A stretch of DNA of 64,000 bases from the NCBI GenBank assembly GCA_964350735.1, contig CAYGKO010000001.1, forward strand, positions 182,578-246,577, in the 5' to 3' direction. Shown here piece after piece: positions 1 to 64,000 of this stretch. The notes beneath the pieces are model-generated. The model was not told the DNA's origin and searched no databases. It worked only from the letters and a program-made list of their open reading frames with translations. The position numbers were made by a program, and so were the translations under genes. Source of the stretch: an uncultured Candidatus Saccharibacteria bacterium (GTDB lineage Bacteria > Patescibacteriota > Minisyncoccia > Phycocordibacterales > UBA918). The number at the start of each line of letters is the position of its first letter. Within the stretch, counting starts at the first letter, position 1.

Positions 1-113
1 ACTGTTTCACCTACAACTGATCGGGCGTGGAAGAAAAGTTCCTTGTCACCTTCAGCTGGCTTGATAAAACCAAATCCTCGATCGTCTACTACTTTAACAA
101 TTGATCCTGTCAT
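1..113 (-). CDS. cold-shock domain protein, partial (C-terminus lies outside the window)
   Basis: Minus-strand translation from ATG at 111-113 gives MTGSIVKVVDDRGFGFIKPAEGDKELFFHARSVVGE, a cold-shock domain with RNP-like GFGFI. An AT-rich leader lies upstream. Confidence 0.6.
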   Translation of the reverse strand, partial: MTGSIVKVVDDRGFGFIKPAEGDKELFFHARSVVGET

Positions 114-242
114 CTTGATATATTTTTTGTTTTGAATAAACACAAAACCTTCTTCGCCTGAACCTTCTACTTTAGCGTCGAAACACTACGTGGAGAACGA
201 GCTCCAGAGGAGAACTGCTTTGCTTACGTGCATTAAAGCACG

Positions 243-274
243 ATGAGCGGAAAACACAAGTGTTTTCCGCTCAT
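243..274. terminator. hairpin terminator: perfect 15-bp inverted repeat ATGAGCGGAAAACAC/GTGTTTTCCGCTCAT
   Basis: Seen directly. It sits at the 3' end of the minus-strand gene 279..641. Confidence 0.5.
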
Positions 275-278
275 TGTT

Positions 279-641
279 CTACTCCCTCGTGGCTAATCGT
301 ACTGAGCGTAAGGCTACTGCGTGCGCAACTGCCTGTTCGTCGGTGGGAGCAGAGAAAGTCTCATACCCATCAACGTAAAACCAGGCTTCGTCGATAGTGA
401 ACTTTTGTAACCGAATATCTACGTCGGTGGCTACATTGATTTGGCTAAATTGTTTCCCGCTAGCCGTGAGGCCAGTGATAGTACCATCATTCTGTACAGT
501 GAAACTGACGGGCATATCGTGGGTGGTGCTCCAGAGGTTATCGTTCGTGTATGTCTGCGGTACTGCGGCTTCTGCGGTTGGGAGGAAGCTTACGAATAAT
601 CCGAAGCAGAGTAGCATAACAAAGCTACCAAATGTTCTCAT
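279..641 (-). CDS. small secreted hypothetical protein with N-terminal signal peptide
   Basis: The N-terminus MRTFGSFVMLLCFGLFVSFLPTAEA is hydrophobic with an AxA-like cleavage site. No family recognised. Confidence 0.4.
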   Translation of the reverse strand: MRTFGSFVMLLCFGLFVSFLPTAEAAVPQTYTNDNLWSTTHDMPVSFTVQNDGTITGLTASGKQFSQINVATDVDIRLQKFTIDEAWFYVDGYETFSAPTDEQAVAHAVALRSVRLATRE

Positions 642-755
642 GAACCCGCTCAGTATAGTCCTCCTATACTTCCTTGCAACAAAATCTCCGTATTCAAAAA
701 CAGCTTTGACGAACTGTCACCGCAGTGGCACGACCACACAAATTACAAAAAAATA

Positions 756-798
756 GGGCTGGCTACAAAAGGCGTATCACGCCTTTTGTAGCCAGCCC
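756..798. terminator. strong GC hairpin GGGCTGGCTACAAAAGGCG/CGCCTTTTGTAGCCAGCCC
   Basis: Perfect long inverted repeat downstream of the minus-strand gene 804..1244. Confidence 0.55.
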
Positions 799-803
799 GT
801 CAG

Positions 804-1244
804 TCACGGTGCTGAATCAACTTCCGTCACTTCCCCATTAATAAAGGTGAAGTGACGTAGAGATGTGTCTTCTGGTTCCCAAAGCTGTACGTAGTTTTTT
901 ATAACCCTGACTTCGTCAGTCACGGCGATCAGTACGCTCAGACGCATTTCTCTAAAGAGAGTGTCGGTGGCAATTCCATCAATACGGAAATAGCCTTCTT
1001 TCGTCAGGGCACTGGCCGGTTGATAATGAATTTCTACGCGCGCTCGGTCATTTATTGGTTGAACGATAGTGCAACGGCTGCTCCCTCCGATGGAAAGTCC
1101 GGTAGATTCAATTTCAAACCCAAATGCTGTAGCAACAACTGCACAAAATGCCGTGTCAGCTGCCTCCCAGGCTCGTTCTGCCATTCTTCGATTATTGTTT
1201 CCCGCTTCCCGCTTAAGGGCGGCTTCGTATGCCTTCCAGTTCAT
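804..1244 (-). CDS. hypothetical protein
   Basis: 146-aa ORF with no recognisable motif. Confidence 0.35.
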   Translation of the reverse strand: MNWKAYEAALKREAGNNNRRMAERAWEAADTAFCAVVATAFGFEIESTGLSIGGSSRCTIVQPINDRARVEIHYQPASALTKEGYFRIDGIATDTLFREMRLSVLIAVTDEVRVIKNYVQLWEPEDTSLRHFTFINGEVTEVDSAP

Positions 1245-1313
1245 GAGTCACCTCCCTTTTCAAATAGCAGATTGTCCTACTCGCTAATCTACCCCACTAC
1301 ACTCAAAAAGCAA

Positions 1314-1955
1314 CTAGAATTCTTTTTGTTCGTCATTTCTTAGCCGGACAAACTCAATTTCGTTCACGGTGAGCTGTGATTCAAACAGTCCATGAGTCAG
1401 TGCGATGCCGTCTTCGTTTAAAAGCCAGTCATGCACGGGGAAGGCTTTCTTTGGTTTTACTTTGAGGGCATAGTTGATAGCGTCAGCAGTCTTACACCAC
1501 GGGCCTGCGACCGGGAGAGCCAAGATAGGCACCTCTTTCCCTGGTTCGGTGTACGCATCACCGGGGTAGAACAGCTCCTCAGCAATAAAATAGCCGGTGT
1601 TTTGCACTTGTCCATATTCTTCAAAGATTTCGGCGTGTTTGCCGTCGTAGGCTTCTATTGCTACTCCGGTGTGTTCGCCTCTCTCACGCCCTTCCAGAAT
1701 CTCATACGTGACCCTAAGCTCGGTGAGTACCTTCCCTACGCTCGTATTAGTCACTACTTTCGCTTCTGGGTTCTTGGCCAGAATTGTTTCGAGTGATTCA
1801 CTGTGTAAATGATCGGCGTGCTCGTGCGTGATCAGAATAAGATCAATAGCAGTCACCTCATTTTGTGACACCGAAAACTTCCCCGGATCAGTCAAAATCC
1901 GCTTCCCCGCCACTTCTATAAGTAAACAACACTGTCCAAATTTAGTAATTTTCAT
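1314..1955 (-). CDS. MBL-fold metallo-hydrolase
   Basis: THEHADH matches the metallo-beta-lactamase HxHxDH motif. 213 aa. Confidence 0.6.
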   Translation of the reverse strand: MKITKFGQCCLLIEVAGKRILTDPGKFSVSQNEVTAIDLILITHEHADHLHSESLETILAKNPEAKVVTNTSVGKVLTELRVTYEILEGRERGEHTGVAIEAYDGKHAEIFEEYGQVQNTGYFIAEELFYPGDAYTEPGKEVPILALPVAGPWCKTADAINYALKVKPKKAFPVHDWLLNEDGIALTHGLFESQLTVNEIEFVRLRNDEQKEF

Positions 1956-1957
1956 AT

Positions 1958-2401
1958 TTATGCAAAATCTTCTGGATTAAAATATGTAAGTAAGTCTTTC
2001 ATCTGACCATCTAGATCTAATGTTTTAATTTCGTCAGGGGTGAAAAATGCAATCTCAGCACACTCCTCACTCGGAGTGAAGTTGAGGTCTTTAAACGAAA
2101 CCTTATAGGCAAGAACCATAGAGTAAAACCAATCCAAGCCACGGTTGTTTGAGTATTTGTGAGGCCAGGCATAAAGGGGGTCTTTAGACATGCTAGACAC
2201 CTCGAGCCCCATTTCTTCCTGCACTTCACGGTGAAAGGCAGTTTGAATGTCTTCACCAAAGTCTAATCCCCCGCCCGGAAGCTCCCATTTCCCGCTCAGA
2301 GACTCAGCCTCGCGCATCATCAGTAACTTCCCGTCTTCTACACACATACCTTTTATTGTGACGCGATAGAAACTATCGGGGAAATGAGGTGATTGATTCA
2401 T
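1958..2401 (-). CDS. NUDIX hydrolase
   Basis: Nudix box GGGLDFGEDIQTAFHREVQEEMGLEV fits Gx5Ex7REUxEExGU. Confidence 0.65.
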   Translation of the reverse strand: MNQSPHFPDSFYRVTIKGMCVEDGKLLMMREAESLSGKWELPGGGLDFGEDIQTAFHREVQEEMGLEVSSMSKDPLYAWPHKYSNNRGLDWFYSMVLAYKVSFKDLNFTPSEECAEIAFFTPDEIKTLDLDGQMKDLLTYFNPEDFA

Positions 2402-2403
2402 GA

Positions 2404-2952
2404 TTATTTAGTCTTAGTTTCTAAATGCTGCTTTACTTTAGCTAAAGCGAGCTTGCGCATTGAGGTTTTGGTTTCACCAGCAGGGTCCATTTCACCCCAG
2501 GTTTTATCATACCCTTCAGGAATAAAAATTGGATCCCAACCAAATCCTCGTTCACCTCGAGGGGTATCTGCCACATGACCTGTAACCGAAGCATTAAATA
2601 GCTTTACTCCAGTCTCATCACAAAGCGCAAAACAAACCTGAGCGGTGCAACTTCGATTGTTATAGTCAGTAAGAAGCTGGGCTAGTCCCATATTATCTAA
2701 TGATTCTAAAAACCATTTGATCAGCGGTCCCGGTAAACCTCCCAGTGCATGGAATACTAATGACGTATCTTCAACTAAGACTGGCGTGCCAATCTGCGCG
2801 TACGCAGCTTCCGCTTTTTTGGTGGCAATCTCTTCCAGGTCGAGTGACTGAATTTCAGGAATATCGAGTTTTTGGTGTTGCACTTCGTAATCTAAGTGCA
2901 GACTGAGTTGCTTGGCTTTTTCAATATTTCCGGTAATGAAAGTGAGATTCAT
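2404..2952 (-). CDS. rdgB: non-canonical purine NTP pyrophosphatase (RdgB/Ham1 family)
   Basis: N-terminus FITGNIEKAKQ and overall similarity to Ham1/RdgB dITP/XTP pyrophosphatases. 182 aa. Confidence 0.6.
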   Translation of the reverse strand: MNLTFITGNIEKAKQLSLHLDYEVQHQKLDIPEIQSLDLEEIATKKAEAAYAQIGTPVLVEDTSLVFHALGGLPGPLIKWFLESLDNMGLAQLLTDYNNRSCTAQVCFALCDETGVKLFNASVTGHVADTPRGERGFGWDPIFIPEGYDKTWGEMDPAGETKTSMRKLALAKVKQHLETKTK

Positions 2953-2971
2953 CTAGGCAGTGTATCATTTT

Positions 2972-3495
2972 CTATAAGTCTGTAGTCGACTGAATACTTG
3001 CTCGTATTGCATTCAGGGTTCCCTCTGCTGTCTGGGTAGAGGTGTCGATGACTGTAGCGCTTGGACGTTTTTTAATTTGTTCTTGAGTCAGCTGCCATAC
3101 TCGTAGTGCTAATTCCTCAGAAGCCATTACATCTTTAAAGCCCCGTTTCTTTATACGTTCAAGTAGCACTTCTTGAGGGATATTTAAAATGAATTCGTGT
3201 ACTTCTACACCAGCTATTTCACCAAGGTTTATGAAACGATCCAAAATATCATCTGGTTCAGCGAGGGTCTTATCGACAACTACGTCTCTACCAGCGTTTA
3301 AATATGCAGCCACGGCCGGTAGGGCAGCAGTATAGGTAAGTTCGATTACTGTTAATCTTTCTCCCTCCCCTTCATTTACAAGTGATCGCCACGAGTCGAT
3401 ATCAGCATAAAGACCTAAAGGAAAATCCTTATACAGTTGTTCGCGATGGTGCTTTTTCCAGCCAGCGGGCAACCATTGAGAATAATAAGTTTCAT
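2972..3495 (-). pseudogene. P-loop kinase (AAA_33/CPT-like) disrupted by a frameshift just after the Walker A motif
   Basis: ATG at 3495 reads MKLIILNGCPLAGKSTIA (Walker A) and then hits a stop. The body continues in another frame as the tracked ORF 2972..3472 (REQLYKDFPLGLYADID...). Confidence 0.45.
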
Positions 3496-3580
3496 ATTTT
3501 GAGTATAGAAAAAAAGAGCTGTACGTCTTTTTCTCGCGGTTCCTTTTCGTCCTTGTGTGGTAGCTGCTGTTCCGTTTTCC

Positions 3581-4045
3581 TTATTTAGGTGACACTACGG
3601 TCTGTCGGTAGGTTTCTAGGTCTGTTACTAGCGCTTTGTGGTGGCGCTTCGCTACTGCTATTGTGACAGTGCTAACAAATGGTTTAGTTGAGGACTCTGT
3701 TGTGTAGATTTCTAGTATTAAACCATCACTCAGTCCACCAATCGGGAGGTCCCATTGATGTGCTGCGATGATCTTAAGGGCCGTAATCTGTTCCCAAGGA
3801 ATAATTTTTTTGGTCCATAGGTTTTTTATAGTCAATTCGTCATTATTACCAGACACTCTTGTTCGAGGAATAGCCATAAGCCATGTTACAAGTGCTACGA
3901 TCCACCACCAAATTGCAGATGAATCTGCCGCAGTATTTGATTCAGTTGGAATAGTGATAAAAATCGCAATGATGGTTAATAAGATTGCGAGCGTAATCCA
4001 GATAAATCCTCCTCGCCAGCGAACGAATATTTTTTCTTGTTCCAT
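3581..4045 (-). CDS. membrane protein with two N-terminal TM helices and a bacterial PH-like domain
   Basis: Two hydrophobic segments followed by a soluble domain of YdbS/bPH_2-like architecture. Confidence 0.35.
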   Translation of the reverse strand: MEQEKIFVRWRGGFIWITLAILLTIIAIFITIPTESNTAADSSAIWWWIVALVTWLMAIPRTRVSGNNDELTIKNLWTKKIIPWEQITALKIIAAHQWDLPIGGLSDGLILEIYTTESSTKPFVSTVTIAVAKRHHKALVTDLETYRQTVVSPK

Positions 4046-4118
4046 GATTCTAAGTTAGCATCATTGAGCTTGTTAAACCAGCTTTTCAATTTTGGAGTAA
4101 TTTGTGTACACTTATGTG

Positions 4119-4925
4119 ATGAAAATCTACTCGTGGAACATGAATGGGGTGCGGGCGGTGCAGAAGAAGGAGTTATTTGAGCCTTTTATTGCGAAACATG
4201 CACCCGATGTGCTCTGTATTCAGGAAACCAAGGCCCAGCCAGAGCAAGTTGAAGAGATGTTTGCTGAATTATTCCCCGAATATGAGCAATACTGGCACTC
4301 AGCGGAGAAGAAAGGCTACTCCGGGACGGCTATTTTCACTAAAATACCGCCAGAAGACGTGCTATTTGGCTTGCCAGAGGAGATCGTGAAACAATTCAAG
4401 CTTGAGGACAACTATGGCGATACCAGCAAAGAAGGTCGTGTACTGGTGGCCGAATACGAGCATTTTTACCTCTCTACCGTCTATACCCCCAATGCTAAAG
4501 ATGATCTCAGCCGGATCCCGATGCGGCAGCAGTGGGATCCAGCCTACTTGGCGTACATGAAACAACTCAAAAGTGAGAAACCAGTCGTCTTCTGCGGCGA
4601 CTTCAACGTGGCACACACTGAACTCGACCTCGCCCGACCGAAGCCGAACGTCGGGAAGAAGGGTTTCACCACCGAAGAACGAGCCGGGTTTGATGCCATG
4701 CTTGAAGCTGACTTCGTTGATTCGCTCCGAGTGAAGTATCCAGAAGTGCCCGACCTCTATACTTGGTGGAGCCACTTCGGTGGTGCGCGCGAGCGAAACG
4801 TCGGCTGGCGGATCGACTACGTGATGGTCGATACCGATCTAAAAGAGCTCATCAAGCGAGCTGAGATTCACCCAGATGTACTCGGCAGTGATCACTGCCC
4901 AGTTTCAATTGAATTGACAATTTAG
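4119..4925 (+). CDS. xth: exodeoxyribonuclease III / AP endonuclease
   Basis: MKIYSWNMNGVRA...CIQETKA...SDHCPV are typical ExoIII/EEP family motifs. The gene ends in TAG, so TAG is a stop codon in this genome. Confidence 0.75.
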   Translation: MKIYSWNMNGVRAVQKKELFEPFIAKHAPDVLCIQETKAQPEQVEEMFAELFPEYEQYWHSAEKKGYSGTAIFTKIPPEDVLFGLPEEIVKQFKLEDNYGDTSKEGRVLVAEYEHFYLSTVYTPNAKDDLSRIPMRQQWDPAYLAYMKQLKSEKPVVFCGDFNVAHTELDLARPKPNVGKKGFTTEERAGFDAMLEADFVDSLRVKYPEVPDLYTWWSHFGGARERNVGWRIDYVMVDTDLKELIKRAEIHPDVLGSDHCPVSIELTI

Positions 4926-5569
4926 ACAATCACACGAAAACTATGAATGTCAAGTTTTAAAAGGGCTCTGTTGAGCCATTTTTTAATGTCTTTTATAAAA
5001 GACATTGTTGAAAAGTTTTCCCCAGTTATCCCCAAGCTTTGTCCTTTACATAACGCTATAAAGGACATAGTATATGCGTAGGCCCAGAAAGGGCAAGCAG
5101 ATAACTCTGAAGTCTTGCGAAGAATCACTTCCTCGAAAGACTTCAGAGCTATCCCTTCAAGAGCACGTTCCACAACAAATTAGATACCTCCAAATCTAAA
5201 AAAACGTTCATAACATTCCCACCTTAGTGGACAAATGTGTAACGCGATGAGCCGCGAAGAGTACCGAAGTAGTAGAGCGCTTCGTTACTCCTCCCGGCTC
5301 AACGTAGAGCACGGACAGTATAAGTTAACTAAACTAATATTGTGACATAAAGTCCACAAACAAAAGTTGAGCTCCAACAAGCGGGTAAAATGCTTAAGAA
5401 GTATAAGCAACCCACATTACGGGGCTAAGTAGCTCCAAATAAGTGGGCTCACAAGAAGATAGGTAGTAGAAGAGACGCAAAGGCCTGAAGGCTCCGGCAG
5501 CAAATCACCACACCACTGATTAGCTTCCGAATCCTTCAGGCCTTTTTTTATTTTGCTATACTCATAAAT

Positions 5570-6004
5570 ATGAATCAGAAATTTACCTACATTGGATCAT
5601 CCTACTTGTTCTTAATTACAGACGGGAAGATTCTTTTGCAACGTAGAGCCAATACCGGGTTTGAAGATGGGAACTACGGGGTTCCGGCTGGGCATTTAGA
5701 TGGTAACGAAACAGCAACTGAGGGCTGCATCCGAGAAATACGCGAAGAAATAGGGGTTATTTTAAATCAAGAAGATCTCAGTGTCGTCCATGTAATGCAT
5801 CGCAAAGCCGAAACAGATGAACGAATCGACTTCTTTTTCACCGCCACTAGCTATGAGGGAGAGATTATTAATGCTGAACCAAACAAATGTGATGATTTAA
5901 GTTGGTTTTTACTTGATGATCTGCCAGTAAATACGATTGATTACGTAAAAAGTGCCATTGAGCACTATAAAAACGGTGTTACGTACTCAGAGTACGGTTG
6001 GTAA
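5570..6004 (+). CDS. NUDIX hydrolase
   Basis: Nudix box GHLDGNETATEGCIREIREEIGV. Confidence 0.65.
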   Translation: MNQKFTYIGSSYLFLITDGKILLQRRANTGFEDGNYGVPAGHLDGNETATEGCIREIREEIGVILNQEDLSVVHVMHRKAETDERIDFFFTATSYEGEIINAEPNKCDDLSWFLLDDLPVNTIDYVKSAIEHYKNGVTYSEYGW

Positions 6005-6086
6005 GCATGCCTGAGGGTTATCCCCAGTAAAAGGACTAACGCACACAGTGCGTTAGTCCTTTTGTGGTTTTTGGTGTGGTCAAAGA

Positions 6087-7565
6087 CTATCCGACGCGGT
6101 GTTCACGCTCGATGGCTTTGATCTCAGCCGCTTCTTCAGCTTGCTGCTTTTCCTTCCCTTTTTCAGCCAGTGCCTGCAGCTCTGAAATATCCATAGCTAA
6201 CAACGCTTTTGTACGGTTATCCAGGTATTCCGCAGTGTTTGTACTAGGGTCTTCCAACACCTCTTCCAACAGTGCATGCAGCAGATATCCCAGTCTTTTC
6301 CCCGGCTTTTCCCCAAACTTGTCCATTATATGGTCACCATTGGTCTTAAGCATCTTGACCGAGATAGGGTCACGTAGCGCTTGGTCCACCATCGCTTTGT
6401 ACTTCCGGAAGCGAAACGGCTGTTCTTTCGGTCGCCCGGTCCCAATCCGGTCGCAGACCCGGAGATTTAGTAAGTCTTCGATATTATCTTCCCCAATCCG
6501 CACTATGGTCCGTCGGACGGCTGCGAGGGTGATTTCATCTGGATCAGCAAAAAACATGTGCCAACGAACCAGATTCTCTACTTTTTCAGCTAGTTCACGG
6601 GGCATCTTCAGACGTTTCATGATTTTGCGCGTCATACGGGCCCCTACGACCTCATGGCCAAAGAAGGTGTATTTCTTGTTCTTCCCGCCTTCCCGCCTCG
6701 TCGCTGGTTTACCAATATCATGCAGAAGGGCCGCTAGGCGCATCTCGGTCGAGAATTCTTTATCCGCCGCCCCTTGTAGGGTCCGCAGTAGGTGTTCGTA
6801 GACGTCGTAGGCGTGGATACCGCCCTGCTCGCAACCAATCGAGTCTTTAATCTCTGGCAGGATGTAGTCGATCAGCCCGAGGCGCTCTAGTAGCGCCATT
6901 CCCTGCATGGGGGTGGCAGAATTAATGATCCGGAGCCACTCAGCTTGGATACGTTCAACCGATATGCGGCTCAAAAGCTGGTTATTTCGGGTAATTGCAG
7001 CCATAGTGTCGCCCTCGATAGCGAAGTTAAGCTCGGCTGCCAAGCGAATCGCTCGCATCATACGTAAGGCATCTTCTCCGAAGCGTTCGTTCGGATCACC
7101 GACAGTTTTAAGGCGTTTTTTAGTGATATCCGCTTCCCCGTCAAACAAATCAACAATCGTTTCATCTTTAAGGCGGTACGCAACGGCATTGATGGTGAAA
7201 TCGCGGCGTTTTAGGTCTTCTTCCAGTGACACGCCAAATTGCACGCTGTCAGGCCGACGATTATCAGAGTAGCCATGTTCGGTCCGGTAGGGAGTCACTT
7301 CAATCACTTTTAGACGCTCATCTTCCGTTTCCTCATTTTTCACCCCAACGGTGCCGTAGTCATTATTACAAAAGGTCTCGTCTTCTCCCCAGAGCGCTTG
7401 GATTTGTTCAGGATGGGCATTGGTAGTGAGATCCCAGTCTTTGGGAGTCCGGCCGAGGAGTAAGTCGCGGGTACAGCCGCCAACCAAATACGCTTCAAAA
7501 CCAGCGTTTTCTAAAGTGTCAGCCACTGTTTGGACTTCGGTGGGGATTTGAGCGCGAGTAATCAT
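6087..7565 (-). CDS. cca: CCA-adding tRNA nucleotidyltransferase with C-terminal HD domain
   Basis: GGCTRDLLLGRTPKDWDLTT is the poly(A) polymerase head domain. HD motif LLHDIGK. The start was reset to MITRAQIP because the tracked N-terminal extension runs antisense across a tRNA gene (it translates as LPGLEPGT). Confidence 0.75.
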   Translation of the reverse strand: MITRAQIPTEVQTVADTLENAGFEAYLVGGCTRDLLLGRTPKDWDLTTNAHPEQIQALWGEDETFCNNDYGTVGVKNEETEDERLKVIEVTPYRTEHGYSDNRRPDSVQFGVSLEEDLKRRDFTINAVAYRLKDETIVDLFDGEADITKKRLKTVGDPNERFGEDALRMMRAIRLAAELNFAIEGDTMAAITRNNQLLSRISVERIQAEWLRIINSATPMQGMALLERLGLIDYILPEIKDSIGCEQGGIHAYDVYEHLLRTLQGAADKEFSTEMRLAALLHDIGKPATRREGGKNKKYTFFGHEVVGARMTRKIMKRLKMPRELAEKVENLVRWHMFFADPDEITLAAVRRTIVRIGEDNIEDLLNLRVCDRIGTGRPKEQPFRFRKYKAMVDQALRDPISVKMLKTNGDHIMDKFGEKPGKRLGYLLHALLEEVLEDPSTNTAEYLDNRTKALLAMDISELQALAEKGKEKQQAEEAAEIKAIEREHRVG

Positions 7566-7636
7566 TGGGGTAATTGTAGCAGAAAGCCGTTGCGTTTTTC
7601 TTACAAGCGACGTATAGTATTGGCCACGCAGTGATT

Positions 7637-7708
7637 GCACCTGTAGTGAAATGGATATCATAACTGACTTCGGATCAGTCGTTCCAGGTTCGAGTCCTGG
7701 CAGGTGCA
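7637..7708 (+). tRNA. tRNA-Arg(UCG); no encoded CCA (3' ...AGGTGC-A then CAAAA)
   Basis: Hand-folded: 7-bp acceptor GCACCTG/CAGGTGC, U8, D loop with GG, anticodon stem ACTGA/TCAGT, loop CTTCGGA, T arm CCAGG-TTCGAGT-CCTGG. A hairpin terminator follows at about 7739-7762. Confidence 0.7.
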
Positions 7709-7796
7709 CAAAAGAGTCCAGACAGGGGCTAGACAACAAAATCGCTCTATTGAGCGGTTTTGTTAACTCTAAATGGGGACTAATTCGCAAAAAAGC

Positions 7797-7940
7797 TCAT
7801 GAGTCTTTAGAGGAGTCGAACTTTTTCCGATCTAGCTCTGCCATTACCTCATGGAAGCGACCAGACCGCTGTAAATCGTGGAATAGTTTAACGCAGATTT
7901 CTACGTAGCGTTCACTACATGGATGTAGGGGTTCTTTCAT
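7797..7940 (-). CDS. small hypothetical protein (47 aa)
   Basis: Untracked minus-strand ORF MKEPLHPCSERYVEICVKLFHDLQRSGRFHEVMAELDRKKFDSSKDS. No homology recognised. Confidence 0.2.
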   Translation of the reverse strand: MKEPLHPCSERYVEICVKLFHDLQRSGRFHEVMAELDRKKFDSSKDS

Positions 7941-8013
7941 AATTATTTGGTTATTTGGTAAGAGAAAAGGGCCGGATTTGGGTCCGGCCCTTTCGATGAT
8001 CGACTTGAACGTT

Positions 8014-8664
8014 TTATGCGTCTGCCAACTCTTTCACTGGCGCTGCACTCTTCGATGCGTTCAGTGCCTCTGTGATTGAAGTAGGAAGATCTGGATGCCC
8101 GCCGAGAACCGGACTGTTCGCCTTCTGAGCATTCACAGCGACGCTGAGGGCATGGACGTTATAGCCGTACTCGAACGCGAAGAGTAGGACACTCATCGTC
8201 AGGAGATTGCAATTGTGCGCGGCCCTCACGCGACGGCGGCGTGTCCGCTTGCGACCCGGAGAACCATACGGAAGCTCGATGCCATGTTCAGTGGCCAGTT
8301 TCCGAAACTCCGGGTAATAGGCTTTGCTGCACGCCCGACGATAGTGGTCGTAATGGCCACCAACGATGTAAACATCAGCTGGTCGCGTGTGCACCATCTT
8401 CGCCAATTCGGGCAGGTTGAAGATGAGCACGTCGCCGACGCGAACGGCTTCACGGATGTTTGCCCGACGGCGTTTGTCCATCGTGCAACTAAGGGCAAAG
8501 TCATCGACATGCGGTCGTTCATGAAGTGTGAGTGTTTCATAACCCATCACATCCTTCTGTTCAGCTCGCGGCAAGCAAGCTTCGCAATGGTTCATTCCTT
8601 GACACATGTACGTGTCCTCCTCTGTAGCCACGCACCAGTTCAAATTACTGGCACTCCATGGCAT
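8014..8664 (-). CDS. hypothetical protein with N-terminal Cys cluster (C-x9-C-x5-C-x2-C), higher GC than neighbours
   Basis: 216-aa ORF at roughly 55% GC. It has an arginine-rich stretch RKRTRRRRVR. No family recognised. Confidence 0.4.
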   Translation of the reverse strand: MPWSASNLNWCVATEEDTYMCQGMNHCEACLPRAEQKDVMGYETLTLHERPHVDDFALSCTMDKRRRANIREAVRVGDVLIFNLPELAKMVHTRPADVYIVGGHYDHYRRACSKAYYPEFRKLATEHGIELPYGSPGRKRTRRRRVRAAHNCNLLTMSVLLFAFEYGYNVHALSVAVNAQKANSPVLGGHPDLPTSITEALNASKSAAPVKELADA

Positions 8665-8837
8665 GCAGAGGACGACGTCTGTTTACTAGTAAAGCAGAAT
8701 AGTAAATATAATCAAATATTTAGATCCTGATTTTCAAGTGTACTCTGGTCAAGAATTCGATTTCTGACCCACTCCTGAGCACAGATGCAAAACGTTGCAG
8801 AGCCTTTAGCTCTGCGACGTTTTGCTATACTGAAGCT

Positions 8838-9122
8838 ATGGAATTATCTGAACGCTACCTGCAAAAGTTTGAAGCTGAAGGCTTTACTTCGGTGTATGAA
8901 TGGCAAGATCCAGCGGGGACAGTGTATGAAGAACATGCTCACCAAGGAAAAGTATCACTGTTTGTGACTGATGGCTCAGCCACTTTTGATATTGCTGGTG
9001 AAAAGAAAGAATTAGTGGCTGGTCAGCGTCTTGATGTGCCTGTAGGTGTTATACATTCAGCGGTAGTTGGTCCAGAAGGTTGGATTGTGATTGTGGGTGA
9101 AGAGATAGAGGGTGATTCGTAA
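8838..9122 (+). CDS. cupin domain protein
   Basis: 94 aa. Contains HAHQGKVSLFVTDGSATFDIAGEKKELVAGQRL, a cupin beta-barrel motif. Confidence 0.55.
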   Translation: MELSERYLQKFEAEGFTSVYEWQDPAGTVYEEHAHQGKVSLFVTDGSATFDIAGEKKELVAGQRLDVPVGVIHSAVVGPEGWIVIVGEEIEGDS

Positions 9123-9133
9123 AAATAAAATAC

Positions 9134-9157
9134 GGGCGGCTGTGTAAACAGCCGCCC
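9134..9157. terminator. bidirectional hairpin GGGCGGCTG-TGTAAA-CAGCCGCCC flanked by A/T runs
   Basis: Seen directly between the convergent cupin gene and the small peptide gene. Confidence 0.55.
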
Positions 9158-9169
9158 GATTTCGTGCAC

Positions 9170-9262
9170 TTACTTTTTTTGTTTGTTGCGGTAGTACCAG
9201 TATAGATACCAAAGTGCCGGGACTGGTACCAGTAAAAGAGCAATCAAATCGAGCGTTTGCAT
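9170..9262 (-). CDS. 30-aa hydrophobic membrane peptide
   Basis: MQTLDLIALLLVPVPALWYLYWYYRNKQKK is preceded by a strong SD, AAGGAGGTGA, 8 nt upstream. A terminator lies downstream. It is not in the ORF track because it is under 60 aa. Confidence 0.35.
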   Translation of the reverse strand: MQTLDLIALLLVPVPALWYLYWYYRNKQKK

Positions 9263-9422
9263 TCTGTTCTTCACCTCCTTTTTTACTGAGGGTAATTTAA
9301 CCCGATCACTATTTTATTCAAAAATAACGTGTATTTATATTGAATATAACTATATTTATCAACCTATAAATATAGTCTACAAAATTATTGAACATTTAGG
9401 GTAAAAGTGCTACTGTACATAA

Positions 9423-10178
9423 ATGGAAGATATTAAAGCTAAACTCATCCAGGTTGGTCTCACTGACAAAGAAGCTGCGGTGTATATTGCGCTTTTAGCC
9501 ACTGGCAAAACCACTGCTTATAATCTGGCTAAAAAAGCGGGATTGAAGATCTCTACGTCGTACGTCGTCTTGGAGTCACTGCGTGAGAAAGATTTAGTCA
9601 GCAAGATCCCAGACTCCAAACGTCAGCTATTTTTAGCCACTGATCCGACCTACTTCTTCGAACGACTGAATAGCAATGTGCATGCCTTGGAGACTGTCCT
9701 CCCCAAGCTGCAGTCACTCAGCCGGCGTAAAGAAGAGTCGAGTGTGTTGGTATATGAAGGCTACGCTGGGATAAAGGACGCTTTGGAGTATAAGTTCAGC
9801 GCGATGCGCGGCAAGACCTTCAAGGGTTTGTACTCTAGTTTGCCCGACCCAGACGAGAAATTACTGCGGGTAATGACTCGCTGGAGCGACAAATGTGTGA
9901 AAGCTGGCGTGGATACCCAAGTAATTGCTCCTGATACCGCAGACTCTAAGCGGTGGGTGCAAGATACTTTAGAAAAATACACGAAAGGACTTAAGCTCAT
10001 ACCAGAGAAACTATGGTCGCCAGAGATTTCAATTGAAGTTGGTGATGGGTTTGTGCGAATTATTGATACCAAAGAACTACAGGCTGTCGTAGTAGACAAC
10101 CCAAAGGTAGCTATGGCTTTAGAGCAGTTGTTTGCGATAGTGTGGGACGGGGTTGAGGGTAATGAGGTGACTAGTTAA
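9423..10178 (+). CDS. TrmB-family transcriptional regulator
   Basis: N-terminal wHTH LTDKEAAVYIALLATGKTTAYNLAKKAGLKISTSYVVLESLREKDLV is typical of TrmB. Confidence 0.6.
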   Translation: MEDIKAKLIQVGLTDKEAAVYIALLATGKTTAYNLAKKAGLKISTSYVVLESLREKDLVSKIPDSKRQLFLATDPTYFFERLNSNVHALETVLPKLQSLSRRKEESSVLVYEGYAGIKDALEYKFSAMRGKTFKGLYSSLPDPDEKLLRVMTRWSDKCVKAGVDTQVIAPDTADSKRWVQDTLEKYTKGLKLIPEKLWSPEISIEVGDGFVRIIDTKELQAVVVDNPKVAMALEQLFAIVWDGVEGNEVTS

Positions 10179-10180
10179 GT

Positions 10181-10840
10181 ATGGAACATTTTTTACAAAC
10201 GCTGGTATTCATCGGAGCAAAATGTATGGCTGCCGTCATGGATTTTGGGATTGGAGCGCTGATTGCAGTCTCTACACTTCTTTATTTTGATCAAGAAGTG
10301 GCCTGGTATACCTTTATTATTGGCGGTTTTATGGCGCTGATACCTGATATGGACGTATTGCCAAGCATGATGCGAGGTAAAAGTTTGGAGTTTGACCATC
10401 ATCAAACACTATTCCATCATCCGCTAGTGATACTACCAATTGCGGTCATTGGTGCGTACCTGTTGGGAGGTTTTGTCTGGGCGCTTATCGCTGCAATAAG
10501 TATCACCTACCATTTCCTTCATGACACCGGCTGGTTTACAGACACCACCGGTATTAGTTGGCTATGGCCGTTTTCTAAGCGTTGCTGGACTTGGCATGGC
10601 TCTTACCCGGTGCCTGGCCACATTGACCAGCATGTGTGGCTTGGTCGGCACTGGCTTCGGCCCACCACTAAAGGCATGATTGAGATTGGGGTTGGGGTGA
10701 CCGCGCTTGGAATCGTGGTGTATCTGCAAAACTTCACTTCCCTCCTGCCCGTATTGCTAGCAAATCTCATCTTGCTCGGCACAGCCTTTGTCTGGCTTAC
10801 CGCTCGCCAACTTTCCAAAAGTAGACAAACAGAGACTTAA
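10181..10840 (+). CDS. polytopic membrane protein, putative membrane-bound metal-dependent hydrolase (YdjM/DUF457-like)
   Basis: Multiple TM segments with His-rich motifs DHHQTLFHHP and HFLHDTG. Confidence 0.35.
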   Translation: MEHFLQTLVFIGAKCMAAVMDFGIGALIAVSTLLYFDQEVAWYTFIIGGFMALIPDMDVLPSMMRGKSLEFDHHQTLFHHPLVILPIAVIGAYLLGGFVWALIAAISITYHFLHDTGWFTDTTGISWLWPFSKRCWTWHGSYPVPGHIDQHVWLGRHWLRPTTKGMIEIGVGVTALGIVVYLQNFTSLLPVLLANLILLGTAFVWLTARQLSKSRQTET

Positions 10841-10938
10841 GGAATTTAGTAATGCCTTCACTTTCAAGCACTGCTGCGCATTAGTTGTGCATTACTACTA
10901 AACTCAACTAATAAAAAAGTATATAATATACATACTTT

Positions 10939-11601
10939 ATGGTTCGGAATGAAGAAAAGTACCAATTAGCAACACATTATCGCAAACAGGGTTTTACCTA
11001 TGCTGAAATAGCTAAGATCTGTGGGGTGAGTAAGAGTACGGTGAGTGCCTGGCTCGCTGGTAAGCGTTTTTCGAAGCAGGTGAAGCAGGATAACCAGGTA
11101 CGCGCCGGTAAAGCCAATGCTAAGCGAGTGGCTTTAGTTCAGAAAGCCCGGCAGACAGAACGGACTACTCGCTATAAAGAAGCAGTTCGTTCCGCTGAGA
11201 CTGAATACAAGCACTATAAGAGTAACCCGCAGTTTATCGCTGGCTTGATGTTGTACTTGGCTAAGGGTGATCACAATGATCCGTCACAAATTCGCCTGAC
11301 AGGGCAAGATATAACCACTCACCGCATCTTCCGAACGTTCCTAATGGAGTATTTAGGAGTAGAAAAGCAAGCGGTGCGATTTTGGCTCTTGTTGCCGAGT
11401 AATGTTTCAGAAAAGGCCACTCAAAATAGCTGGAGTAAAGTACTAAAGCTCCCTGCTGGCCAGTTCGGCAAGACGCAGGTTTTAAAACAGGAGGCCAAAA
11501 GATTGCACAATGGCACGGGAAATACTATAATCGGCAACACTGTTTTGAAGCACAAGCTCATCAAATGGATCGAGTTGGCAACAAAAGAGCTAAGTAAATA
11601 G
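10939..11601 (+). CDS. HTH domain protein
   Basis: N-terminal GFTYAEIAKICGVSKSTVSAWLAG is an HTH. The rest is basic and unassigned. Confidence 0.4.
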   Translation: MVRNEEKYQLATHYRKQGFTYAEIAKICGVSKSTVSAWLAGKRFSKQVKQDNQVRAGKANAKRVALVQKARQTERTTRYKEAVRSAETEYKHYKSNPQFIAGLMLYLAKGDHNDPSQIRLTGQDITTHRIFRTFLMEYLGVEKQAVRFWLLLPSNVSEKATQNSWSKVLKLPAGQFGKTQVLKQEAKRLHNGTGNTIIGNTVLKHKLIKWIELATKELSK

Positions 11602-11607
11602 TCATTG

Positions 11608-11678
11608 CGGCCTTGGTTAAGTGGTATAATGGGTCCTTGCCAAGGATCAGTCGGGGTTTCGATTACCCCAGGCCGCAC
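11608..11678 (+). tRNA. tRNA-Gly(GCC); no encoded CCA
   Basis: Hand-folded: acceptor GCGGCCT/AGGCCGC, anticodon stem GGTCC/GGATC, loop TTGCCAA, T arm GGGGT-TTCGATT-ACCCC. A hairpin terminator, CCCCCAGTAGGGGG plus a T-run, follows. Confidence 0.75.
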
Positions 11679-11802
11679 AAAACTTCCCCCAGTAGGGGGA
11701 TTTTGTGTGTTTAGAGACAGGGTGTTTGTACTCGTTGCCCCAAATTGAAAATTTGTCTATTTTGTAACCTTCAGCTCTGCAATCTGGTATCATAGGGTAC
11801 TT

Positions 11803-12954
11803 ATGGCACGAGTTGCGATTACGGAGTATGCGGCTAAAAAATTAGTCTTTGGTGATAGGTATCACGGGCTGACCGTTACGCCACAGAGTCTAGCTGATTT
11901 TTCGGTCCCCGCTGGTGATTACATTGTAAAAATTGACGTTGGGATCAAAAAACGAGGTAAACAAAGCTTAGTTCGACTTAACGTAGCTGCAAAAGATGTG
12001 CCTTCAGCAGCTAATGAGCTTTTTGCGCTTGGCTACGGTCGTTGTGTCGTGGAGGTGATGGTGCCACATAAAACAGATGCGGAGCGATATCTTTCACTCG
12101 ATGTACACCGCACTGGCTTGCAGTTGATCCACTCTGAAAAAGGCGGGGTGGAGATTGAGGCGGCGGCTGAAGCTGATATCAAGCGGACACTCGTACCTTT
12201 GCAGGAATTCTTGAGTGACACACCGTTGATCGAGATCGACGGTGTGTCACTCCCCTACTTACTCGAGCAGATGGCGCGGTATCACTTTTCGTTTATGGAG
12301 ATAAATCCCTATATTATCGCTGATAATACGTTGATTGCTCTTGATATGGCGGTTGAGATTGATTCAACTAAAGAAAATAAGCTGCCAGCGTGGGTACATG
12401 AACATATTTTGCATAAAAAAGCGGCCAGTGAGCAAGAGGCGCGGGTGCTTGAACAAGATGCGCGCACTCAAGCCGCCCTTAATTTACATACCCTTAATCC
12501 AGACGGTTCGATCTTGACCCTTTTGTCTGGGGGTGGCGCCAGTTTAGTCGGTCTCGATTCTCTCGTCACTGCTGGTTTACAAGCAGAGGTGATTAATTAT
12601 AGTGAGTATAGTGGCGCTCCGACACGCGACGAAACGGCTGCGTATGTCAGCACCCTCCTTGAAGTGTTGTTTAATTCTACCGCTAATACTAAAGTTATTT
12701 TGATCGCCGGTGGGGTGGCAAATTTTACTGACGTCCTGGCTACCTTCCAGGGAATTGTTGATGCGTTTACTGACAATCTTGAACAATTACAGGCGCAAAA
12801 CGTGTATGTCTGCGTCCGGCGTGGTGGTCCGAACCAAGAGAATGGCTTGGCCCACCTGCGTAACTGGCTTGATGAGCATGATATTCCTAATGATGTCCAC
12901 GACCCTTCCCTGTCGCTTGGTGAAGTTGGTAACTTGGTAAAAGCACATATATGA
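11803..12954 (+). CDS. aclB: ATP-citrate lyase beta-like subunit (ATP-grasp, SucC-like)
   Basis: Long collinear similarity to the ACLY N-terminal region: FMEINPY, LNPDGSILTLLSGGGASLV, NYSEYSGAPT, ILIAGGVANFTDVLATFQGIV, VCVRRGGPNQENGL. Confidence 0.7.
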   Translation: MARVAITEYAAKKLVFGDRYHGLTVTPQSLADFSVPAGDYIVKIDVGIKKRGKQSLVRLNVAAKDVPSAANELFALGYGRCVVEVMVPHKTDAERYLSLDVHRTGLQLIHSEKGGVEIEAAAEADIKRTLVPLQEFLSDTPLIEIDGVSLPYLLEQMARYHFSFMEINPYIIADNTLIALDMAVEIDSTKENKLPAWVHEHILHKKAASEQEARVLEQDARTQAALNLHTLNPDGSILTLLSGGGASLVGLDSLVTAGLQAEVINYSEYSGAPTRDETAAYVSTLLEVLFNSTANTKVILIAGGVANFTDVLATFQGIVDAFTDNLEQLQAQNVYVCVRRGGPNQENGLAHLRNWLDEHDIPNDVHDPSLSLGEVGNLVKAHI

Positions 12955-14675
12955 TAAACGAGATTCGAAATGGTGAGCCGAAGATTTTAGTAGCGGGTAA
13001 TCACGTGAAGATTATCCAGTCTATTCTTGATTTTGACTACGCAGCGGGGAAAGAATCACCGAGTGTGGTGGGGATTATTTCGGCCGGTCGCAAAAGCCAG
13101 AAGCTTTTCTGGGGTGATGGCGAGGTCTTGGTGCCGGTAGTGCCCGACGTTGAGGCAGCAAAAAAGTCTGCATTTGAGCCAGATTTCCTGCTTTGTATCA
13201 CTTCAGCTTCAAGTACACCACGGATGGCCAAAGCCTTTTTTACCGCCTTTCCGGCGGCTGTCGGCGCCCATCTCTTTGCTGAAGGGGTGGCCGAGCGCGA
13301 TGCCCTTCAGTTGATCGAAGCGTATGGCGAAGAGAAGCTTATTCTCGGTGCTTCGGGGGTTGGTCTTTGTGTACCAGGCAGCCTTAAACTAGGCGCTATT
13401 GGCGGTGTTTTAGGGGCTCGTCTTGCTGAGCTCGGTCGGACACGAGGTCACACGGCGGTGATCTGTAGTTCTGGAGGCATGGTCAACGAACTCATGTACC
13501 AAGTAGTGACGGCTGGTAGTGGAATTAGTTTCGCTGCCTGCTATGGTGGTGACCGTTTCCCGGTCACTTCCCCGCTACAATGGCTCATGCACGCTCAAAA
13601 TGACCCAGAGACTAAAGATATTGTCTATTTCGGTGAACTAGGTGGTGATGATGAATATACGCTCCGAGGCGCCATTACAGCTGGCGATATCACTAAGCCA
13701 GTCTATGCCTATATTGCTGGCCGCTACGAAAGTCAGGATGAAACCATCCAATTTGGCCATGCCAAAGCCCTCGCTAAAGCTGAATCTGAGACAGCAGCGG
13801 CTAAAATGGCTGCTTTGGCTGCTGTTGGAGTGAACGTCAGTGATACTTTTAATGATTTTATGGCAGCTTTTACTTTGCTTTCACGTGAAACCAGTGTTGG
13901 CGAGTCAGTTCGGGACTGGAGTGAACGCCCGGCTCATCTACAGCCGACCGCCTACTCAGCTCCGGCTTATACGGGTGCCCATTCGGCCAGCTTTACCGAA
14001 GGTATTTTGGCTCGCATTCTCGGTCGCAGCAGTGTTTCACGGGAAACCGCTGCCTTTGCTGAACTAATCTTTGCGCAGTTGATCGATCATGGACCACATG
14101 TGTCAGGAGCGGTAAATACCATGATCACTACACGAGCTGGCCGTGACCTTAGCTCAGCCCTGGCTACAGGTGTTCTGACGGTTGGTGATCGCTTTGGTGG
14201 CGCTATCAACGGTGCTGCTCAGATTTGGCACGATGCTGTTTCACGTGGCATCACTGCCGATGATCTGGTGACAGACTACAGCCAGCAGCGCCGTTATATT
14301 TTAGGTATCGGACACCGAAAATACTCAGTGTATAAGCCAGATCCGCGCGTACAAGCCTTGATTGAGCATGGTAAAAATGTTCTACGTGAAACACCGCACC
14401 TTGATTTTGCCTTGTCAGTTGAGACAATCACCGCTAAAAAGCGCGCTAACCTGATTTTGAATGTGGACGGTGTTATTTCGGCTCTATTTACAGACTATTT
14501 GATTGCCAAAGAAGACTTTACAGCGAAAGACATCGCTGAACTTATTGATATTGAATTCTACAATGCCTTGTTTCTCATTCCTCGTTCAGTAGGGTTTGTT
14601 GGAAATTACCTGGATCAAAAGCGGATTGACGAGGGATTATTCCGTTTGGGCGACAAAGATAGCTATAATTTTTAG
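12951..14675 (+). CDS. aclA: ATP-citrate lyase alpha-like subunit (CoA-binding SucD-like plus citrate-synthase-like domain)
   Basis: LDFDYAAGKESPSVV, catalytic-His motif QFGHAKA, and citrate-synthase-like HGPHVSGAVNTMITTRAGRDL...VGDRFGGA...ILGIGHR...ILNVDG...GFVGNYLDQKR. A 4-nt overlap with aclB suggests translational coupling. Confidence 0.7.
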   Translation: MINEIRNGEPKILVAGNHVKIIQSILDFDYAAGKESPSVVGIISAGRKSQKLFWGDGEVLVPVVPDVEAAKKSAFEPDFLLCITSASSTPRMAKAFFTAFPAAVGAHLFAEGVAERDALQLIEAYGEEKLILGASGVGLCVPGSLKLGAIGGVLGARLAELGRTRGHTAVICSSGGMVNELMYQVVTAGSGISFAACYGGDRFPVTSPLQWLMHAQNDPETKDIVYFGELGGDDEYTLRGAITAGDITKPVYAYIAGRYESQDETIQFGHAKALAKAESETAAAKMAALAAVGVNVSDTFNDFMAAFTLLSRETSVGESVRDWSERPAHLQPTAYSAPAYTGAHSASFTEGILARILGRSSVSRETAAFAELIFAQLIDHGPHVSGAVNTMITTRAGRDLSSALATGVLTVGDRFGGAINGAAQIWHDAVSRGITADDLVTDYSQQRRYILGIGHRKYSVYKPDPRVQALIEHGKNVLRETPHLDFALSVETITAKKRANLILNVDGVISALFTDYLIAKEDFTAKDIAELIDIEFYNALFLIPRSVGFVGNYLDQKRIDEGLFRLGDKDSYNF

Positions 14676-15922
14676 CCATGGAGTTTCCTGGTAGGAACTA
14701 AATACCCAGCCAGGGCGTTTGTTTATCATAAAAAGGCGTGTACCATGGTTCCACATGGAACAGATACTTCTGGCAGCTGGTATTTTCTCGTTTATTTTCG
14801 GATTAGACTATTTACGCTACCTGCTCTTCCCCGCTACCTACCGGTATGTTTCATATGAAACATATATTTTGTATATCATTGGCGTAGTGGCCACGTTTGT
14901 AGTATTTATCGATGAAATCAGTCTTTTTATCGGTGATCGGTTACACGTGGAACTGATTTACTTGTTCATTCTCTTTTTTACGGCCCTGGGGTGTTCAATT
15001 GCCATGAAACGCCACGGTGTGAACATTTGTACGACAATACTTCGATCATATAAGTGTATTTCCCCACTGTACGTACTTATAAAGACCAAAGAGCTTTTAC
15101 TCCAACAGACCTTATTTGTAGTACTAGCTGTGGGTGTTTCACGTGAAATCGGAACTGGTTTTTGGGCAGTACTCACCTTTATATTAGTTTCACTCTTGGT
15201 TCAAATACCGATAATGTTGCATGTGAAACACTTTTGGCGCTACTTATACCTAGGAATAATGGGGTTTGCTAGTGTTATTTTCTTTTATACCTATGTTTCT
15301 CTAGAATTATTCTGGCCAGCAATGTATGTACATGCGGTTATCTATACGTTTATCTGGCTTTCACTGGCTGATCCATCCGATGATTGGGGGTAACTGTGGA
15401 AAACTAAGTGGATAGGTGGATAAAGGACAGGTATTTAAAATATTTAAAAATTATGAATATGCCTATAAATAAGGGTTTAAGTAAAATATGTGTCTTTTTA
15501 TCGAAATAAGAACCAATATGTTTCACGTGGCACATACATATATTGTTCCATATGAAACAAAGTGATAAAAAAGGCTCTAAGAACCAAGTGGGTGCATATG
15601 GTGAGGAGATCTGTGTACAGTACCTGAAGAATAAAGGGTTTAAGATCCTCGGTGTTAATTACCTTAAAAAATGGGGTGAAATTGATGTAATTGCGAAACA
15701 AGGAAAAGTGGTTCATTTTGTGGAAGTGAAGACTGTTTCATATGAAACTAAAGTGACACTAGAAGAAGCAGTTTCACGTGGAAACTGGCGTCCGGAAGAA
15801 CAAGTACATGCCTTTAAGCTCAAGAAGCTTAGTCGGGTGATAGAAATTTGGCTGCTAGAACAAGCTTGGGAAGGAGAGTGGCAGATTGATGTCGCTGCAG
15901 TACGTATTGTGCCACGTGAAAC
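13878..15922. repeat. cluster of 11 parS-like palindromes (consensus GTTYCAYRTGRAAC, matching the ParB/Spo0J site tGTTtCAcGTGAAAcA)
   Basis: Hand-located sites: 13878-13891, 14034-14047, 14748-14761, 14848-14861 (perfect), 15136-15149, 15216-15229, 15520-15533, 15545-15558, 15735-15748 (perfect), 15771-15785, 15909-15922. Confidence 0.65.
14755..15393 (+). CDS. polytopic membrane protein, hypothetical
   Basis: Highly hydrophobic ORF. The tracked start is TTG at 14719, and the ATG start MEQILLAAG at 14755 is preferred. It contains several parS-like sites. Confidence 0.4.
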   Translation: MEQILLAAGIFSFIFGLDYLRYLLFPATYRYVSYETYILYIIGVVATFVVFIDEISLFIGDRLHVELIYLFILFFTALGCSIAMKRHGVNICTTILRSYKCISPLYVLIKTKELLLQQTLFVVLAVGVSREIGTGFWAVLTFILVSLLVQIPIMLHVKHFWRYLYLGIMGFASVIFFYTYVSLELFWPAMYVHAVIYTFIWLSLADPSDDWG

Positions 15923-15965
15923 ATACGCCACGATGAAATATATCCCTAATATTATAGCTGATTAG
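15543..15965 (+). CDS. YraN/UPF0102-family endonuclease-like protein
   Basis: GEEICVQYLKNKGFKILGVNYL..GEIDVIAKQGKVVHFVEVKT matches the YraN consensus. Four parS-like sites are embedded. Confidence 0.55.
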   Translation: MFHMKQSDKKGSKNQVGAYGEEICVQYLKNKGFKILGVNYLKKWGEIDVIAKQGKVVHFVEVKTVSYETKVTLEEAVSRGNWRPEEQVHAFKLKKLSRVIEIWLLEQAWEGEWQIDVAAVRIVPRETYATMKYIPNIIAD

Positions 15966-15999
15966 TGATATCTGGGCATAAAAGACAAGGTGTCTTTTA

Positions 16000-16300
16000 T
16001 TACTTAGTCACTGCTGTAATCCAAGCTTCATAGCTATCGTTTGTAAGGGTAGCGATTTTAATGACGCAGGGTGTTTTATATGGATGCAGCTCAAGTATGC
16101 GAGTCTCTAATTCAGTCCAGAGAGAGCTTTTTGTTTTATATAGAGCAACTATCTTAGTTTCAGTAGTTGTTTGACCATTCCAGACCAAACAAGCCTAAAT
16201 TGAGGAGTAATTAACACAAGCAATCAATTTCTCTTCTGGGAGGATCTCTGTTATTTTTTGTGCCTGAGTTTTGTTCTCAGGGTTGTATATACGAGTATCA
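16000..16300 (-). pseudogene. cutA: divalent-cation tolerance protein CutA interrupted by an in-frame TAG
   Basis: Upstream part ...IYNPENKTQAQKITEILPEEKLIACVNYSSI-TAG(16195-16197). Same-frame continuation ACLVWNGQTTTETKIVALYKT...ELHPYKTPCVIKIA...YEAWI. Collinear with the CutA1 consensus (AACVN...YRWKGE...ELHPYEVPE). Confidence 0.5.
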
Positions 16301-16427
16301 CATCTATGAGTGTACGACTCGCTTTTTTGTAAGTGAAGTGGTATGATTTGGCCCACGAAATTAGTGTCAACGGAGTTTGTTATCTTTGTGTACTTTGTAC
16401 TCAACGAAACAATCTCCCAGATTGTTT

Positions 16428-16498
16428 CGGGGTGTAGCATAGTGGTAGTGTACGCGCTTTGGGAGCGTGTGGTCCGGGTTCGATTCCCGGCTCCCCGA
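16428..16498 (+). tRNA. tRNA-Pro(UGG); no encoded CCA
   Basis: Acceptor CGGGGTG/CTCCCCG with one T-T mismatch. Anticodon stem CGCGC/GCGTG with loop TTTGGGA. T arm CCGGG-TTCGATT-CCCGG. Resembles E. coli tRNA-Pro. An 11-bp-arm hairpin (16404-16429) abuts the 5' end, and a terminator hairpin lies at about 16510-16535. Confidence 0.65.
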
Positions 16499-16556
16499 CA
16501 AATTAAGCAAAAGAAAAGCACCGTTAGGTGCTTTTCTTTTGGTATACTGGAGCGAT

Positions 16557-17438
16557 ATGGAACTATGGTTTTGGGCGGCGGTAGCAACCACTGTTTTAGC
16601 AGGACTAAGTAACTTTTATTTTAAGGTGGCAGCAAGTCGTGGTTATGATGCGGAACTGTTTGGTCTGTACGGTGGAGGGTTATCACTCGTTTTGGTGCTA
16701 ATAGGCTGGTTAACCTTCCCGGCTCCTTTGCTAGCGCAAGGGTTTATGTATGCTGCCTTGGCGTTTGGAGGTGGTTTATTAATTTCAGGCAATAACATTG
16801 GTAAAATCTATGCCTTGAGACATATTGATGCCACGGTGTATTATCCACTGTATAAGCTTCTCGCACCTTTATTGGCGATTGTAGCCGGTGTTACGTTCTT
16901 CAGTGAAAGATTCAGTACTTTTGAATGGTTCGGTATGACATTAAGTTTGTTAGTGCCTTTGATGCTTATTACAAAATCAGAGAATGGGCGTCAGAATAAT
17001 TTAATTAGTGGACTGCTACTTGTTCTAATGACAGGTATATTTTCAGCAGGAGGGGCTTTTTTATATAAATTAGCTAGTGATGCTGGTATGGCGACAGTAG
17101 CGATACTTTTGTATTCCTCAACAGGACTACTAATCGGTTCTTTGTTGACTATGTGGTACAAGTCAGGTATTAAAAATATCAAATTGAGAATTTTTGAAAA
17201 TACTAGTGTGGGCTTATTAATTGCAGCTAGTATGCGAGCGACATTAATTACGCTGGCCTTTGTTTGTACATTGTTTGCTTTTAAATCAAATGGGCCATTT
17301 GCTGTAGTGATGACAATTCAATCAATGTATATTTTGATCCCGATTGTGTTAGCAATTATTTTCTACAACGAACACTGGAATGCTCAAAAGGTTGCAGCGA
17401 TACTATTGTCGGTAGCCGCTTTGGCTCTTTTGGGATAA
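16557..17438 (+). CDS. EamA/DMT-superfamily transporter
   Basis: About 10 TM segments with duplicated EamA-like halves. Start reset to MELWFW because the tracked N-terminus runs over the tRNA and its terminator. Confidence 0.5.
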   Translation: MELWFWAAVATTVLAGLSNFYFKVAASRGYDAELFGLYGGGLSLVLVLIGWLTFPAPLLAQGFMYAALAFGGGLLISGNNIGKIYALRHIDATVYYPLYKLLAPLLAIVAGVTFFSERFSTFEWFGMTLSLLVPLMLITKSENGRQNNLISGLLLVLMTGIFSAGGAFLYKLASDAGMATVAILLYSSTGLLIGSLLTMWYKSGIKNIKLRIFENTSVGLLIAASMRATLITLAFVCTLFAFKSNGPFAVVMTIQSMYILIPIVLAIIFYNEHWNAQKVAAILLSVAALALLG

Positions 17439-17482
17439 GGAAGTGGGGTTTGCTATACTGATACAAATTAAAATGCAGATCT

Positions 17483-18406
17483 ATGATCACCCACTATTTC
17501 CGAACTATAAAAGATGCTGAGCTTAAGGTGCTGGATGAGGCGCGGGCGGGGGTGTGGACACATGTGGTGAGGCCAACAGACGAAGAGCTGGCCGAGTTGG
17601 TGTCGCTGTATGCACTAGATGAGGCGATCTTAGAAGATGCTAAAGACTTCTTTGAAGTCCCACGTATGGAGCGTAGTCAGGGATCAACGTACTTCTTTAC
17701 CCGCTATCCGTATGATGAACAAGAAGAAGATGCTGAAACAGCACCGCTACTGATCATTATGGGGGAGTCGTTTGTACTGACCATCACGCTTCGGGATGTG
17801 CCACAATTTAAGAAGTTTGTGACGGGGAAGGAGGTGGTGCATACAACCCAGAAAGCAAAGTTTTTCATTCAGCTAATGACCGCCGTCACTACTTCCTTTG
17901 AGCAAAAGCTGGTGCGACTACGACGTTCGGTGCATCGTGATCGAGCGAAGCTGCGCGTGATCAGTAACCGTGATATCAAACGATTGGTTGATTATGAGCA
18001 CGAACTAAACGACATGATTAGTGCCGTGGTACCGACCAACGTGTGGTTGCAAACGGTAACCAAAGGGAACTACATGCAGCTTTATAATGACGATGTGGAG
18101 CTGATGGAAGACTTGATGATCGCCAACTCACAGCTAGTGGAGTCGGCCCGGTCGCTTTTGAAGACGATTCAAAATGTGCGTAATGCCACTGAGGCAATTT
18201 TGACGAACAATCTGAACGGCACGATTCGAACGCTGACCATTTTGACCATCTTGCTAACGATCCCAACAATTATTTCTTCACTCTACGGCATGAATGTTGC
18301 GTTGCCGCTCATGGATAACCCGCTAGCGTTTTGGTTGGTGATTGTACTGATCTTAGTGGTGGTGTCAGCGACCGTGTATTTCTTTAAACGTAATCAGTGG
18401 TTATAG
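17483..18406 (+). CDS. corA: CorA-family magnesium/cobalt transporter
   Basis: C-terminal two TM helices with the signature YGMNV (GMN motif). Confidence 0.7.
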   Translation: MITHYFRTIKDAELKVLDEARAGVWTHVVRPTDEELAELVSLYALDEAILEDAKDFFEVPRMERSQGSTYFFTRYPYDEQEEDAETAPLLIIMGESFVLTITLRDVPQFKKFVTGKEVVHTTQKAKFFIQLMTAVTTSFEQKLVRLRRSVHRDRAKLRVISNRDIKRLVDYEHELNDMISAVVPTNVWLQTVTKGNYMQLYNDDVELMEDLMIANSQLVESARSLLKTIQNVRNATEAILTNNLNGTIRTLTILTILLTIPTIISSLYGMNVALPLMDNPLAFWLVIVLILVVVSATVYFFKRNQWL

Positions 18407-18407
18407 T

Positions 18408-19028
18408 ATGAAAAAGCAGATATTTTATATCCATGGTGGGAGCTCCTACCGCAATCAAGATGACTACATTCACGATCTGACTCATAAGAAATTATGGAGC
18501 CGGTCTGATACAGAGCCAACCATAAAGTGGCCGAGTACGTTGCGGGCGGCACTCGGTGAAGGATATCAAGTATTCTCACCATCAATGCCAAATAGCGATA
18601 ATTCGCAATACGAAGAGTGGAAAATTTGGTTTGAGCGGCACTTTGAGTTTTTGCACGATGATCTGACCTTAGTCTGCTGGTCGCAAGGTGGCATGTTCAT
18701 TATGCGTTATTTGAGTGAGCATGAGACGCCGTTTTCTATTAAAGCCCTTTTTATCCTGGCCGCACCAGTTGACTATTATGTGTCTGAAGATTCAAAAGAA
18801 GATGGCGGATATTTTTATGCTACACCAGAGAAGATTCCAGCTATTACTGAGAAAGTAGGGGAGGTGCACATCTTGCATAGCACTGATGATTTTGTGGTGC
18901 CCTATGAGCACGCCGAGAAATTAGCCGCTGCGCTGCCGGCAGCCACGCTCCATACCTTCACCGACAAGAATCATTTCTTGGTCCCCGAGCTGCCGGAACT
19001 GATTGACCTGATTAAAAAAGTATCGTGA
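18408..19028 (+). CDS. alpha/beta hydrolase, RBBP9/YdeN-like serine hydrolase
   Basis: N-terminal YIHGG, nucleophile elbow CWSQGG, C-terminal DKNHF. Confidence 0.45.
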   Translation: MKKQIFYIHGGSSYRNQDDYIHDLTHKKLWSRSDTEPTIKWPSTLRAALGEGYQVFSPSMPNSDNSQYEEWKIWFERHFEFLHDDLTLVCWSQGGMFIMRYLSEHETPFSIKALFILAAPVDYYVSEDSKEDGGYFYATPEKIPAITEKVGEVHILHSTDDFVVPYEHAEKLAAALPAATLHTFTDKNHFLVPELPELIDLIKKVS

Positions 19029-19039
19029 AATCGGGAAAA

Positions 19040-19075
19040 AGGGGGCGAAAACGCAGTTTTCGCCCCCTTTTTCAC
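19040..19075. terminator. hairpin GGGGGCGAAAAC-GCA-GTTTTCGCCCCC followed by a T-run
   Basis: Seen directly. Confidence 0.6.
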
Positions 19076-19130
19076 ACCCCCTTAGAAAGAAATACCCCCT
19101 TCGGCCGTCTTCACGTATAATGGTTCCCAC

Positions 19131-19727
19131 ATGGCAACTGGTAAACAGTCAAGCAAAATAGGTGAGAGCCACGAAGACCGTTTTTTGAAAGCGTTTGAAG
19201 AATATAGCGATGCGCTTTTTCGTCACGCTAGTCTTCGCATCAATGATCGAGAACGAGCCATCGATGTCGTGCACGACACATACACCAAGGTGTGGATGTA
19301 TGTGCGCAAAGGACACGACATCGAACAATTTCGCCCGTTCTTGTATAAGGTGCTCAATAACCTCATTATCGATGAATACCGCAAGAAGCGGGAAACTTCA
19401 CTCGATGCGTTGTTTGAGGTTGATGGAGTGGATGAAGGAACGTTTGACGATCTTTCAGAAAACACCGTTGAGCAGCTGGCAGCGACCATTGATGGCAAGA
19501 AGGCTTTCAAAGAACTCGAGCGATTACCGGATGAATACCGTGAGGTGATCATTCTACGCTTTATCGATGAACTTGGTCCTAAAGAGATCAGCGAACTCAT
19601 TGAAGAATCGGAGAACGTCATTTCGGTTCGACTGCACCGTGGTCTGGCCATGTTGCGGAAACTAATGCAACAAGAGGAAGCCAGTATCGAAGATCGCCGG
19701 CAGCTCAAAAGCCAAAAACAAAATTAA
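19131..19727 (+). CDS. ECF-type RNA polymerase sigma-70 family factor
   Basis: Region 2 (FRHASLRINDRERAIDVVHDTYTKVW) and region 4 HTH (EVIILRFIDELGPKEISELIEESENVISVRLHRG). Confidence 0.65.
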   Translation: MATGKQSSKIGESHEDRFLKAFEEYSDALFRHASLRINDRERAIDVVHDTYTKVWMYVRKGHDIEQFRPFLYKVLNNLIIDEYRKKRETSLDALFEVDGVDEGTFDDLSENTVEQLAATIDGKKAFKELERLPDEYREVIILRFIDELGPKEISELIEESENVISVRLHRGLAMLRKLMQQEEASIEDRRQLKSQKQN

Positions 19728-19732
19728 AATTT

Positions 19733-21151
19733 ATGAAACGTTTTTCAGAACAACTTAAGAAGCAATCAAACCAGACTCGAATGAGTGTGGCTGAAAAGCG
19801 TGATCTGACTGAGCGTCTGACTGCGTACATGGAATATCATCCGTTACCAAAAGAACGAGCCGAGATGACTGTTGCAGCACCGACTGAGGTGGTGAGTGAG
19901 TCATTTACGTTGGTTCGATTTAATACACCGCAGGTACGGAGTTTCTTGGGGGTGTTTACCGTGCTGCTCATTATTGTTGTGCCAATTGTGGCGGAACGAT
20001 CAGTACCTGGTGATGTGCTGTACCCAGTGAAAGTGCAATTTAATGAAGAGGTACGATCAAGCTTGTCATTATCACCGTACCAAAAAGTAGAGTGGGAAAC
20101 CGAGCGACTAGAACGACGAATTTCTGAAGCGCGACTATTGGCGAGTGAAGGAAAGCTCACCGAAGCCGTACAGGCTGAAGTAGCTAAAGCAGTAAAAGGA
20201 CATTCGGATGCAGCCCAAGCTGAGATCGCAGCGATCACTGCAAGCGATAGTGACGAAGGAGCCCTCGCGGGTATTACCTTTAATGCGGCTCTGGAGGTGC
20301 AGTCAGAAGTGCTCGAACGAGATAGTGAGAATGGAGTTGGTAATGACGGACTCTCATTAGTAGTAGATGAAGCGATCGCAGCTGCTGGACCAGATAAACC
20401 AGCTGCACCATCATACGAAAAGACCTTGGCTCGACTCGAAGAAGAAACCACCCGTGCGACCGAATTTTTTAATAGTATTACTGATGTCGCTTCGGCAGCT
20501 CAGAAAGCAGACGTTGAACGTCGCCTAGCGGATATCGGACGGAAGGTAGATGAAGCAATTGCATTACGAGCTAATGAATCAGAAACTGATAAAGCGGCAG
20601 CAGTGACACTACTGACCCAGTCTCTCTCTGATACGCGCAAGCTCATCAGCTTTATGACGGCTATTGATGTAAAAAATACGGTAGAAGTAGAAGACTTAGT
20701 GCCGGTAGTATTCACATTAGAAGAACGCATTACAGCAGTGCGATTGCAGATTACTGATGCTGAAGAGGCGATCAAGACAGTTGAAGGACAGATCTCTTCT
20801 ACTGAAGATGCGGCGCTCGTCGAGAAGGCTACCTTTGGTTTGGAGACGGTTGTAGTCGCTATTGCGACTGCGAGTAGTAGCGTAGCGAGCACCACCGCTC
20901 CCGACATTGAGACAGCTGAAGTAGCAGCGCAAGAAGCTACCGACGCATTGGCAGATCTCACGAAGACACTTTCTTTAGCGCCAAGTACTCCAGTAGTACC
21001 AGAAGAGGCGCTAGCGAGTAGTACTCTAGAAGTGGTGGAAGAAAAAGCTACTAGTACTGAAGAAATAGCTGAAACAGAGCCAGTAGCGGTAGAAGAAACT
21101 GAAGTGGTACCAGCAGTTGAAGCAACTACTACTGTAGAAGCTGAAGTGTAG
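19733..21151 (+). CDS. single-pass membrane protein, putative anti-sigma factor (DUF5667-like) with acidic low-complexity C-terminus
   Basis: Lies immediately downstream of the ECF sigma gene. One TM helix (FLGVFTVLLIIVVPIVA) followed by a coiled region. The C-terminal Ala/Glu/Thr/Val-rich tail explains the long spurious antisense ORFs. Confidence 0.45.
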   Translation: MKRFSEQLKKQSNQTRMSVAEKRDLTERLTAYMEYHPLPKERAEMTVAAPTEVVSESFTLVRFNTPQVRSFLGVFTVLLIIVVPIVAERSVPGDVLYPVKVQFNEEVRSSLSLSPYQKVEWETERLERRISEARLLASEGKLTEAVQAEVAKAVKGHSDAAQAEIAAITASDSDEGALAGITFNAALEVQSEVLERDSENGVGNDGLSLVVDEAIAAAGPDKPAAPSYEKTLARLEEETTRATEFFNSITDVASAAQKADVERRLADIGRKVDEAIALRANESETDKAAAVTLLTQSLSDTRKLISFMTAIDVKNTVEVEDLVPVVFTLEERITAVRLQITDAEEAIKTVEGQISSTEDAALVEKATFGLETVVVAIATASSSVASTTAPDIETAEVAAQEATDALADLTKTLSLAPSTPVVPEEALASSTLEVVEEKATSTEEIAETEPVAVEETEVVPAVEATTTVEAEV

Positions 21152-21167
21152 AAAGAATACACAATGA

Positions 21168-21210
21168 CAAAACCGGGTGGGTTCCTAAAAGGAATCCACC
21201 CGGTTTTGCT
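21168..21210. terminator. hairpin AAACCGGGTGG...CCACCCGGTTTT
   Basis: Seen directly after the anti-sigma gene. Confidence 0.55.
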
Positions 21211-21362
21211 CTAAACACTTTAAATATAAAAAGAAAGAACCCGCTGAACACTAGGTCCAGTCGGGAACGCCTACCAAAAGGTAGAAAGTAGATACGCAAA
21301 CAAACACTTGTTCGCACGGGCCGTCCTAGGACGGCCCGTGCTGGTTTCGCAGGCTCAGAACC

Positions 21363-22079
21363 TTACTGCGCGCGGAAGTGACCGCGCCGACGGGCCTGAC
21401 GCGCAGCTTCGGCGGTGCCCGGCTGGCCGAGGCGACGAAGCGCGCCGGTCCCACGTTTCTTCGGCATCGCGTGGCGGCTGACGAAATCTGTCGTGGAACC
21501 GCGCTTGATGTTGAACGCCTGGTCTGTTGAAACGACCTGGCCCATTTCACCGTGGAACTTGCCTGCGGCGTTCTTCGAAGCCGAACTCACCGCCGCGCCT
21601 ATGTCCTTGAGGGTGCGCGCGGCGACCGTCGCGAAGTTTTCAATGTCCAGGCATTCGCCTGCGACGATCGCGTTGTAAGCGGCGAGCAGGGAAGGACAGT
21701 CGGTCCGGCAGGTCATCGTTTCGACCACATCGGTGGAAGCGCCGATCAGCGGGTTAATGGCGATGATGTCGAACAGCGCTTCGGCACGGGTTTCATCGAC
21801 GACCGCGAACAGGTTCACGATGGTGCCCCGATGGAGAATCAGCACGTCGTCTTCGACAAAGGCGATCAGCGTCGGCGTGCTGGCTTCAGCGATGATCAGC
21901 GCGGGGGCGCCGTCGTTCTTGAAGAGGTAGGCGGTGCCGCCATCGATGTCGATCTGATCGAAGTCGTTGAAGCTCATTTCGGAGCCGCCGAGCAGATTGG
22001 GACGCGCCAAGGCTGTGGTCGCGGCCATTGCGGAAACGGCGAGCGCAGCGGGAGCGGTCGTCTGATGCAGATGTTTCAT
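21363..22079 (-). CDS. secreted hypothetical protein encoded in a GC-rich (~62%) island
   Basis: Start reset to MKHLHQTTAPAALAVSAMAATTALA, a signal peptide. The composition differs sharply from flanking DNA. Confidence 0.4.
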   Translation of the reverse strand: MKHLHQTTAPAALAVSAMAATTALARPNLLGGSEMSFNDFDQIDIDGGTAYLFKNDGAPALIIAEASTPTLIAFVEDDVLILHRGTIVNLFAVVDETRAEALFDIIAINPLIGASTDVVETMTCRTDCPSLLAAYNAIVAGECLDIENFATVAARTLKDIGAAVSSASKNAAGKFHGEMGQVVSTDQAFNIKRGSTTDFVSRHAMPKKRGTGALRRLGQPGTAEAARQARRRGHFRAQ

Positions 22080-22407
22080 TTTGGTCTCTTTCGTTTGTAG
22101 AAACACCGGTCTGGGGCCGGTTTGTTTGGTTTGCGTGTCTTTCAAATAACAATCCATCCAACCGGATGGATGTCACAAGAATGACAACCACCTCCAGCTG
22201 GTGATCTTCTAAATATAAACCTAATTTCACATTCAACAACCTAAAAATGTGGTGTAATTTGAATAGTAATGATTTTCCCAAGTTGTCAAATTTTGTCGTA
22301 TCTTTCCCGTATAAAAATGAAAAACCGTATGACGGTTTGTCATACGGCTCAAATGTGAAAAAGAGCGGTGTCCTACGCGGCGACGAACCGCCGCGTAGGG
22401 TTGGGCG

Positions 22408-22845
22408 CTACAGCGCCCCTTGCATCCGGTCCAGCCTATCGGCCAGCGAGGCGCCCGGCGGAACGCCGATGCTGCCGCCGACCATGCTGCGACCGCGCTG
22501 CATGAAGATCATATCACGATCGTGGCTGTAGACGCCGACCCCCATCATGCCAACGGTCGTGTTGAATTCAAGCAGACCATCTTCCGCGACATTGTCGCAT
22601 GAATCATCATTCGTGATGTCAAAATCGAACGGCATGGGATGAAACGGGCTACGCTGCGCGGCTCTGAAGCCGATCGCATTGAGTAACTCCAGTATTTCGA
22701 GCTTGCGCCCACAGATGGAAATTTCTTCGGTCACAAAACCGACCACCATGATGGGGCCAATGGGCATCATGATTGGGGTTTCAACGACCGCATTAATGGC
22801 GAACGGGCAGCCTGCGCAGGCTGCGATAGACTTGATGGGACCCAT
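22408..22845 (-). CDS. hypothetical protein (145 aa) in the GC-rich island
   Basis: Start reset to MGPIKSIAACAGCPF, preceded by a strong SD, AGGAGGT. Tandem hairpin terminators lie downstream at 22318-22395. Confidence 0.4.
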   Translation of the reverse strand: MGPIKSIAACAGCPFAINAVVETPIMMPIGPIMVVGFVTEEISICGRKLEILELLNAIGFRAAQRSPFHPMPFDFDITNDDSCDNVAEDGLLEFNTTVGMMGVGVYSHDRDMIFMQRGRSMVGGSIGVPPGASLADRLDRMQGAL

Positions 22846-23029
22846 GGCGGGAACCTCCTGTTGATATTCCGGACGTTGCCGGTACTGCTCAATTGCCTTG
22901 CAAACCCTTCTGGCTGCAATAAAAAACAAATGAGTGGCGATATTGTACGTATGAATTTACGATTGTCAATTAATTACATACCACATAATTACTTGACGGT
23001 TTTCTCACTTAGCGCTATATTCTAAATAC

Positions 23030-23149
23030 ATGCAATTAGCATATACAACAACCGTACCAGGAGTCTCGGAAGCTGCGCACCAAGTGCTGCTGGCTCTCCT
23101 CCTGATTCTCGCCTTGATGAGCGGGCCGGTTGGAGTATATGCCCAGTAA
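23030..23149 (+). CDS. 39-aa hydrophobic peptide, leaderless, behind a sigma70-like promoter
   Basis: TTGACG-17 nt-TATATT promoter at about 22995-23023. The ORF MQLAYTTTVPGVSEAAHQVLLALLLILALMSGPVGVYAQ is followed by hairpin AAAACCGGTTC...GAACCGGTTTT at 23168-23205. Confidence 0.2.
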   Translation: MQLAYTTTVPGVSEAAHQVLLALLLILALMSGPVGVYAQ

Positions 23150-23395
23150 GTTGCACTACTTCGAAAATAAAACCGGTTCGTTCTCACAAGGAATGAACCG
23201 GTTTTGTTTACGGAGCTTTGTAAGCGGATAGCGATTCGCTGCTGGTGGCCAACCGGTATTTGGCCATCATCAGCGGATCGTACAGGTTGTCCAATAGGGC
23301 CACAAGATCCGTATCGAGCAGGGCCTCTTGAGGACAGCCTGTAGATCGTTGAAACGAGACTGACAACATCAGTCATGAGAGGGTGAGGAAGTAAA

Positions 23396-24511
23396 ATGGG
23401 ATTTATGCTTACGCGTGCGAATGAATTGTCGTTGCGGGACCTGGCAGTCTTACATCAGGCAGGAACATCAGTAATGAGAACGGCTCATGCTGGTAATATC
23501 TATCCAGCGAATCTGGCTGTGGCAGCAATGGGTATCCCGATGGTACTCCATGATCGGGTGAATGGCATGAAAGATCTTGCCAGCCATCCACACTTGATGA
23601 TCGAAAATGGTCAATCGCTGAAGATTGGTGATCAATCCTGTATGGTACTTCGGGCAAAAACTATACCACAAGTATGTCCATCTGGCTGTACCTTGGGTGA
23701 AGAACATGCTGCCGCGCTGCGGCTTGCATTACCTCAAGCAGAAGTTCAGACGATGACCGACTATCTGGAAAATCATCAGGAGTTGGCATGGAGTATCTTG
23801 GAAGAGGTTGGGAAAATGTCTCCCAAACATTTCTATCGGTACATGGATGCTGACGGAAGGATCAGCAAGTCACTACCACTGGGCGAGGCTCTTGATTGGG
23901 TCGAACTGTCCCAAAACGTGTATGGTTTTACCAACCTAAACGAAGGTTGGATTCCAGGTAATGTGGCTTACATTTTGCTGTGTGCAATCATCGAGTCCGT
24001 CAGAACAGGAGAACCGTTCGTCTATCACACTTCGGGTGTTGATATGGACGGCTATATGGACAGTCTATTGTCTGAGCTTAATCTCCTGTACTGTCATTTG
24101 CACAAGCGGGGTATTGCTCCGTTTGAGACACTTGATTTTCGGCTGGTCACCATTACTTCGATGCGCTTTTGTGGTCCAGACGCGACTGCGTCAGCACGTA
24201 AGGAGTTGTTTGAGAAGCTTGTTGCCTATAAAGCGTTTGAGGCGTCAGTAGGTGCCCGGATACAGGCTGTACCAAAGAATCAGCGGAGAACGGTCGTCGA
24301 AGCCATTGACGAAGAGCGTCGGCCACGCCAGCGATTGATTATGGAGATACGCTCTGAGTGCCCGGGGTTTGACTATGATCCTGCAACACCAACGTTCTTC
24401 TCTCAGTATGATGTTCCGACAAGAGGATTCTGTTTGGTCGAAGAGGCGGCGGCTACGTCGTTTGCTGACTTGGCTACCTTGAATACCATGATGGGTCGAT
24501 TTGACCCTTAA
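23396..24511 (+). CDS. hypothetical protein (371 aa)
   Basis: SD GAGGGTGAGGAAG lies upstream of the ATG. No family recognised. Confidence 0.4.
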   Translation: MGFMLTRANELSLRDLAVLHQAGTSVMRTAHAGNIYPANLAVAAMGIPMVLHDRVNGMKDLASHPHLMIENGQSLKIGDQSCMVLRAKTIPQVCPSGCTLGEEHAAALRLALPQAEVQTMTDYLENHQELAWSILEEVGKMSPKHFYRYMDADGRISKSLPLGEALDWVELSQNVYGFTNLNEGWIPGNVAYILLCAIIESVRTGEPFVYHTSGVDMDGYMDSLLSELNLLYCHLHKRGIAPFETLDFRLVTITSMRFCGPDATASARKELFEKLVAYKAFEASVGARIQAVPKNQRRTVVEAIDEERRPRQRLIMEIRSECPGFDYDPATPTFFSQYDVPTRGFCLVEEAAATSFADLATLNTMMGRFDP

Positions 24512-24577
24512 GGGTCAGGTCTCAAAGAAACTTTCGCTCGCTGGGTTTTACTGGCGAGCGATTTATTTTATACTCAA

Positions 24578-25535
24578 CTATATGAAAATTATTGACTTGC
24601 ACCAAGATCTGAAACTATCGTTACTCCGACCGGAATTATTAGATGTTGCTCATCGGGCTAGTCCGCAGACTAATTTCTCCCAGTTAGCATCTTCAGATGT
24701 TGCCATGTTGTTATGTACTGGTTTTCCGGTACCAAATGATGGAGACTATTTTAAGAAAGAAAATTATACAGATTTGTTTGCTGATATTGAATGGTATAGA
24801 TCTTATACAGAAGTGAATTCGGAGTGGATGATGGTTGAGGATCGTGACGATCTTGAGGCTTGCATTAACGGCGAGCATCGCGGCCTACTGTTTCATTTAG
24901 AAGGCATTAATATGTTTACCGGGGAAGCCGATGATTGGGACAAGTTAGCAGCACTTCATGAATCAGGTTTAAGATCGATTGCACTTACGTGGACTAAACA
25001 GAATTCCTTGGCAGGAGGAAATGACACTCCTGAAATTGGCATTACTACATTGGGGCACGAAGTGATTAAATGGGCGCTCGATAACAAGTTAATTATTGAC
25101 TTGGCTCATTTAAGCCATGCTGGCTTTGCCGACTTTAGTAATAAGTATGATTTACCAATTTTAGTTTCACATGGAGCGGCGCAAAAATACTGCACTGATC
25201 CGCGAAATTATTCTGATGAAGAATTGAAGGCGATTGGAAATTCCGGCGGTTGTTTTGGGATGTTCTTTTCTAAAAAGTTTGTTACCAGTACACAATCCTG
25301 TGCCATAGAGGACGTGATCCGGCAGATTAATCACGTGAGGGATACTGCAGGCATCGATGCGGTCGCTGTAGGTAGTGATTTTGGTGGAATTGTGAGTGGT
25401 ACTCCAAAAGATTTGTCGTCAGTAACAGCGTTGCCCAAATTGCTTGATTGTTTGCAGCAACAAGGGTGGACGGTGGAAGAGTGTGAGAAGTTTGCCTACA
25501 AAAATGCTTTACGGGTACTCCAAGCATATTTATAG
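24578..25535 (+). CDS. membrane dipeptidase (peptidase family M19)
   Basis: IIDLHQDL, IALTWTKQNSLAGG, DLAHLSHAGF, ILVSHGAAQKYCTDPRN and AVGSDFGG match the renal-dipeptidase family. Confidence 0.6.
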
Positions 25536-25547
25536 ACACAAAGATAA

Positions 25548-26456
25548 TTAATCCAGATATTTCAGCCAATCGGCGTACTTAGAATTTTCACCCTGCACAA
25601 TTTTGAAAAAAGCGTCTTTGATTTCATTGGCAGGGGAGAGATCGAAGGTTTTGAGTGGAGTGCCGTCTTGGTCAATATTACTAATAGGGGAGACTTCAGC
25701 GGCGGTGCCAGTGAAGAAGGCACTGTCGAAGTCGGCTAGTTCGATGGGGGCAATATCGCGCTCGATGGTGGTGTAGCCGAGGTCTTTGGTGAATTCGATT
25801 ACAGCGTCGCGGGTGATGCCAGCGAGAATCTTGCCAAGCTTAGGGGTGTGTAGCTCTTTGCCTTTGATAAAGAAAATGTTTTCACCCGGGCCTTCGGCGA
25901 TATTGCCAGCGTGGTCGAGCAGCACGGCTTCAAGGTAGCCGTTTTTCTTGGCGAGCATAGTGGCTAGGATGGAGTTTACATAATGGCCACTGACTTTAGC
26001 GTCAGCTACGACACTGTGTTCAGAAATACGGCGGTAGGGAGAAATTTCAGCTGAGACGGCGTCGGCTAAGTACTGACCCCAGGCCCAGGCTGCGATGAGT
26101 ACTTGGGGCTTGTTGTTAGTAACGCCAACCCCAAGGGCAGAGCTGTCTTGGTAGACCAACGGTCGGATATAGGCAGAGGTGAGGTTATTCTCACGCAAGA
26201 CTGCTTTAACGGCTTCAGTTAGTTCTTCCTTGGTATAAGGAATCTCAAGATAGAGAGTACTGGCAGAATAAAAGAGGCGGTCGATATGTTCTTCGAGGCG
26301 GAAGATTTGAGTTTGTCCGTCGGTTGTTTTGTACGCGCGGATGCCTTCAAAGACACCAGAGCCATAGTGTAGCGAATGAGTAAGGGGAGAAACGCCACTA
26401 TTTTCTAGCGTTTGTAGCTGGCCGTTTAGCCAGACTGGCATGGTTGGTTCAAACAT
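25548..26456 (-). CDS. ilvE: branched-chain amino acid aminotransferase (class IV PLP enzyme)
   Basis: SLHYGSGVFEGIRAY and collinear similarity to IlvE. Confidence 0.65.
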   Translation of the reverse strand: MFEPTMPVWLNGQLQTLENSGVSPLTHSLHYGSGVFEGIRAYKTTDGQTQIFRLEEHIDRLFYSASTLYLEIPYTKEELTEAVKAVLRENNLTSAYIRPLVYQDSSALGVGVTNNKPQVLIAAWAWGQYLADAVSAEISPYRRISEHSVVADAKVSGHYVNSILATMLAKKNGYLEAVLLDHAGNIAEGPGENIFFIKGKELHTPKLGKILAGITRDAVIEFTKDLGYTTIERDIAPIELADFDSAFFTGTAAEVSPISNIDQDGTPLKTFDLSPANEIKDAFFKIVQGENSKYADWLKYLD

Positions 26457-26730
26457 AATGAGAGCAGTGTAGCATTTTTAGACCCGCCTTACATACAGCT
26501 CAGATAATGAGAAAACCGCCCAATTCATGAAAAGGGCGGCATTTCTCACACTGATCAAGTGTTGAAAGAAGAACTATTTCCGTTACATAAGCACCTGTAC
26601 TCATTTGGCGGAAGCTCTATCCTACTAGAGCATCAAAGGTTCTTCTAATTTTTGCTGTGTATAAGTACTTACTTAAGTATATTGCTAGAATTTGGTAGAG
26701 TAGGAGGGTTATTTAACTAAGTATACGACT

Positions 26731-27840
26731 ATGGATAGTTGGTTTATTACGTACATTAGTACGCAGGTACCGGAGCTGACGGTGACGTTGCCTATAGTAG
26801 GATTGGTTGATCTGACGGCCCCGGTAGTGTCACTACTTGTGTTCACACTACTTACGATTGCATTTATTATAGTACAGTCAGTAGTGTTGGTGCGTCTGCG
26901 GGCCTTATCAGCAAAGACGAGTAGTGATGTTGATGATGTGTTAATTGGAGCAGTGTCAGGGATTCGACCCTTTGTCTACATTTTGGTGGCAGGCTATGTG
27001 GCCTTACAGTTGTTTGCACTACCGACGGCAGCTGATCTGGCTGTAACGGGGGTCGTGTACTTTGTAGTAGTGTGGCAGATAGTTGAAATGGCGGTGAAGT
27101 TTGTTGATTATGGGGCTAAGCGATTCTTAGAAAAGGATGAAGATGGTGATGGTGAGGTTGACCCTGGTTCTGCTACGGCCTCTAACATGGTGGGGCTGAT
27201 GGCACGGATTGTGCTGTGGGCACTCGGTGGATTGTTTGTACTGTCGAATTTAGGAATTGAAGTGACGTCCTTGATTGCTGGACTCGGAATTGGTGGTATT
27301 GCCGTAGCGTTTGCGCTGCAGGGGATCTTATCTGACTTGTTTGCGTCGTTTTCAATTTACTTCGACCGGCCATTTCGGATTGGAGATTATATTGTGATTG
27401 GTGCAGATTCGGGAACGGTAGAAAAGATTGGGATCAAGAGTACCCGCATCCGCACCTTGCAGGGAGAAGAGTTGGTCGTGAGTAACGCCGAGCTGACTAC
27501 CGCCCGGGTGCAGAACTTTAAGAAGATGCAAGAGCGCCGGATTGTAACGCAGATTGGGGTGACCTATGACACTGATCAAGAGAATGTAGAGCTGATCCCT
27601 AAGATGGTGACGGAGATCTTCGGTACTCTGACCGGAGGACGACTAGATCGAGTACACTTCACGACGTTTGGTGATTCAGCGTTAATTTTCGACATTGTGT
27701 ACTACGTGGAGTCATCAGAGTACTCGGTATTCTTAGATATCCAGCAGGCGTTTAATGTCGCTCTACTGAAGCAATTCGCGCAAAAAGGAATCGAGTTTGC
27801 GTACCCAAGCCAAACTATTTATCACAAGCAGGTGGGCTAA
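26731..27840 (+). CDS. mechanosensitive ion channel (MscS family)
   Basis: Three TM helices followed by MscS beta-domain motifs GIAVAFALQGILSDLFAS and RIGDYIVIGADSGTVEKIG. Confidence 0.65.
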   Translation: MDSWFITYISTQVPELTVTLPIVGLVDLTAPVVSLLVFTLLTIAFIIVQSVVLVRLRALSAKTSSDVDDVLIGAVSGIRPFVYILVAGYVALQLFALPTAADLAVTGVVYFVVVWQIVEMAVKFVDYGAKRFLEKDEDGDGEVDPGSATASNMVGLMARIVLWALGGLFVLSNLGIEVTSLIAGLGIGGIAVAFALQGILSDLFASFSIYFDRPFRIGDYIVIGADSGTVEKIGIKSTRIRTLQGEELVVSNAELTTARVQNFKKMQERRIVTQIGVTYDTDQENVELIPKMVTEIFGTLTGGRLDRVHFTTFGDSALIFDIVYYVESSEYSVFLDIQQAFNVALLKQFAQKGIEFAYPSQTIYHKQVG

Positions 27841-27885
27841 AAGAATAAAAAAGCGGCGGGCCAGTTGGCCCGCCGCTTTTTTATT

Positions 27886-28968
27886 TTACTCAAGTTCGCG
27901 TTCTAGTAGTTCTGCCAAGAAGGGGATCAGCGTATCTTTAAAGATTTTTGCCTTGCGGGGAAGATCGCCCGTAATGCTCTCAGCTAGACTGAGGCCAGTT
28001 TCTTCTTTGATGGTGCGATCGACGTATGAAATAGTAATAGCATTGAGACTGCCATCACCTTGAGTGCTGTCGTCCCCTCGAGTTACGATAATGCCGATCG
28101 CGTCACCATCAGTATTGAGGACAGGCCCTCCCGATACACCAGACACACCAATGGCAGTGCCAGTGAGACTAAAGAGATCGGCGTAGTTAGAGCCGAAGGT
28201 AAAGAGATCAAAGATACTTGAAGTAGCGACACGTTGTTGCGGGGTGAAGGTGAGATCACCAGCAATGATGGTGTTGCTCGGGTAGCCACCGATAGTGACG
28301 GGGTCGCCATAGAGACTGCGCGGAGGCAGAGATACATTAGGTTGGATAGCGGGTATGACATTAAACATTGGTTGATTATCAATACGTCTAGTGGCATACA
28401 AAAGAGCATAGTCGCGTTCACCCGTACCACGCGGCTTGGCTGCAGTGACCAAGTCAGCGTGTTCATATACCCAAGCGGGTGAGATGTATAAGAGTTCAGC
28501 TTCGTAGGTAGGGGAGGCAGGACTGCCGGTGCGAACAATACATTCGGTTGTAGCGTTGTCTGACATGTCTTCCAGCAGTAGGAACTGCGCGACGTGTGCA
28601 TTAGTAAGGATTACTCCATCAGTCCCAATAAAAAATCCAGAGCCAGTAGTGCTGCGCACGAGAGCATCAGTAGTATATTCACAAAAAATGTTCACTAACG
28701 TTTCTTTGATTGGGGCGCTAGCAGGTCGAACTGGTTCGACACTGCCCAGTACCGCTGCTTGTTGGTAGAAAGCATTAGTAATGAGGATATCAGGGATATT
28801 GCCGCCGTATTCGTACTCAGAGGGAAGCCGAGTGAGTGTACCGTCAGTCACTTCAGCTGTTGGTTCATCCACTCCCTCGATCAGCTGGTTCAGTTGATCC
28901 GCTAGGCTGTTGGTGAGCCCAAGATATCCGATTAGGATGCTGGTAAATATATCGCTTAAGAATTGCAT
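27886..28968 (-). CDS. secreted trypsin-like serine protease (S1 family)
   Basis: GSGFFIGTDGVILTNAHV contains the His and GVSGGPVL the Ser of the catalytic triad. Confidence 0.6.
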   Translation of the reverse strand: MQFLSDIFTSILIGYLGLTNSLADQLNQLIEGVDEPTAEVTDGTLTRLPSEYEYGGNIPDILITNAFYQQAAVLGSVEPVRPASAPIKETLVNIFCEYTTDALVRSTTGSGFFIGTDGVILTNAHVAQFLLLEDMSDNATTECIVRTGSPASPTYEAELLYISPAWVYEHADLVTAAKPRGTGERDYALLYATRRIDNQPMFNVIPAIQPNVSLPPRSLYGDPVTIGGYPSNTIIAGDLTFTPQQRVATSSIFDLFTFGSNYADLFSLTGTAIGVSGVSGGPVLNTDGDAIGIIVTRGDDSTQGDGSLNAITISYVDRTIKEETGLSLAESITGDLPRKAKIFKDTLIPFLAELLERELE

Positions 28969-29040
28969 AGATTTCTCTCAAGTATAGCAAGCAGGGCTAG
29001 AAATCGAACAGGATAAGTGCTAGAATATCGCCCACAGAAA

Positions 29041-29111
29041 CGCGGGATTAGTTAAATGGTATAACATCTGCCTTCCAAGCAGAGGTCAGGAGTTCGATTC
29101 CCCTATCCCGC
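29041..29111 (+). tRNA. tRNA-Gly(UCC); no encoded CCA; integration target
   Basis: Acceptor GCGGGAT/ATCCCGC, anticodon stem TCTGC/GCAGA with loop CTTCCAA, T arm AGGAG-TTCGATT-CCCCT. The 3' 26 nt overlap the integrase ORF. Confidence 0.75.
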
Positions 29112-30567
29112 ACATAGTTGAAAAATCAGCATTCTTAGGGGTCCTTGCGAGCATATCGTAAGGACTTTTAAGTTGTGGTTGAGCCATTTTCTTATCTTTG
29201 AGCAAGGAGTTCGAAAGTACCTCATAGGCCATTTCTCGTTTACGCTCTGGAATTGCTTTCAAATACCTAGATTTGGCTCTACTACTGGCTATAAATAGCT
29301 TTTTTGTACGTTCGAGAGTAACTAAAGGGTCTTGGGTATTTTGTTTGAGATTGTTGAGGGATTTTGTCAGTGCGATACGGCTATGTTTAATTTCTGCCTG
29401 CTTTGCCTCATACGTTTCTTTGTTGATGCTCTCAGCTAGATACGTATCAAGTAGTTTATTTTCACGGACTTTGAGTATATCCAATTCACGCTGTGTGTTT
29501 TCAAGATGAGTTGTGTCTAATTCTCCCTCATGCTCAAGTTTTTCCAAAGCTGCTTGGTACATGATTTCTATCAGCTCCTCATCAAAAGCAATATCATCAA
29601 AGATTGAGACAAATTGCTCTTCTAATTTCTCTTGGCGCAAGAATAGCCGTTTTTGGTCGCAGATACCTTTTCCATTAGTGCAGTGGTAGTAGATGTACGT
29701 TTTTTGTTTTTCAGCAGTGACAGCGCAGCCACAGACACCACAGGTGTATAAACCAGTAAGAGGGAAGACGTGTTTTTGAGTCCGTGGCTTAGAACCGCCG
29801 GTCATGACCGTTTGGCATTGGTCGTAGAGGTCTTTAGTGACGATGGTATCAAAGCTCGCTTCGTAGTATTTTCCTGAATACAGTATCACACCGTGATAAA
29901 TAGGATTCTTGAGAATGCGTTGAATCGGCCCACAGTGTACTTTCTTGCCAGAGCGGGTGCGCATGCCTTTGTCATACATGTGGCCAGCTAATTCACGGAT
30001 GCTGTAGAGACCAGTAGCGTAATGCTCATACATCATGCGGACATACTCACCACGTACAGGGTCAATGTATAAAGTCTTGTCTACTTTGTTATTGAGATAG
30101 CCAAAGGGTGCGTTACAAGGCCAACCACCCTGACTGAGTTTTTGACGATTACCCCGCTTCACGTTTTCGGATAAATCACGAGAGTATTGGTTAGCCATAC
30201 CAAGCTCCACCGCCATCATAAGGACGTTGTCTGAGGGTAGGTATTCTTTCTCGTAGGTCTGGATGCTTTTGAGAACGTTGCGTTGTAGTAGGTCAATGAT
30301 TAGTCCGCCATCAATAAAGTTGCGAGCCAGTCTGTCTAGTTTCCAGCAGAGAAGACCGTCAGCTTTGCCAGCTTGAATTTGCTGCATAACGTTATTGAAT
30401 ACTGGACGCCCGACAGTCTTGGCGGACATACTTTCATGGTAGACGGCGGTAATTTCAATACCAAGGAGAGCAGCTGTTTCTGTTAGCTCACGCTCTTGTG
30501 CATCGAGGGACTGGATTTGTCTGTCCTCAGACTCTTGTGACTTTCGGCAGTAGAGGATGTATTTCAT
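29086..30567 (-). CDS. large serine recombinase (integrase)
   Basis: N-terminal resolvase catalytic domain (YCRKSQESED...SLDAQ...DRLARN), recombinase domain, Cys-rich zinc ribbon (CGVCGC...HC) and coiled-coil tail. 493 aa. Confidence 0.8.
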   Translation of the reverse strand: MKYILYCRKSQESEDRQIQSLDAQERELTETAALLGIEITAVYHESMSAKTVGRPVFNNVMQQIQAGKADGLLCWKLDRLARNFIDGGLIIDLLQRNVLKSIQTYEKEYLPSDNVLMMAVELGMANQYSRDLSENVKRGNRQKLSQGGWPCNAPFGYLNNKVDKTLYIDPVRGEYVRMMYEHYATGLYSIRELAGHMYDKGMRTRSGKKVHCGPIQRILKNPIYHGVILYSGKYYEASFDTIVTKDLYDQCQTVMTGGSKPRTQKHVFPLTGLYTCGVCGCAVTAEKQKTYIYYHCTNGKGICDQKRLFLRQEKLEEQFVSIFDDIAFDEELIEIMYQAALEKLEHEGELDTTHLENTQRELDILKVRENKLLDTYLAESINKETYEAKQAEIKHSRIALTKSLNNLKQNTQDPLVTLERTKKLFIASSRAKSRYLKAIPERKREMAYEVLSNSLLKDKKMAQPQLKSPYDMLARTPKNADFSTMCGIGESNS

Positions 30568-30580
30568 ATGCTATTCATAG

Positions 30581-31413
30581 TTAGCGTGTCTTTAGACTAT
30601 ACAAACTCCGCATTTCAGACAACTGTTCAGGACTCAGATTGTATGTTGCACAAAAAGTTGGGTTTTCTATAACAGGACGTTTTTTTGATGGTTTGGTAAT
30701 GTATGCGTATAGTGATTTATGGTCAGCGAGATAGTCCATAATCTCTCCCGCTATGTGTTCATGAGAAATAACCTCTGGTTTGTATAGACCTCGACTGGAG
30801 AAATATTTCTTCCTACCGACCAATCGTTTATCGAGCGCATCCTTAGTCATGTATTTTGTCATATATCTACCTACGTTCGGTATTTTGCTGACATTCTTTT
30901 TCTTGATATGGCCATGCTCCCAAATAGAAGCAAATTCTCCAGTATTAAATTCATGCCTAGCGTTAATCTTCGGGAGATTAAAGAAGACTGCATGATAGTG
31001 GACTGCTCCACGTTTTTGAAACTCTGGGACTGCAACATATTTTACAATTGATTCTTTAGTGCCGTACGTATGATAATTCAAGCGTTTAATATAATTTGTG
31101 AAGAGAGTATTTGCAGTCGCTATATCTTTAATGTTTTCATGAATCGTGTAGGTTAGAAATTGAGGTTGAATTATTACTTCAAACTCATCCAGCCACATAC
31201 GAGAATTAGCGTTTATTAGCCTAATGAGTGCATTTCTTGTACGACTCAAAGAACTTTCACTGGTGACTTGTTCAGCCAACATTCTCCTTTTACGGTATGG
31301 TGCCTGTTTTTTACTTGAAAGAAGGTCGTAGCCGATTGCTTTAGTAAACTGCTGGGCCTCAACAATGTGACCTGAAATAATTATTTTGTAGTGACTGACT
31401 CGTGGTTTTGCCA
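30581..31413 (-). CDS. rep: rolling-circle replication initiator (HUH endonuclease, phage CRI/Rep-type)
   Basis: HUH motif HYHAVFF and catalytic-tyrosine motif VGRYMTKYMTK (YxxKYxxK). Start reset to MAKPRV. Confidence 0.6.
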
Positions 31414-31746
31414 TAAATAGTTTCGAATTATGTGTATATAAAATCAAGTCACTTTCTGCTCCGCAGAAAGGCCGGCATCGGCCTTTCGCCTCACCCCACG
31501 AGGGGGCGAGGGCGAGACGAAAGCCGCTCCCGACCCACCCCAACCGTTTGAGGAAAAGAAAAAGATATATATAGTTGCGAGAACGAGGCTAGGTGTAGCT
31601 GCGCTTGTTCGCAGGAAATAGACACCGCATGTGTATCTAACATGTACCGCTTATACCGTGTGACTAATTCATTACTAAATTCCATTAACTACAGAATACA
31701 AAAAGACCCCGAGCTAACTCGGGTCAAAGTAGGGTTAGTTTTAACA

Positions 31747-32430
31747 CTAATTTAGGTACTTAGGATTAACCTTTATCGCACCATTCTCAGTGCTTCCAAA
31801 ATCTAGAAATGCACTAATCTTGTCTTCAGTATGTTTCTGTACAGCTTTATTTAAATTTTTACACGCGTTGATATATGTACTAGCTTCAACGTCTGAGTCA
31901 TAAACACCTTCGTTACGAAGTTCAGCATAAGAATATTCATTTTCTGTACCGTTTTCAAAAATATGTTTCAAAATAAAGTGGTGGACAGGTTTATTTTGTC
32001 TTCGAGAAACTGGAATAGTGAGACCTCTCACACTTAGTACGCTGTTTTCAATATCATACTCAAGCTCTTTGGTACTAATCTCCTTGAGAGGTACACCATT
32101 ACTTAGCTCACGATAAATTTTCCAAGGGTTGCCTAAAACCCACAACTCAAAACGTAAGTCTGGCTCTTCTAGCTGTCTAGGTGTAATTTCACCGTGCTCA
32201 ATTAGCTGCATTTCATTCTCGTGATCAACTGGTTCTGATGAGTACCGAAACTCAAATACTTCTAAGGGAGCCAATTCAGCTAGAGTAGTATTGAAGCTGT
32301 GGAAGTTCATACCAACACCTTGAATATCTAGGTCCCTAATGTAAATCACTGGAAAATCAGACTCCTCCTTTTCATTTTGATATAGCTTGCTGATGATTAC
32401 CTCAAGCACTTTGATGAGTTTTTCACCCAT
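31747..32430 (-). CDS. hypothetical protein, co-directional downstream of the XRE regulator
   Basis: 227 aa and AT-rich. A terminator hairpin lies downstream at about 31705-31730. Confidence 0.4.
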   Translation of the reverse strand: MGEKLIKVLEVIISKLYQNEKEESDFPVIYIRDLDIQGVGMNFHSFNTTLAELAPLEVFEFRYSSEPVDHENEMQLIEHGEITPRQLEEPDLRFELWVLGNPWKIYRELSNGVPLKEISTKELEYDIENSVLSVRGLTIPVSRRQNKPVHHFILKHIFENGTENEYSYAELRNEGVYDSDVEASTYINACKNLNKAVQKHTEDKISAFLDFGSTENGAIKVNPKYLN

Positions 32431-32435
32431 AGTGT

Positions 32436-32642
32436 CTATACTAAATCTTTAATATCAACTTTTAAGGCTTTGGCGAATTTCTCCATACTAGTAAGAGTGA
32501 TGTTTTTCTCACCACGCTCAATCATTCCAACATAGGTGCGGTGTACTTTCGCTAGCTCGCCAAGACGTTCTTGAGACAGGTCACGCTCATCACGTAAACA
32601 TCGAACGCGCTTACCAAACTTTTTGAGTAGAGGTGATTTCAT
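32436..32642 (-). CDS. XRE-family HTH transcriptional regulator (Cro/CI-like)
   Basis: LRDERDLSQERLGELAKVHRTYVGMIERGEKNITLTSMEKFAKAL is a canonical HTH_XRE. Confidence 0.7.
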   Translation of the reverse strand: MKSPLLKKFGKRVRCLRDERDLSQERLGELAKVHRTYVGMIERGEKNITLTSMEKFAKALKVDIKDLV

Positions 32643-32697
32643 TACATACAGCGTATGTAATTGCTAACTTTGATTCTACATACTATAGTTAGCACAT
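32643..32697. promoter_or_regulatory. divergent promoter/operator region with inverted repeats TACATAC-AGC-GTATGTA and TGCTAACT...AGTTAGCA
   Basis: Seen directly between the XRE gene and the GIY-YIG gene. Confidence 0.35.
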
Positions 32698-32976
32698 ATG
32701 CATTGCTACGTGTACATAGTTGAGTGCTCAAATGGAGGACTCTATACTGGAATAACTAAGAATTTACGTAAGAGATTAAACCAACACAATGGTTTTCTGA
32801 AAGGTGGAGCGTATTACACGCGTATGCATCGACCGGTTAAATTTGTTCATATTGAGCGTTATTCAAGTAGGAAATTATCAAGAGAGCGTGAATTGGAGAT
32901 ACAATCATGGGAGCATGATGCAAAAATTGGCCTGATTGCAGGAACATCAAAAGAGCAAATCATCTCGTCTATTTAA
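32698..32976 (+). CDS. GIY-YIG nuclease family protein (small, UPF0213-like)
   Basis: CYVYIVECSNGGLYTGITKNLRKRLNQHN carries the GIY...YIG motifs. 92 aa. Confidence 0.6.
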   Translation: MHCYVYIVECSNGGLYTGITKNLRKRLNQHNGFLKGGAYYTRMHRPVKFVHIERYSSRKLSRERELEIQSWEHDAKIGLIAGTSKEQIISSI

Positions 32977-33001
32977 TATTGTTGACAGCGAAGGCACATA
33001 G

Positions 33002-34252
33002 TTGCAATATATCTATATGGCAACAGGCTCTATTGAAAAAAATGAAACTAGAAAGGGAGTGACGGAATTTTTTTATGTACTAAAAGAAGGGGATTCTGAG
33101 TTGCACAGGAATAAGATATTTATCGTAGATACAGTAAAATCACAAGTAAGGATGTTTCCGACAAATGCCGGCATCCCAGAAGTTGTTTTTGAAAACAGAA
33201 CTAAAGTGCCTCTAGCGCTTGTTACCGATAAGGCAAAATTTATAGCTGGTAGTTTTATTCAATATAGATTGACTAAGGAAAATATAACAATAAAAAAGAT
33301 TGTTATTGATAAAGGAATTAAAGATAGGATTGATAAGAAAACAGGAGTTTTATACCTAGAATATGAAAAACTTTTAAAGTTTAAAAAAAGACTTGCAAGA
33401 ATAACCCAGGATGCAAAGGATGATAAGTCACTAGAAGCTGATTTCTATGTTCATGATATTTTGCCTGAACACTTTAATGATCCCGATGGTGTAGGAAATT
33501 CAGTTTCAAAAAAGTTATCGAGTATATTCGACAATCTAACAGAAGATATTATTGAACATATTCCCAGAAAAAATGTCGACGAGTTATTTGAGTTTGTTAG
33601 CACTATCTTGGATAAACGGTACAAAACAGCTAAAGATAAAAAACGCCTATTGGAGTTTGTAAGAATTAAAGTTAATGAAAAACCCATTGAAGAACTAATA
33701 GGTGAATTTGAGAAAAACATTAAGGATGTTGTATCTGAAAGTGATTGGTCTAAGTTTATTAAACGTAATCTATTTTTGATTGACCCTAATTACGTTAAGC
33801 ATTACCCAGAACTTGGTGTGACTCTTGGTATTAAAATTCGTAAGGTTGATTTTGGATTGCTCGATGTTCAATCAAACTTAGATATTTTCGAAATAAAGAC
33901 AGACAGGACTCAATTGCTTGCAACAGGAGAAGACAGGGGTAATCATTATTGGAGTACGGCTGCTATAAAGGCAATTACCCAGGCAGAAAAGTATTTGTAT
34001 AATGCTGAAAGAAATGCAGACTCGTTAGAGAAGGCTCTTTTAAGAGAGACAGCTGATGAGGTTAATGTTGTAAGGCCTAGAGTTATACTTTTAATGGGTA
34101 ATAGCAGGCAACTTAAAACAAAAAATCAGAAAGAAGATTTTAGGGTTTTAAGAAAATCGCTAAAAAATATTGAGATTGTCTTGTATGACGAATTATTAAG
34201 TAAACTAACTGGTCTGAAAGATAAAAAATCTTTGTTTGGAAGTAATGAGTAA
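33002..34252 (+). CDS. Shedu-like (DUF4263) putative PD-(D/E)xK nuclease with a unique N-terminal domain
   Basis: C-terminal VDFGLLDVQSNLDIFEIK (D...E-x-K core) and the terminal NIEIVLYDELL motif are recalled as typical of DUF4263. About 32% GC. Lies 26 bp downstream of the GIY-YIG gene. Confidence 0.4.
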   Translation: MQYIYMATGSIEKNETRKGVTEFFYVLKEGDSELHRNKIFIVDTVKSQVRMFPTNAGIPEVVFENRTKVPLALVTDKAKFIAGSFIQYRLTKENITIKKIVIDKGIKDRIDKKTGVLYLEYEKLLKFKKRLARITQDAKDDKSLEADFYVHDILPEHFNDPDGVGNSVSKKLSSIFDNLTEDIIEHIPRKNVDELFEFVSTILDKRYKTAKDKKRLLEFVRIKVNEKPIEELIGEFEKNIKDVVSESDWSKFIKRNLFLIDPNYVKHYPELGVTLGIKIRKVDFGLLDVQSNLDIFEIKTDRTQLLATGEDRGNHYWSTAAIKAITQAEKYLYNAERNADSLEKALLRETADEVNVVRPRVILLMGNSRQLKTKNQKEDFRVLRKSLKNIEIVLYDELLSKLTGLKDKKSLFGSNE

Positions 34253-34275
34253 ACTTATAATAATGTACTGAAAAT

Positions 34276-34923
34276 ATGAATATAAACGACATCTACCTTA
34301 AATATAGAATTAATAAAGGTTTACGAGAGCATATGGTCCGAGTGGCTGCTGTTGCTCAGCTTATCTGTGATAAGTCCACCGTTGAGCTTGATGCCAAAAA
34401 CATAGTTACTGCGTGTCTTCTGCATGATATGGGTAACTTAATTAAAGCTAAGATGGACAGCATGCCAGAATTGTATGAGCCGGAAGGTGTAGCTTACTGG
34501 ACACAAGTGCAAGCTGAGATGATAGAGAAATATGGTGCTGATGAGCATACAGCCACTGTAGATATTGTAAACGAGATTGCTCCAGGAGATGAAGTTTTGC
34601 ATTATGTTTTTGACGCTATCGGTACAGAAAATACTGCCAAGGTCCACGTAGATGAGTCATTGGGTGCTAAAATTGCTACATACAGTGATATGCGCGTTGG
34701 TCCTTTTGGAATCATCAGTATAAAAGAGAGAATGGATGACCTTAGAGTCAGATATATTTCTCGGAATAAGCCTGGATTTTCAGCAGAAGATATCGACCAA
34801 AGAGAACAAATGCTCGAAGATATCGAAAATGTAATATTTGCCAGCTCTACTATTACCGCAAGCGATGTGACAGATGAGTCAACGCAGTTGCTACAAGAAA
34901 ACCTTCTCAATTGGGAGATCTAA
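34276..34923 (+). CDS. HD-domain phosphohydrolase
   Basis: H..H (HMVRVAAVAQ) and HD (ACLLHDMG) motifs. Confidence 0.55.
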   Translation: MNINDIYLKYRINKGLREHMVRVAAVAQLICDKSTVELDAKNIVTACLLHDMGNLIKAKMDSMPELYEPEGVAYWTQVQAEMIEKYGADEHTATVDIVNEIAPGDEVLHYVFDAIGTENTAKVHVDESLGAKIATYSDMRVGPFGIISIKERMDDLRVRYISRNKPGFSAEDIDQREQMLEDIENVIFASSTITASDVTDESTQLLQENLLNWEI

Positions 34924-34934
34924 CGCTGTAAATA

Positions 34935-34963
34935 GGTTCAAACATCGTCCCGCAAACCGCACA
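34935..34963 (+). repeat. repeat R1 (GGTTCAAACATCGTCCCGCAAACCGCACA), tRNA-3'-end-like, plus downstream hairpin
   Basis: Copy 1 of 3 direct repeats. It begins 12 nt after the HD gene stop. Confidence 0.5.
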
Positions 34964-35082
34964 CGAGATTTAAGCGCCAGCAATGGCGCTTTTGCTGTTT
35001 GAGAGTTGAGAATAATATTGACTACACAGCAATATTATGCTATAATCCTATTCAGGAATTCATCAAGACATAGGAGGTTCTG

Positions 35083-35643
35083 ATGAAAGTAATGTCAATC
35101 ACTGGCGCTTCTGGTGTTGGTAAATCGACTCTTGAAAAAGCATTAGTCGCGCACTTTGGAGGCGGGAGAGTCAGGACAATTACGACTCGACCACCAAGGG
35201 AAGGTGAAACTTCGTCAGATTATGATTTCCAGACCAGGGAATCATTGATTGGCCGCACCGACTTACTCTGGAATGTTGAAATTCATGGAAATCTTTACTC
35301 TGTGGCTGAATCTGAATTTGATAAAGCCGCGAGCGAAACAGGTGGATTTGCATTTGTTTGCATAACGCCTGAACGCCATGATTTTCTGTCTGATTACTTC
35401 AGGCCTAAAGGTGTGCGTACTATTCCAGTTCATTTGGTTAGCCCAGGTAATGTGGAATTAGAACGTAGACTAAGAGCTCGCGGTGAATCTGAAGAGGCGA
35501 TTCTGAAGAGAATCGACGATTCTAGAGAGTTTGAAGCAAACGCTTCTAAGGTTGAAAGATTGAACTTTGTTCAGCCTGATACCCCGGAGGTTGTGTTTGC
35601 TGAAGTTGTACGACTGTACCATGACGCCAACACCCTGAAATGA
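35083..35643 (+). CDS. guanylate kinase-like nucleoside monophosphate kinase
   Basis: P-loop ITGASGVGKST, the TTRPPREGE..DYDF motif of Gmk, and RRLRARGESEEAI. Confidence 0.55.
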   Translation: MKVMSITGASGVGKSTLEKALVAHFGGGRVRTITTRPPREGETSSDYDFQTRESLIGRTDLLWNVEIHGNLYSVAESEFDKAASETGGFAFVCITPERHDFLSDYFRPKGVRTIPVHLVSPGNVELERRLRARGESEEAILKRIDDSREFEANASKVERLNFVQPDTPEVVFAEVVRLYHDANTLK

Positions 35644-35699
35644 AGACATCCTGTCTGAATTTGGGGTGTTTTCTTTTGTATTTGAGTTATTATTGATAC

Positions 35700-36107
35700 A
35701 TGGAAAAAATACCAAGAATAGGGGTTGGTGTCATCATTACAAAAGACAATAAGGTTTTATTAGGGCAGCGTAAGAATGCACACGGCACCGGTAGCTGGTG
35801 CCCACCGGGGGGACATTTAGAGTTTATGGAGACCATCGAAGACTGCGCTCGTCGAGAAACTATGGAAGAGGTGGGAGTGAAAATTAAAAATATTCAGAAA
35901 CCTGTTTTTACGGAAGACTTCTTTAAAGAAGAAGATAGACACTACATAACCATGGTTGTGACAACCGAATGGGATTCAGGCGAACCAAAATTAATGGAGC
36001 CAGATAAATGTGAACAATGGGATTGGTTTAATTGGGATGAGTTGCCGTCACCACTCTTTTTACCTATGCAGAATCATATTGACCAAGGCTATAATCCTTT
36101 TCAATAA
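35700..36107 (+). CDS. NUDIX hydrolase
   Basis: Nudix box GGHLEFMETIEDCARRETMEEVGV. Confidence 0.6.
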   Translation: MEKIPRIGVGVIITKDNKVLLGQRKNAHGTGSWCPPGGHLEFMETIEDCARRETMEEVGVKIKNIQKPVFTEDFFKEEDRHYITMVVTTEWDSGEPKLMEPDKCEQWDWFNWDELPSPLFLPMQNHIDQGYNPFQ

Positions 36108-36109
36108 AA

Positions 36110-36137
36110 GTTCGAACATCGTCCCACAACCCGCACA
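36110..36137 (+). repeat. repeat R2 (GTTCGAACATCGTCCCACAACCCGCACA) running into a 14-bp-stem hairpin
   Basis: Copy 2. It starts 3 nt after the NUDIX stop. The hairpin's 3' arm, TGCGGGATAGGGG, is a 13-nt reverse-complement match to the tRNA-Gly(UCC) 3' end. Confidence 0.5.
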
Positions 36138-36327
36138 ATACAATTTGCCGCCTTCGGGCGGCTTTTGTATTGTGCGGGATAGGGGTGCAGCTTTTCGGAG
36201 AAAAGCGTTGCACGAATCGAAAAGCTTTTGAGACAGATTCGACCAAAGGGAGAATATGTCCAAAAGGTGTACTGCTCCTGTAAGGAGAGATTCTCCAATC
36301 TCAAAATATAATGATATTCTTACAATT

Positions 36328-36954
36328 ATGATTTCAGTAGCCATACAAGGTGCAGGTGGAAAATTAGGTTCAAAAATTGCGGAACATTTAGAACGTTCTG
36401 ATAATTTTAAGTACGTTGGTCCAATCACACGAGAATCAGATGTTCCTGACTGCGATGTGGTTGTTGATGTTTCTGGGGCTGAAGGCACTAAAGCTCTTAT
36501 TTCTAAACTGAATGGGCAAAAATTACTTATAGGGTCTACCGGTGATTTACCCGTAGACATGTTGGAAAGTTACGCACATCAGGCAGCAGTGCTGACCGCA
36601 CCAAATTTTTCAATTGGTATGAGGATTTTATATAAACTTTTACAAAATATTGAACCCTCAAAGTGTAGTGGATTTGAGAAGGTGATTGATGATGTTCACC
36701 ATATTCATAAAATAGACTCCCCAAGTGGTACAGCCTTAAAGATGCAAACTATTCTGAAGGAGAACAATATCGATGTATGTATAAAAAGTGAACGTTCCGC
36801 AGAGGTGTTAGGAGATCACTCATTAGTGCTTCAAAATAAAAATGAGCGAATCAGGTTGTCTCATGAAGTTTTGAACAGAGATGTCTATGCGGAAGGTTGT
36901 TTAGAATTAATTTCTGAATTAGTCACTTTGGACAAGGGTCTACACATTAGATAA
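36328..36954 (+). CDS. dapB: 4-hydroxy-tetrahydrodipicolinate reductase-like (DapB family)
   Basis: MISVAIQGAGGKLGSKI (NAD-binding), DDVHHIHKIDSPSGTAL (the HHxxK-DAPSGTA signature) and a C-terminal match to DapB. About 37% GC. Confidence 0.55.
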   Translation: MISVAIQGAGGKLGSKIAEHLERSDNFKYVGPITRESDVPDCDVVVDVSGAEGTKALISKLNGQKLLIGSTGDLPVDMLESYAHQAAVLTAPNFSIGMRILYKLLQNIEPSKCSGFEKVIDDVHHIHKIDSPSGTALKMQTILKENNIDVCIKSERSAEVLGDHSLVLQNKNERIRLSHEVLNRDVYAEGCLELISELVTLDKGLHIR

Positions 36955-36958
36955 AAAA

Positions 36959-36986
36959 GTTCGAACATCGTCCCGCAAGGCACACA
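36959..36986 (+). repeat. repeat R3 (GTTCGAACATCGTCCCGCAAGGCACACA)
   Basis: Copy 3. It starts 5 nt after the dapB-like stop. Confidence 0.5.
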
Positions 36987-37309
36987 ACTTAATTTGACAA
37001 AAAATATAGAACCTGATATTTTCAAGTCATGCAACGAACTGCAATACAAATGAATTGGCGCCACACTCGATATTCTCGTCGAGCGGCCTTTGTGTTGTAG
37101 TTTGTAACTCCTTCCCCATATCATTCTAAATTCTAGAAGACAAGATCCGCTCCCTGAGGAGCGGTTTTTGTTGCCCAAGGTTGGGAAGAACAATCATAGA
37201 ACCTTGAAAGGAATTGAAGATATCTACGATCAAAGTCATCTAGAATGACTTACACGGCTTTCGTATAGCTCGCAAAAATCGGGCTTCAAAAACCCAAAGG
37301 AGAAAGATC

Positions 37310-37663
37310 ATGTCAGTTATCCAATGTTACGACTTTAAATTTTTGGGGACAGTAATAAATCTACTAAACCAGAAATCAACTGATCAGTCATCTGTGACAA
37401 CGACTTTACTAGTTACAGATGAGGAGATAGAAAGAAGTGCAAACATATGGAGCGGTTTGGATTACTGGGTCTACACGCTACAGTCACAGACTGGTGGTTC
37501 AGTAAAATTTCATTCTGAAAGGCGCTTCTTGCGTAAAGGAGATAAGATTAAAGTCACGTGTCAGCAAATACAGGTTGATCAAGGAGCGATCTACACAACA
37601 GTCATAACGCATATCAGCGGAGAAGGAGAAAACAATGACTTACCAACCTACGTTCACCACTAA
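37310..37663 (+). CDS. hypothetical protein (117 aa)
   Basis: Overlaps the next gene by 29 nt in another frame. Confidence 0.3.
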   Translation: MSVIQCYDFKFLGTVINLLNQKSTDQSSVTTTLLVTDEEIERSANIWSGLDYWVYTLQSQTGGSVKFHSERRFLRKGDKIKVTCQQIQVDQGAIYTTVITHISGEGENNDLPTYVHH

Positions 37664-38417
37664 GTTCAAATTTCGTCCCGATTTGGCATTCCATATCGGG
37701 GTGGAGCGAGAATTTTTTGTTGCGAACAAACAGGGTCTCATTGTCCCTGAAGCACACCGCGTTTTGGAGCGGATAACCAACCCACTTCCAGATGCAGGAT
37801 CGTTCAGTTACGAATTGTCTGCGTGTCAGATTGAATCACAATCATTGCCGACAGATTCGTTAGATGCAGTATGGTCACAGCAAGTAAAGCTTGAAGATGA
37901 GCTTGATAGTGCACTAGCTGCTTGTGACTTACAGCGACTATGTCAGGAAGTCGCGCCAGACGATATGTCACTAGCGGTTTATTCGGATCCAGCTGGTCGG
38001 TATCAGCGGATTGCTACCGAAATGCCTCGTGAAGTGTTGCAGGCGGCCTGCCAGGTGGCTGGCACGCATTTCCACATTGGCATGCCGAGTGCAGAAATTG
38101 CACTCCAGGTGTACAACCGAGTTATCGCCCATTGTGACGAGCTTTGTCACATTGGTGATAATAGTAACGGTAAGCGAATGCGATTGTATGGAATCGTGGC
38201 ACCTGGCTATCGACCGGTGGCGCATGAGTCGTGGAATGCATTTGAAGTGTATGCAAAACAGCACGGATTCTATGAGAACCCACGTGATTGCTGGCACATG
38301 ATTCGTCTCACACTCCACGGCACAATCGAGTTTCGTAACTTTGGTGTCACCGAGTCGGTAGACGATATCATTAAGTGGGCTTATCGTTGTCGTGAACTAT
38401 GTCTTCACTATTCCTAA
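37635..38417 (+). CDS. carboxylate-amine ligase, glutamate-cysteine ligase family 2 (YbdK-like), short form
   Basis: HIGVEREFFV and GTHFHIGM match GCS2 signatures. 260 aa. Confidence 0.45.
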   Translation: MTYQPTFTTKFKFRPDLAFHIGVEREFFVANKQGLIVPEAHRVLERITNPLPDAGSFSYELSACQIESQSLPTDSLDAVWSQQVKLEDELDSALAACDLQRLCQEVAPDDMSLAVYSDPAGRYQRIATEMPREVLQAACQVAGTHFHIGMPSAEIALQVYNRVIAHCDELCHIGDNSNGKRMRLYGIVAPGYRPVAHESWNAFEVYAKQHGFYENPRDCWHMIRLTLHGTIEFRNFGVTESVDDIIKWAYRCRELCLHYS

Positions 38418-38450
38418 ACAAAACAAACACGGGGATGTGTAAACTTTCCC

Positions 38451-39299
38451 GTGTTATCTATACTAAAAAATAACCCTATGACTAACTCAATCACTACATT
38501 ACAAACAGATGCTCCTGGTCCAGCAGTTGCTATATTTGCCGGCGTACACGGTAATGAAAAAGCAGGGATTAGAACCATCGACTATTTACGACAAAATTTA
38601 AAACTCATAAACGGTACGGTGTATCTTGTCTATGCGAATCCTCGTGCGATAAAACAAGATGTGCGATTTACTGAAAAGAACTTGAATCGTTGTTTTCAAC
38701 TATCAGCCGAAGTGGGTGATACCTATGAAGAAAAGCGCGCAGTTGCGTTGATGAAATTGCTTGATTCTTGCGATGCTCTTTTAGATTTACACGCATACAA
38801 TGAACCTTATGGAGAGGCAACACCATTCGTGATTAGCGAGCCGAACGCAAAAGATATCGTTAAAACATTTGACGTATCCTATGTGATCAATGGTATTGAT
38901 GCTATTGAAAAAGGAGGTACTGACGGGTATATGTCGAACCAGAATAAGATTGGTATTTGTGTTGAGTTGGGCGCCATCGGAAAACCAGAGGAGTATGTGG
39001 ATTTAGGTATTCAAACCTCATATCAATTTCTCCAATATTTTGGAATGGTTGATAACACATACAAACCTTCAAATACACCACAAACTATCTTACAAGTCCA
39101 AAGTAAGTATGTTCGAAAATATGAAAACTTTTCCTTTGCAGCAAACTTTATGACGTTTGATGAAGTGTCAGCGGGACAGCTTATTTGTACTGATGGTGGA
39201 AAAGAAGTGCGGGCAGAAACGGACGCTTATTTGTTGTTTCCCGGGGGAAATAATCCGGTCGGAGTAGAAGCGTATGTAACCGCAGTAGGCGTAATATAA
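38451..39299 (+). CDS. succinylglutamate desuccinylase/aspartoacylase (AstE/AspA) family zinc hydrolase
   Basis: AIFAGVHGNEKAG is the HGNE motif. A DLH motif follows. Confidence 0.5.
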   Translation: MLSILKNNPMTNSITTLQTDAPGPAVAIFAGVHGNEKAGIRTIDYLRQNLKLINGTVYLVYANPRAIKQDVRFTEKNLNRCFQLSAEVGDTYEEKRAVALMKLLDSCDALLDLHAYNEPYGEATPFVISEPNAKDIVKTFDVSYVINGIDAIEKGGTDGYMSNQNKIGICVELGAIGKPEEYVDLGIQTSYQFLQYFGMVDNTYKPSNTPQTILQVQSKYVRKYENFSFAANFMTFDEVSAGQLICTDGGKEVRAETDAYLLFPGGNNPVGVEAYVTAVGVI

Positions 39300-39332
39300 T
39301 GATTGATTTTAGGCATTTGCTACAATATTCCT

Positions 39333-39911
39333 ATGGCTAAACTTTACTTTTCTTACGCAGCTATGAATGCTGGCAAATCAACAGCATTACTGCAGGTGGC
39401 ATATAACTACGAAGAGCGGGGGATGCGCGCATACTTACTAACCTCGGCGGTGGATGATCGGGCTGGAACGGGAGTGATTTGGTCTCGGATTGGTGCAAAG
39501 CGTGAAGCAGAGGTTTTTACTGACGAGGATAATCTATTCGCGAAAATTTCTGAGGAACACAAGCTGTCACCGATTGCCTGTGTCTTGATTGATGAAGCCA
39601 ACTGGTTAACGAAAGAGCAGGTAGAGCAGTTAGCAGTAGTGGTAGATACTTTGCGGATTCCGGTGATGTGCTATGGCTTACGGACTGATTTCCAGGGGAA
39701 TACCTTTACTGGTTCGCAGCGGCTGCTGGCGATCGCTGACGAATTACGGGAGATCCGTACGATTTGTCACTGTGGCCGCAAAGCCACCATGATTCTGCGG
39801 TACAACGAAGCCGGCGAGGCCGTAGTTGATGGACCACAGCTTTTAATTGGAGATAATGATACTTACACGTCAGTGTGTCGAAATCATTGGAAGGAAGCGC
39901 TTCAAAAGTAA
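39333..39911 (+). CDS. tdk: thymidine kinase
   Basis: MAKLYFSYAAMNAGKSTALLQ and a C-terminal zinc ribbon CHCG...CRNHW. Confidence 0.75.
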   Translation: MAKLYFSYAAMNAGKSTALLQVAYNYEERGMRAYLLTSAVDDRAGTGVIWSRIGAKREAEVFTDEDNLFAKISEEHKLSPIACVLIDEANWLTKEQVEQLAVVVDTLRIPVMCYGLRTDFQGNTFTGSQRLLAIADELREIRTICHCGRKATMILRYNEAGEAVVDGPQLLIGDNDTYTSVCRNHWKEALQK

Positions 39912-39924
39912 AATAGTACACAAA

Positions 39925-40130
39925 CAAAAAGAGCCCGGCTGGGGCTCTCTTTGTTTGTGTGATGGGAAATAGCGGGTGTATCCCTTTATATTTCCACATA
40001 GCGCTTACCAGATAAATCTGGTAGATACCTCCGCTACTCCTATATTTTAGCACGACAGTTCTGAAAGCCCCTGTGGAAAAGAAACAGCCGGCCCCGTAGG
40101 GGCCGGCTGTTTCTTTTAGAAGAAAATATT
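39925..40130. terminator. two hairpin terminators (CACAAACAAAGAGAGCCCCAGCCGGGCTCTTTTTGTTTGTG; GAAACAGCCGGCCCCGTAGGGGCCGGCTGTTTC) between convergent tdk and hup
   Basis: Seen directly. These coordinates are approximate. Confidence 0.5.
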
Positions 40131-40206
40131 TATTACTTCACTATTGATCGAACGAGGAGGCGAAAATATTTATATTTTCAGTTCCGAGTGAGTGAAAATA
40201 GCAAAT

Positions 40207-40479
40207 TTACTTTACTGCGTCTTTTAGAGCCTTAGCAGCACGGAACTTTGGTACGCGCATAGCTGGTACTTCGATTGGTTCACCAGTTCGTGGGTTACGA
40301 GCAGTACGAGCGTTTCGCATCTTGGCTGAGAAGATACCGAGACCTGCGATTGATACTTCATTACCTTCCTTAAGTGTATCAACGATACAGCTCATCATTG
40401 TTTCCACTGCGCGTTCTGCGTCAGCTTTGGTTCCTCCGAGCACTTCGTGTACCTTGTTGATGATATCTGCCTTGTTCAT
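40207..40479 (-). CDS. hup: HU-family DNA-binding protein
   Basis: 90 aa. GLGIFSAKMRNARTARNPRTGEPIEVPAMRVPKFRA is the HU arm. Confidence 0.8.
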   Translation of the reverse strand: MNKADIINKVHEVLGGTKADAERAVETMMSCIVDTLKEGNEVSIAGLGIFSAKMRNARTARNPRTGEPIEVPAMRVPKFRAAKALKDAVK

Positions 40480-40681
40480 ATTTTTCAGAAAATTATTCTA
40501 AGTGGCGTGTAATGTGTGTCGCTTGAGACACAGGCCGTAATAAATGGCTAGAAACATTATATAGCAAGGTATTTTACCTGCAACGACTGGTAATAGAATA
40601 AATGTGTGTTGTAGTTAGATTACCTTTTTTCTTGGTTTTAGCTTGTGGTATTATGCAAGCCTATTTTTAATTGATAATGAC

Positions 40682-41248
40682 ATGGTACGAGTTGGAGTAA
40701 TGGGGGCAAAAGGAAGTTTCACTGAACAGGCTGCCCTTAAATATATAGCTGATAATAATCTCACTGAGACTGAGATGGTGTTATTAGTTGAGATTAATGC
40801 TGTGCTTGAGGCGGTTACGAGTGATGCGATAGATATAGCGGTGTTTCCAATCCAGAACTCAGTGAGTGGGATCGTAGAGTCTTCGATGCATGGTATGTCA
40901 CAACACATTTTTACGATTACAGATTTTTTTGAGATGGAGATCGACCAGACGCTGTTAGTGCTTCCGGGCACAACTGCTGCCCAAGTCACGGAGATCACTT
41001 CGCAGCGCCCCGCTTTGGGACAATGTACTTCGTACCTGGAGCGAGTTTGGAAAGATACTCCAATTACTGAGTATGTAGATACCGCCAAGTCAGCCGCTGA
41101 TTTGGCCAACGGAACGCTGTCAGCTGGAACAGCAGTGATTGCTTCACCACTTTGTGCTGAGATCTATGGCCTAGAAATCCTAGAGCCATCGATTCAAGAT
41201 TTGAAGCACAATATGACGACGTTTGTAGCGGCAGTGAAAGGGAAGTAG
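40682..41248 (+). CDS. pheA: prephenate dehydratase (PDT domain only, no ACT domain)
   Basis: VGVMGAKGSFTEQAA...VFPIQNSVSGIV...matches the PDT domain. Confidence 0.5.
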   Translation: MVRVGVMGAKGSFTEQAALKYIADNNLTETEMVLLVEINAVLEAVTSDAIDIAVFPIQNSVSGIVESSMHGMSQHIFTITDFFEMEIDQTLLVLPGTTAAQVTEITSQRPALGQCTSYLERVWKDTPITEYVDTAKSAADLANGTLSAGTAVIASPLCAEIYGLEILEPSIQDLKHNMTTFVAAVKGK

Positions 41249-41304
41249 TACATAACAAAAGGCCGGCGCCAAGGGCGCCGGCCTTTTGTTATGTAGAGCA
41301 CGGC

Positions 41305-42834
41305 TTACCTTGCGTAGCTTACTACTCGGGTTTCTCTAATGACGTGCACTTTAATTTCACCTGGATAGCGAAGTTGGGATTCGATGTTCATCGCGATAGT
41401 ACGCGCCAGGTCGTGGGTTTGGATTTCGCTGAGGGATTCAGGGTTTACCAACACGCGGATCTCGCGACCGGCGGCGATAGCAAAGGCTTTCTCTACTCCA
41501 AGGAGCCCAGTCGCAATCGCTTCTAGTTCGGTTAGTCGCTTGATGTAGTTCTCCATTGAATCGCGTCGGGCTCCCGGTCGAGAGCCTGAGATAGAGTCGG
41601 CTACCTGGACGATAATTGATTCAGGGGTTTCGTATGGATACTCTTCGTGATGGGCGCGCATAGCGAGGATTACTTTCTGATCCACGCCATACTTCTCTAG
41701 GATCCGAATACCAATCTCGACGTGCGTCCCTTGGACTTCGTGACTGACAGTCTTACCAATGTCATGCAAGAGGGCCCCAGCCCGAGCAATTGCAACGTTA
41801 GCCCCCACTTCTTCAGCAATGATAGCGGCAATGTGAGCCATTTCGACTGAGTGCCAAAGCACGTTTTGTCCATAACTGGTGCGGAAGTGCAGACGACCGA
41901 TGATGGAGATAAGCTCTGGGTGTAAGTTGGGTACGCCGGCTTCGTAGGTGGCTTTTTCACCCATCTTTTTAACGATCGTCGCTACTTCTTTGCGAGCAGT
42001 TTCATATGCCTCCTCGATTTTAGCTGGTTGGATACGACCGTCTTTCACCAAGATCTCTAAGGCTACTCGAGCAATCTCACGGCGGATTGGGTCAAATGAA
42101 GAGAGGACGATGTAGCCCGGAGTTTCATCAACCAGTACATCAACCCCAGTGATTTGTTCGAACGCTCGAACGTTACGACCTTCACGGCCGATTACCTTAC
42201 CCTTAATGTCTTCGCTCGGTATTTCGACTGAAGTAGTCATGATATTAGTCGGCATCTGGTTGCCAACTCGGTGGATGGCCGCTAGTAGGATATTACGCGC
42301 TTTTTCTTCAACGTGTTCTTCCCCTAATCGGTCGATTTTTTGGATGTGCGCTACAATATCTTCTTCTCGCTCCTTTTCCATTTTAGTGACCACTTGGGTA
42401 AAAGCGTCGTCTTTTGAAACACCAGCGACTTCTTCGAGTTTAGCGTCGAGTTCACCAGCGCGGCCATCAAGCTGGGCTTTTAAGCCCTTAACTTGATCGA
42501 TCTTGTTGCGGACGTTTTCAGTTTGTGAGTCAAGGTCGATTTGGCGGGTATCAAGAAGCTCCTCCTTTTTTTCCAGGCGGTCTTCTTTGTGTTTTAACTT
42601 CGCTTCGCGCTCGCGCAGTTCTGCTTTGGTCTCTTTTTCTAACGTATCAGCTTTGGCTTCCGCTTTGTCGATAATGTGCCGAGCTTTTTCTTCCGCCTTC
42701 AATGTCTGTTCTTTCAGTTCTAATTCCAGCGAAGATCCTTTTGATAGAGCGTGGAGGTACCGTAAGTAGTATCCAGCGCCGATTCCCAAAGCGAGTGCTG
42801 CCCCAACGGCGCCCAAAAACATGAGTGGTGGCAT
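41305..42834 (-). CDS. rny: ribonuclease Y
   Basis: N-terminal TM helix, coiled coil, KH domain (GREGRNVRAFEQITGVDV) and HD domain (LLHDIGK). Confidence 0.8.
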   Translation of the reverse strand: MPPLMFLGAVGAALALGIGAGYYLRYLHALSKGSSLELELKEQTLKAEEKARHIIDKAEAKADTLEKETKAELREREAKLKHKEDRLEKKEELLDTRQIDLDSQTENVRNKIDQVKGLKAQLDGRAGELDAKLEEVAGVSKDDAFTQVVTKMEKEREEDIVAHIQKIDRLGEEHVEEKARNILLAAIHRVGNQMPTNIMTTSVEIPSEDIKGKVIGREGRNVRAFEQITGVDVLVDETPGYIVLSSFDPIRREIARVALEILVKDGRIQPAKIEEAYETARKEVATIVKKMGEKATYEAGVPNLHPELISIIGRLHFRTSYGQNVLWHSVEMAHIAAIIAEEVGANVAIARAGALLHDIGKTVSHEVQGTHVEIGIRILEKYGVDQKVILAMRAHHEEYPYETPESIIVQVADSISGSRPGARRDSMENYIKRLTELEAIATGLLGVEKAFAIAAGREIRVLVNPESLSEIQTHDLARTIAMNIESQLRYPGEIKVHVIRETRVVSYAR

Positions 42835-42992
42835 AGTCGCATCGTTATATTTCTAATTATCCAGTCGTTACAGTCGTACGGATTTATTCCAACATAGCAA
42901 ATATGCAGCTGGTTGTCGATCAGTACCACAAACCAACAAAAAACCTTTCGATATATCGAAAGGTTATTTGTTGGTTTCCGGCAGCTTTATCT

Positions 42993-43601
42993 CTATTTGT
43001 GCACTTCGTCGACTAAGCCATATTTCTTGGCATCAATGGCGTCCATAAAGAAGTCGCGGTCGGTGTCTTTCTCAATCTGACTTAGCGGCTTCCCAGAGGC
43101 TTTCGCCAGCATTTTATTAAGCCGTTCACGCGTCTTGATGATGTGTCGCGCAGTGATCTCAATATCACTGGCTTGCCCTTGCGCGCCACCCCACGGTTGA
43201 TGGATCATTACTTCAGCATTCTGGAGCGCATAACGCTTACCTTTGGTTCCTTGGGAAAGAATAATCGATCCCATTGAGGCGGCCATTCCAACCACTACGG
43301 TCGAGATGTCTGGCTTGATGTGGTGCATGGTGTCGACGATCCCCAGACCAGCTGACACGCTTCCCCCTGGTGAGTTGATGTAGAGCGAGATGTCTTTCTT
43401 GGGGTCTTCTGCCTCAAGGAAAAGCAGCTGCGCTACGACCAAGTTCGCCATATGATCTTCAATCGGTCCGGTCACGAAGATAATCCGCTCTTTCAAGAGA
43501 CGAGAATAAATATCGAAGGCTCGTTCACCGCCTTGGGTTTTCTCAATTACCATCGGGACTAAAAAGTCCTGGATTGCTTCTGTCTTGTGTTTCATACTCA
43601 A
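42993..43601 (-). CDS. clpP: ATP-dependent Clp protease proteolytic subunit
   Basis: [19 protein letters not shown] carries the active Ser and HQPWGG the His. Confidence 0.85.
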
Positions 43602-43715
43602 ATTCCAAATTCCTAATACTACCGACGTATCGTAGCAGACTTTTTATGAAGACAAAAGAAAAAGCGACGGTCCCTCAAGGTGAGGGGCCGCCGCGTCGCA
43701 GAGGTCAGGCTGAAC

Positions 43716-43817
43716 TTACCAGCCTTCGGGGTAGACAGTGATCGGGAAGAAAGGATATTCGCCGTTTTGCCAATCTTCAGGGTGTGGATCAGTAATGCTT
43801 GAAAAAATGTCGCCCAT
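43716..43817 (-). CDS. 33-aa hypothetical peptide
   Basis: MGDIFSSITDPHPEDWQNGEYPFFPITVYPEGW with a GGAGA SD 8 nt upstream. Untracked because it is under 60 aa. Confidence 0.2.
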   Translation of the reverse strand: MGDIFSSITDPHPEDWQNGEYPFFPITVYPEGW

Positions 43818-44015
43818 AATCTTGTCTCCGGTTAGTTGCGAGTAATTTCAGCATATATATATTCATTTAATGTGTCAATAAAAAACCAGACCGAAACGCT
43901 TTGTGTTCCGGTCTGGTTTTCTCCAGAGTAAGTAAATCTGATGGCGATGTTAGTGACTAAGACTTGGGCCAGCGCCCCGGAGCGGTCACTAAGATTGTCA
44001 TCAATTTACGAACGG

Positions 44016-45164
44016 TTATTTCTGCTCCTCGAGCATCTTCATCACGGCTTCGTTGGTCATTACTGAGGCCACATAGACGCGGACACGCATTTCGTCGGCG
44101 TCTTTGTACTGCGTGAGGAGTTCTTTGACTTGGGCATCAAGGGCGTCTTTTTCTGGTTCGATGTTCTCGAGCTTGGCGATTTCATTCAAGACCAGCTGGA
44201 GCTGTGCGCGCTTTTCGGCGGCTGGGGCCCAGTCTTTAATGAGTTCGTCTTGGGTTTTCTTGATGTGCGCGAGATACTCTTCCATCTTCATGTTGGCCCG
44301 CTTGAGGTCTTCTTCCATTTGACTGAACATTTGTCCAATCTCTGAGTCGATCAGAATCTGCGGTAGTTCCATTTCAGTGCCAGCGATGATAGCGTCGGTT
44401 ACTTTGGCGCGGTGAGCGGCAGTGGCTTCTTGAGCTTTTTGGATGCCGAGGTGTTCACGGATCTTAGCCTTGAAGTCGTCGACGGTTTCAAATTGTCCCG
44501 GCTGTCCGAGCGTCTTCACGACTTCGTCGGTTAGTTCGGGTACTTTGATGTTTTCAGGATCGAAAGCTTCTTCTTCTGCTTTCTCGGCTTCTGACTCAGG
44601 AGTTGGTAATTCAGTCGCGTCGCTAGCTTCGTCTGACTTCTCGGCTTGCTTAGCAGCGTTAGCTTGCATTCGTTCGTAGGCAACTTTTTGCTTAAGGATC
44701 TCTTCGATTTGCTTCGCAACGTCTTCGTCAGTCACTTCAGTTGAATCCTTTGTTTCGTTGGTAGTTTTAGCCAGGACCTTGTAGTCAGGCAGCTTGATTT
44801 CAGGTACGACCGCTACGGTAGCAGTGAAACCTAGTGGGTTGTCAGGAGCGATTTTAGTGATTTGGATTTGCGGATGGCCAATCGCATCGATCTCATGATG
44901 CTTGAGCGCTTCAGGGTACACTTTTGCTAGAGCTCGCTCTGACATCTCAGTGAGAATAGCCATCTCACCGACTTTTTCTACGATCATTGCTTCAGGCACT
45001 TTGCCTTCACGGAAACCGTCGATTTTAACGTTCTTCCCCAAAGCCTTAACAGCACTGCCTCGATGGGCAGCCAGTACTTCAAATGGTACTTCACCTGTGA
45101 TTTTCACCTGTGATTTCTCTTCTGGTTCGATAGTAAAGTCTTTTACAAAATCCATAATTTTCAA
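44016..45164 (-). CDS. tig: trigger factor
   Basis: N-terminal ribosome-binding motif GFREGKVP and overall TF architecture. 382 aa. Confidence 0.7.
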   Translation of the reverse strand: MKIMDFVKDFTIEPEEKSQVKITGEVPFEVLAAHRGSAVKALGKNVKIDGFREGKVPEAMIVEKVGEMAILTEMSERALAKVYPEALKHHEIDAIGHPQIQITKIAPDNPLGFTATVAVVPEIKLPDYKVLAKTTNETKDSTEVTDEDVAKQIEEILKQKVAYERMQANAAKQAEKSDEASDATELPTPESEAEKAEEEAFDPENIKVPELTDEVVKTLGQPGQFETVDDFKAKIREHLGIQKAQEATAAHRAKVTDAIIAGTEMELPQILIDSEIGQMFSQMEEDLKRANMKMEEYLAHIKKTQDELIKDWAPAAEKRAQLQLVLNEIAKLENIEPEKDALDAQVKELLTQYKDADEMRVRVYVASVMTNEAVMKMLEEQK

Positions 45165-45275
45165 GTCAAAATAATACCGGGGTAGTGTACCGATATGAGC
45201 TTAAATTGCAAGAACGGGAGTAACAAAAAGACCGACACATATTCGTGTCGGTCTTTTTGCTAGATTGGTGGGTAT

Positions 45276-45698
45276 TTAGTTTGCTTCTACGTCAGTCCCA
45301 AATTCTGCATCTAACTCAGCCTCGATAGCTTGTAGTTCAGCATCAAGAGTATCAAGATCAGTGGCCTCGAGATCGGCCTCAATCGCGGCTAGTTCATCCG
45401 AAGAGCTGACAGTCTGAAGGGTTTCAACGTCAGCTTCGGCGTTGGTTGATTCAGGCTCGTTGTTTTCTGCAGCGGTAGGTCGTTCTATTGCTGCCGGTTC
45501 GGTATTATTTTGAAGTGTCGTCCCCCAAAGATATAGTCCGCCTAAGATAAGTACGAGAATGACAATAAGTACTCCTAAGATGATACCCATTGATGATTTC
45601 TCCTCAGCGACAACTTCGGTGCCGGCTGGCATTTTCATTTCGCTTTCAGGAATTGAATCAATATCGACTGATTCTGGATTGTGTTGTTCTTCGTTCAT
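45276..45698 (-). CDS. single-TM acidic hypothetical protein
   Basis: One TM helix (ILGVLIVILVLILGGLYLW) with acidic flanks. Confidence 0.35.
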   Translation of the reverse strand: MNEEQHNPESVDIDSIPESEMKMPAGTEVVAEEKSSMGIILGVLIVILVLILGGLYLWGTTLQNNTEPAAIERPTAAENNEPESTNAEADVETLQTVSSSDELAAIEADLEATDLDTLDAELQAIEAELDAEFGTDVEAN

Positions 45699-45724
45699 AA
45701 GATGATTGTAGATTAGAGGATTGA

Positions 45725-46351
45725 TTAGTCGGTGACTGGTGGAAGCGCGGTAGTTGCTTCTTTAAGTCCGGCAACAGCAGCGCGAATATGAACTCGGGCG
45801 TCCATTAGGTGCGTTTTCACCATTTGGAATTTTGATTTTCCTGCTTGCCAAGCATCACGAGGTGATTCGGAACTGACAATGTTTGCGACTACAGTGTCAA
45901 TATCTACAATAACTGCTTCTGCACTAGCAATATCAGCTCGTGCGGCTTCTAGCTCACTCGAAGCGGCTGTAGTATCAGCTCCTTTTTCAGACATTTTCTC
46001 TACTCGTGATTCGATCCGATCAATTATTTGATTCATTCGAGCAATCACAGCGTCAGCTCGATTTGAGATATTTGCAGCTAAGTTGGTTACACGAGTAGAC
46101 ATTTGCTCACTGATGACAGCACGCCGTTCTTCTTTTTCAATTACGCGCTCAGCTTGCATTTCAACACGTTCCGCCTGCGCTTGGACCCGCTCAGCTTGTA
46201 TCTCAGCCTGCGCAGCTTCACGCTCAACTTGAGCTTCCGCTGGTTCCATCTCAGTTTCTTGAGCATTTGCAATTGTAGCTACACTACAAACTGCTAAAAG
46301 AATGGCTAAACTTATAAACGAAAATGATACTTTTAAACTTTTCATATGCAT
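45725..46351 (-). CDS. secreted coiled-coil protein with QAERV repeats
   Basis: Signal peptide plus repeated AQAE(R/I)V heptad-like units. Confidence 0.35.
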   Translation of the reverse strand: MHMKSLKVSFSFISLAILLAVCSVATIANAQETEMEPAEAQVEREAAQAEIQAERVQAQAERVEMQAERVIEKEERRAVISEQMSTRVTNLAANISNRADAVIARMNQIIDRIESRVEKMSEKGADTTAASSELEAARADIASAEAVIVDIDTVVANIVSSESPRDAWQAGKSKFQMVKTHLMDARVHIRAAVAGLKEATTALPPVTD

Positions 46352-46459
46352 ATACTAATTAATACCTCCACCAGATGTGGTACATCTGTCGTATCTATAA
46401 GTATAGCGGGGCGACACCCGAGATGCCGCCCCGCTTATACACAACTGAGATCGTGTTCT

Positions 46460-47380
46460 TTACACTTTCAGTACCGGGATGATCTGTTTTTTGCGAGATA
46501 CGATGCCTGGTAATACTTCAGTATCAGATTCTACCGTCACCCCAAAGGATTTTTCGATCACCGCTTTTGTGAGGTCGTTGTAGGTCAGTACAGTCGCTTC
46601 TTCTTGTAAGATATCAACAATGAAGAAGAGAACGTCATCCACGTCGTTTTCTTCTGCTACACACTCAGAGATAGCAGTCACCAGTCCTTCTTTTCGGGCC
46701 AGAATAGTCTCTGGAGTAGTAGTCTCAATCACTGAAATACGGAAGTTTTTGTCACCGACTTCGTATTTCTTGCTATCAAGCTTGATTAGTCCAGCGTCAG
46801 TGAAGCTCGAGACGTCTGACTTGGCTGCAAACATAGCGGTGGCGTATTCTGCAATAGCAACGTCGATTTGTTTTGCCAGTCGCTCCGCCACGTCTTTATC
46901 ATGAGGGGTGGTGGTTGGGCTCCGGAATTCTAAGGTGTCAGAGATGATACATGACAACATCAGTCCAGCGATATGACGAGGGAGTTCAATATTCTCCCCG
47001 TCCATGAGTTCGTATAGAATGGTAGCCGTGCAGGCCCAGGGTCGAATGGTGATGTCAGCTGGAGCACTGGTTTCTAAGCCCCCTACTAATTTATGGTGGT
47101 CGATGATTTGAAGGATATTGGCTTGGTTGATGTTTTCAGGGAGTTCTTGGGGGTTATTGGTGTCAACAATCGCCACATCATCACCCGCAGCGAGCGATTC
47201 CAAAAGTGCTGGCGTTGCCACTTCAAACTGATTGAGCACAAAGCTGGTTTCGGTATTAAGTTCACCCAGTACATACGGTACTGCCTCATCACTACCGTGC
47301 TCATTTAAATACCAGGCCCACACAATGGCAGAACAAACGGTATCAGTATCAGGAGCCAAATGGCCAAAAACTTTTGTCAT
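46460..47380 (-). CDS. ppaC: manganese-dependent inorganic pyrophosphatase (family II, DHH/DHHA2)
   Basis: HLAPDTDTVCSAI and IIDHHKL motifs. 306 aa. Confidence 0.65.
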   Translation of the reverse strand: MTKVFGHLAPDTDTVCSAIVWAWYLNEHGSDEAVPYVLGELNTETSFVLNQFEVATPALLESLAAGDDVAIVDTNNPQELPENINQANILQIIDHHKLVGGLETSAPADITIRPWACTATILYELMDGENIELPRHIAGLMLSCIISDTLEFRSPTTTPHDKDVAERLAKQIDVAIAEYATAMFAAKSDVSSFTDAGLIKLDSKKYEVGDKNFRISVIETTTPETILARKEGLVTAISECVAEENDVDDVLFFIVDILQEEATVLTYNDLTKAVIEKSFGVTVESDTEVLPGIVSRKKQIIPVLKV

Positions 47381-47490
47381 ATATCAATTGAAATTACACA
47401 GTAAATAATCGCCCATATCCTAGCGTATTTAACGAAAACATAAAAGGCAGTAGGTTAAGCCTGCTGCCTTTTATGTTTTGGCTCAGTAAA

Positions 47491-48963
47491 TTAAGCCTTC
47501 TTCTCTTCTTTTGTTTCAGTCTCTGCAGCTTCTACTTCAGCCTCACTCTTTGCTTCTTCTTCAGCCATTTGGCCTTCGAAGTTTTCTGGGGTTTCTACCA
47601 CGTTGTCTTCCTTGCGGTCTTCGCTCACCACGTCGCGAGCGTCAGTCGCTTGGTCGGCGTTATCAAGCGGATTGCTGTCCGGCTTACTGGTGACGCCTTC
47701 GTCATTTTCGATTGCTTCGACTTCAGTTGCTTCTGGCGTACCTTCTGGCGCTGTGATGTTGGTTGGCTTGTCACCTGCTGCTTCAGCGAGTTCATCACCA
47801 CCAACTGACATGATGTCGATCTTCCAGCCAGTTAGCTTGGCAGCCAGTCGAACATTTTGTCCGCCCCGTCCGATAGCCAGTGACTGTTGGTCAGGTGCAA
47901 CTTCCACGATAGCGTGTCCACGTTCATTTTCTTCAGCATTTGCTTCTGATTCAATTCGTACTTCCATTACTTGAGCTGGTGAAAGTGCATCTTCGATAAA
48001 TTCAGCTGGGTCCTCACTCCATTCGATGATATCGATTTTTTCACCACCCAGTTCACTCATAACGGTCGATACTCGTACTCCTCTCTGTCCCACCATTGAT
48101 CCGACGGGATCAATATGTTGGTCATGAGCAAAGACAGCAATCTTTGAGCGACTTCCGGCTTCCCGCGCTACGGCCTTCACTTCTACCGCTCCACTCTGGA
48201 GCTCTGGAGCTTCAATCGCAAAGAGGTTCTCTAGGAATTCACCGTGTGACCGAGAAAGTTTTAGGAAAATTCCTCGTGGTGTTTCTTCCACGGCAAGGAG
48301 GAGACAGCGGATTCGTTCTCCTGGTCGGTATCGTTCGCCCGGGATTTGTTCGTCGTATGGCATTACACCCGTTACTCGTCCGAGATCAACGTATAAGTTA
48401 CCACGTTCGAAGCGCTGTACGTGTCCCATCACAATATCGCCTTCTTTCTGACCAAATTCTTTCAAAGCGGAAGTCTTTTCTGCTTCTCGGATCTTCTGGA
48501 TGATTACTTGCTTGGCCGTTTGGGCTGCAATCCGACCGAAGTCGTCTTTTGGTTCAAGGGGGAAGACGAGTTCTTCTCCTACTTCCACGTCCTTTTTAAT
48601 GAGTCGGGCAGTTTCGATCATGATGTGCTTTTCAGCATCAAAGCGGACTTTTTCACCTTCAACCAGTACTTCTTCTGGCTCAATGTAATGTCGTCGATGG
48701 TTTTCTTCGGGTACTTCTTCGATTTCTTCTTCCGTTTCTTCTTTCAGCATGCTCTCATCGAGCACTACTTTGATCTGGTTAAAGATCGTGGTTCCGGTAT
48801 TGATATCAAATTCTGCTCGGATGATTTGGCCCCGCTTACCGAATTCTTTCTTGTAGGCAGTGGCAAGTGATGACGCAATGGCATCAAGCATGGTGTCACG
48901 GGGAATCCCGCGCTCTTCTTCCATCTCGGCTAACACCGAGTTAATTACTTTAAGGTCAAACAT
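47491..48963 (-). CDS. nusA: transcription termination/antitermination factor NusA with acidic C-terminal tail
   Basis: NusA N-terminal domain, S1 domain and KH domains (LAIGRGGQNVRLAAKLTGWKI). Confidence 0.8.
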   Translation of the reverse strand: MFDLKVINSVLAEMEEERGIPRDTMLDAIASSLATAYKKEFGKRGQIIRAEFDINTGTTIFNQIKVVLDESMLKEETEEEIEEVPEENHRRHYIEPEEVLVEGEKVRFDAEKHIMIETARLIKKDVEVGEELVFPLEPKDDFGRIAAQTAKQVIIQKIREAEKTSALKEFGQKEGDIVMGHVQRFERGNLYVDLGRVTGVMPYDEQIPGERYRPGERIRCLLLAVEETPRGIFLKLSRSHGEFLENLFAIEAPELQSGAVEVKAVAREAGSRSKIAVFAHDQHIDPVGSMVGQRGVRVSTVMSELGGEKIDIIEWSEDPAEFIEDALSPAQVMEVRIESEANAEENERGHAIVEVAPDQQSLAIGRGGQNVRLAAKLTGWKIDIMSVGGDELAEAAGDKPTNITAPEGTPEATEVEAIENDEGVTSKPDSNPLDNADQATDARDVVSEDRKEDNVVETPENFEGQMAEEEAKSEAEVEAAETETKEEKKA

Positions 48964-49186
48964 AATTCTTTAATTACTATATAAAGGAGTATTCTCCGTG
49001 TGTGTAATGTATTACTAACAATGCGCGGCCGAGGGCCGCGCATGTCAGTCAATGAACCTACTCTACTGGTTTTGGTGGTACTTGTCAAAATGTGCAAAGC
49101 CGGAGCGTTATGGTTGAGTGGCAATGGTACAATGTAGTCACGACAAAGCTCTACAGTTCTTTGGTTCGTTTATTTTTTGGAGAATC

Positions 49187-50935
49187 GTGCGTATTCAAGA
49201 TGCACAACTAAAACGGTTTGTTACTGATTCTGGTCTGGTGACCAAGAAGGATTTAAGTGCGGCCGAGAAAGTAGCTAAAGAAGAAAAACGAACCTTAGCT
49301 GAAGCCCTGGTAGCTGCCGGTTACATGAGTGAAGATGATATGCGCCGAGTGGAGTCATACGTACTTGGGATCCCGTTTGTATCACTTAAAGACATCAAGA
49401 TTGATTTTGAAATCCTTTCGATGATCCCGGAACCAGTGGCTCGTAATCACAATATTATTGCCTTCAAGAAGCATGATGATGCACTTGAGGTAGCAATGCT
49501 CGATACCGCTGACTTGCCAGCCATTGATTTTGTGAAGAAGAAAGTAGGATTAAAGATCCAGCCGCGCCTGACTGACACTGAATCGATGCGAAGTGCGTTG
49601 CAGCAGTACCAAAAGACACTCAAAGATGAGTTTGGTGACATCATCATGAAGGAGACCTCAGCCTTGAAGGTGATTGCAGAAGAAAATGGTGAAGAAGCGA
49701 GTGAAGAAGATCTAAAAAAGATGGCTGAAGATCTCCCGGTAGTACGTATCGTTGATACGCTGCTGCGGCACGCTATTATTCAAGGTGCCTCTGACATTCA
49801 TATCGAACCGATGGAGAACGAAGTGTTAGTGCGGTATCGAATCGACGGTATTTTACATGACGCGATGACGCTTCCGAAGCATGCGTCAGGGACTATCGTG
49901 GCCCGTCTCAAAGTCCTCTCCAACCTAAAGCTTGACCAAAAGCGCCTTCCGCAAGACGGTCGATTTAAGATGGAAATGGATGGGCAGAAGGTATCGTTTC
50001 GAGTCTCAATGCTGCCAATTTACTACGGCGAAAAAGTAGTAATGCGTCTGCTGCGCGAAAATCGATCTGGTTTTAACCTAGAAGGCATTGGCTTTCATGG
50101 TAGTACACTCGAACGAGTACATGGTGCGATGAAGCAAACTACCGGCATTATTTTAGTAACGGGACCAACCGGGTCGGGTAAAACTACTACGCTCTATACT
50201 ATTCTTGATCTTTTAAATACCCCTGAGGTAAATATTTCTACGATTGAGGATCCAATCGAGTACCAAATGCCCCGCATCAACCAGACGCAAGTAAAGTCTG
50301 ATATTGGTTTTACGTTTTCTTCTGGACTACGTTCCCTGATGCGACAAGATCCAGACATTATTATGGTGGGAGAAATTCGTGATCAAGAAACTGCCGCGTT
50401 AGCAATTAATGCTGCCCTGACTGGGCACTTGGTGCTCGCGACTGTGCACACCAACTCGGCGGCAGGAACCGTAGCCCGTTTGATGGACATGGGGGTGGAG
50501 TCATTCTTGCTGGTATCAACCCTGCGGGTGGCTGTTGGGCAACGACTCGTGCGAAAATTAGGTGATTCACGAGAGACCTATACGTTGTCTCCAGCAGAAC
50601 AAGCTGAGTTGGCAAAGCACGCTGATCTTGATGCCGTGCTCGAAGCGATGAAAGAAGAAAAAATTGTAAAAGGTAATGCCACCTGGAATTCAATTCCGTT
50701 TTATCGACCAACTGCAGATGCTGGCGATGATGCGTATAAAGGACGGTCAGGTATTCATGAGGTTTTGACCGTGACTCCAACAATCAAAGATATGGTGATG
50801 AAGAAAGCGACAGCTGATGATATTGAGGATCAGTGTCGCAAGGAGGGGATGCTTACTATGCTTGAGGACGGCATTTATAAAGCTGCGCGCGGGGTTACTT
50901 CGGTTGAAGAGGTGCTTAGAGTCATTAATGAATAG
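49187..50935 (+). CDS. pilB: type IV pilus assembly ATPase PilB / GspE family
   Basis: T2SSE N-domain, Walker A VTGPTGSGKTTT, Asp box and His box. GTG start with a GGAGAA SD is preferred over the tracked upstream ATG. Confidence 0.8.
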   Translation: MRIQDAQLKRFVTDSGLVTKKDLSAAEKVAKEEKRTLAEALVAAGYMSEDDMRRVESYVLGIPFVSLKDIKIDFEILSMIPEPVARNHNIIAFKKHDDALEVAMLDTADLPAIDFVKKKVGLKIQPRLTDTESMRSALQQYQKTLKDEFGDIIMKETSALKVIAEENGEEASEEDLKKMAEDLPVVRIVDTLLRHAIIQGASDIHIEPMENEVLVRYRIDGILHDAMTLPKHASGTIVARLKVLSNLKLDQKRLPQDGRFKMEMDGQKVSFRVSMLPIYYGEKVVMRLLRENRSGFNLEGIGFHGSTLERVHGAMKQTTGIILVTGPTGSGKTTTLYTILDLLNTPEVNISTIEDPIEYQMPRINQTQVKSDIGFTFSSGLRSLMRQDPDIIMVGEIRDQETAALAINAALTGHLVLATVHTNSAAGTVARLMDMGVESFLLVSTLRVAVGQRLVRKLGDSRETYTLSPAEQAELAKHADLDAVLEAMKEEKIVKGNATWNSIPFYRPTADAGDDAYKGRSGIHEVLTVTPTIKDMVMKKATADDIEDQCRKEGMLTMLEDGIYKAARGVTSVEEVLRVINE

Positions 50936-50937
50936 TT

Positions 50938-52167
50938 ATGTCTAAATTCACGTATACAGGCGAAGATACAGCGGGTAACAAAGTAACCGAAACAGTAGAA
51001 GCGGCAGACCGTTACGCAGTATATGAGGTGGCGCGTAAAAGTGGTCACAGTGTGGCTAGCATTACTGATGCTGGAGGTGGGGGCCTGAAGCAATTTTTGA
51101 ATGTTGAAAAGATCGAGTACATGATCAGTCGGGTGAAAGATGATGAGGTAGTAATGACGACTCGAAATCTTGGCTCAATGCTTGTCGCTGGACTGCCACT
51201 TTCGCGGGCGCTTTCTGTGATTGAGCGACAGAGTACAAACCCTAAGCTAAAAGGGGTGCTTAAAGATGTGCGAGAACAAATTGAGAAAGGAGAGCAGTTT
51301 AACGCGTCGTTGGCAAAGTATCCTAAGATTTTTAGTGATCTCTACGTATCGATGGTCAAAGCAGGAGAGGAAAGTGGAATGTTGGCAGAGTCTCTAAGCA
51401 CACTCGCATTGCAGATGGAGAAAGCCTCTAATTTAAAAAAGAAGATTAAAGGAGCGATGATGTACCCAGCCATAGTGATTGTGATCATGGCAGTAATTGG
51501 GGTATTGATGATGATTTATGTGATGCCATCTATTACTGGTACGTTTACAAAGATTGGAGTTGATCTGCCGACGACGACAAAGATCTTGATCGCTACTAGT
51601 AATTTTATGGTAGAGCACACCTTCTTAGTGATTGCGGGAATGATTGGCTCGGTAGTAGGATTTTTGTACGCCCTACGTACAAAATATGGCAAGATTGTCT
51701 TTCATTGGATCATTATCCATTTACCGGTGATTGGGACGTTGGTAAAAGAAACTAACGCTGCCCGAACAGCGCGAACGCTTTCGTCACTCCTTCATTCAGG
51801 GGTAGATGTAATTCGCTCATTAAATATTACTGAAGAGGTAATTCAAAATGTGTATTACAAACCAATTATTAAAGAAGCCGCCACTCGAGTGGAGAAAGGG
51901 ACGGCTTTGTCTGAAACGTTTATTGAAAACAATAAACTTTTCCCTGTATTGGTAGGAGAAATGATTTTAGTAGGAGAAGAAACCGGCCAGATTGCCCAAA
52001 TGCTTGAGCAGCTGGCGACATTTTATGAAACCGAAGTGGAGAATAAAACCAAGGACCTTTCGACAATTATCGAGCCACTGTTGATGGTGGTGATTGGAGG
52101 TACGGTTGGATTCTTTGCGCTCGCTATGATCGCGCCGATTTATTCGATTGGTGACAGTATTGGGTAA
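50938..52167 (+). CDS. pilC: type IV pilus platform protein PilC / GspF family
   Basis: Duplicated T2SSF domains with three TM segments. Confidence 0.75.
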   Translation: MSKFTYTGEDTAGNKVTETVEAADRYAVYEVARKSGHSVASITDAGGGGLKQFLNVEKIEYMISRVKDDEVVMTTRNLGSMLVAGLPLSRALSVIERQSTNPKLKGVLKDVREQIEKGEQFNASLAKYPKIFSDLYVSMVKAGEESGMLAESLSTLALQMEKASNLKKKIKGAMMYPAIVIVIMAVIGVLMMIYVMPSITGTFTKIGVDLPTTTKILIATSNFMVEHTFLVIAGMIGSVVGFLYALRTKYGKIVFHWIIIHLPVIGTLVKETNAARTARTLSSLLHSGVDVIRSLNITEEVIQNVYYKPIIKEAATRVEKGTALSETFIENNKLFPVLVGEMILVGEETGQIAQMLEQLATFYETEVENKTKDLSTIIEPLLMVVIGGTVGFFALAMIAPIYSIGDSIG

Positions 52168-52171
52168 AACT

Positions 52172-55087
52172 ATGAACAGACATTCTTTGGAGACGCAGTC
52201 GAAACCAGCAGCGCTATTTTCGACTGTTTCAACCAAGCGTGGAGTGTCGCTGGTAGAAGTTATTGTGGTGTCAGCTCTGTCAGCTATTGTGTTTTCTGGT
52301 TTATTCTCAGGATTACAACTAATGATTAATATCATTAGTAATTCTAAAGCCGAAGCTGGCGCGCGTTCATTGGCGGTTGAACGGATGGAGTATATTCGGT
52401 CGCTGCCGTATAACGATGTGGGAACAGTGTTAGGTATTCCAGCCGGTTTGATCCCGCAGACATCCACTACCTCACTGAATGGTATTCAGTACACCGAGCG
52501 AGTATTAGTCCAATTCCTTGACCGACCAGAAGATGGTTTTGCCGGGGCTGATAGTAATGGTATTACTGAAGACAGTAAGGTGGTTAAAGTGCAGTACACC
52601 TGGGATCAGCGTGGTGAAACGCGTACAACAACGCTGATTTCAGACTTAGTTCCAAAGGGGATCGAGTCGACAGCTGGCGGCGGAACACTGCTCATTAATG
52701 TATTTGATGCAGCGGTGCAGCCAGTAGTGGGTGCTCAAGTGCATGTGTTTAATGACACACTAGCCACCTCGACAGATGTGACGGTAACAACTAACGCCAA
52801 CGGTATTGCAAACTTCCCCGGAGCACCAGCCGGTGCCGGGTATCAAATCACCGTCACCAATCCAGGCTATTCAAGTGACCAGACGTATTCAGCTACTGCG
52901 ACTAATACCAGTCCAAATCCTCCCCACGTAGCAGTAGTAGAGGGTGACGTGTCAACGGTGAATTTTGCCATCGACCGGTTGAGTGACTTAACGTTACGCA
53001 CCATCAGTACACCAATCACGGGTGTCTTTTCAGATACATTTTCCTCTGACGCGCAGGTTGCAACCAGAACGGCTACAGTAGTATCAGGTGGAGGAATTAT
53101 CCTGGCCGGGGGAGCAGGTTCATATGAAAGTACCGGGACTGCATTTTCCTCTACGACAGAGCCAACCACCATTGATTCGTGGCAGTCAATAGATTTTAAC
53201 GGTACGACTACAGCTAATTCACTCTTCCGCGTGCGGTTGTACGAAGTAACCGGAGTCGGGACTTCTTCTATATACACTCTGATTCCAGATGCAGAGTTAT
53301 CTTCAAATAGTGTTGGGTTTATTGCTGGGCCGGTAGATATTACCTCGATCGATGCGAGCGTATATGATCGGATTGCACTCGGAGTCACTCTTACGTCTAG
53401 TAGTAGTAGTGAAACAGCGGAGTTGTTTGACTGGTCGCTGACACACGTTGAGTCAGAAACGCCTATTAGCGGATTAACTTTTGATATTGCGGGTAGTAAA
53501 ACTATTGGTGACAACGGTGGTGTGCCGGTGTTGAAATACAGCAACGTTGTAACAACGAACGGTAGCGGAGAATCGGCTCTCACTGATCTAGAGTGGGATT
53601 CCTATAGTATTACTTTAGACGGTGTAACAGAGGGCTACAACATCAAAGAAGCCTATGCCCCATTGCCGTACGCTCTATCACCAAATGTAATAGACGAGCT
53701 GACTCTTGTAATGGAGCCACACTCGGCGCAGTCACTCCGAACTACAGTAATCGATACGCTAGGGGTAGCAATTCCAGGGGCAGACGTCCGGCTATCAAAC
53801 GGTAGCTTTGATCAAACTTTGGAGACATCCATTTATGGACAAGTATTTTTTACCGGCATGTCTGCGGCGAGTGATTTTGCCCTTGATGTGACTGCGGGTG
53901 GATATGAAACTGATAATCAAACCAACTTTAGTGTTACCGGAACTACTGAAACTCTGGTTATTTTAAGTACGGCCGGCAGTGGTGGTGGAGGAGGGTCAAC
54001 TTCAACCCCAACTACAAGCACGAGTACATTCTTAGTCGGGTATGACACTCGGTTGCCGCTCAGTATTAGTGGTACCTCATTATTTGGTAGCGTGAATGAC
54101 TTCCCGGTCTATGTTGACCTGAGTGATCTTCCAAGCGCCTTCTTTAGTACCGTTCAAGCCAGCGGAGCTGATATTCGTATTACTACTGGTGATGGCTTAA
54201 CTGAAGTGCCGCGAGAAGTGGTAGCAATCGATACGGGAGCAGAAACCGGTCAACTGCACTTCAAAGCGCCGTCATTAGATACTGGCACAACAAGTGTTTT
54301 CTATCTCTACTACGGCAGTTCCACTGCACCTGCGTACGCAGCTAATGACACGTATGGTGCCCAAAATGTATGGACTAATGGTTATTTAGCGGTATACCAC
54401 ATGGAGGAAAGCGCTGCTGGTAGCGGCAACAGTGATGTGTACCGGGATGCAACGGTAAATGCAGCCCATGGAGATGACTTTGTGGCTGAGACTAATAAGA
54501 GTGGATTCCTTGGTCTGGGACAACGATTTGAAGAGAATACTACTGACTACATGGAACTTCCCCATACTGTACTTGATGGTGAAACTGATGTGACCTTGAG
54601 CTTCTGGTATGCGTCTAATAACAGTAACCGTCGGGCAGTTTTGAGCGGGGCATCAGCGTATGATACAAACGAAAACGCTAACGAATACTTGTTCTGGTTT
54701 GAAGATAATAACGAGATTGAATTGTTTTCACACGGAGACCGAGTTAATTACGGCACTTCAAATTTGAACGACTTTAATTGGCGTTACTACACAGCAGTAC
54801 GTGATGATGTAAATGATGAAATGCGCCTGTATATTAATGGTGCCGCCGATAATGAAAATCCGGAGTCGCTCACTATGACAGCTCTCGATATCACCTCCGG
54901 TGGTTTGGTGTTTGGCGCTGACCAAGATCGTAACGTCACTTCGCCAAATGATTCGTGGCTTGATGATGACATTGATGAAATTCGAATCTCAAGTACGGTG
55001 CGTGACGCTGGCTGGATCAGTAATGAGTATTCAAACCAGAACTCTTCGTCATTATTCTATACAATTGGAAGTGAAGAAACAGAATAA
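52172..55087 (+). CDS. giant prepilin-type protein with DUF2341 and LamG-like C-terminal domains
   Basis: Prepilin N-terminus KRG|VSLVEVIVVSALSAIVF with Glu at +5. Ig-like and carboxypeptidase-regulatory-like repeats. The C-terminus carries DUF2341 and concanavalin-like lectin signatures. Confidence 0.6.
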   Translation: MNRHSLETQSKPAALFSTVSTKRGVSLVEVIVVSALSAIVFSGLFSGLQLMINIISNSKAEAGARSLAVERMEYIRSLPYNDVGTVLGIPAGLIPQTSTTSLNGIQYTERVLVQFLDRPEDGFAGADSNGITEDSKVVKVQYTWDQRGETRTTTLISDLVPKGIESTAGGGTLLINVFDAAVQPVVGAQVHVFNDTLATSTDVTVTTNANGIANFPGAPAGAGYQITVTNPGYSSDQTYSATATNTSPNPPHVAVVEGDVSTVNFAIDRLSDLTLRTISTPITGVFSDTFSSDAQVATRTATVVSGGGIILAGGAGSYESTGTAFSSTTEPTTIDSWQSIDFNGTTTANSLFRVRLYEVTGVGTSSIYTLIPDAELSSNSVGFIAGPVDITSIDASVYDRIALGVTLTSSSSSETAELFDWSLTHVESETPISGLTFDIAGSKTIGDNGGVPVLKYSNVVTTNGSGESALTDLEWDSYSITLDGVTEGYNIKEAYAPLPYALSPNVIDELTLVMEPHSAQSLRTTVIDTLGVAIPGADVRLSNGSFDQTLETSIYGQVFFTGMSAASDFALDVTAGGYETDNQTNFSVTGTTETLVILSTAGSGGGGGSTSTPTTSTSTFLVGYDTRLPLSISGTSLFGSVNDFPVYVDLSDLPSAFFSTVQASGADIRITTGDGLTEVPREVVAIDTGAETGQLHFKAPSLDTGTTSVFYLYYGSSTAPAYAANDTYGAQNVWTNGYLAVYHMEESAAGSGNSDVYRDATVNAAHGDDFVAETNKSGFLGLGQRFEENTTDYMELPHTVLDGETDVTLSFWYASNNSNRRAVLSGASAYDTNENANEYLFWFEDNNEIELFSHGDRVNYGTSNLNDFNWRYYTAVRDDVNDEMRLYINGAADNENPESLTMTALDITSGGLVFGADQDRNVTSPNDSWLDDDIDEIRISSTVRDAGWISNEYSNQNSSSLFYTIGSEETE

Positions 55088-55089
55088 CT

Positions 55090-55704
55090 ATGAAAAATTT
55101 TTACTCATCAGTTATGAAGAAGGGAATGTCACTCGTTGAGATGTTAGTGGTGGTGGCTCTGTTTACTATTCTGTCACTGGCGATTACAAATTCGATTGAT
55201 TCATTTTATAAATTTAATTCATACACCATTGCTCAGTCCTATCAAGTGAGCGAGGCGAGGCGAGGGTTACAAAACTTGATTCGCGACATTAGAGAAATGA
55301 CGTATGCAGATGACGGAGCGTTTCCGCTTATATCTCGTGGAAGCACAACCATTTCTTTTTATAGTGATATTGACCGTGATGATAGTGTGGAATTAATCGA
55401 GTATGAGCTGGCAACCACAACACTCTATAAGAACATTTATGACGCCGTTGGTTCGCCACCAATTTACAACACGTCACCCAGTGAGACGATTATCATTTCT
55501 CGGTATGTACAAAATAATTTACAAGGAACCGAAATATTTAATTATTTTAATGAGGGTGGTTTACAGGCTACATCCACAACGCTCGTGACTGACATTAGAT
55601 ACGTTGGTGTTAATCTGATTATAAACATTGATCCAGTTCGAGATCCCGGAGAATTCTCACTACGTTCTAGCGCGTCACTCCGTAACTTGATTGAAAATTT
55701 ATGA
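55090..55704 (+). CDS. minor pilin / pseudopilin with prepilin-type N-terminal domain
   Basis: KKGMSLVEMLVVVALFTILSLAI. Confidence 0.6.
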   Translation: MKNFYSSVMKKGMSLVEMLVVVALFTILSLAITNSIDSFYKFNSYTIAQSYQVSEARRGLQNLIRDIREMTYADDGAFPLISRGSTTISFYSDIDRDDSVELIEYELATTTLYKNIYDAVGSPPIYNTSPSETIIISRYVQNNLQGTEIFNYFNEGGLQATSTTLVTDIRYVGVNLIINIDPVRDPGEFSLRSSASLRNLIENL

Positions 55705-57116
55705 TGCAGCAAAAATCACAGAAAGGATATCTCGTTGTTTTAGTTCTTGTTTTTGGAGGTATCTTTTTCCTTTTGCTGGTTTCTTTTATGGGGTTTGTCC
55801 TACAACAAAAAATTACCCAAGACGCATTGCGTAATGAAGAGCGGGCGTTAGCAATCGCAGAAGCCGGCTTAAATTACTACAAGTGGTATCTCGCCCATAA
55901 CCCAGCGGATATCACAAACGGCACCGGTGCGCCTGGACCATATACAATTTCATATTCTGACCCAGAGGGTAGTGCAATTGGTGAATACGATTTAGATATC
56001 TCTAGTACTGAAGCTTGTGGAGCTATTCAGTCGATTGATATTGTTTCAACGGGGCGTACCTTTGAAGATCCTGATCGAGAGCGAACTATTTATGCTCGCT
56101 ACGCGCAGCCAACAGTATCTGAGTACGCGTACATTATTAATTCCAACGTTTGGGCTGGAGCTGACCGTACTATTATTGGCCCGTATCATTCTAATGGGGG
56201 CGTTCGAATGGATGGCACTAATAATTCGACCGTGACGAGCGGTCTTGAAGACTGGGCGTGTACCAGCACTTTTGGGTGTAATCCTAATAGTACTGAAGCA
56301 GGAGTATTTGGATCAGGGCCAAATAGTGATCTGTGGACGTATCCATCAACACCAATTAATTTTGCCGGCCTTACGCTAGACTTATCTGCGATGCAGACTA
56401 GTGCAATAGCAAACGGTCGACACTTCGGCTCGTCAGGAGATTTTGGATATTTGGTGCAATTTCTGAGTAACAACACCTTCAACATATCAACCGTTACGGG
56501 AACTCAGAGCTACGCAGCATACAATAGTTCTGATGGGTGGCATACAGAACGTAATGTCGTCACTGCCTCAACCTTTTTAGGAAACTATTCGATTCCACCA
56601 GATTGCTCATTAATTTTCATTGAAGACAAAGTATGGCTTGAAGGTACATTGAGCTCTAAAGTATCGTTAGCGGCAGCCGATATCGATACGGTAGGAGTAG
56701 ATCCTAGTATCATTATTAATGATGACATCATCTACTCTGGCAGTGATGCTGGATTACTGGCTCTGGCAGAAGAAGATGTTTTGATAGGGCTTGAGGTGCC
56801 AGACAATATGGACATTAGCGGTATCTTCATTGCCCAGGATGGTCGTTTTGGTCGTAATCGATATATAGCTGATGGTGGCAACGGGTTGCCCAGCTCACTT
56901 GATCAGTATGTATTTAGAAATTCACTAACGATGCACGGTACGATTGTTTCAAATGGTCGGGTTGGAACAAAATGGAGTTCTGGCGGAGTGTGGGTGTCGG
57001 GCTTTAACACGCGGTTTAATTCATACGATAGAGATTTAGTAGAAGATCCACCACCACTAACACCACAAGTGTCTGACTCGTATCAGTTTATTGATTGGCG
57101 CGAAGAAGAAGATTAA
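55701..57116 (+). CDS. pilus-associated protein with N-terminal TM anchor (PilX-N-like)
   Basis: N-terminal hydrophobic anchor followed by a large Thr/Ser/Gly/Asn-rich extracellular domain. Sits in the pilus operon. Confidence 0.35.
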   Translation: MMQQKSQKGYLVVLVLVFGGIFFLLLVSFMGFVLQQKITQDALRNEERALAIAEAGLNYYKWYLAHNPADITNGTGAPGPYTISYSDPEGSAIGEYDLDISSTEACGAIQSIDIVSTGRTFEDPDRERTIYARYAQPTVSEYAYIINSNVWAGADRTIIGPYHSNGGVRMDGTNNSTVTSGLEDWACTSTFGCNPNSTEAGVFGSGPNSDLWTYPSTPINFAGLTLDLSAMQTSAIANGRHFGSSGDFGYLVQFLSNNTFNISTVTGTQSYAAYNSSDGWHTERNVVTASTFLGNYSIPPDCSLIFIEDKVWLEGTLSSKVSLAAADIDTVGVDPSIIINDDIIYSGSDAGLLALAEEDVLIGLEVPDNMDISGIFIAQDGRFGRNRYIADGGNGLPSSLDQYVFRNSLTMHGTIVSNGRVGTKWSSGGVWVSGFNTRFNSYDRDLVEDPPPLTPQVSDSYQFIDWREEED

Positions 57117-57178
57117 GGATGAAAAAGGGCGGGGAGCTTTGCTCCCCGCCCTTTTTCATCATGGTACAATGCCCCAAT

Positions 57179-57961
57179 ATGAAACCATACGTACCACTTA
57201 TCGTCGGCAACTGGAAGATGAATCCTAACACCGTTGATAAAGCCAAGCGATTATTTATTGATATTAGAGCAGCCCTTAAGGGTAGTAAGACAGCCGAGGT
57301 TGTAATCGCGCCACCGTTCCCGTATTTAGCAGATACTAATCGACTATCGCCGAGTGGTCGAATTGGGATTGGGGCCCAAGATGTCTTTTTTGAAGCTAGT
57401 GGAGCTTATACCGGGGAAGTATCGATGCCAATGCTCAGGAGTGTCGGGGTGAAATACGTGATTATTGGACATTCAGAGCGTCGCGCATTGGGTGAGACCG
57501 ATGAAGATATTTATAAGGATACCCAAGCAGCCTTGAGTCAGAAGGTTACCGCAATTGTATGTGTTGGAGAAAAGCATCGTGATAGCCATGGTAATTATTT
57601 TAGTGTGGTAGAAGCCCAATTACGGGCCGTACTTCGGGATGTAAAACCAAATCAATTGAAGAATTTAGTGATCGCATACGAACCAATTTGGGCTATTGGT
57701 ACTGGGAATACCGCTACAGCACAAGATGCTAGTGAAATGAAAATCTTCATTCAGAAAATTATTGCTGATCGATTTGACCGTAAGGCAATCAATAAAGTTC
57801 GTATTTTATATGGAGGATCAGTGAAAAAAGCTAACGCAGAAACGCTTTTACGGGGTAGTGGTGTGGATGGATTTTTGATTGGAGGGGCTAGTCTGAAGGC
57901 CAAAGAATTTGCCAGTATTGTAAAGACCGCTGAATCATATGCAAAAACACACACTACCTAA
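57179..57961 (+). CDS. tpiA: triosephosphate isomerase
   Basis: VGNWKMN, IIGHSERR and YEPIWAIGTG. Confidence 0.85.
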   Translation: MKPYVPLIVGNWKMNPNTVDKAKRLFIDIRAALKGSKTAEVVIAPPFPYLADTNRLSPSGRIGIGAQDVFFEASGAYTGEVSMPMLRSVGVKYVIIGHSERRALGETDEDIYKDTQAALSQKVTAIVCVGEKHRDSHGNYFSVVEAQLRAVLRDVKPNQLKNLVIAYEPIWAIGTGNTATAQDASEMKIFIQKIIADRFDRKAINKVRILYGGSVKKANAETLLRGSGVDGFLIGGASLKAKEFASIVKTAESYAKTHTT

Positions 57962-59075
57962 GATTACTGATATCACTGATTTACGTGATAAGTACGTACT
58001 GGTGCGCACATCACTCAATGTTCCTATCGCAGATGGAGAGGTGACGAACCAGTTCCGGATTGCACGAGCATTGCCCACCATTAACTATCTTGTGCATCAA
58101 GGTGCGAAAGTACTACTTATAGCGCACATCGGTCGAGAAAAAACAGATACGCTGAAACCAGTGTTTGATGTCCTTGATGATATGCTCCCAATTCAGTGGT
58201 CTACTGAAACGATCGGCGAGTCAGTTCGACTACAGCGTGATAACTTGAAGTCTGGTGAAGTATTATTATTGGAAAACGTTCGTCAAAATGAAGGTGAAAA
58301 GTCAAACGACAAAAACTTTGCTGCAGATCTAGCAGCACTCGCTGATATGTATGTAAACGATGCTTTTGCGGCCTCCCATCGAGCGCACGCTTCGCTAGTA
58401 GGCGTGCCCAATCATCTTCCTTCGTACTTCGGCATGAACTTTATTCATGAGTATGAAGAGCAATGTCGGGTGATGCAGCCAGAGTCACCGTCGCTGTTCA
58501 TTTTAGGTGGAGCGAAGTTCGATACTAAGATGCCGTTGGTAGAAGAGTATATTGAAAAGTACGACCAGGTATTTATTGGCGGCGCCCTGGCAAATGATGT
58601 GTTTAAGGCTCAGGGATTTGAAGTGGGTACCTCGCTTGTTTCAGACGTTGATCTAACCGGAAATTCGTTTCTGAAGAGTGAAAAATTGTTGTTACCAGTC
58701 GATGTGACAGTACAGGGACCAAACGGCGTTCGTGTTTGTGCACCAGACGTTGTTGCGGCAGACGAAGCGATTCTGGATGCCGGTCCAGCCACAATTGAAA
58801 TGCTGACTCCATATGTAGGGTCAGCGAAGACTATTCTTTGGAATGGTCCACTTGGTAATTACGAAGCAGGCTATGGAAAAGAAACGGAGAGCCTCGGACG
58901 ACTAATCGCTGCTAGTGATGGCTATGCTGTCCTTGGCGGGGGAGACACCATTGCGGCAATTGAAGGGATTGGCCTGCAAGAAAAATTTGGCTTCCTTTCT
59001 ACTGCTGGCGGCGCCATGTTGACCTTTATGGAGAATGGCACCTTGCCCGCAATTGATGCTGTGATGAATAAGTAA
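57939..59075 (+). CDS. pgk: phosphoglycerate kinase
   Basis: N-terminal RTSLNVP and collinear Pgk signatures. Confidence 0.8.
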   Translation: MQKHTLPKITDITDLRDKYVLVRTSLNVPIADGEVTNQFRIARALPTINYLVHQGAKVLLIAHIGREKTDTLKPVFDVLDDMLPIQWSTETIGESVRLQRDNLKSGEVLLLENVRQNEGEKSNDKNFAADLAALADMYVNDAFAASHRAHASLVGVPNHLPSYFGMNFIHEYEEQCRVMQPESPSLFILGGAKFDTKMPLVEEYIEKYDQVFIGGALANDVFKAQGFEVGTSLVSDVDLTGNSFLKSEKLLLPVDVTVQGPNGVRVCAPDVVAADEAILDAGPATIEMLTPYVGSAKTILWNGPLGNYEAGYGKETESLGRLIAASDGYAVLGGGDTIAAIEGIGLQEKFGFLSTAGGAMLTFMENGTLPAIDAVMNK

Positions 59076-59077
59076 AT

Positions 59078-59581
59078 ATGTCGGAGTTCCACCCTGTCGT
59101 CCAAAAGATCAGAGATCTTTTGGACGTCCACCAGATTGCATACAAAACGTTTGAGCATGAAGCCGTCCGCACTAGTGAAGAGGCAGCAGCATTGCGACCA
59201 GAATATTCACTCAGCCAAGGGACCAAAGCGTTAATTGTGCGGATTAAGAAAAAGGGTGTGCCAAAAGACGCAGAAAAACAGTTTGTGCAACTAGTAGTGC
59301 CTGGTGATGCAAAGTTTCAACCACAAAAAGCCCGGGTCGCGCTTGCTGCTAAAGACATTCGATTTGCTACTCCTGAGGAAGTGGCAGAAATCACTGGTGG
59401 AGTCCAGCCGGGCGGTGTACCACCGTTTGGAAATCTATTTGGCTTGCCGGTTTTTATGGATACACAATGCTTAGAGCATGAAGAATCAATTTTCAATGCT
59501 GGTGATCGCCGTTATTCTATTGCTCTTAAAAACGCAGATTTGCTACAAGTAGTACAGCCCAAAATTGTAGAAATAACATAA
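59078..59581 (+). CDS. YbaK/ProX-like aminoacyl-tRNA deacylase domain protein
   Basis: Size and KALIV...GGV.PFG pattern of the YbaK editing domain. Confidence 0.4.
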   Translation: MSEFHPVVQKIRDLLDVHQIAYKTFEHEAVRTSEEAAALRPEYSLSQGTKALIVRIKKKGVPKDAEKQFVQLVVPGDAKFQPQKARVALAAKDIRFATPEEVAEITGGVQPGGVPPFGNLFGLPVFMDTQCLEHEESIFNAGDRRYSIALKNADLLQVVQPKIVEIT

Positions 59582-59622
59582 TCAAAAAAGCCGCCAGCAC
59601 TGCTGGCGGCTTTTTATGTTGG

Positions 59623-60030
59623 TTAGTCTTCGAGCGCAGCAATGATTTGGGTGGCGGTCAGGGCTAGTTCAGCATCATCTGCTTCTGCACTTTCGTGCAT
59701 GATAGCACCGAGCGCTTTCTCGGTATTTTGCATCGGGAACACCTTGATGTGGACATGAGGGACGTCAAATCCTTCTACGACGAGACAGGTGCGCTCAGCA
59801 TTAAGGGCAGCGTCACACGCTTTGCCCACCTTCTTGGCAATTTGGAAAAGATGCAGATAGGTTTCATCATCGAGGTCAAAGGCGTAGTCGACGTCTTTTT
59901 TAGGGATGATCAGCGTTTGGCCTTTGACGGCTGGGAATTTATCTAAGATTGCAACACAGTGTTCGTCCTCATAGAGAAAGTGTCCGGGGATCTCACGATT
60001 AATGATTTGGGTGAAAATTGATGCAGCCAT
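59623..60030 (-). CDS. HIT-family hydrolase
   Basis: Histidine triad VPHVHIKVFP. Start reset to MAASIFTQII. Confidence 0.65.
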   Translation of the reverse strand: MAASIFTQIINREIPGHFLYEDEHCVAILDKFPAVKGQTLIIPKKDVDYAFDLDDETYLHLFQIAKKVGKACDAALNAERTCLVVEGFDVPHVHIKVFPMQNTEKALGAIMHESAEADDAELALTATQIIAALED

Positions 60031-60096
60031 AATATATATAAAGTTGTATGCGCAGATTGTACCACGCAATTTTTGTTTGGTTCATAGGTACGCTTA

Positions 60097-61818
60097 GTGG
60101 TCGATGGTAAAATGAACTCAATGACTACTTACCGTGTGGCGGACACTGTTCCAACTGATGTGCAAGCCAGCTTAGCTGCTCATTCGCTGCACTTAGTTCA
60201 GCTCTTATACAACCGGTCTCTTACCGATGCGGCAGTAATCGATACATTCCTAGAACCCTCGTATGATGACCATCTTCACGATCCGATGTTGCTGCCAGAT
60301 ATGCAGGTTGCAGTAGAGCGGATTTTGAGAGCAATTACAAATGAAGAGAAGATTATTGTCTATAGTGATTATGATTGTGATGGTATCCCTGGTGGGGTGA
60401 TTTTGCACGATTTTTTAGTGGCTGCCGGTCACACAAACTTTGAGAACTACATTCCGCACCGTCACTTTGAAGGGTTTGGTTTTAACGAATCAGCTGCAGA
60501 GAAGTTGGCAGTAGCTGGTGCACAGCTGATCATTACAATTGATTGTGGAACCACAGATGTGACGGCCGTAGCGAAAGCCAAGGAACTTGGTGTTGATGTC
60601 ATCGTTACCGACCATCACCAACCAGGAGAAGTATTGCCAGCAGCGCTGGCAATTGTGAATCCACAGCTCGGTGACTCGTATCCCTTTAAAGGTCTATGTG
60701 GCGCGGCGGTGGTGTACAAGCTGGCACAGGCGTTGCTAGAGGCTGGAGATTTTGACATCGCTCCCGGGAAAGAAAAGTGGTGGCTTGATATGGTGGGGAT
60801 TGCAACCATCGCTGACATGGTTCCGCTTGTTGATGAGAACCGCGTACTGGCGAGCTATGGCTTGCGGGTTCTGCGGAAGTCTCGGCGACCAGGCTTGCAG
60901 CTGCTGCTGCGCAAGCAACGTGCCAATCAAGCGTATCTAACCGAAGACGATATCGGTTTCACGATTGGGCCGCGCATTAATGCGGCGTCTCGGATGGATA
61001 CGCCGCTCGAAGCCTTTACTCTGCTTGCGACTACTGACGAAGGTGAAGCCGGTGTGTCTGTCGATCGCCTCGAAGCGCTCAATAATGAACGCAAAGGCAT
61101 GGTCGCTAGTATGACTAAAGAGATTAATAAACGCATGAAGGAGTTATCCGAAGTCCCTGACGTGCTGGTGCTTGGTAATCCTGACTGGCGGCCGTCTTTA
61201 GTTGGTCTGGCTGCGAACAAACTCGCCGAGGAATACAAACGCCCAGCCTTCTTGTGGGGACGCGATGGTAATGGAGTAATCAAGGGATCGTGTCGGAGTG
61301 ATGGGCGAGTGAGTGTGGTGAAACTGATGCAGGCGATCCCCGAAGCCTTCCTTGAAGCCGGCGGTCATCACATGGCTGGTGGGTTCGCCGTACATGATGA
61401 TCAAGTATTTGATCTACCTAGTCGCTTTAACGAAGCGTTTGTAACCCTTGGGAATGAAGCGTTGGTTGATGAAGAGGTGGTACTTGATGCCAGTCTGCAA
61501 CTCACCGATATTAATCGAGATCTCCTCGCGACCCACAAGCGGATGGCTCCTTTCGGTGAAGCTAACCCAAAACCCCTGTATGAATTTGCCGGGGTCACAC
61601 CAAGTGAGGTGCAGTTGTTTGGAAAAGGGAAAGAACACTTGAAGCTTTTATTTGAAACGCCAAAGGGAAAGGTAGAAGCCATCGCCTTTTTTAAAACAGC
61701 CAAAGATTGGCAGCGAGAACCCTTGGCTGGCGCTGCCCTCTGCCTTATCGGTCACGTCGAAGAATCATTTTTTATGGGCCGGATGCAAACGAGAATTCGA
61801 ATAGTAGACATTGTCTAA
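60097..61818 (+). CDS. recJ: single-stranded-DNA-specific exonuclease RecJ
   Basis: DHH motifs YSDYDCDGIPG and IVTDHHQP, plus a DHHA1 domain. Confidence 0.75.
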   Translation: MVDGKMNSMTTYRVADTVPTDVQASLAAHSLHLVQLLYNRSLTDAAVIDTFLEPSYDDHLHDPMLLPDMQVAVERILRAITNEEKIIVYSDYDCDGIPGGVILHDFLVAAGHTNFENYIPHRHFEGFGFNESAAEKLAVAGAQLIITIDCGTTDVTAVAKAKELGVDVIVTDHHQPGEVLPAALAIVNPQLGDSYPFKGLCGAAVVYKLAQALLEAGDFDIAPGKEKWWLDMVGIATIADMVPLVDENRVLASYGLRVLRKSRRPGLQLLLRKQRANQAYLTEDDIGFTIGPRINAASRMDTPLEAFTLLATTDEGEAGVSVDRLEALNNERKGMVASMTKEINKRMKELSEVPDVLVLGNPDWRPSLVGLAANKLAEEYKRPAFLWGRDGNGVIKGSCRSDGRVSVVKLMQAIPEAFLEAGGHHMAGGFAVHDDQVFDLPSRFNEAFVTLGNEALVDEEVVLDASLQLTDINRDLLATHKRMAPFGEANPKPLYEFAGVTPSEVQLFGKGKEHLKLLFETPKGKVEAIAFFKTAKDWQREPLAGAALCLIGHVEESFFMGRMQTRIRIVDIV

Positions 61819-61880
61819 ACGTCGCAGACCACCAACTGATACGCGCCACCCAAAATTTTCACCCTCCCACCTGATATAAT

Positions 61881-61902
61881 TTAGTACGATATATCGTACT
61901 AA
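61881..61902. promoter_or_regulatory. perfect 22-bp palindrome TTAGTACGATATATCGTACTAA overlapping a TATAAT -10 box upstream of the yerC-like gene
   Basis: Seen directly. A second extended copy lies downstream. Confidence 0.5.
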
Positions 61903-61914
61903 CATATTACGAGT

Positions 61915-62313
61915 ATGCCTCATCTTTCTACAAAAAAATTATCGCAGGAATTGCAGACCGAGCTTTTTACACAACTGCAATCAGTAGTAGCAAGTGCCCG
62001 ATCTGAAACGGCTGGAAAAATTATCGATGAACTGCTAACTGAAACTGAGTATCAGATGTTATCAAAGCGTTTAGCCGCGGCAGTCATGTTTGACGTGGGA
62101 TGCTCCGCATATCAAGTATGGAATACGCTAGCTATCAGTCCATCAACGGCTGCTCGACTGCAGGTGGCGTATGAAGCGGGAGCGTATAGACAAACACTCA
62201 AGTCGCTACACAAATCACAGCGGCATGAAATCTGGCTTTTCTTAGAAAAACTATCTCGCGGCGGGTTGCCAGAAATGGGTAAAAACCGCTGGTCTGGTAT
62301 TACGAAAAACTAG
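61915..62313 (+). CDS. TrpR-like DNA-binding protein (YerC/YecD family)
   Basis: LLTETEYQMLSKRLAAAVM...ISPSTAAR matches the TrpR-like fold family. Confidence 0.5.
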   Translation: MPHLSTKKLSQELQTELFTQLQSVVASARSETAGKIIDELLTETEYQMLSKRLAAAVMFDVGCSAYQVWNTLAISPSTAARLQVAYEAGAYRQTLKSLHKSQRHEIWLFLEKLSRGGLPEMGKNRWSGITKN

Positions 62314-62316
62314 CAT

Positions 62317-62358
62317 CAGCCTCAATTTAGTACGATATATCGTACTAAATTGAGGCTG
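62317..62358. promoter_or_regulatory. perfect 42-bp palindrome CAGCCTCAATTTAGTACGATATATCGTACTAAATTGAGGCTG (contains the same 22-bp core)
   Basis: Seen directly between yerC-like and rnhA. It may serve as terminator and/or operator. Confidence 0.5.
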
Positions 62359-62390
62359 ATTGGTGATTTTGCTGTATAGTAAAAAGAATT

Positions 62391-62810
62391 ATGGAAAAAA
62401 TCATTGCTTATGCAGCAGGGAGAGCTAACGGTAATCCGGGGCCAGCGGCCGTTGGGGTATACGTGACTGATGAGTCAGGGGCCGTGGTGACTGAAGCAAA
62501 ATTATCGATTGGAAACAGTAACGATAATTATGCAGAGTATCACGGCGTGCTGCTAGCATTGCAAACCTTGCAGGAACACTACGGCCAAGTGACGGCAGAT
62601 ATGGCGTTTGAGATCCGACTCGATTCAGAATTTGTCTACAAGCAACTCAAGCATGTCGCCCCGGTCACTCACCCTGGCCTGGTCCCAATGTTTGTTGAGA
62701 TCCACAATATGCGGGTAGCCAGTTTCCCCCAGCTGACTGTAGTGCTTGTGCCTGAAGGAGAAAATAAAGAGGCTAAACTGTTAGTAAATGAAGTTTTGGA
62801 CGGGAAGTAG
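62391..62810 (+). CDS. rnhA: ribonuclease HI
   Basis: GNPGPAAVGVYV and a DEDD-type RNase H fold pattern. Confidence 0.6.
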   Translation: MEKIIAYAAGRANGNPGPAAVGVYVTDESGAVVTEAKLSIGNSNDNYAEYHGVLLALQTLQEHYGQVTADMAFEIRLDSEFVYKQLKHVAPVTHPGLVPMFVEIHNMRVASFPQLTVVLVPEGENKEAKLLVNEVLDGK

Positions 62811-62928
62811 AAATAAAACCAACTGAATCGGGAGTTTTAACTTGACGTCGGAACAGATTCGGAGTATTTTCGTACTATTCTCCGAGAACCCAACCAAGAA
62901 AGGGCGGGAATGGAGATGGGAGTGTTCT

Positions 62929-63123
62929 ATGAAAAATTATGAAGGACGGATGGTTTCCTTGTGTCGCCAGCACGCGGATCTCGCTGCTGAAATTGAAGAG
63001 AAGCAGCGTCAGCCTGGCGCTGACCATCTTGTGATTCAGAAACTCAAGAGAGAAAAACTCAGGCTCAAGGACGAAATCACTCGTCTGAGTGTCCAAGCCG
63101 CTGCAGCCATCGCTGCCGAATGA
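62929..63123 (+). CDS. DUF465/YdcH-like small protein
   Basis: LKREKLRLKDEI motif. Start reset to MKNY. Confidence 0.4.
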   Translation: MKNYEGRMVSLCRQHADLAAEIEEKQRQPGADHLVIQKLKREKLRLKDEITRLSVQAAAAIAAE

Positions 63124-63646
63124 GGGCGCGGCGAAGTTCGCCCCCTCAGATGCGTCCTCCCCCTGCCAAGAAAAAGAAAATAGCGCGGGGAAAAAACGGA
63201 AGTCGACGTGGAGGTATAAAGGCCTTGCGACGGCAGCAGCGCCGCTGAAAATGTTCGTTCGGGGTGGCGGTTTCCGCCACCCGCCCAGGGAAAGGTGTTA
63301 TCCAATTCGGGATGACGCCTATTTTTTTTGCGCAGTGGATTTATTTGACGGAGAAGTTATTTCTAGGTATTGTGTGATTAGGTTGGTTCTTTCTATAGGA
63401 GCCGACCGTCTTTGTTTGCATGAGGCAACGAAGAAAAGAACTCTTTCAGGAGACCGACATGACCGATGCTCGCAAACGAACACCAAACTACATGAGCGCC
63501 AAGAAAGGGGGTGAGCCCCGGTCCGTGGTTTAACGGCACGCAGCGATGCGTAAATTGTCGACATGATGTCGATTATATCTTGGCGCATATGCGCCGTGGC
63601 GCGGTCTAGCAAACCGCGCCTTTAACTTTTCTGCTACACTCATTCT

Positions 63647-64000
63647 ATGGGTGGTTTTTTATTTTATATAGGGACCTTGAGCTTTTTGTTGGGGGTGGGG
63701 GTGCGGACGGTGATTGGTTTTGATATTACGGTTGGGGTTTTGGGGTTGGTGGTATCGGTTGGGTTGGCACTATTGTGGCGGCGGGTGGAGGGACGAGAGG
63801 AAGGGGTTGGTAGGTGGATAGTGTTGGCTGCGGCCATTAGTCTTTTTTGTTTTTCACTCGGTCTCTTCCGGGTAGAGTGGGCCGATCAACACACCGAGCC
63901 GGTTATCTGGGAACAGTACGTGGAGAGTGAAGTAGTGCTCGAAGGTAGGGTGGTACGCGAACCAGACGTACGGGCTAACACACAACATTTGTATACTAAG
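63647..64000 (+). CDS. comEC: ComEC/Rec2 competence channel, N-terminal part (partial at window end)
   Basis: Hydrophobic N-terminal MGGFLFYIGTLSFLLGVGVRTVIGFDITVGVLGLVVSVGLALLWRR is typical of the ComEC N-terminal domain. The ORF runs off the window. Confidence 0.4.
   Translation, partial: MGGFLFYIGTLSFLLGVGVRTVIGFDITVGVLGLVVSVGLALLWRRVEGREEGVGRWIVLAAAISLFCFSLGLFRVEWADQHTEPVIWEQYVESEVVLEGRVVREPDVRANTQHLYTK

Follow-up and report, generated by a model that had tools for sequence, protein, structure and literature searches.

A probable integrated plasmid-like element with a serine integrase and a rolling-circle Rep at tRNA-Gly(UCC) in a Patescibacteria genome

Genes and sites at the tRNA-Gly(UCC) locus

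The window, that is, the whole 64,000-nucleotide stretch of DNA that was analysed, contains a tRNA-Gly(tcc/UCC) gene, which ARAGORN and Rfam agree in placing at 29042-29112/3 on the + strand. The genes and sites found there are listed below, in window coordinates.

29042..29112, +, tRNA-Gly(UCC), integration target, intact after integration (ARAGORN; Rfam tRNA model, 68.8 bits)
29086..30567, -, large serine recombinase (LSR, integrase), 493 aa (PF00239, PF07508, PF13408)
29090..29145, unstranded, attL: tRNA T-loop and acceptor 3' strand (B arm), core GCACA at 29110-29114, P' arm TAGTTGAAAAATCAGCATTCTTAGGGG (junction alignment)
30581..31414, -, HUH rolling-circle replication initiator (Rep), 277 aa (PF23343 REP_ORF2-G2P, 1.3e-19; phrog_3419)
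31423..31452, -, candidate double-strand origin, near-invariant block GTGACTTGATTTTATATACACATAATTCGA (eight elements compared)
31453..31545, -, conserved GC-rich hairpin region adjoining the putative nick motif (consensus fold)
31491..31685, -, conserved small ORF, 64 aa, upstream of rep (conservation in relatives)
31747..32430, -, 227-aa protein with a probable OmpR/PhoB-like winged-helix C-terminal domain (predicted fold)
32436..32642, -, XRE-family repressor, 68 aa (PF01381, 3e-13)
32643..32697, unstranded, divergent promoter/operator region with the palindrome TTACATAC-AGC-GTATGTAA (read from sequence)
32698..32976, +, small GIY-YIG nuclease-domain protein, 92 aa (PF01541, 4e-17)
32994..33004, +, 11-nt repeat GCACATAGTTG of the core and the adjoining first 6 nt of P'; perhaps a pseudo-site or a relic junction
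33002..34252, +, Shedu defence nuclease (SduA), cargo (PF14082, 4.6e-25)
34276..34923, +, HD-domain protein, cargo (PF01966, 4e-7)
34936..34963, +, attR: P arm GTTCAAACATCGTCCCGCAAACC and core GCACA, inferred right end of the current element (match to the attR of L006)
35083..36137, +, older remnant: guanylate-kinase-like gene, NUDIX gene, second P arm and core (36110-36137)
36138..36185, +, ancestral downstream tRNA flank (B'): terminator hairpin, distal arm that is an inverse copy of the tRNA 3' end
36256..36986, +, third remnant: DapB-like gene and degenerate P arm (36959-36986)

The recombinase has the Resolvase, Recombinase and Zn_ribbon_recom domains, matches the PHROG integrase family phrog_95 (4e-80) and has SPbeta SprA as its nearest solved relative (2e-15); the YCRKS motif is kept in all seven full-length homologues. 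The first-pass annotation had described a 493-aa LSR overlapping the 3' end of the tRNA, and was right but for the length of the overlap, which is 27-28 nt including the stop rather than 26: the tRNA gene supplies the stop codon and the final seven codons of the LSR. The three-domain architecture is identical to that of the phage-type large serine integrases (SPbeta SprA, TP901-1, Bxb1, phiC31), with which the window element also has in common short att sites of minimal identity and an integrase gene at its edge. The differences are that here the integrase ORF spans attP, so that its last codons would change upon integration, and that its partner module is a plasmid-type Rep, not a phage genome.

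The true start of Rep is Met44 of the listed ORF, which gives a 277-aa protein identical to the database protein P0001. It contains the motifs HYHAVFF and YMTKYMTK, from which an HUH-type Rep next to the LSR had been recognised in the first reading, and the match to PF23343 confirms this assignment. The motifs FxTxT, HxH and YxxxY are invariant, and residues H139, H141, Y184 and Y188, including the tyrosines whose conservation had been flagged for checking, do not vary across 47 homologues down to 33% identity. There are 745 homologues of this Rep, and the few that have a source name are from Patescibacteria.

Directly upstream of the rep ATG, nearly all positions of the block GTGACTTGATTTTATATACACATAATTCGA are identical in the eight elements; a near-invariant ACTTGAT motif and a structured GC-rich region lie upstream of rep. 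The sequence suggests a nick at CTTG|AT (+ strand, 31443-31448), with GTGACTTGATTTTATATAC as the putative Rep nick sequence; we take this site to resemble that of phiX174 and pC194. In plasmids pHT926 and pGTG5, ACTTGATTATAG is found upstream of rep. The adjoining hairpin region has a consensus fold with six compensated pairs and, folded as single-stranded DNA, a free energy of -31.4 kcal/mol (z = -3.9); its role could be to bind Rep or to serve as a single-strand origin.

A gene of 63-76 aa is called at the position of the small ORF in L002, L004, L006, L008, L011 and L103, and the ORF is 56% identical in L072; family searches, PHROG included, gave no match. It is a candidate recombination directionality factor, a function for which no protein was identified in the element. 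Pfam and PHROG searches with the 227-aa protein were also without match. Its C-terminal domain (about 105 aa) is common to 215 proteins, and the top fold matches of its low-confidence model (pLDDT 59) are OmpR-family DNA-binding domains (E from 0.02). It is probably a DNA-binding accessory protein or regulator, not a capsid protein.

The XRE repressor is 90% identical in L072, and the promoter/operator region is conserved with L002 and L004. The GIY-YIG gene belongs to the element in the tRNA-Gly group: it adjoins the XRE gene in L004 and L006, and the verified L006 insertion described below contains it. The Shedu gene is matched by 18 PADLOC SduA models (best 1.3e-25). The XRE repressor and AT-rich cargo noted at first pass are real, the GC content of the cargo being 0.33-0.39 versus about 0.46 in the flanks.

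Target site, element ends and older remnants

When the junctions of eight elements at four different tRNAs are aligned, the homology between elements ends at the tRNA end, and CA follows the discriminator base in every junction. Two near-identical genomes (100% and 99.98% identity across 1,661 and 4,406 bp) provide an empty and an occupied site: L028 is empty, and L006 has a sister element of 5,304 bp at the end of tRNA-Gly. Their junctions have only GCACA in common, at the tRNA 3' end, and the far end of the element is the conserved arm GTTCGAACATCGT-N10-GCACA. The sister element is thus inserted site-specifically with exact junctions, which bears out the earlier proposal of site-specific integration at the 3' end of tRNA-Gly(UCC).

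The P-arm motif occurs three times in the 64 kb (34936, 36110 and 36959), always on the same strand and downstream of the tRNA. The first of these arms, at 34936-34963, matches the verified attR of L006 in motif, spacing (23 nt) and core; the current element therefore probably extends from about 29115 to 34963 (5,849 bp), with the GIY-YIG, Shedu and HD genes inside it. Position 34963, not 36137 or 36986, is chosen as the end of attR by analogy. The end at 34260 proposed in the first-pass annotation approximately coincides with that of the Shedu gene; the element would continue to 34963, and the older remnants to about 36986. At the other end, the P' arm of attL doubles as the coding sequence of the LSR C-terminus. 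The search for an att pair as a repeat of the tRNA 3' end, which had been recommended, found none in the window, and it is unworkable because the att sites share only 5 nt. The 11-nt repeat at 32994..33004 has no counterpart in L004 and L006.

Farther downstream, the arms at 36110 and 36959 mark older cargo remnants. The NUDIX gene and its arm are conserved in L006 and L028. The flank at 36138..36185 contains a 15-nt perfect inverted match to 29100-29114, and its ATACAAT is also present in the B' arm of the L028 attB. Integrations probably occurred repeatedly at this locus and were followed by loss of the recombinase/Rep core, so that only cargo genes were left, with a P arm at the end of each (36110, 36959).

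Distribution of the family and possible mobility of the window copy

In all of the 13 distinct Rep loci examined, the order is Rep, LSR, tRNA; the tRNA is on the strand opposite to the two genes, and the LSR ORF extends into it. On those contigs that are long enough to include the tRNA, the targets are Gly-tcc, Arg-tcg, Lys-ctt, Gln-ctg, Gln-ttg and Trp-cca. We found no published description of a widespread Rep-LSR-tRNA element family. Among 66 related species-level genomes with the tRNA in view, an intact LSR and Rep are present at tRNA-Gly in one (L072) and a fragmented LSR in another (L037); the element is absent from nearly all relatives, contrary to the intact locus in every relative that the first reading had named as evidence against it. 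Element proteins of the window and L072 are 68-90% identical, and flanking host proteins 47-58%.

The window copy may have become a fixed genomic island, with an inactive recombinase and an inactive Rep whose genes have not yet decayed. Relatives do show decay: the LSR is split in L002, which also has an IS insertion, it is fragmented in L037, and L041 and L083 contain arrays of arms only; the window copy could therefore be immobile despite its intact ORFs. Consistent with this, a circular form was not detected, since none of the seven short Rep-bearing contigs tested has terminal overlaps, and the attP pattern has no match in viral contigs and a single one, a chromosomal relic, in metagenomes. 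However, none of the core ORFs is truncated and their catalytic motifs are present, both att sites have preserved GCACA and the spacing of the arms, and the near-isogenic presence/absence pair shows that the family moved recently. We consider it unlikely that this copy is an immobile remnant, and it may be active.

A proposed plasmid-like element and its alternatives

We argue that a small plasmid-like mobile element of about 5.85 kb, with a serine integrase and a rolling-circle Rep, is probably integrated at this locus of a Patescibacteria (CPR, Paceibacteria-type) genome. The nearest named relatives of its Rep are those of the rolling-circle plasmids pHT926 (Brevibacillus) and pGTG5 (Geobacillus), with 38-40% identity and E-values down to 2e-41, versus 5e-22 for the best phage. 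These plasmids have the ACTTGATT motif just upstream of rep, as in the window; unlike the window element, they are free Firmicutes plasmids of 1.5-1.8 kb without integrase, repressor or cargo.

A satellite of a filamentous (inovirus-like) ssDNA phage, like RS1 of CTXphi, would keep only Rep, the repressor and integration functions, its ssDNA being packaged by the Zot and coat proteins of a helper. The PF23343 family includes inovirus and plectrovirus initiators, and filamentous phages and RS1 resemble the window element in having such a Rep, an XRE-type repressor beside rep and an integrated chromosomal life. The XRE protein weakly matches the RstR model (4e-8, under the cut-off), and in a 6.4-kb IMG/VR contig (L129) a Zot-like protein occurs together with a Rep that is 35% identical to that of the window and a protein with the C-terminal domain of the 227-aa ORF. 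But the loci examined around these elements showed neither a helper phage nor a Zot gene, no packaging signal was identified, the nearest named Reps are from plasmids, and the closest Rep in IMG/VR is only 42% identical, so not a close relative. Filamentous phages and RS1 are integrated by the host XerCD at dif, whereas the window element has its own serine recombinase at a tRNA, and lacks Zot, coat and adsorption genes. A phage satellite is therefore improbable.

The Rep-like protein could also be mainly a relaxase acting at an oriT, the ssDNA being transferred through the conjugation or secretion pore of a helper. Streptococcal integrative mobilizable elements offer parallels: their relaxases are often related to rolling-circle initiators, some have serine integrases, and they accrete in tandem (PMC5357655). 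T4SS_pilin genes adjoin one relative (L096). However, the element encodes no transfer machinery, the coupling protein, VirB4 and other conjugation genes are absent in and beside the elements examined, and Rep retains every replicative motif and is accompanied by an origin-like region, as it is in small plasmids, which makes this mechanism quite improbable.

Of the two possibilities initially proposed, the integrative rolling-circle plasmid fits, and the integrated inovirus-like prophage is hardly credible: its Rep family also occurs in filamentous phages, but LSR, Rep, the 64-aa ORF, the winged-helix protein, XRE, GIY-YIG, Shedu and HD account for all 5.85 kb, no gene matches Zot, coat or adsorption proteins in a scan that readily detects Zot in L129 (positive control), and the closest named relatives of Rep are encoded by tiny rolling-circle plasmids of Firmicutes.

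Similar combinations of functions exist elsewhere. In staphylococci, SCC elements are inserted by the Ccr large serine recombinases into the 3' end of a conserved gene, and their tandem composites include units without recombinase. Their target is rlmH and they encode no replication initiator, whereas the window element has a Rep and targets a tRNA; its LSR scores 48-88 bits with the Ccr NCBIfam models (cut-offs 700-900). The pSAM2-type AICEs of actinomycetes also integrate at a tRNA 3' end, excise as circles, replicate by rolling circle with an HUH initiator, and combine repressor, Rep and integrase in a small element. However, pSAM2 has a tyrosine integrase with Xis and an FtsK-like transfer gene, instead of an LSR and no transfer gene, and the window Rep is below the cut-offs of the RepSA models (33.1 vs 34 bits; 18 vs 700 bits). 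The Tycheposons of Prochlorococcus are small elements of streamlined genomes that associate an integrase with a replication module, target tRNAs, bring along cargo for adaptation or defence, accumulate through successive integrations and leave remnants behind (10.1101/2020.12.28.424599), much as at the window locus. They rely mainly on a tyrosine recombinase specific to the lineage and on replication genes of the primase/helicase type, and have partial-tRNA flanks (10.1101/2020.12.28.424599), whereas the window element has an LSR, an HUH Rep and att sites with only 5 nt in common.

In the case of the plasmid-like element that we propose, the LSR would join the attP of the circular form to the 3' end of tRNA-Gly(UCC). 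This attP would consist of the P arm GTTCGAACATCGT-N10, the core GCACA and the P' arm inside the LSR's own 3' coding end, with GTTCAAACATCGTCCCGCAAACC-GCACA-TAGTTGAAAAATCAGC as the predicted junction. The crossover would take place within GCACA, most likely in the CA after the discriminator base, so that the tRNA stays intact and the LSR ORF ends in tRNA sequence. Excision would require a directionality factor. The two-tyrosine HUH Rep would then nick CTTG|AT just upstream of its own gene, and the circle would be copied by rolling-circle replication; this mode of replication, the nick site and the route of transfer are what we infer from genes and motifs. The XRE repressor and the winged-helix protein would control the module, and the GIY-YIG, Shedu and HD genes would be carried along as cargo, in a member of an element family that is widespread.

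Gene content of the element at tRNA-Gly(UCC)

The tRNA and the genes of the element are as follows; the functions named are predicted.

29042-29112/3, + strand: tRNA-Gly(UCC), found by ARAGORN and Rfam
29086-30567, - strand: large serine recombinase (LSR), 493 aa, with Resolvase, Recombinase and zinc-ribbon domains
30581-31414, - strand: rolling-circle initiator (Rep), 277 aa, PF23343; its start is Met44 of the mechanical ORF
31491-31685, - strand: conserved 64-aa ORF
31747-32430, - strand: 227-aa protein
32436-32642, - strand: XRE repressor
32698-32976, + strand: small GIY-YIG protein
33002-34252, + strand: Shedu SduA nuclease, cargo, PF14082
34276-34923, + strand: HD-domain protein

The first-pass annotation had proposed that the C-terminus of a large serine recombinase overlaps the 3' end of tRNA-Gly(UCC), and that an HUH rolling-circle initiator, an XRE repressor and AT-rich cargo follow. 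This layout is borne out by gene calls and domain assignments: the ORF at 29086-30567 runs into the tRNA gene identified by ARAGORN and Rfam, which contains the LSR stop codon and last seven codons; the adjacent gene matches PF23343 and has the invariant HUH and tyrosine residues; and the GC content is 0.33-0.43 across 29-35 kb, versus about 0.46 outside. The Rfam scan of the window returned tRNAs and nothing else.

The LSR matches PF00239 (N-terminal resolvase catalytic domain) at 4e-20, PF07508 (Recombinase) at 9e-13 and PF13408 (zinc ribbon) at 2e-8, has a C-terminal extension, and matches a PHROG integrase family at 4e-80; its closest solved relative is SPbeta SprA. The serine nucleophile motif Y6-C-R8-K-S10 is kept in all seven full-length homologues, whose alignment also shows an invariant cysteine cluster (C276, C279, C281, C296 and C303). 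Its domains, its nucleophile motif and the type of att site seen in a sister element place the protein in the large serine recombinase (integrase) family, with predicted activity. No directionality factor is recognisable among the element genes, the 64-aa ORF and the 227-aa protein being mere candidates, nor is any transfer function. The cargo gene at 33002-34252 is predicted to encode SduA of the Shedu defence system, based on PF14082 (DUF4263 nuclease domain, 4.6e-25) and on 18 matching PADLOC SduA models (best 1.3e-25).

Rep matches PF23343 (REP_ORF2-G2P) at 1.3e-19, with 70.7 bits for a cut-off of 27.8, and also phrog_3419; a sequence search of the PDB gave no match. Across 47 aligned homologues, the most divergent at 33% identity, F86/T88/T90, H139-Y-H141 and Y184-x3-Y188 are invariant or nearly so. 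The absence of conserved tyrosines, which had been named as evidence against the initiator, is not observed: the tyrosines are invariant in this alignment. Motif I, the HUH motif and the catalytic tyrosines assign Rep, at the level of sequence, to the PF23343 HUH rolling-circle initiators. We found 745 Rep homologues; those few with a named source come from Patescibacteria (Nomurabacteria, Paceibacterota).

The nearest named relatives of Rep are encoded by the plasmids pHT926 (1.8 kb) and pGTG5 (1.5 kb), with 38-40% identity and E-values as low as 2e-41. Eight elements share, immediately upstream of the rep start codon, the near-invariant block GTGACTTGATTTTATATACAC (in its fuller form, GTGACTTGATTTTATATACACATAATTCGA), and both plasmids carry ACTTGATTATAG just upstream of rep. 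This block is preceded by a GC-rich hairpin region with compensatory changes (ssDNA fold z = -3.9). The nick site of phiX174 and pC194-type plasmids is CTTG|ATA; because of this resemblance, we propose that CTTG|AT at 31443-31448, within the candidate origin sequence GTGACTTGATTTTATATAC, is the putative Rep nick site.

Attachment sites and boundaries

The att sites are defined by a natural pair of occupied and empty sites. The occupied site is in L006, a metagenome contig whose Rep is 79% identical to that of the window, and the empty site is in L028, a Ca. Nomurabacteria genome. On one side the two match at 100% identity over 1,661 bp, on the other at 99.98% over 4,406 bp, and L006 contains 5,304 extra bp exactly at the end of tRNA-Gly(UCC). 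The junctions of this pair are:

attB: ...TTCGATTCCTCTCACCC[GCACA]GATACAATGAACC...
attL: ...CACCC[GCACA]AAGTATAAAAATCAGCATTCTTAGGGG...
attR: ...AAAAAAGTTCGAACATCGTTGAATAGCGT[GCACA]GATACAATG...

In this pair, which documents a sister element and not the copy in the window, the flanks are otherwise identical and the sequence common to both sides is only the 5-nt core GCACA. The P arm of the far end is GTTCGAACATCGT-N10-GCACA, while the P' arm of the near end is the 3' coding end of the recombinase. Among eight elements inserted at four different tRNAs, homology ends at the tRNA end, and CA always comes after the discriminator base; the crossover is therefore most likely located within that CA, and the tRNA would stay wholly host-encoded. 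The distance from GTTCGA to the core is 23 nt in the P arm versus 18 nt from the GTTCGA of the tRNA T-loop; a 5-nt offset between the zinc-ribbon-domain motifs of attP and attB is described for phage serine integrases.

It had been suggested that att sites be sought by aligning the tRNA 3' end with the downstream region. This gave no repeat: the 29-nt tRNA 3' end, with up to three mismatches, does not recur in the window, because the sites of serine recombinases share just the 5-nt core. The P-arm motif, on the other hand, occurs three times in the 64 kb, at 34936, 36110 and 36959, always on the tRNA strand and downstream of the tRNA. The arm at 34936, directly after the HD gene, agrees exactly with the verified attR in spacing and core. 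Most simply, the current element would span 29115-34963 (5,849 bp). We infer the boundary at 34963, since no empty site from the lineage of the window was found: looking up the flanking protein of the window for a sibling strain gave the same contig only. The architecture is shared with L006 (5.3 kb) and with the element of another contig, L004 (about 4.6 kb): recombinase, Rep, small ORF, DNA-binding protein, XRE, GIY-YIG, one or two cargo genes, and the P arm. The predicted junctions for the window are GTTCAAACATCGTCCCGCAAACC GCACA TAGTTGAAAAATCAGC for attP and TTCGATTCCCCTATCCC GCACA CGAGATTTAAGCGCC for the empty attB.

A shorter, 3.9-kb element, with attR at 32994 in an 11-nt repeat (GCACATAGTTG), was also considered; it was dropped since the sister element ends at a P arm and neither L004 nor L006 has anything similar after GIY-YIG. 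The repeat at 32994-33004, between the GIY-YIG and Shedu genes, consists of the att core and the first 6 nt of P'; by chance, only about 0.03 copies would be expected across the window. Possible readings are a pseudo-site or a relic junction, the latter implying that Shedu-HD was acquired as a module of its own.

We also note that the LSR ORF crosses the att core, so that its C-terminal tail depends on the state of the element: it reads ...STMCGIGESNS in the integrated form (window 29086-29112) and ...STMCGLRDDV in the predicted circle closed at 34963. The tails are not conserved among elements, and the integrated form of L006 stops one codon past the core. The dependence on state is probably a consequence of where attP lies and not a means of regulation.

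Relation to phages, plasmids and known integrative elements

The first-pass annotation had hesitated between an inovirus-like prophage and an integrative rolling-circle plasmid, to be told apart by a Zot-like morphogenesis protein or a coat protein. The prophage reading fails. No element ORF has a PHROG or Pfam match to the Zot-like morphogenesis ATPase (pI), while the same PHROG library detects Zot at 1e-17 in an inovirus-like contig used as a positive control (L129). Neither coat nor adsorption proteins were found, every ORF of at least 60 aa having another function or falling in a DNA-binding class. Rep does have relatives in phages (inovirus-like, Ralstonia filamentous, microvirus and plectrovirus), but these are more distant than the plasmid ones, the best having 36% identity (5e-22).

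The contig L129 (IMG/VR 3300027373_000054, 6445 bp) encodes, besides its Zot-like protein, a Rep 35% identical to that of the window and another protein that has its C-terminal domain in common with the 227-aa ORF. This shows that a Rep/regulator module is common to true filamentous phages and to integrase-bearing elements. The C-terminal domain, probably a winged helix, is common to 215 proteins. The low-confidence structural model of the 227-aa protein (built from 2 sequences, pLDDT 59) has its best fold matches with OmpR/PhoB DNA-binding domains, with E-values from 0.02 and none at E = 0.001; judging from this model, the most likely role of the protein is DNA-binding regulation rather than a structural one. 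The element thus appears to combine a replication/regulation module like those of small plasmids and filamentous phages with a serine integrase, without virion genes. A helper-dependent satellite lifestyle, with a filamentous phage as the helper, seems to us quite improbable. As for an integrative mobilizable element, no helper conjugative system was seen in the loci. At L096:2826-4874, within a few kb of a Rep-LSR element that is related to this one and located at tRNA-Lys, there are four T4SS_pilin-domain genes.

Like pSAM2-type integrative elements, this element joins tRNA integration to rolling-circle replication. Unlike these AICEs, its integrase is a serine recombinase and not a tyrosine recombinase with Xis, it has no FtsK/Tra domain, and the RepSA models score below their cut-offs (PF20199, 33.1 bits versus 34; NF041486, 18.4 versus 700). 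Nor is its recombinase a CcrA/B or CcrC enzyme of SCC elements, since the NCBIfam Ccr models give 48-88 bits versus cut-offs of 700-900. Tycheposons are defined by a lineage-specific tyrosine recombinase (a minority having an LSR) and shared hallmark primase/helicase replication genes (10.1101/2020.12.28.424599). The build-up of the island by accretion, with remnants stacked at a tRNA, is like that of tycheposons in Prochlorococcus, but the replication module is an HUH Rep, with no primase or helicase. Integrases with Rep-like proteins and tandem accretion are known themes in streptococcal integrative mobilizable elements (PMC5357655).

In this large family, a rolling-circle replicon of plasmid type is combined with a serine integrase that targets tRNAs. 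Searches of the full-text literature gave no description of these elements of Patescibacteria, and the words recombinase, tRNA, plasmid and rolling are absent from the text of a 2025 survey of horizontal transfer in Patescibacteria.

Mobility, decay and probable stacked remnants

The closest relatives of the flanking trypsin-like protease have at most 52% identity and belong to Kaiserbacteria, Nomurabacteria and Paceibacteria MAGs. Scans with single proteins for close relatives (the flanking protease against genome contigs, Rep against viral contigs) were empty, and alignment-based scans succeeded where these had given nothing. We examined 80 related species-level genomes with the protease gene, 66 of which have tRNA-Gly(UCC) in view near it. 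The comparison with relatives lacking the insertion, proposed in the first-pass annotation, supports mobility: besides the precise occupied/empty pair L006/L028, an intact recombinase and Rep are present in only one of the 66 (L072, the same contig as L004), and a frame-shifted recombinase in one more (L037). Between the window and L072, the element proteins are 68-90% identical (56% for the 64-aa ORF), versus 47% for the flanking protease and 58% for MscS. The order Rep, recombinase, tRNA is found in all 13 distinct Rep loci examined, the targets being Gly-tcc, Arg-tcg, Lys-ctt, Gln-ctg, Gln-ttg and Trp-cca.

A circular form of the element was not found among seven short contigs or by attP pattern scans. 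The short Rep contigs, considered as circular episomes, have no terminal overlap in any of the seven tested and appear to be fragments; an attP-specific pattern has no match in viral contigs and a single one in metagenomes, a chromosomal relic with a P-core-P' junction and a recombinase tail. In this relic (L095:82-340, QZGF01001148.1), no more than the final ~60 codons of a recombinase gene follow the P arm-GCACA-P' junction; this internal attP-like relic fits the expectation for tandem copies that later decayed.

Two sister elements show stages of decay. In the complete Nomurabacteria genome L002 (8983-9423 and 10847-12311), an IS200/IS605-type Y1 transposase is inserted and the recombinase is split into two ORFs; at L037:148-1844, the multiply frame-shifted recombinase adjoins tRNA-Gly, with no Rep. 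The segment with tRNA-Gly(UCC) and its island, which lies between the HU gene and the trypsin-like protease gene (window 28969-40206 compared with L015-L094), occurs in both orientations among relatives, 50 window-like and 16 inverted, and ranges in length from about 0.3 kb to over 10 kb: it is a long-lived variable, invertible hotspot.

In the window, the second P arm (36110-36137) closes a unit of guanylate-kinase-like and NUDIX genes. Next comes ATACAAT, similar to the B' arm of L028, and after it a hairpin in which the distal arm repeats the tRNA 3' end as a perfect inverse copy of 15 nt. We read ATACAAT and the hairpin as the probable original downstream flank of the tRNA, displaced 7 kb by insertions. 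The inverted copy, at 36171, was also considered as an inversion site; this was set aside, the distal arm of the original tRNA terminator hairpin being the better reading. The third arm (36959, degenerate) comes after a DapB-like gene. On this reading, the window would comprise a single complete element plus two cargo remnants that are older.

Downstream of tRNA-Gly genes (tcc and gcc) there is also a conserved structured element, about 130-155 nt long, at L002:4278-4434, L004:7485-7620, L076:~6590-6760 and ~17470-17640, and L089:~9420-9600, with a truncated remnant at window 36165-36255. In its outer stem, an inverse copy of the local tRNA 3' end pairs with a direct copy, and the core, a conserved hairpin (GGGGTCGCGTAGCACA..TTTGG...CAAAATA.TGATGCGAAGGTG), shows compensatory changes; the element matches no Rfam family.

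Arrays of P arm and GCACA comparable to window 34936-36986 are also found downstream of tRNA-Gly(UCC) in genomes with no recombinase or Rep nearby. In L041:5736-8231, four near-identical arms follow one another, each at the end of a one-gene cassette (two NUDIX, two unknown); L083:323-2217 has three P-arm sites, and L103:1-600 has two, at tRNA-Gln. These arrays are most simply explained if elements integrated repeatedly and later lost their core, in the manner of tycheposon islands. It is conceivable, although we consider it unlikely, that a gene-capture platform of Patescibacteria operates through the P-arm/GCACA sites: LSR-Rep elements would repeatedly integrate at tRNA 3' ends and shed their core, leaving arrays of single-gene cassettes, each ending in a P arm like those of L041, and an incoming recombinase might remobilise these cassettes in trans. 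Integration would then also occur into occupied sites, whose tRNA-side junction would still resemble attB. If true, this would amount to an integron-like system that relies on a serine recombinase and on tRNA genes, and the element would be the first native replicon and integrase toolkit for a phylum that is hard to manipulate.

Few mobile elements of Patescibacteria (CPR) have been characterised, and there are almost no genetic tools for this phylum. The natural empty/occupied pair gives attB, attP, attL and attR exactly, and thereby a testable minimal replicon and site-specific integration system. Across dozens of species, this tRNA locus forms a variable island with stacked remnants, and it suggests a route by which defence genes (Shedu, toxin-antitoxin pairs, DUF2726 proteins) and small metabolic genes may enter streamlined genomes.
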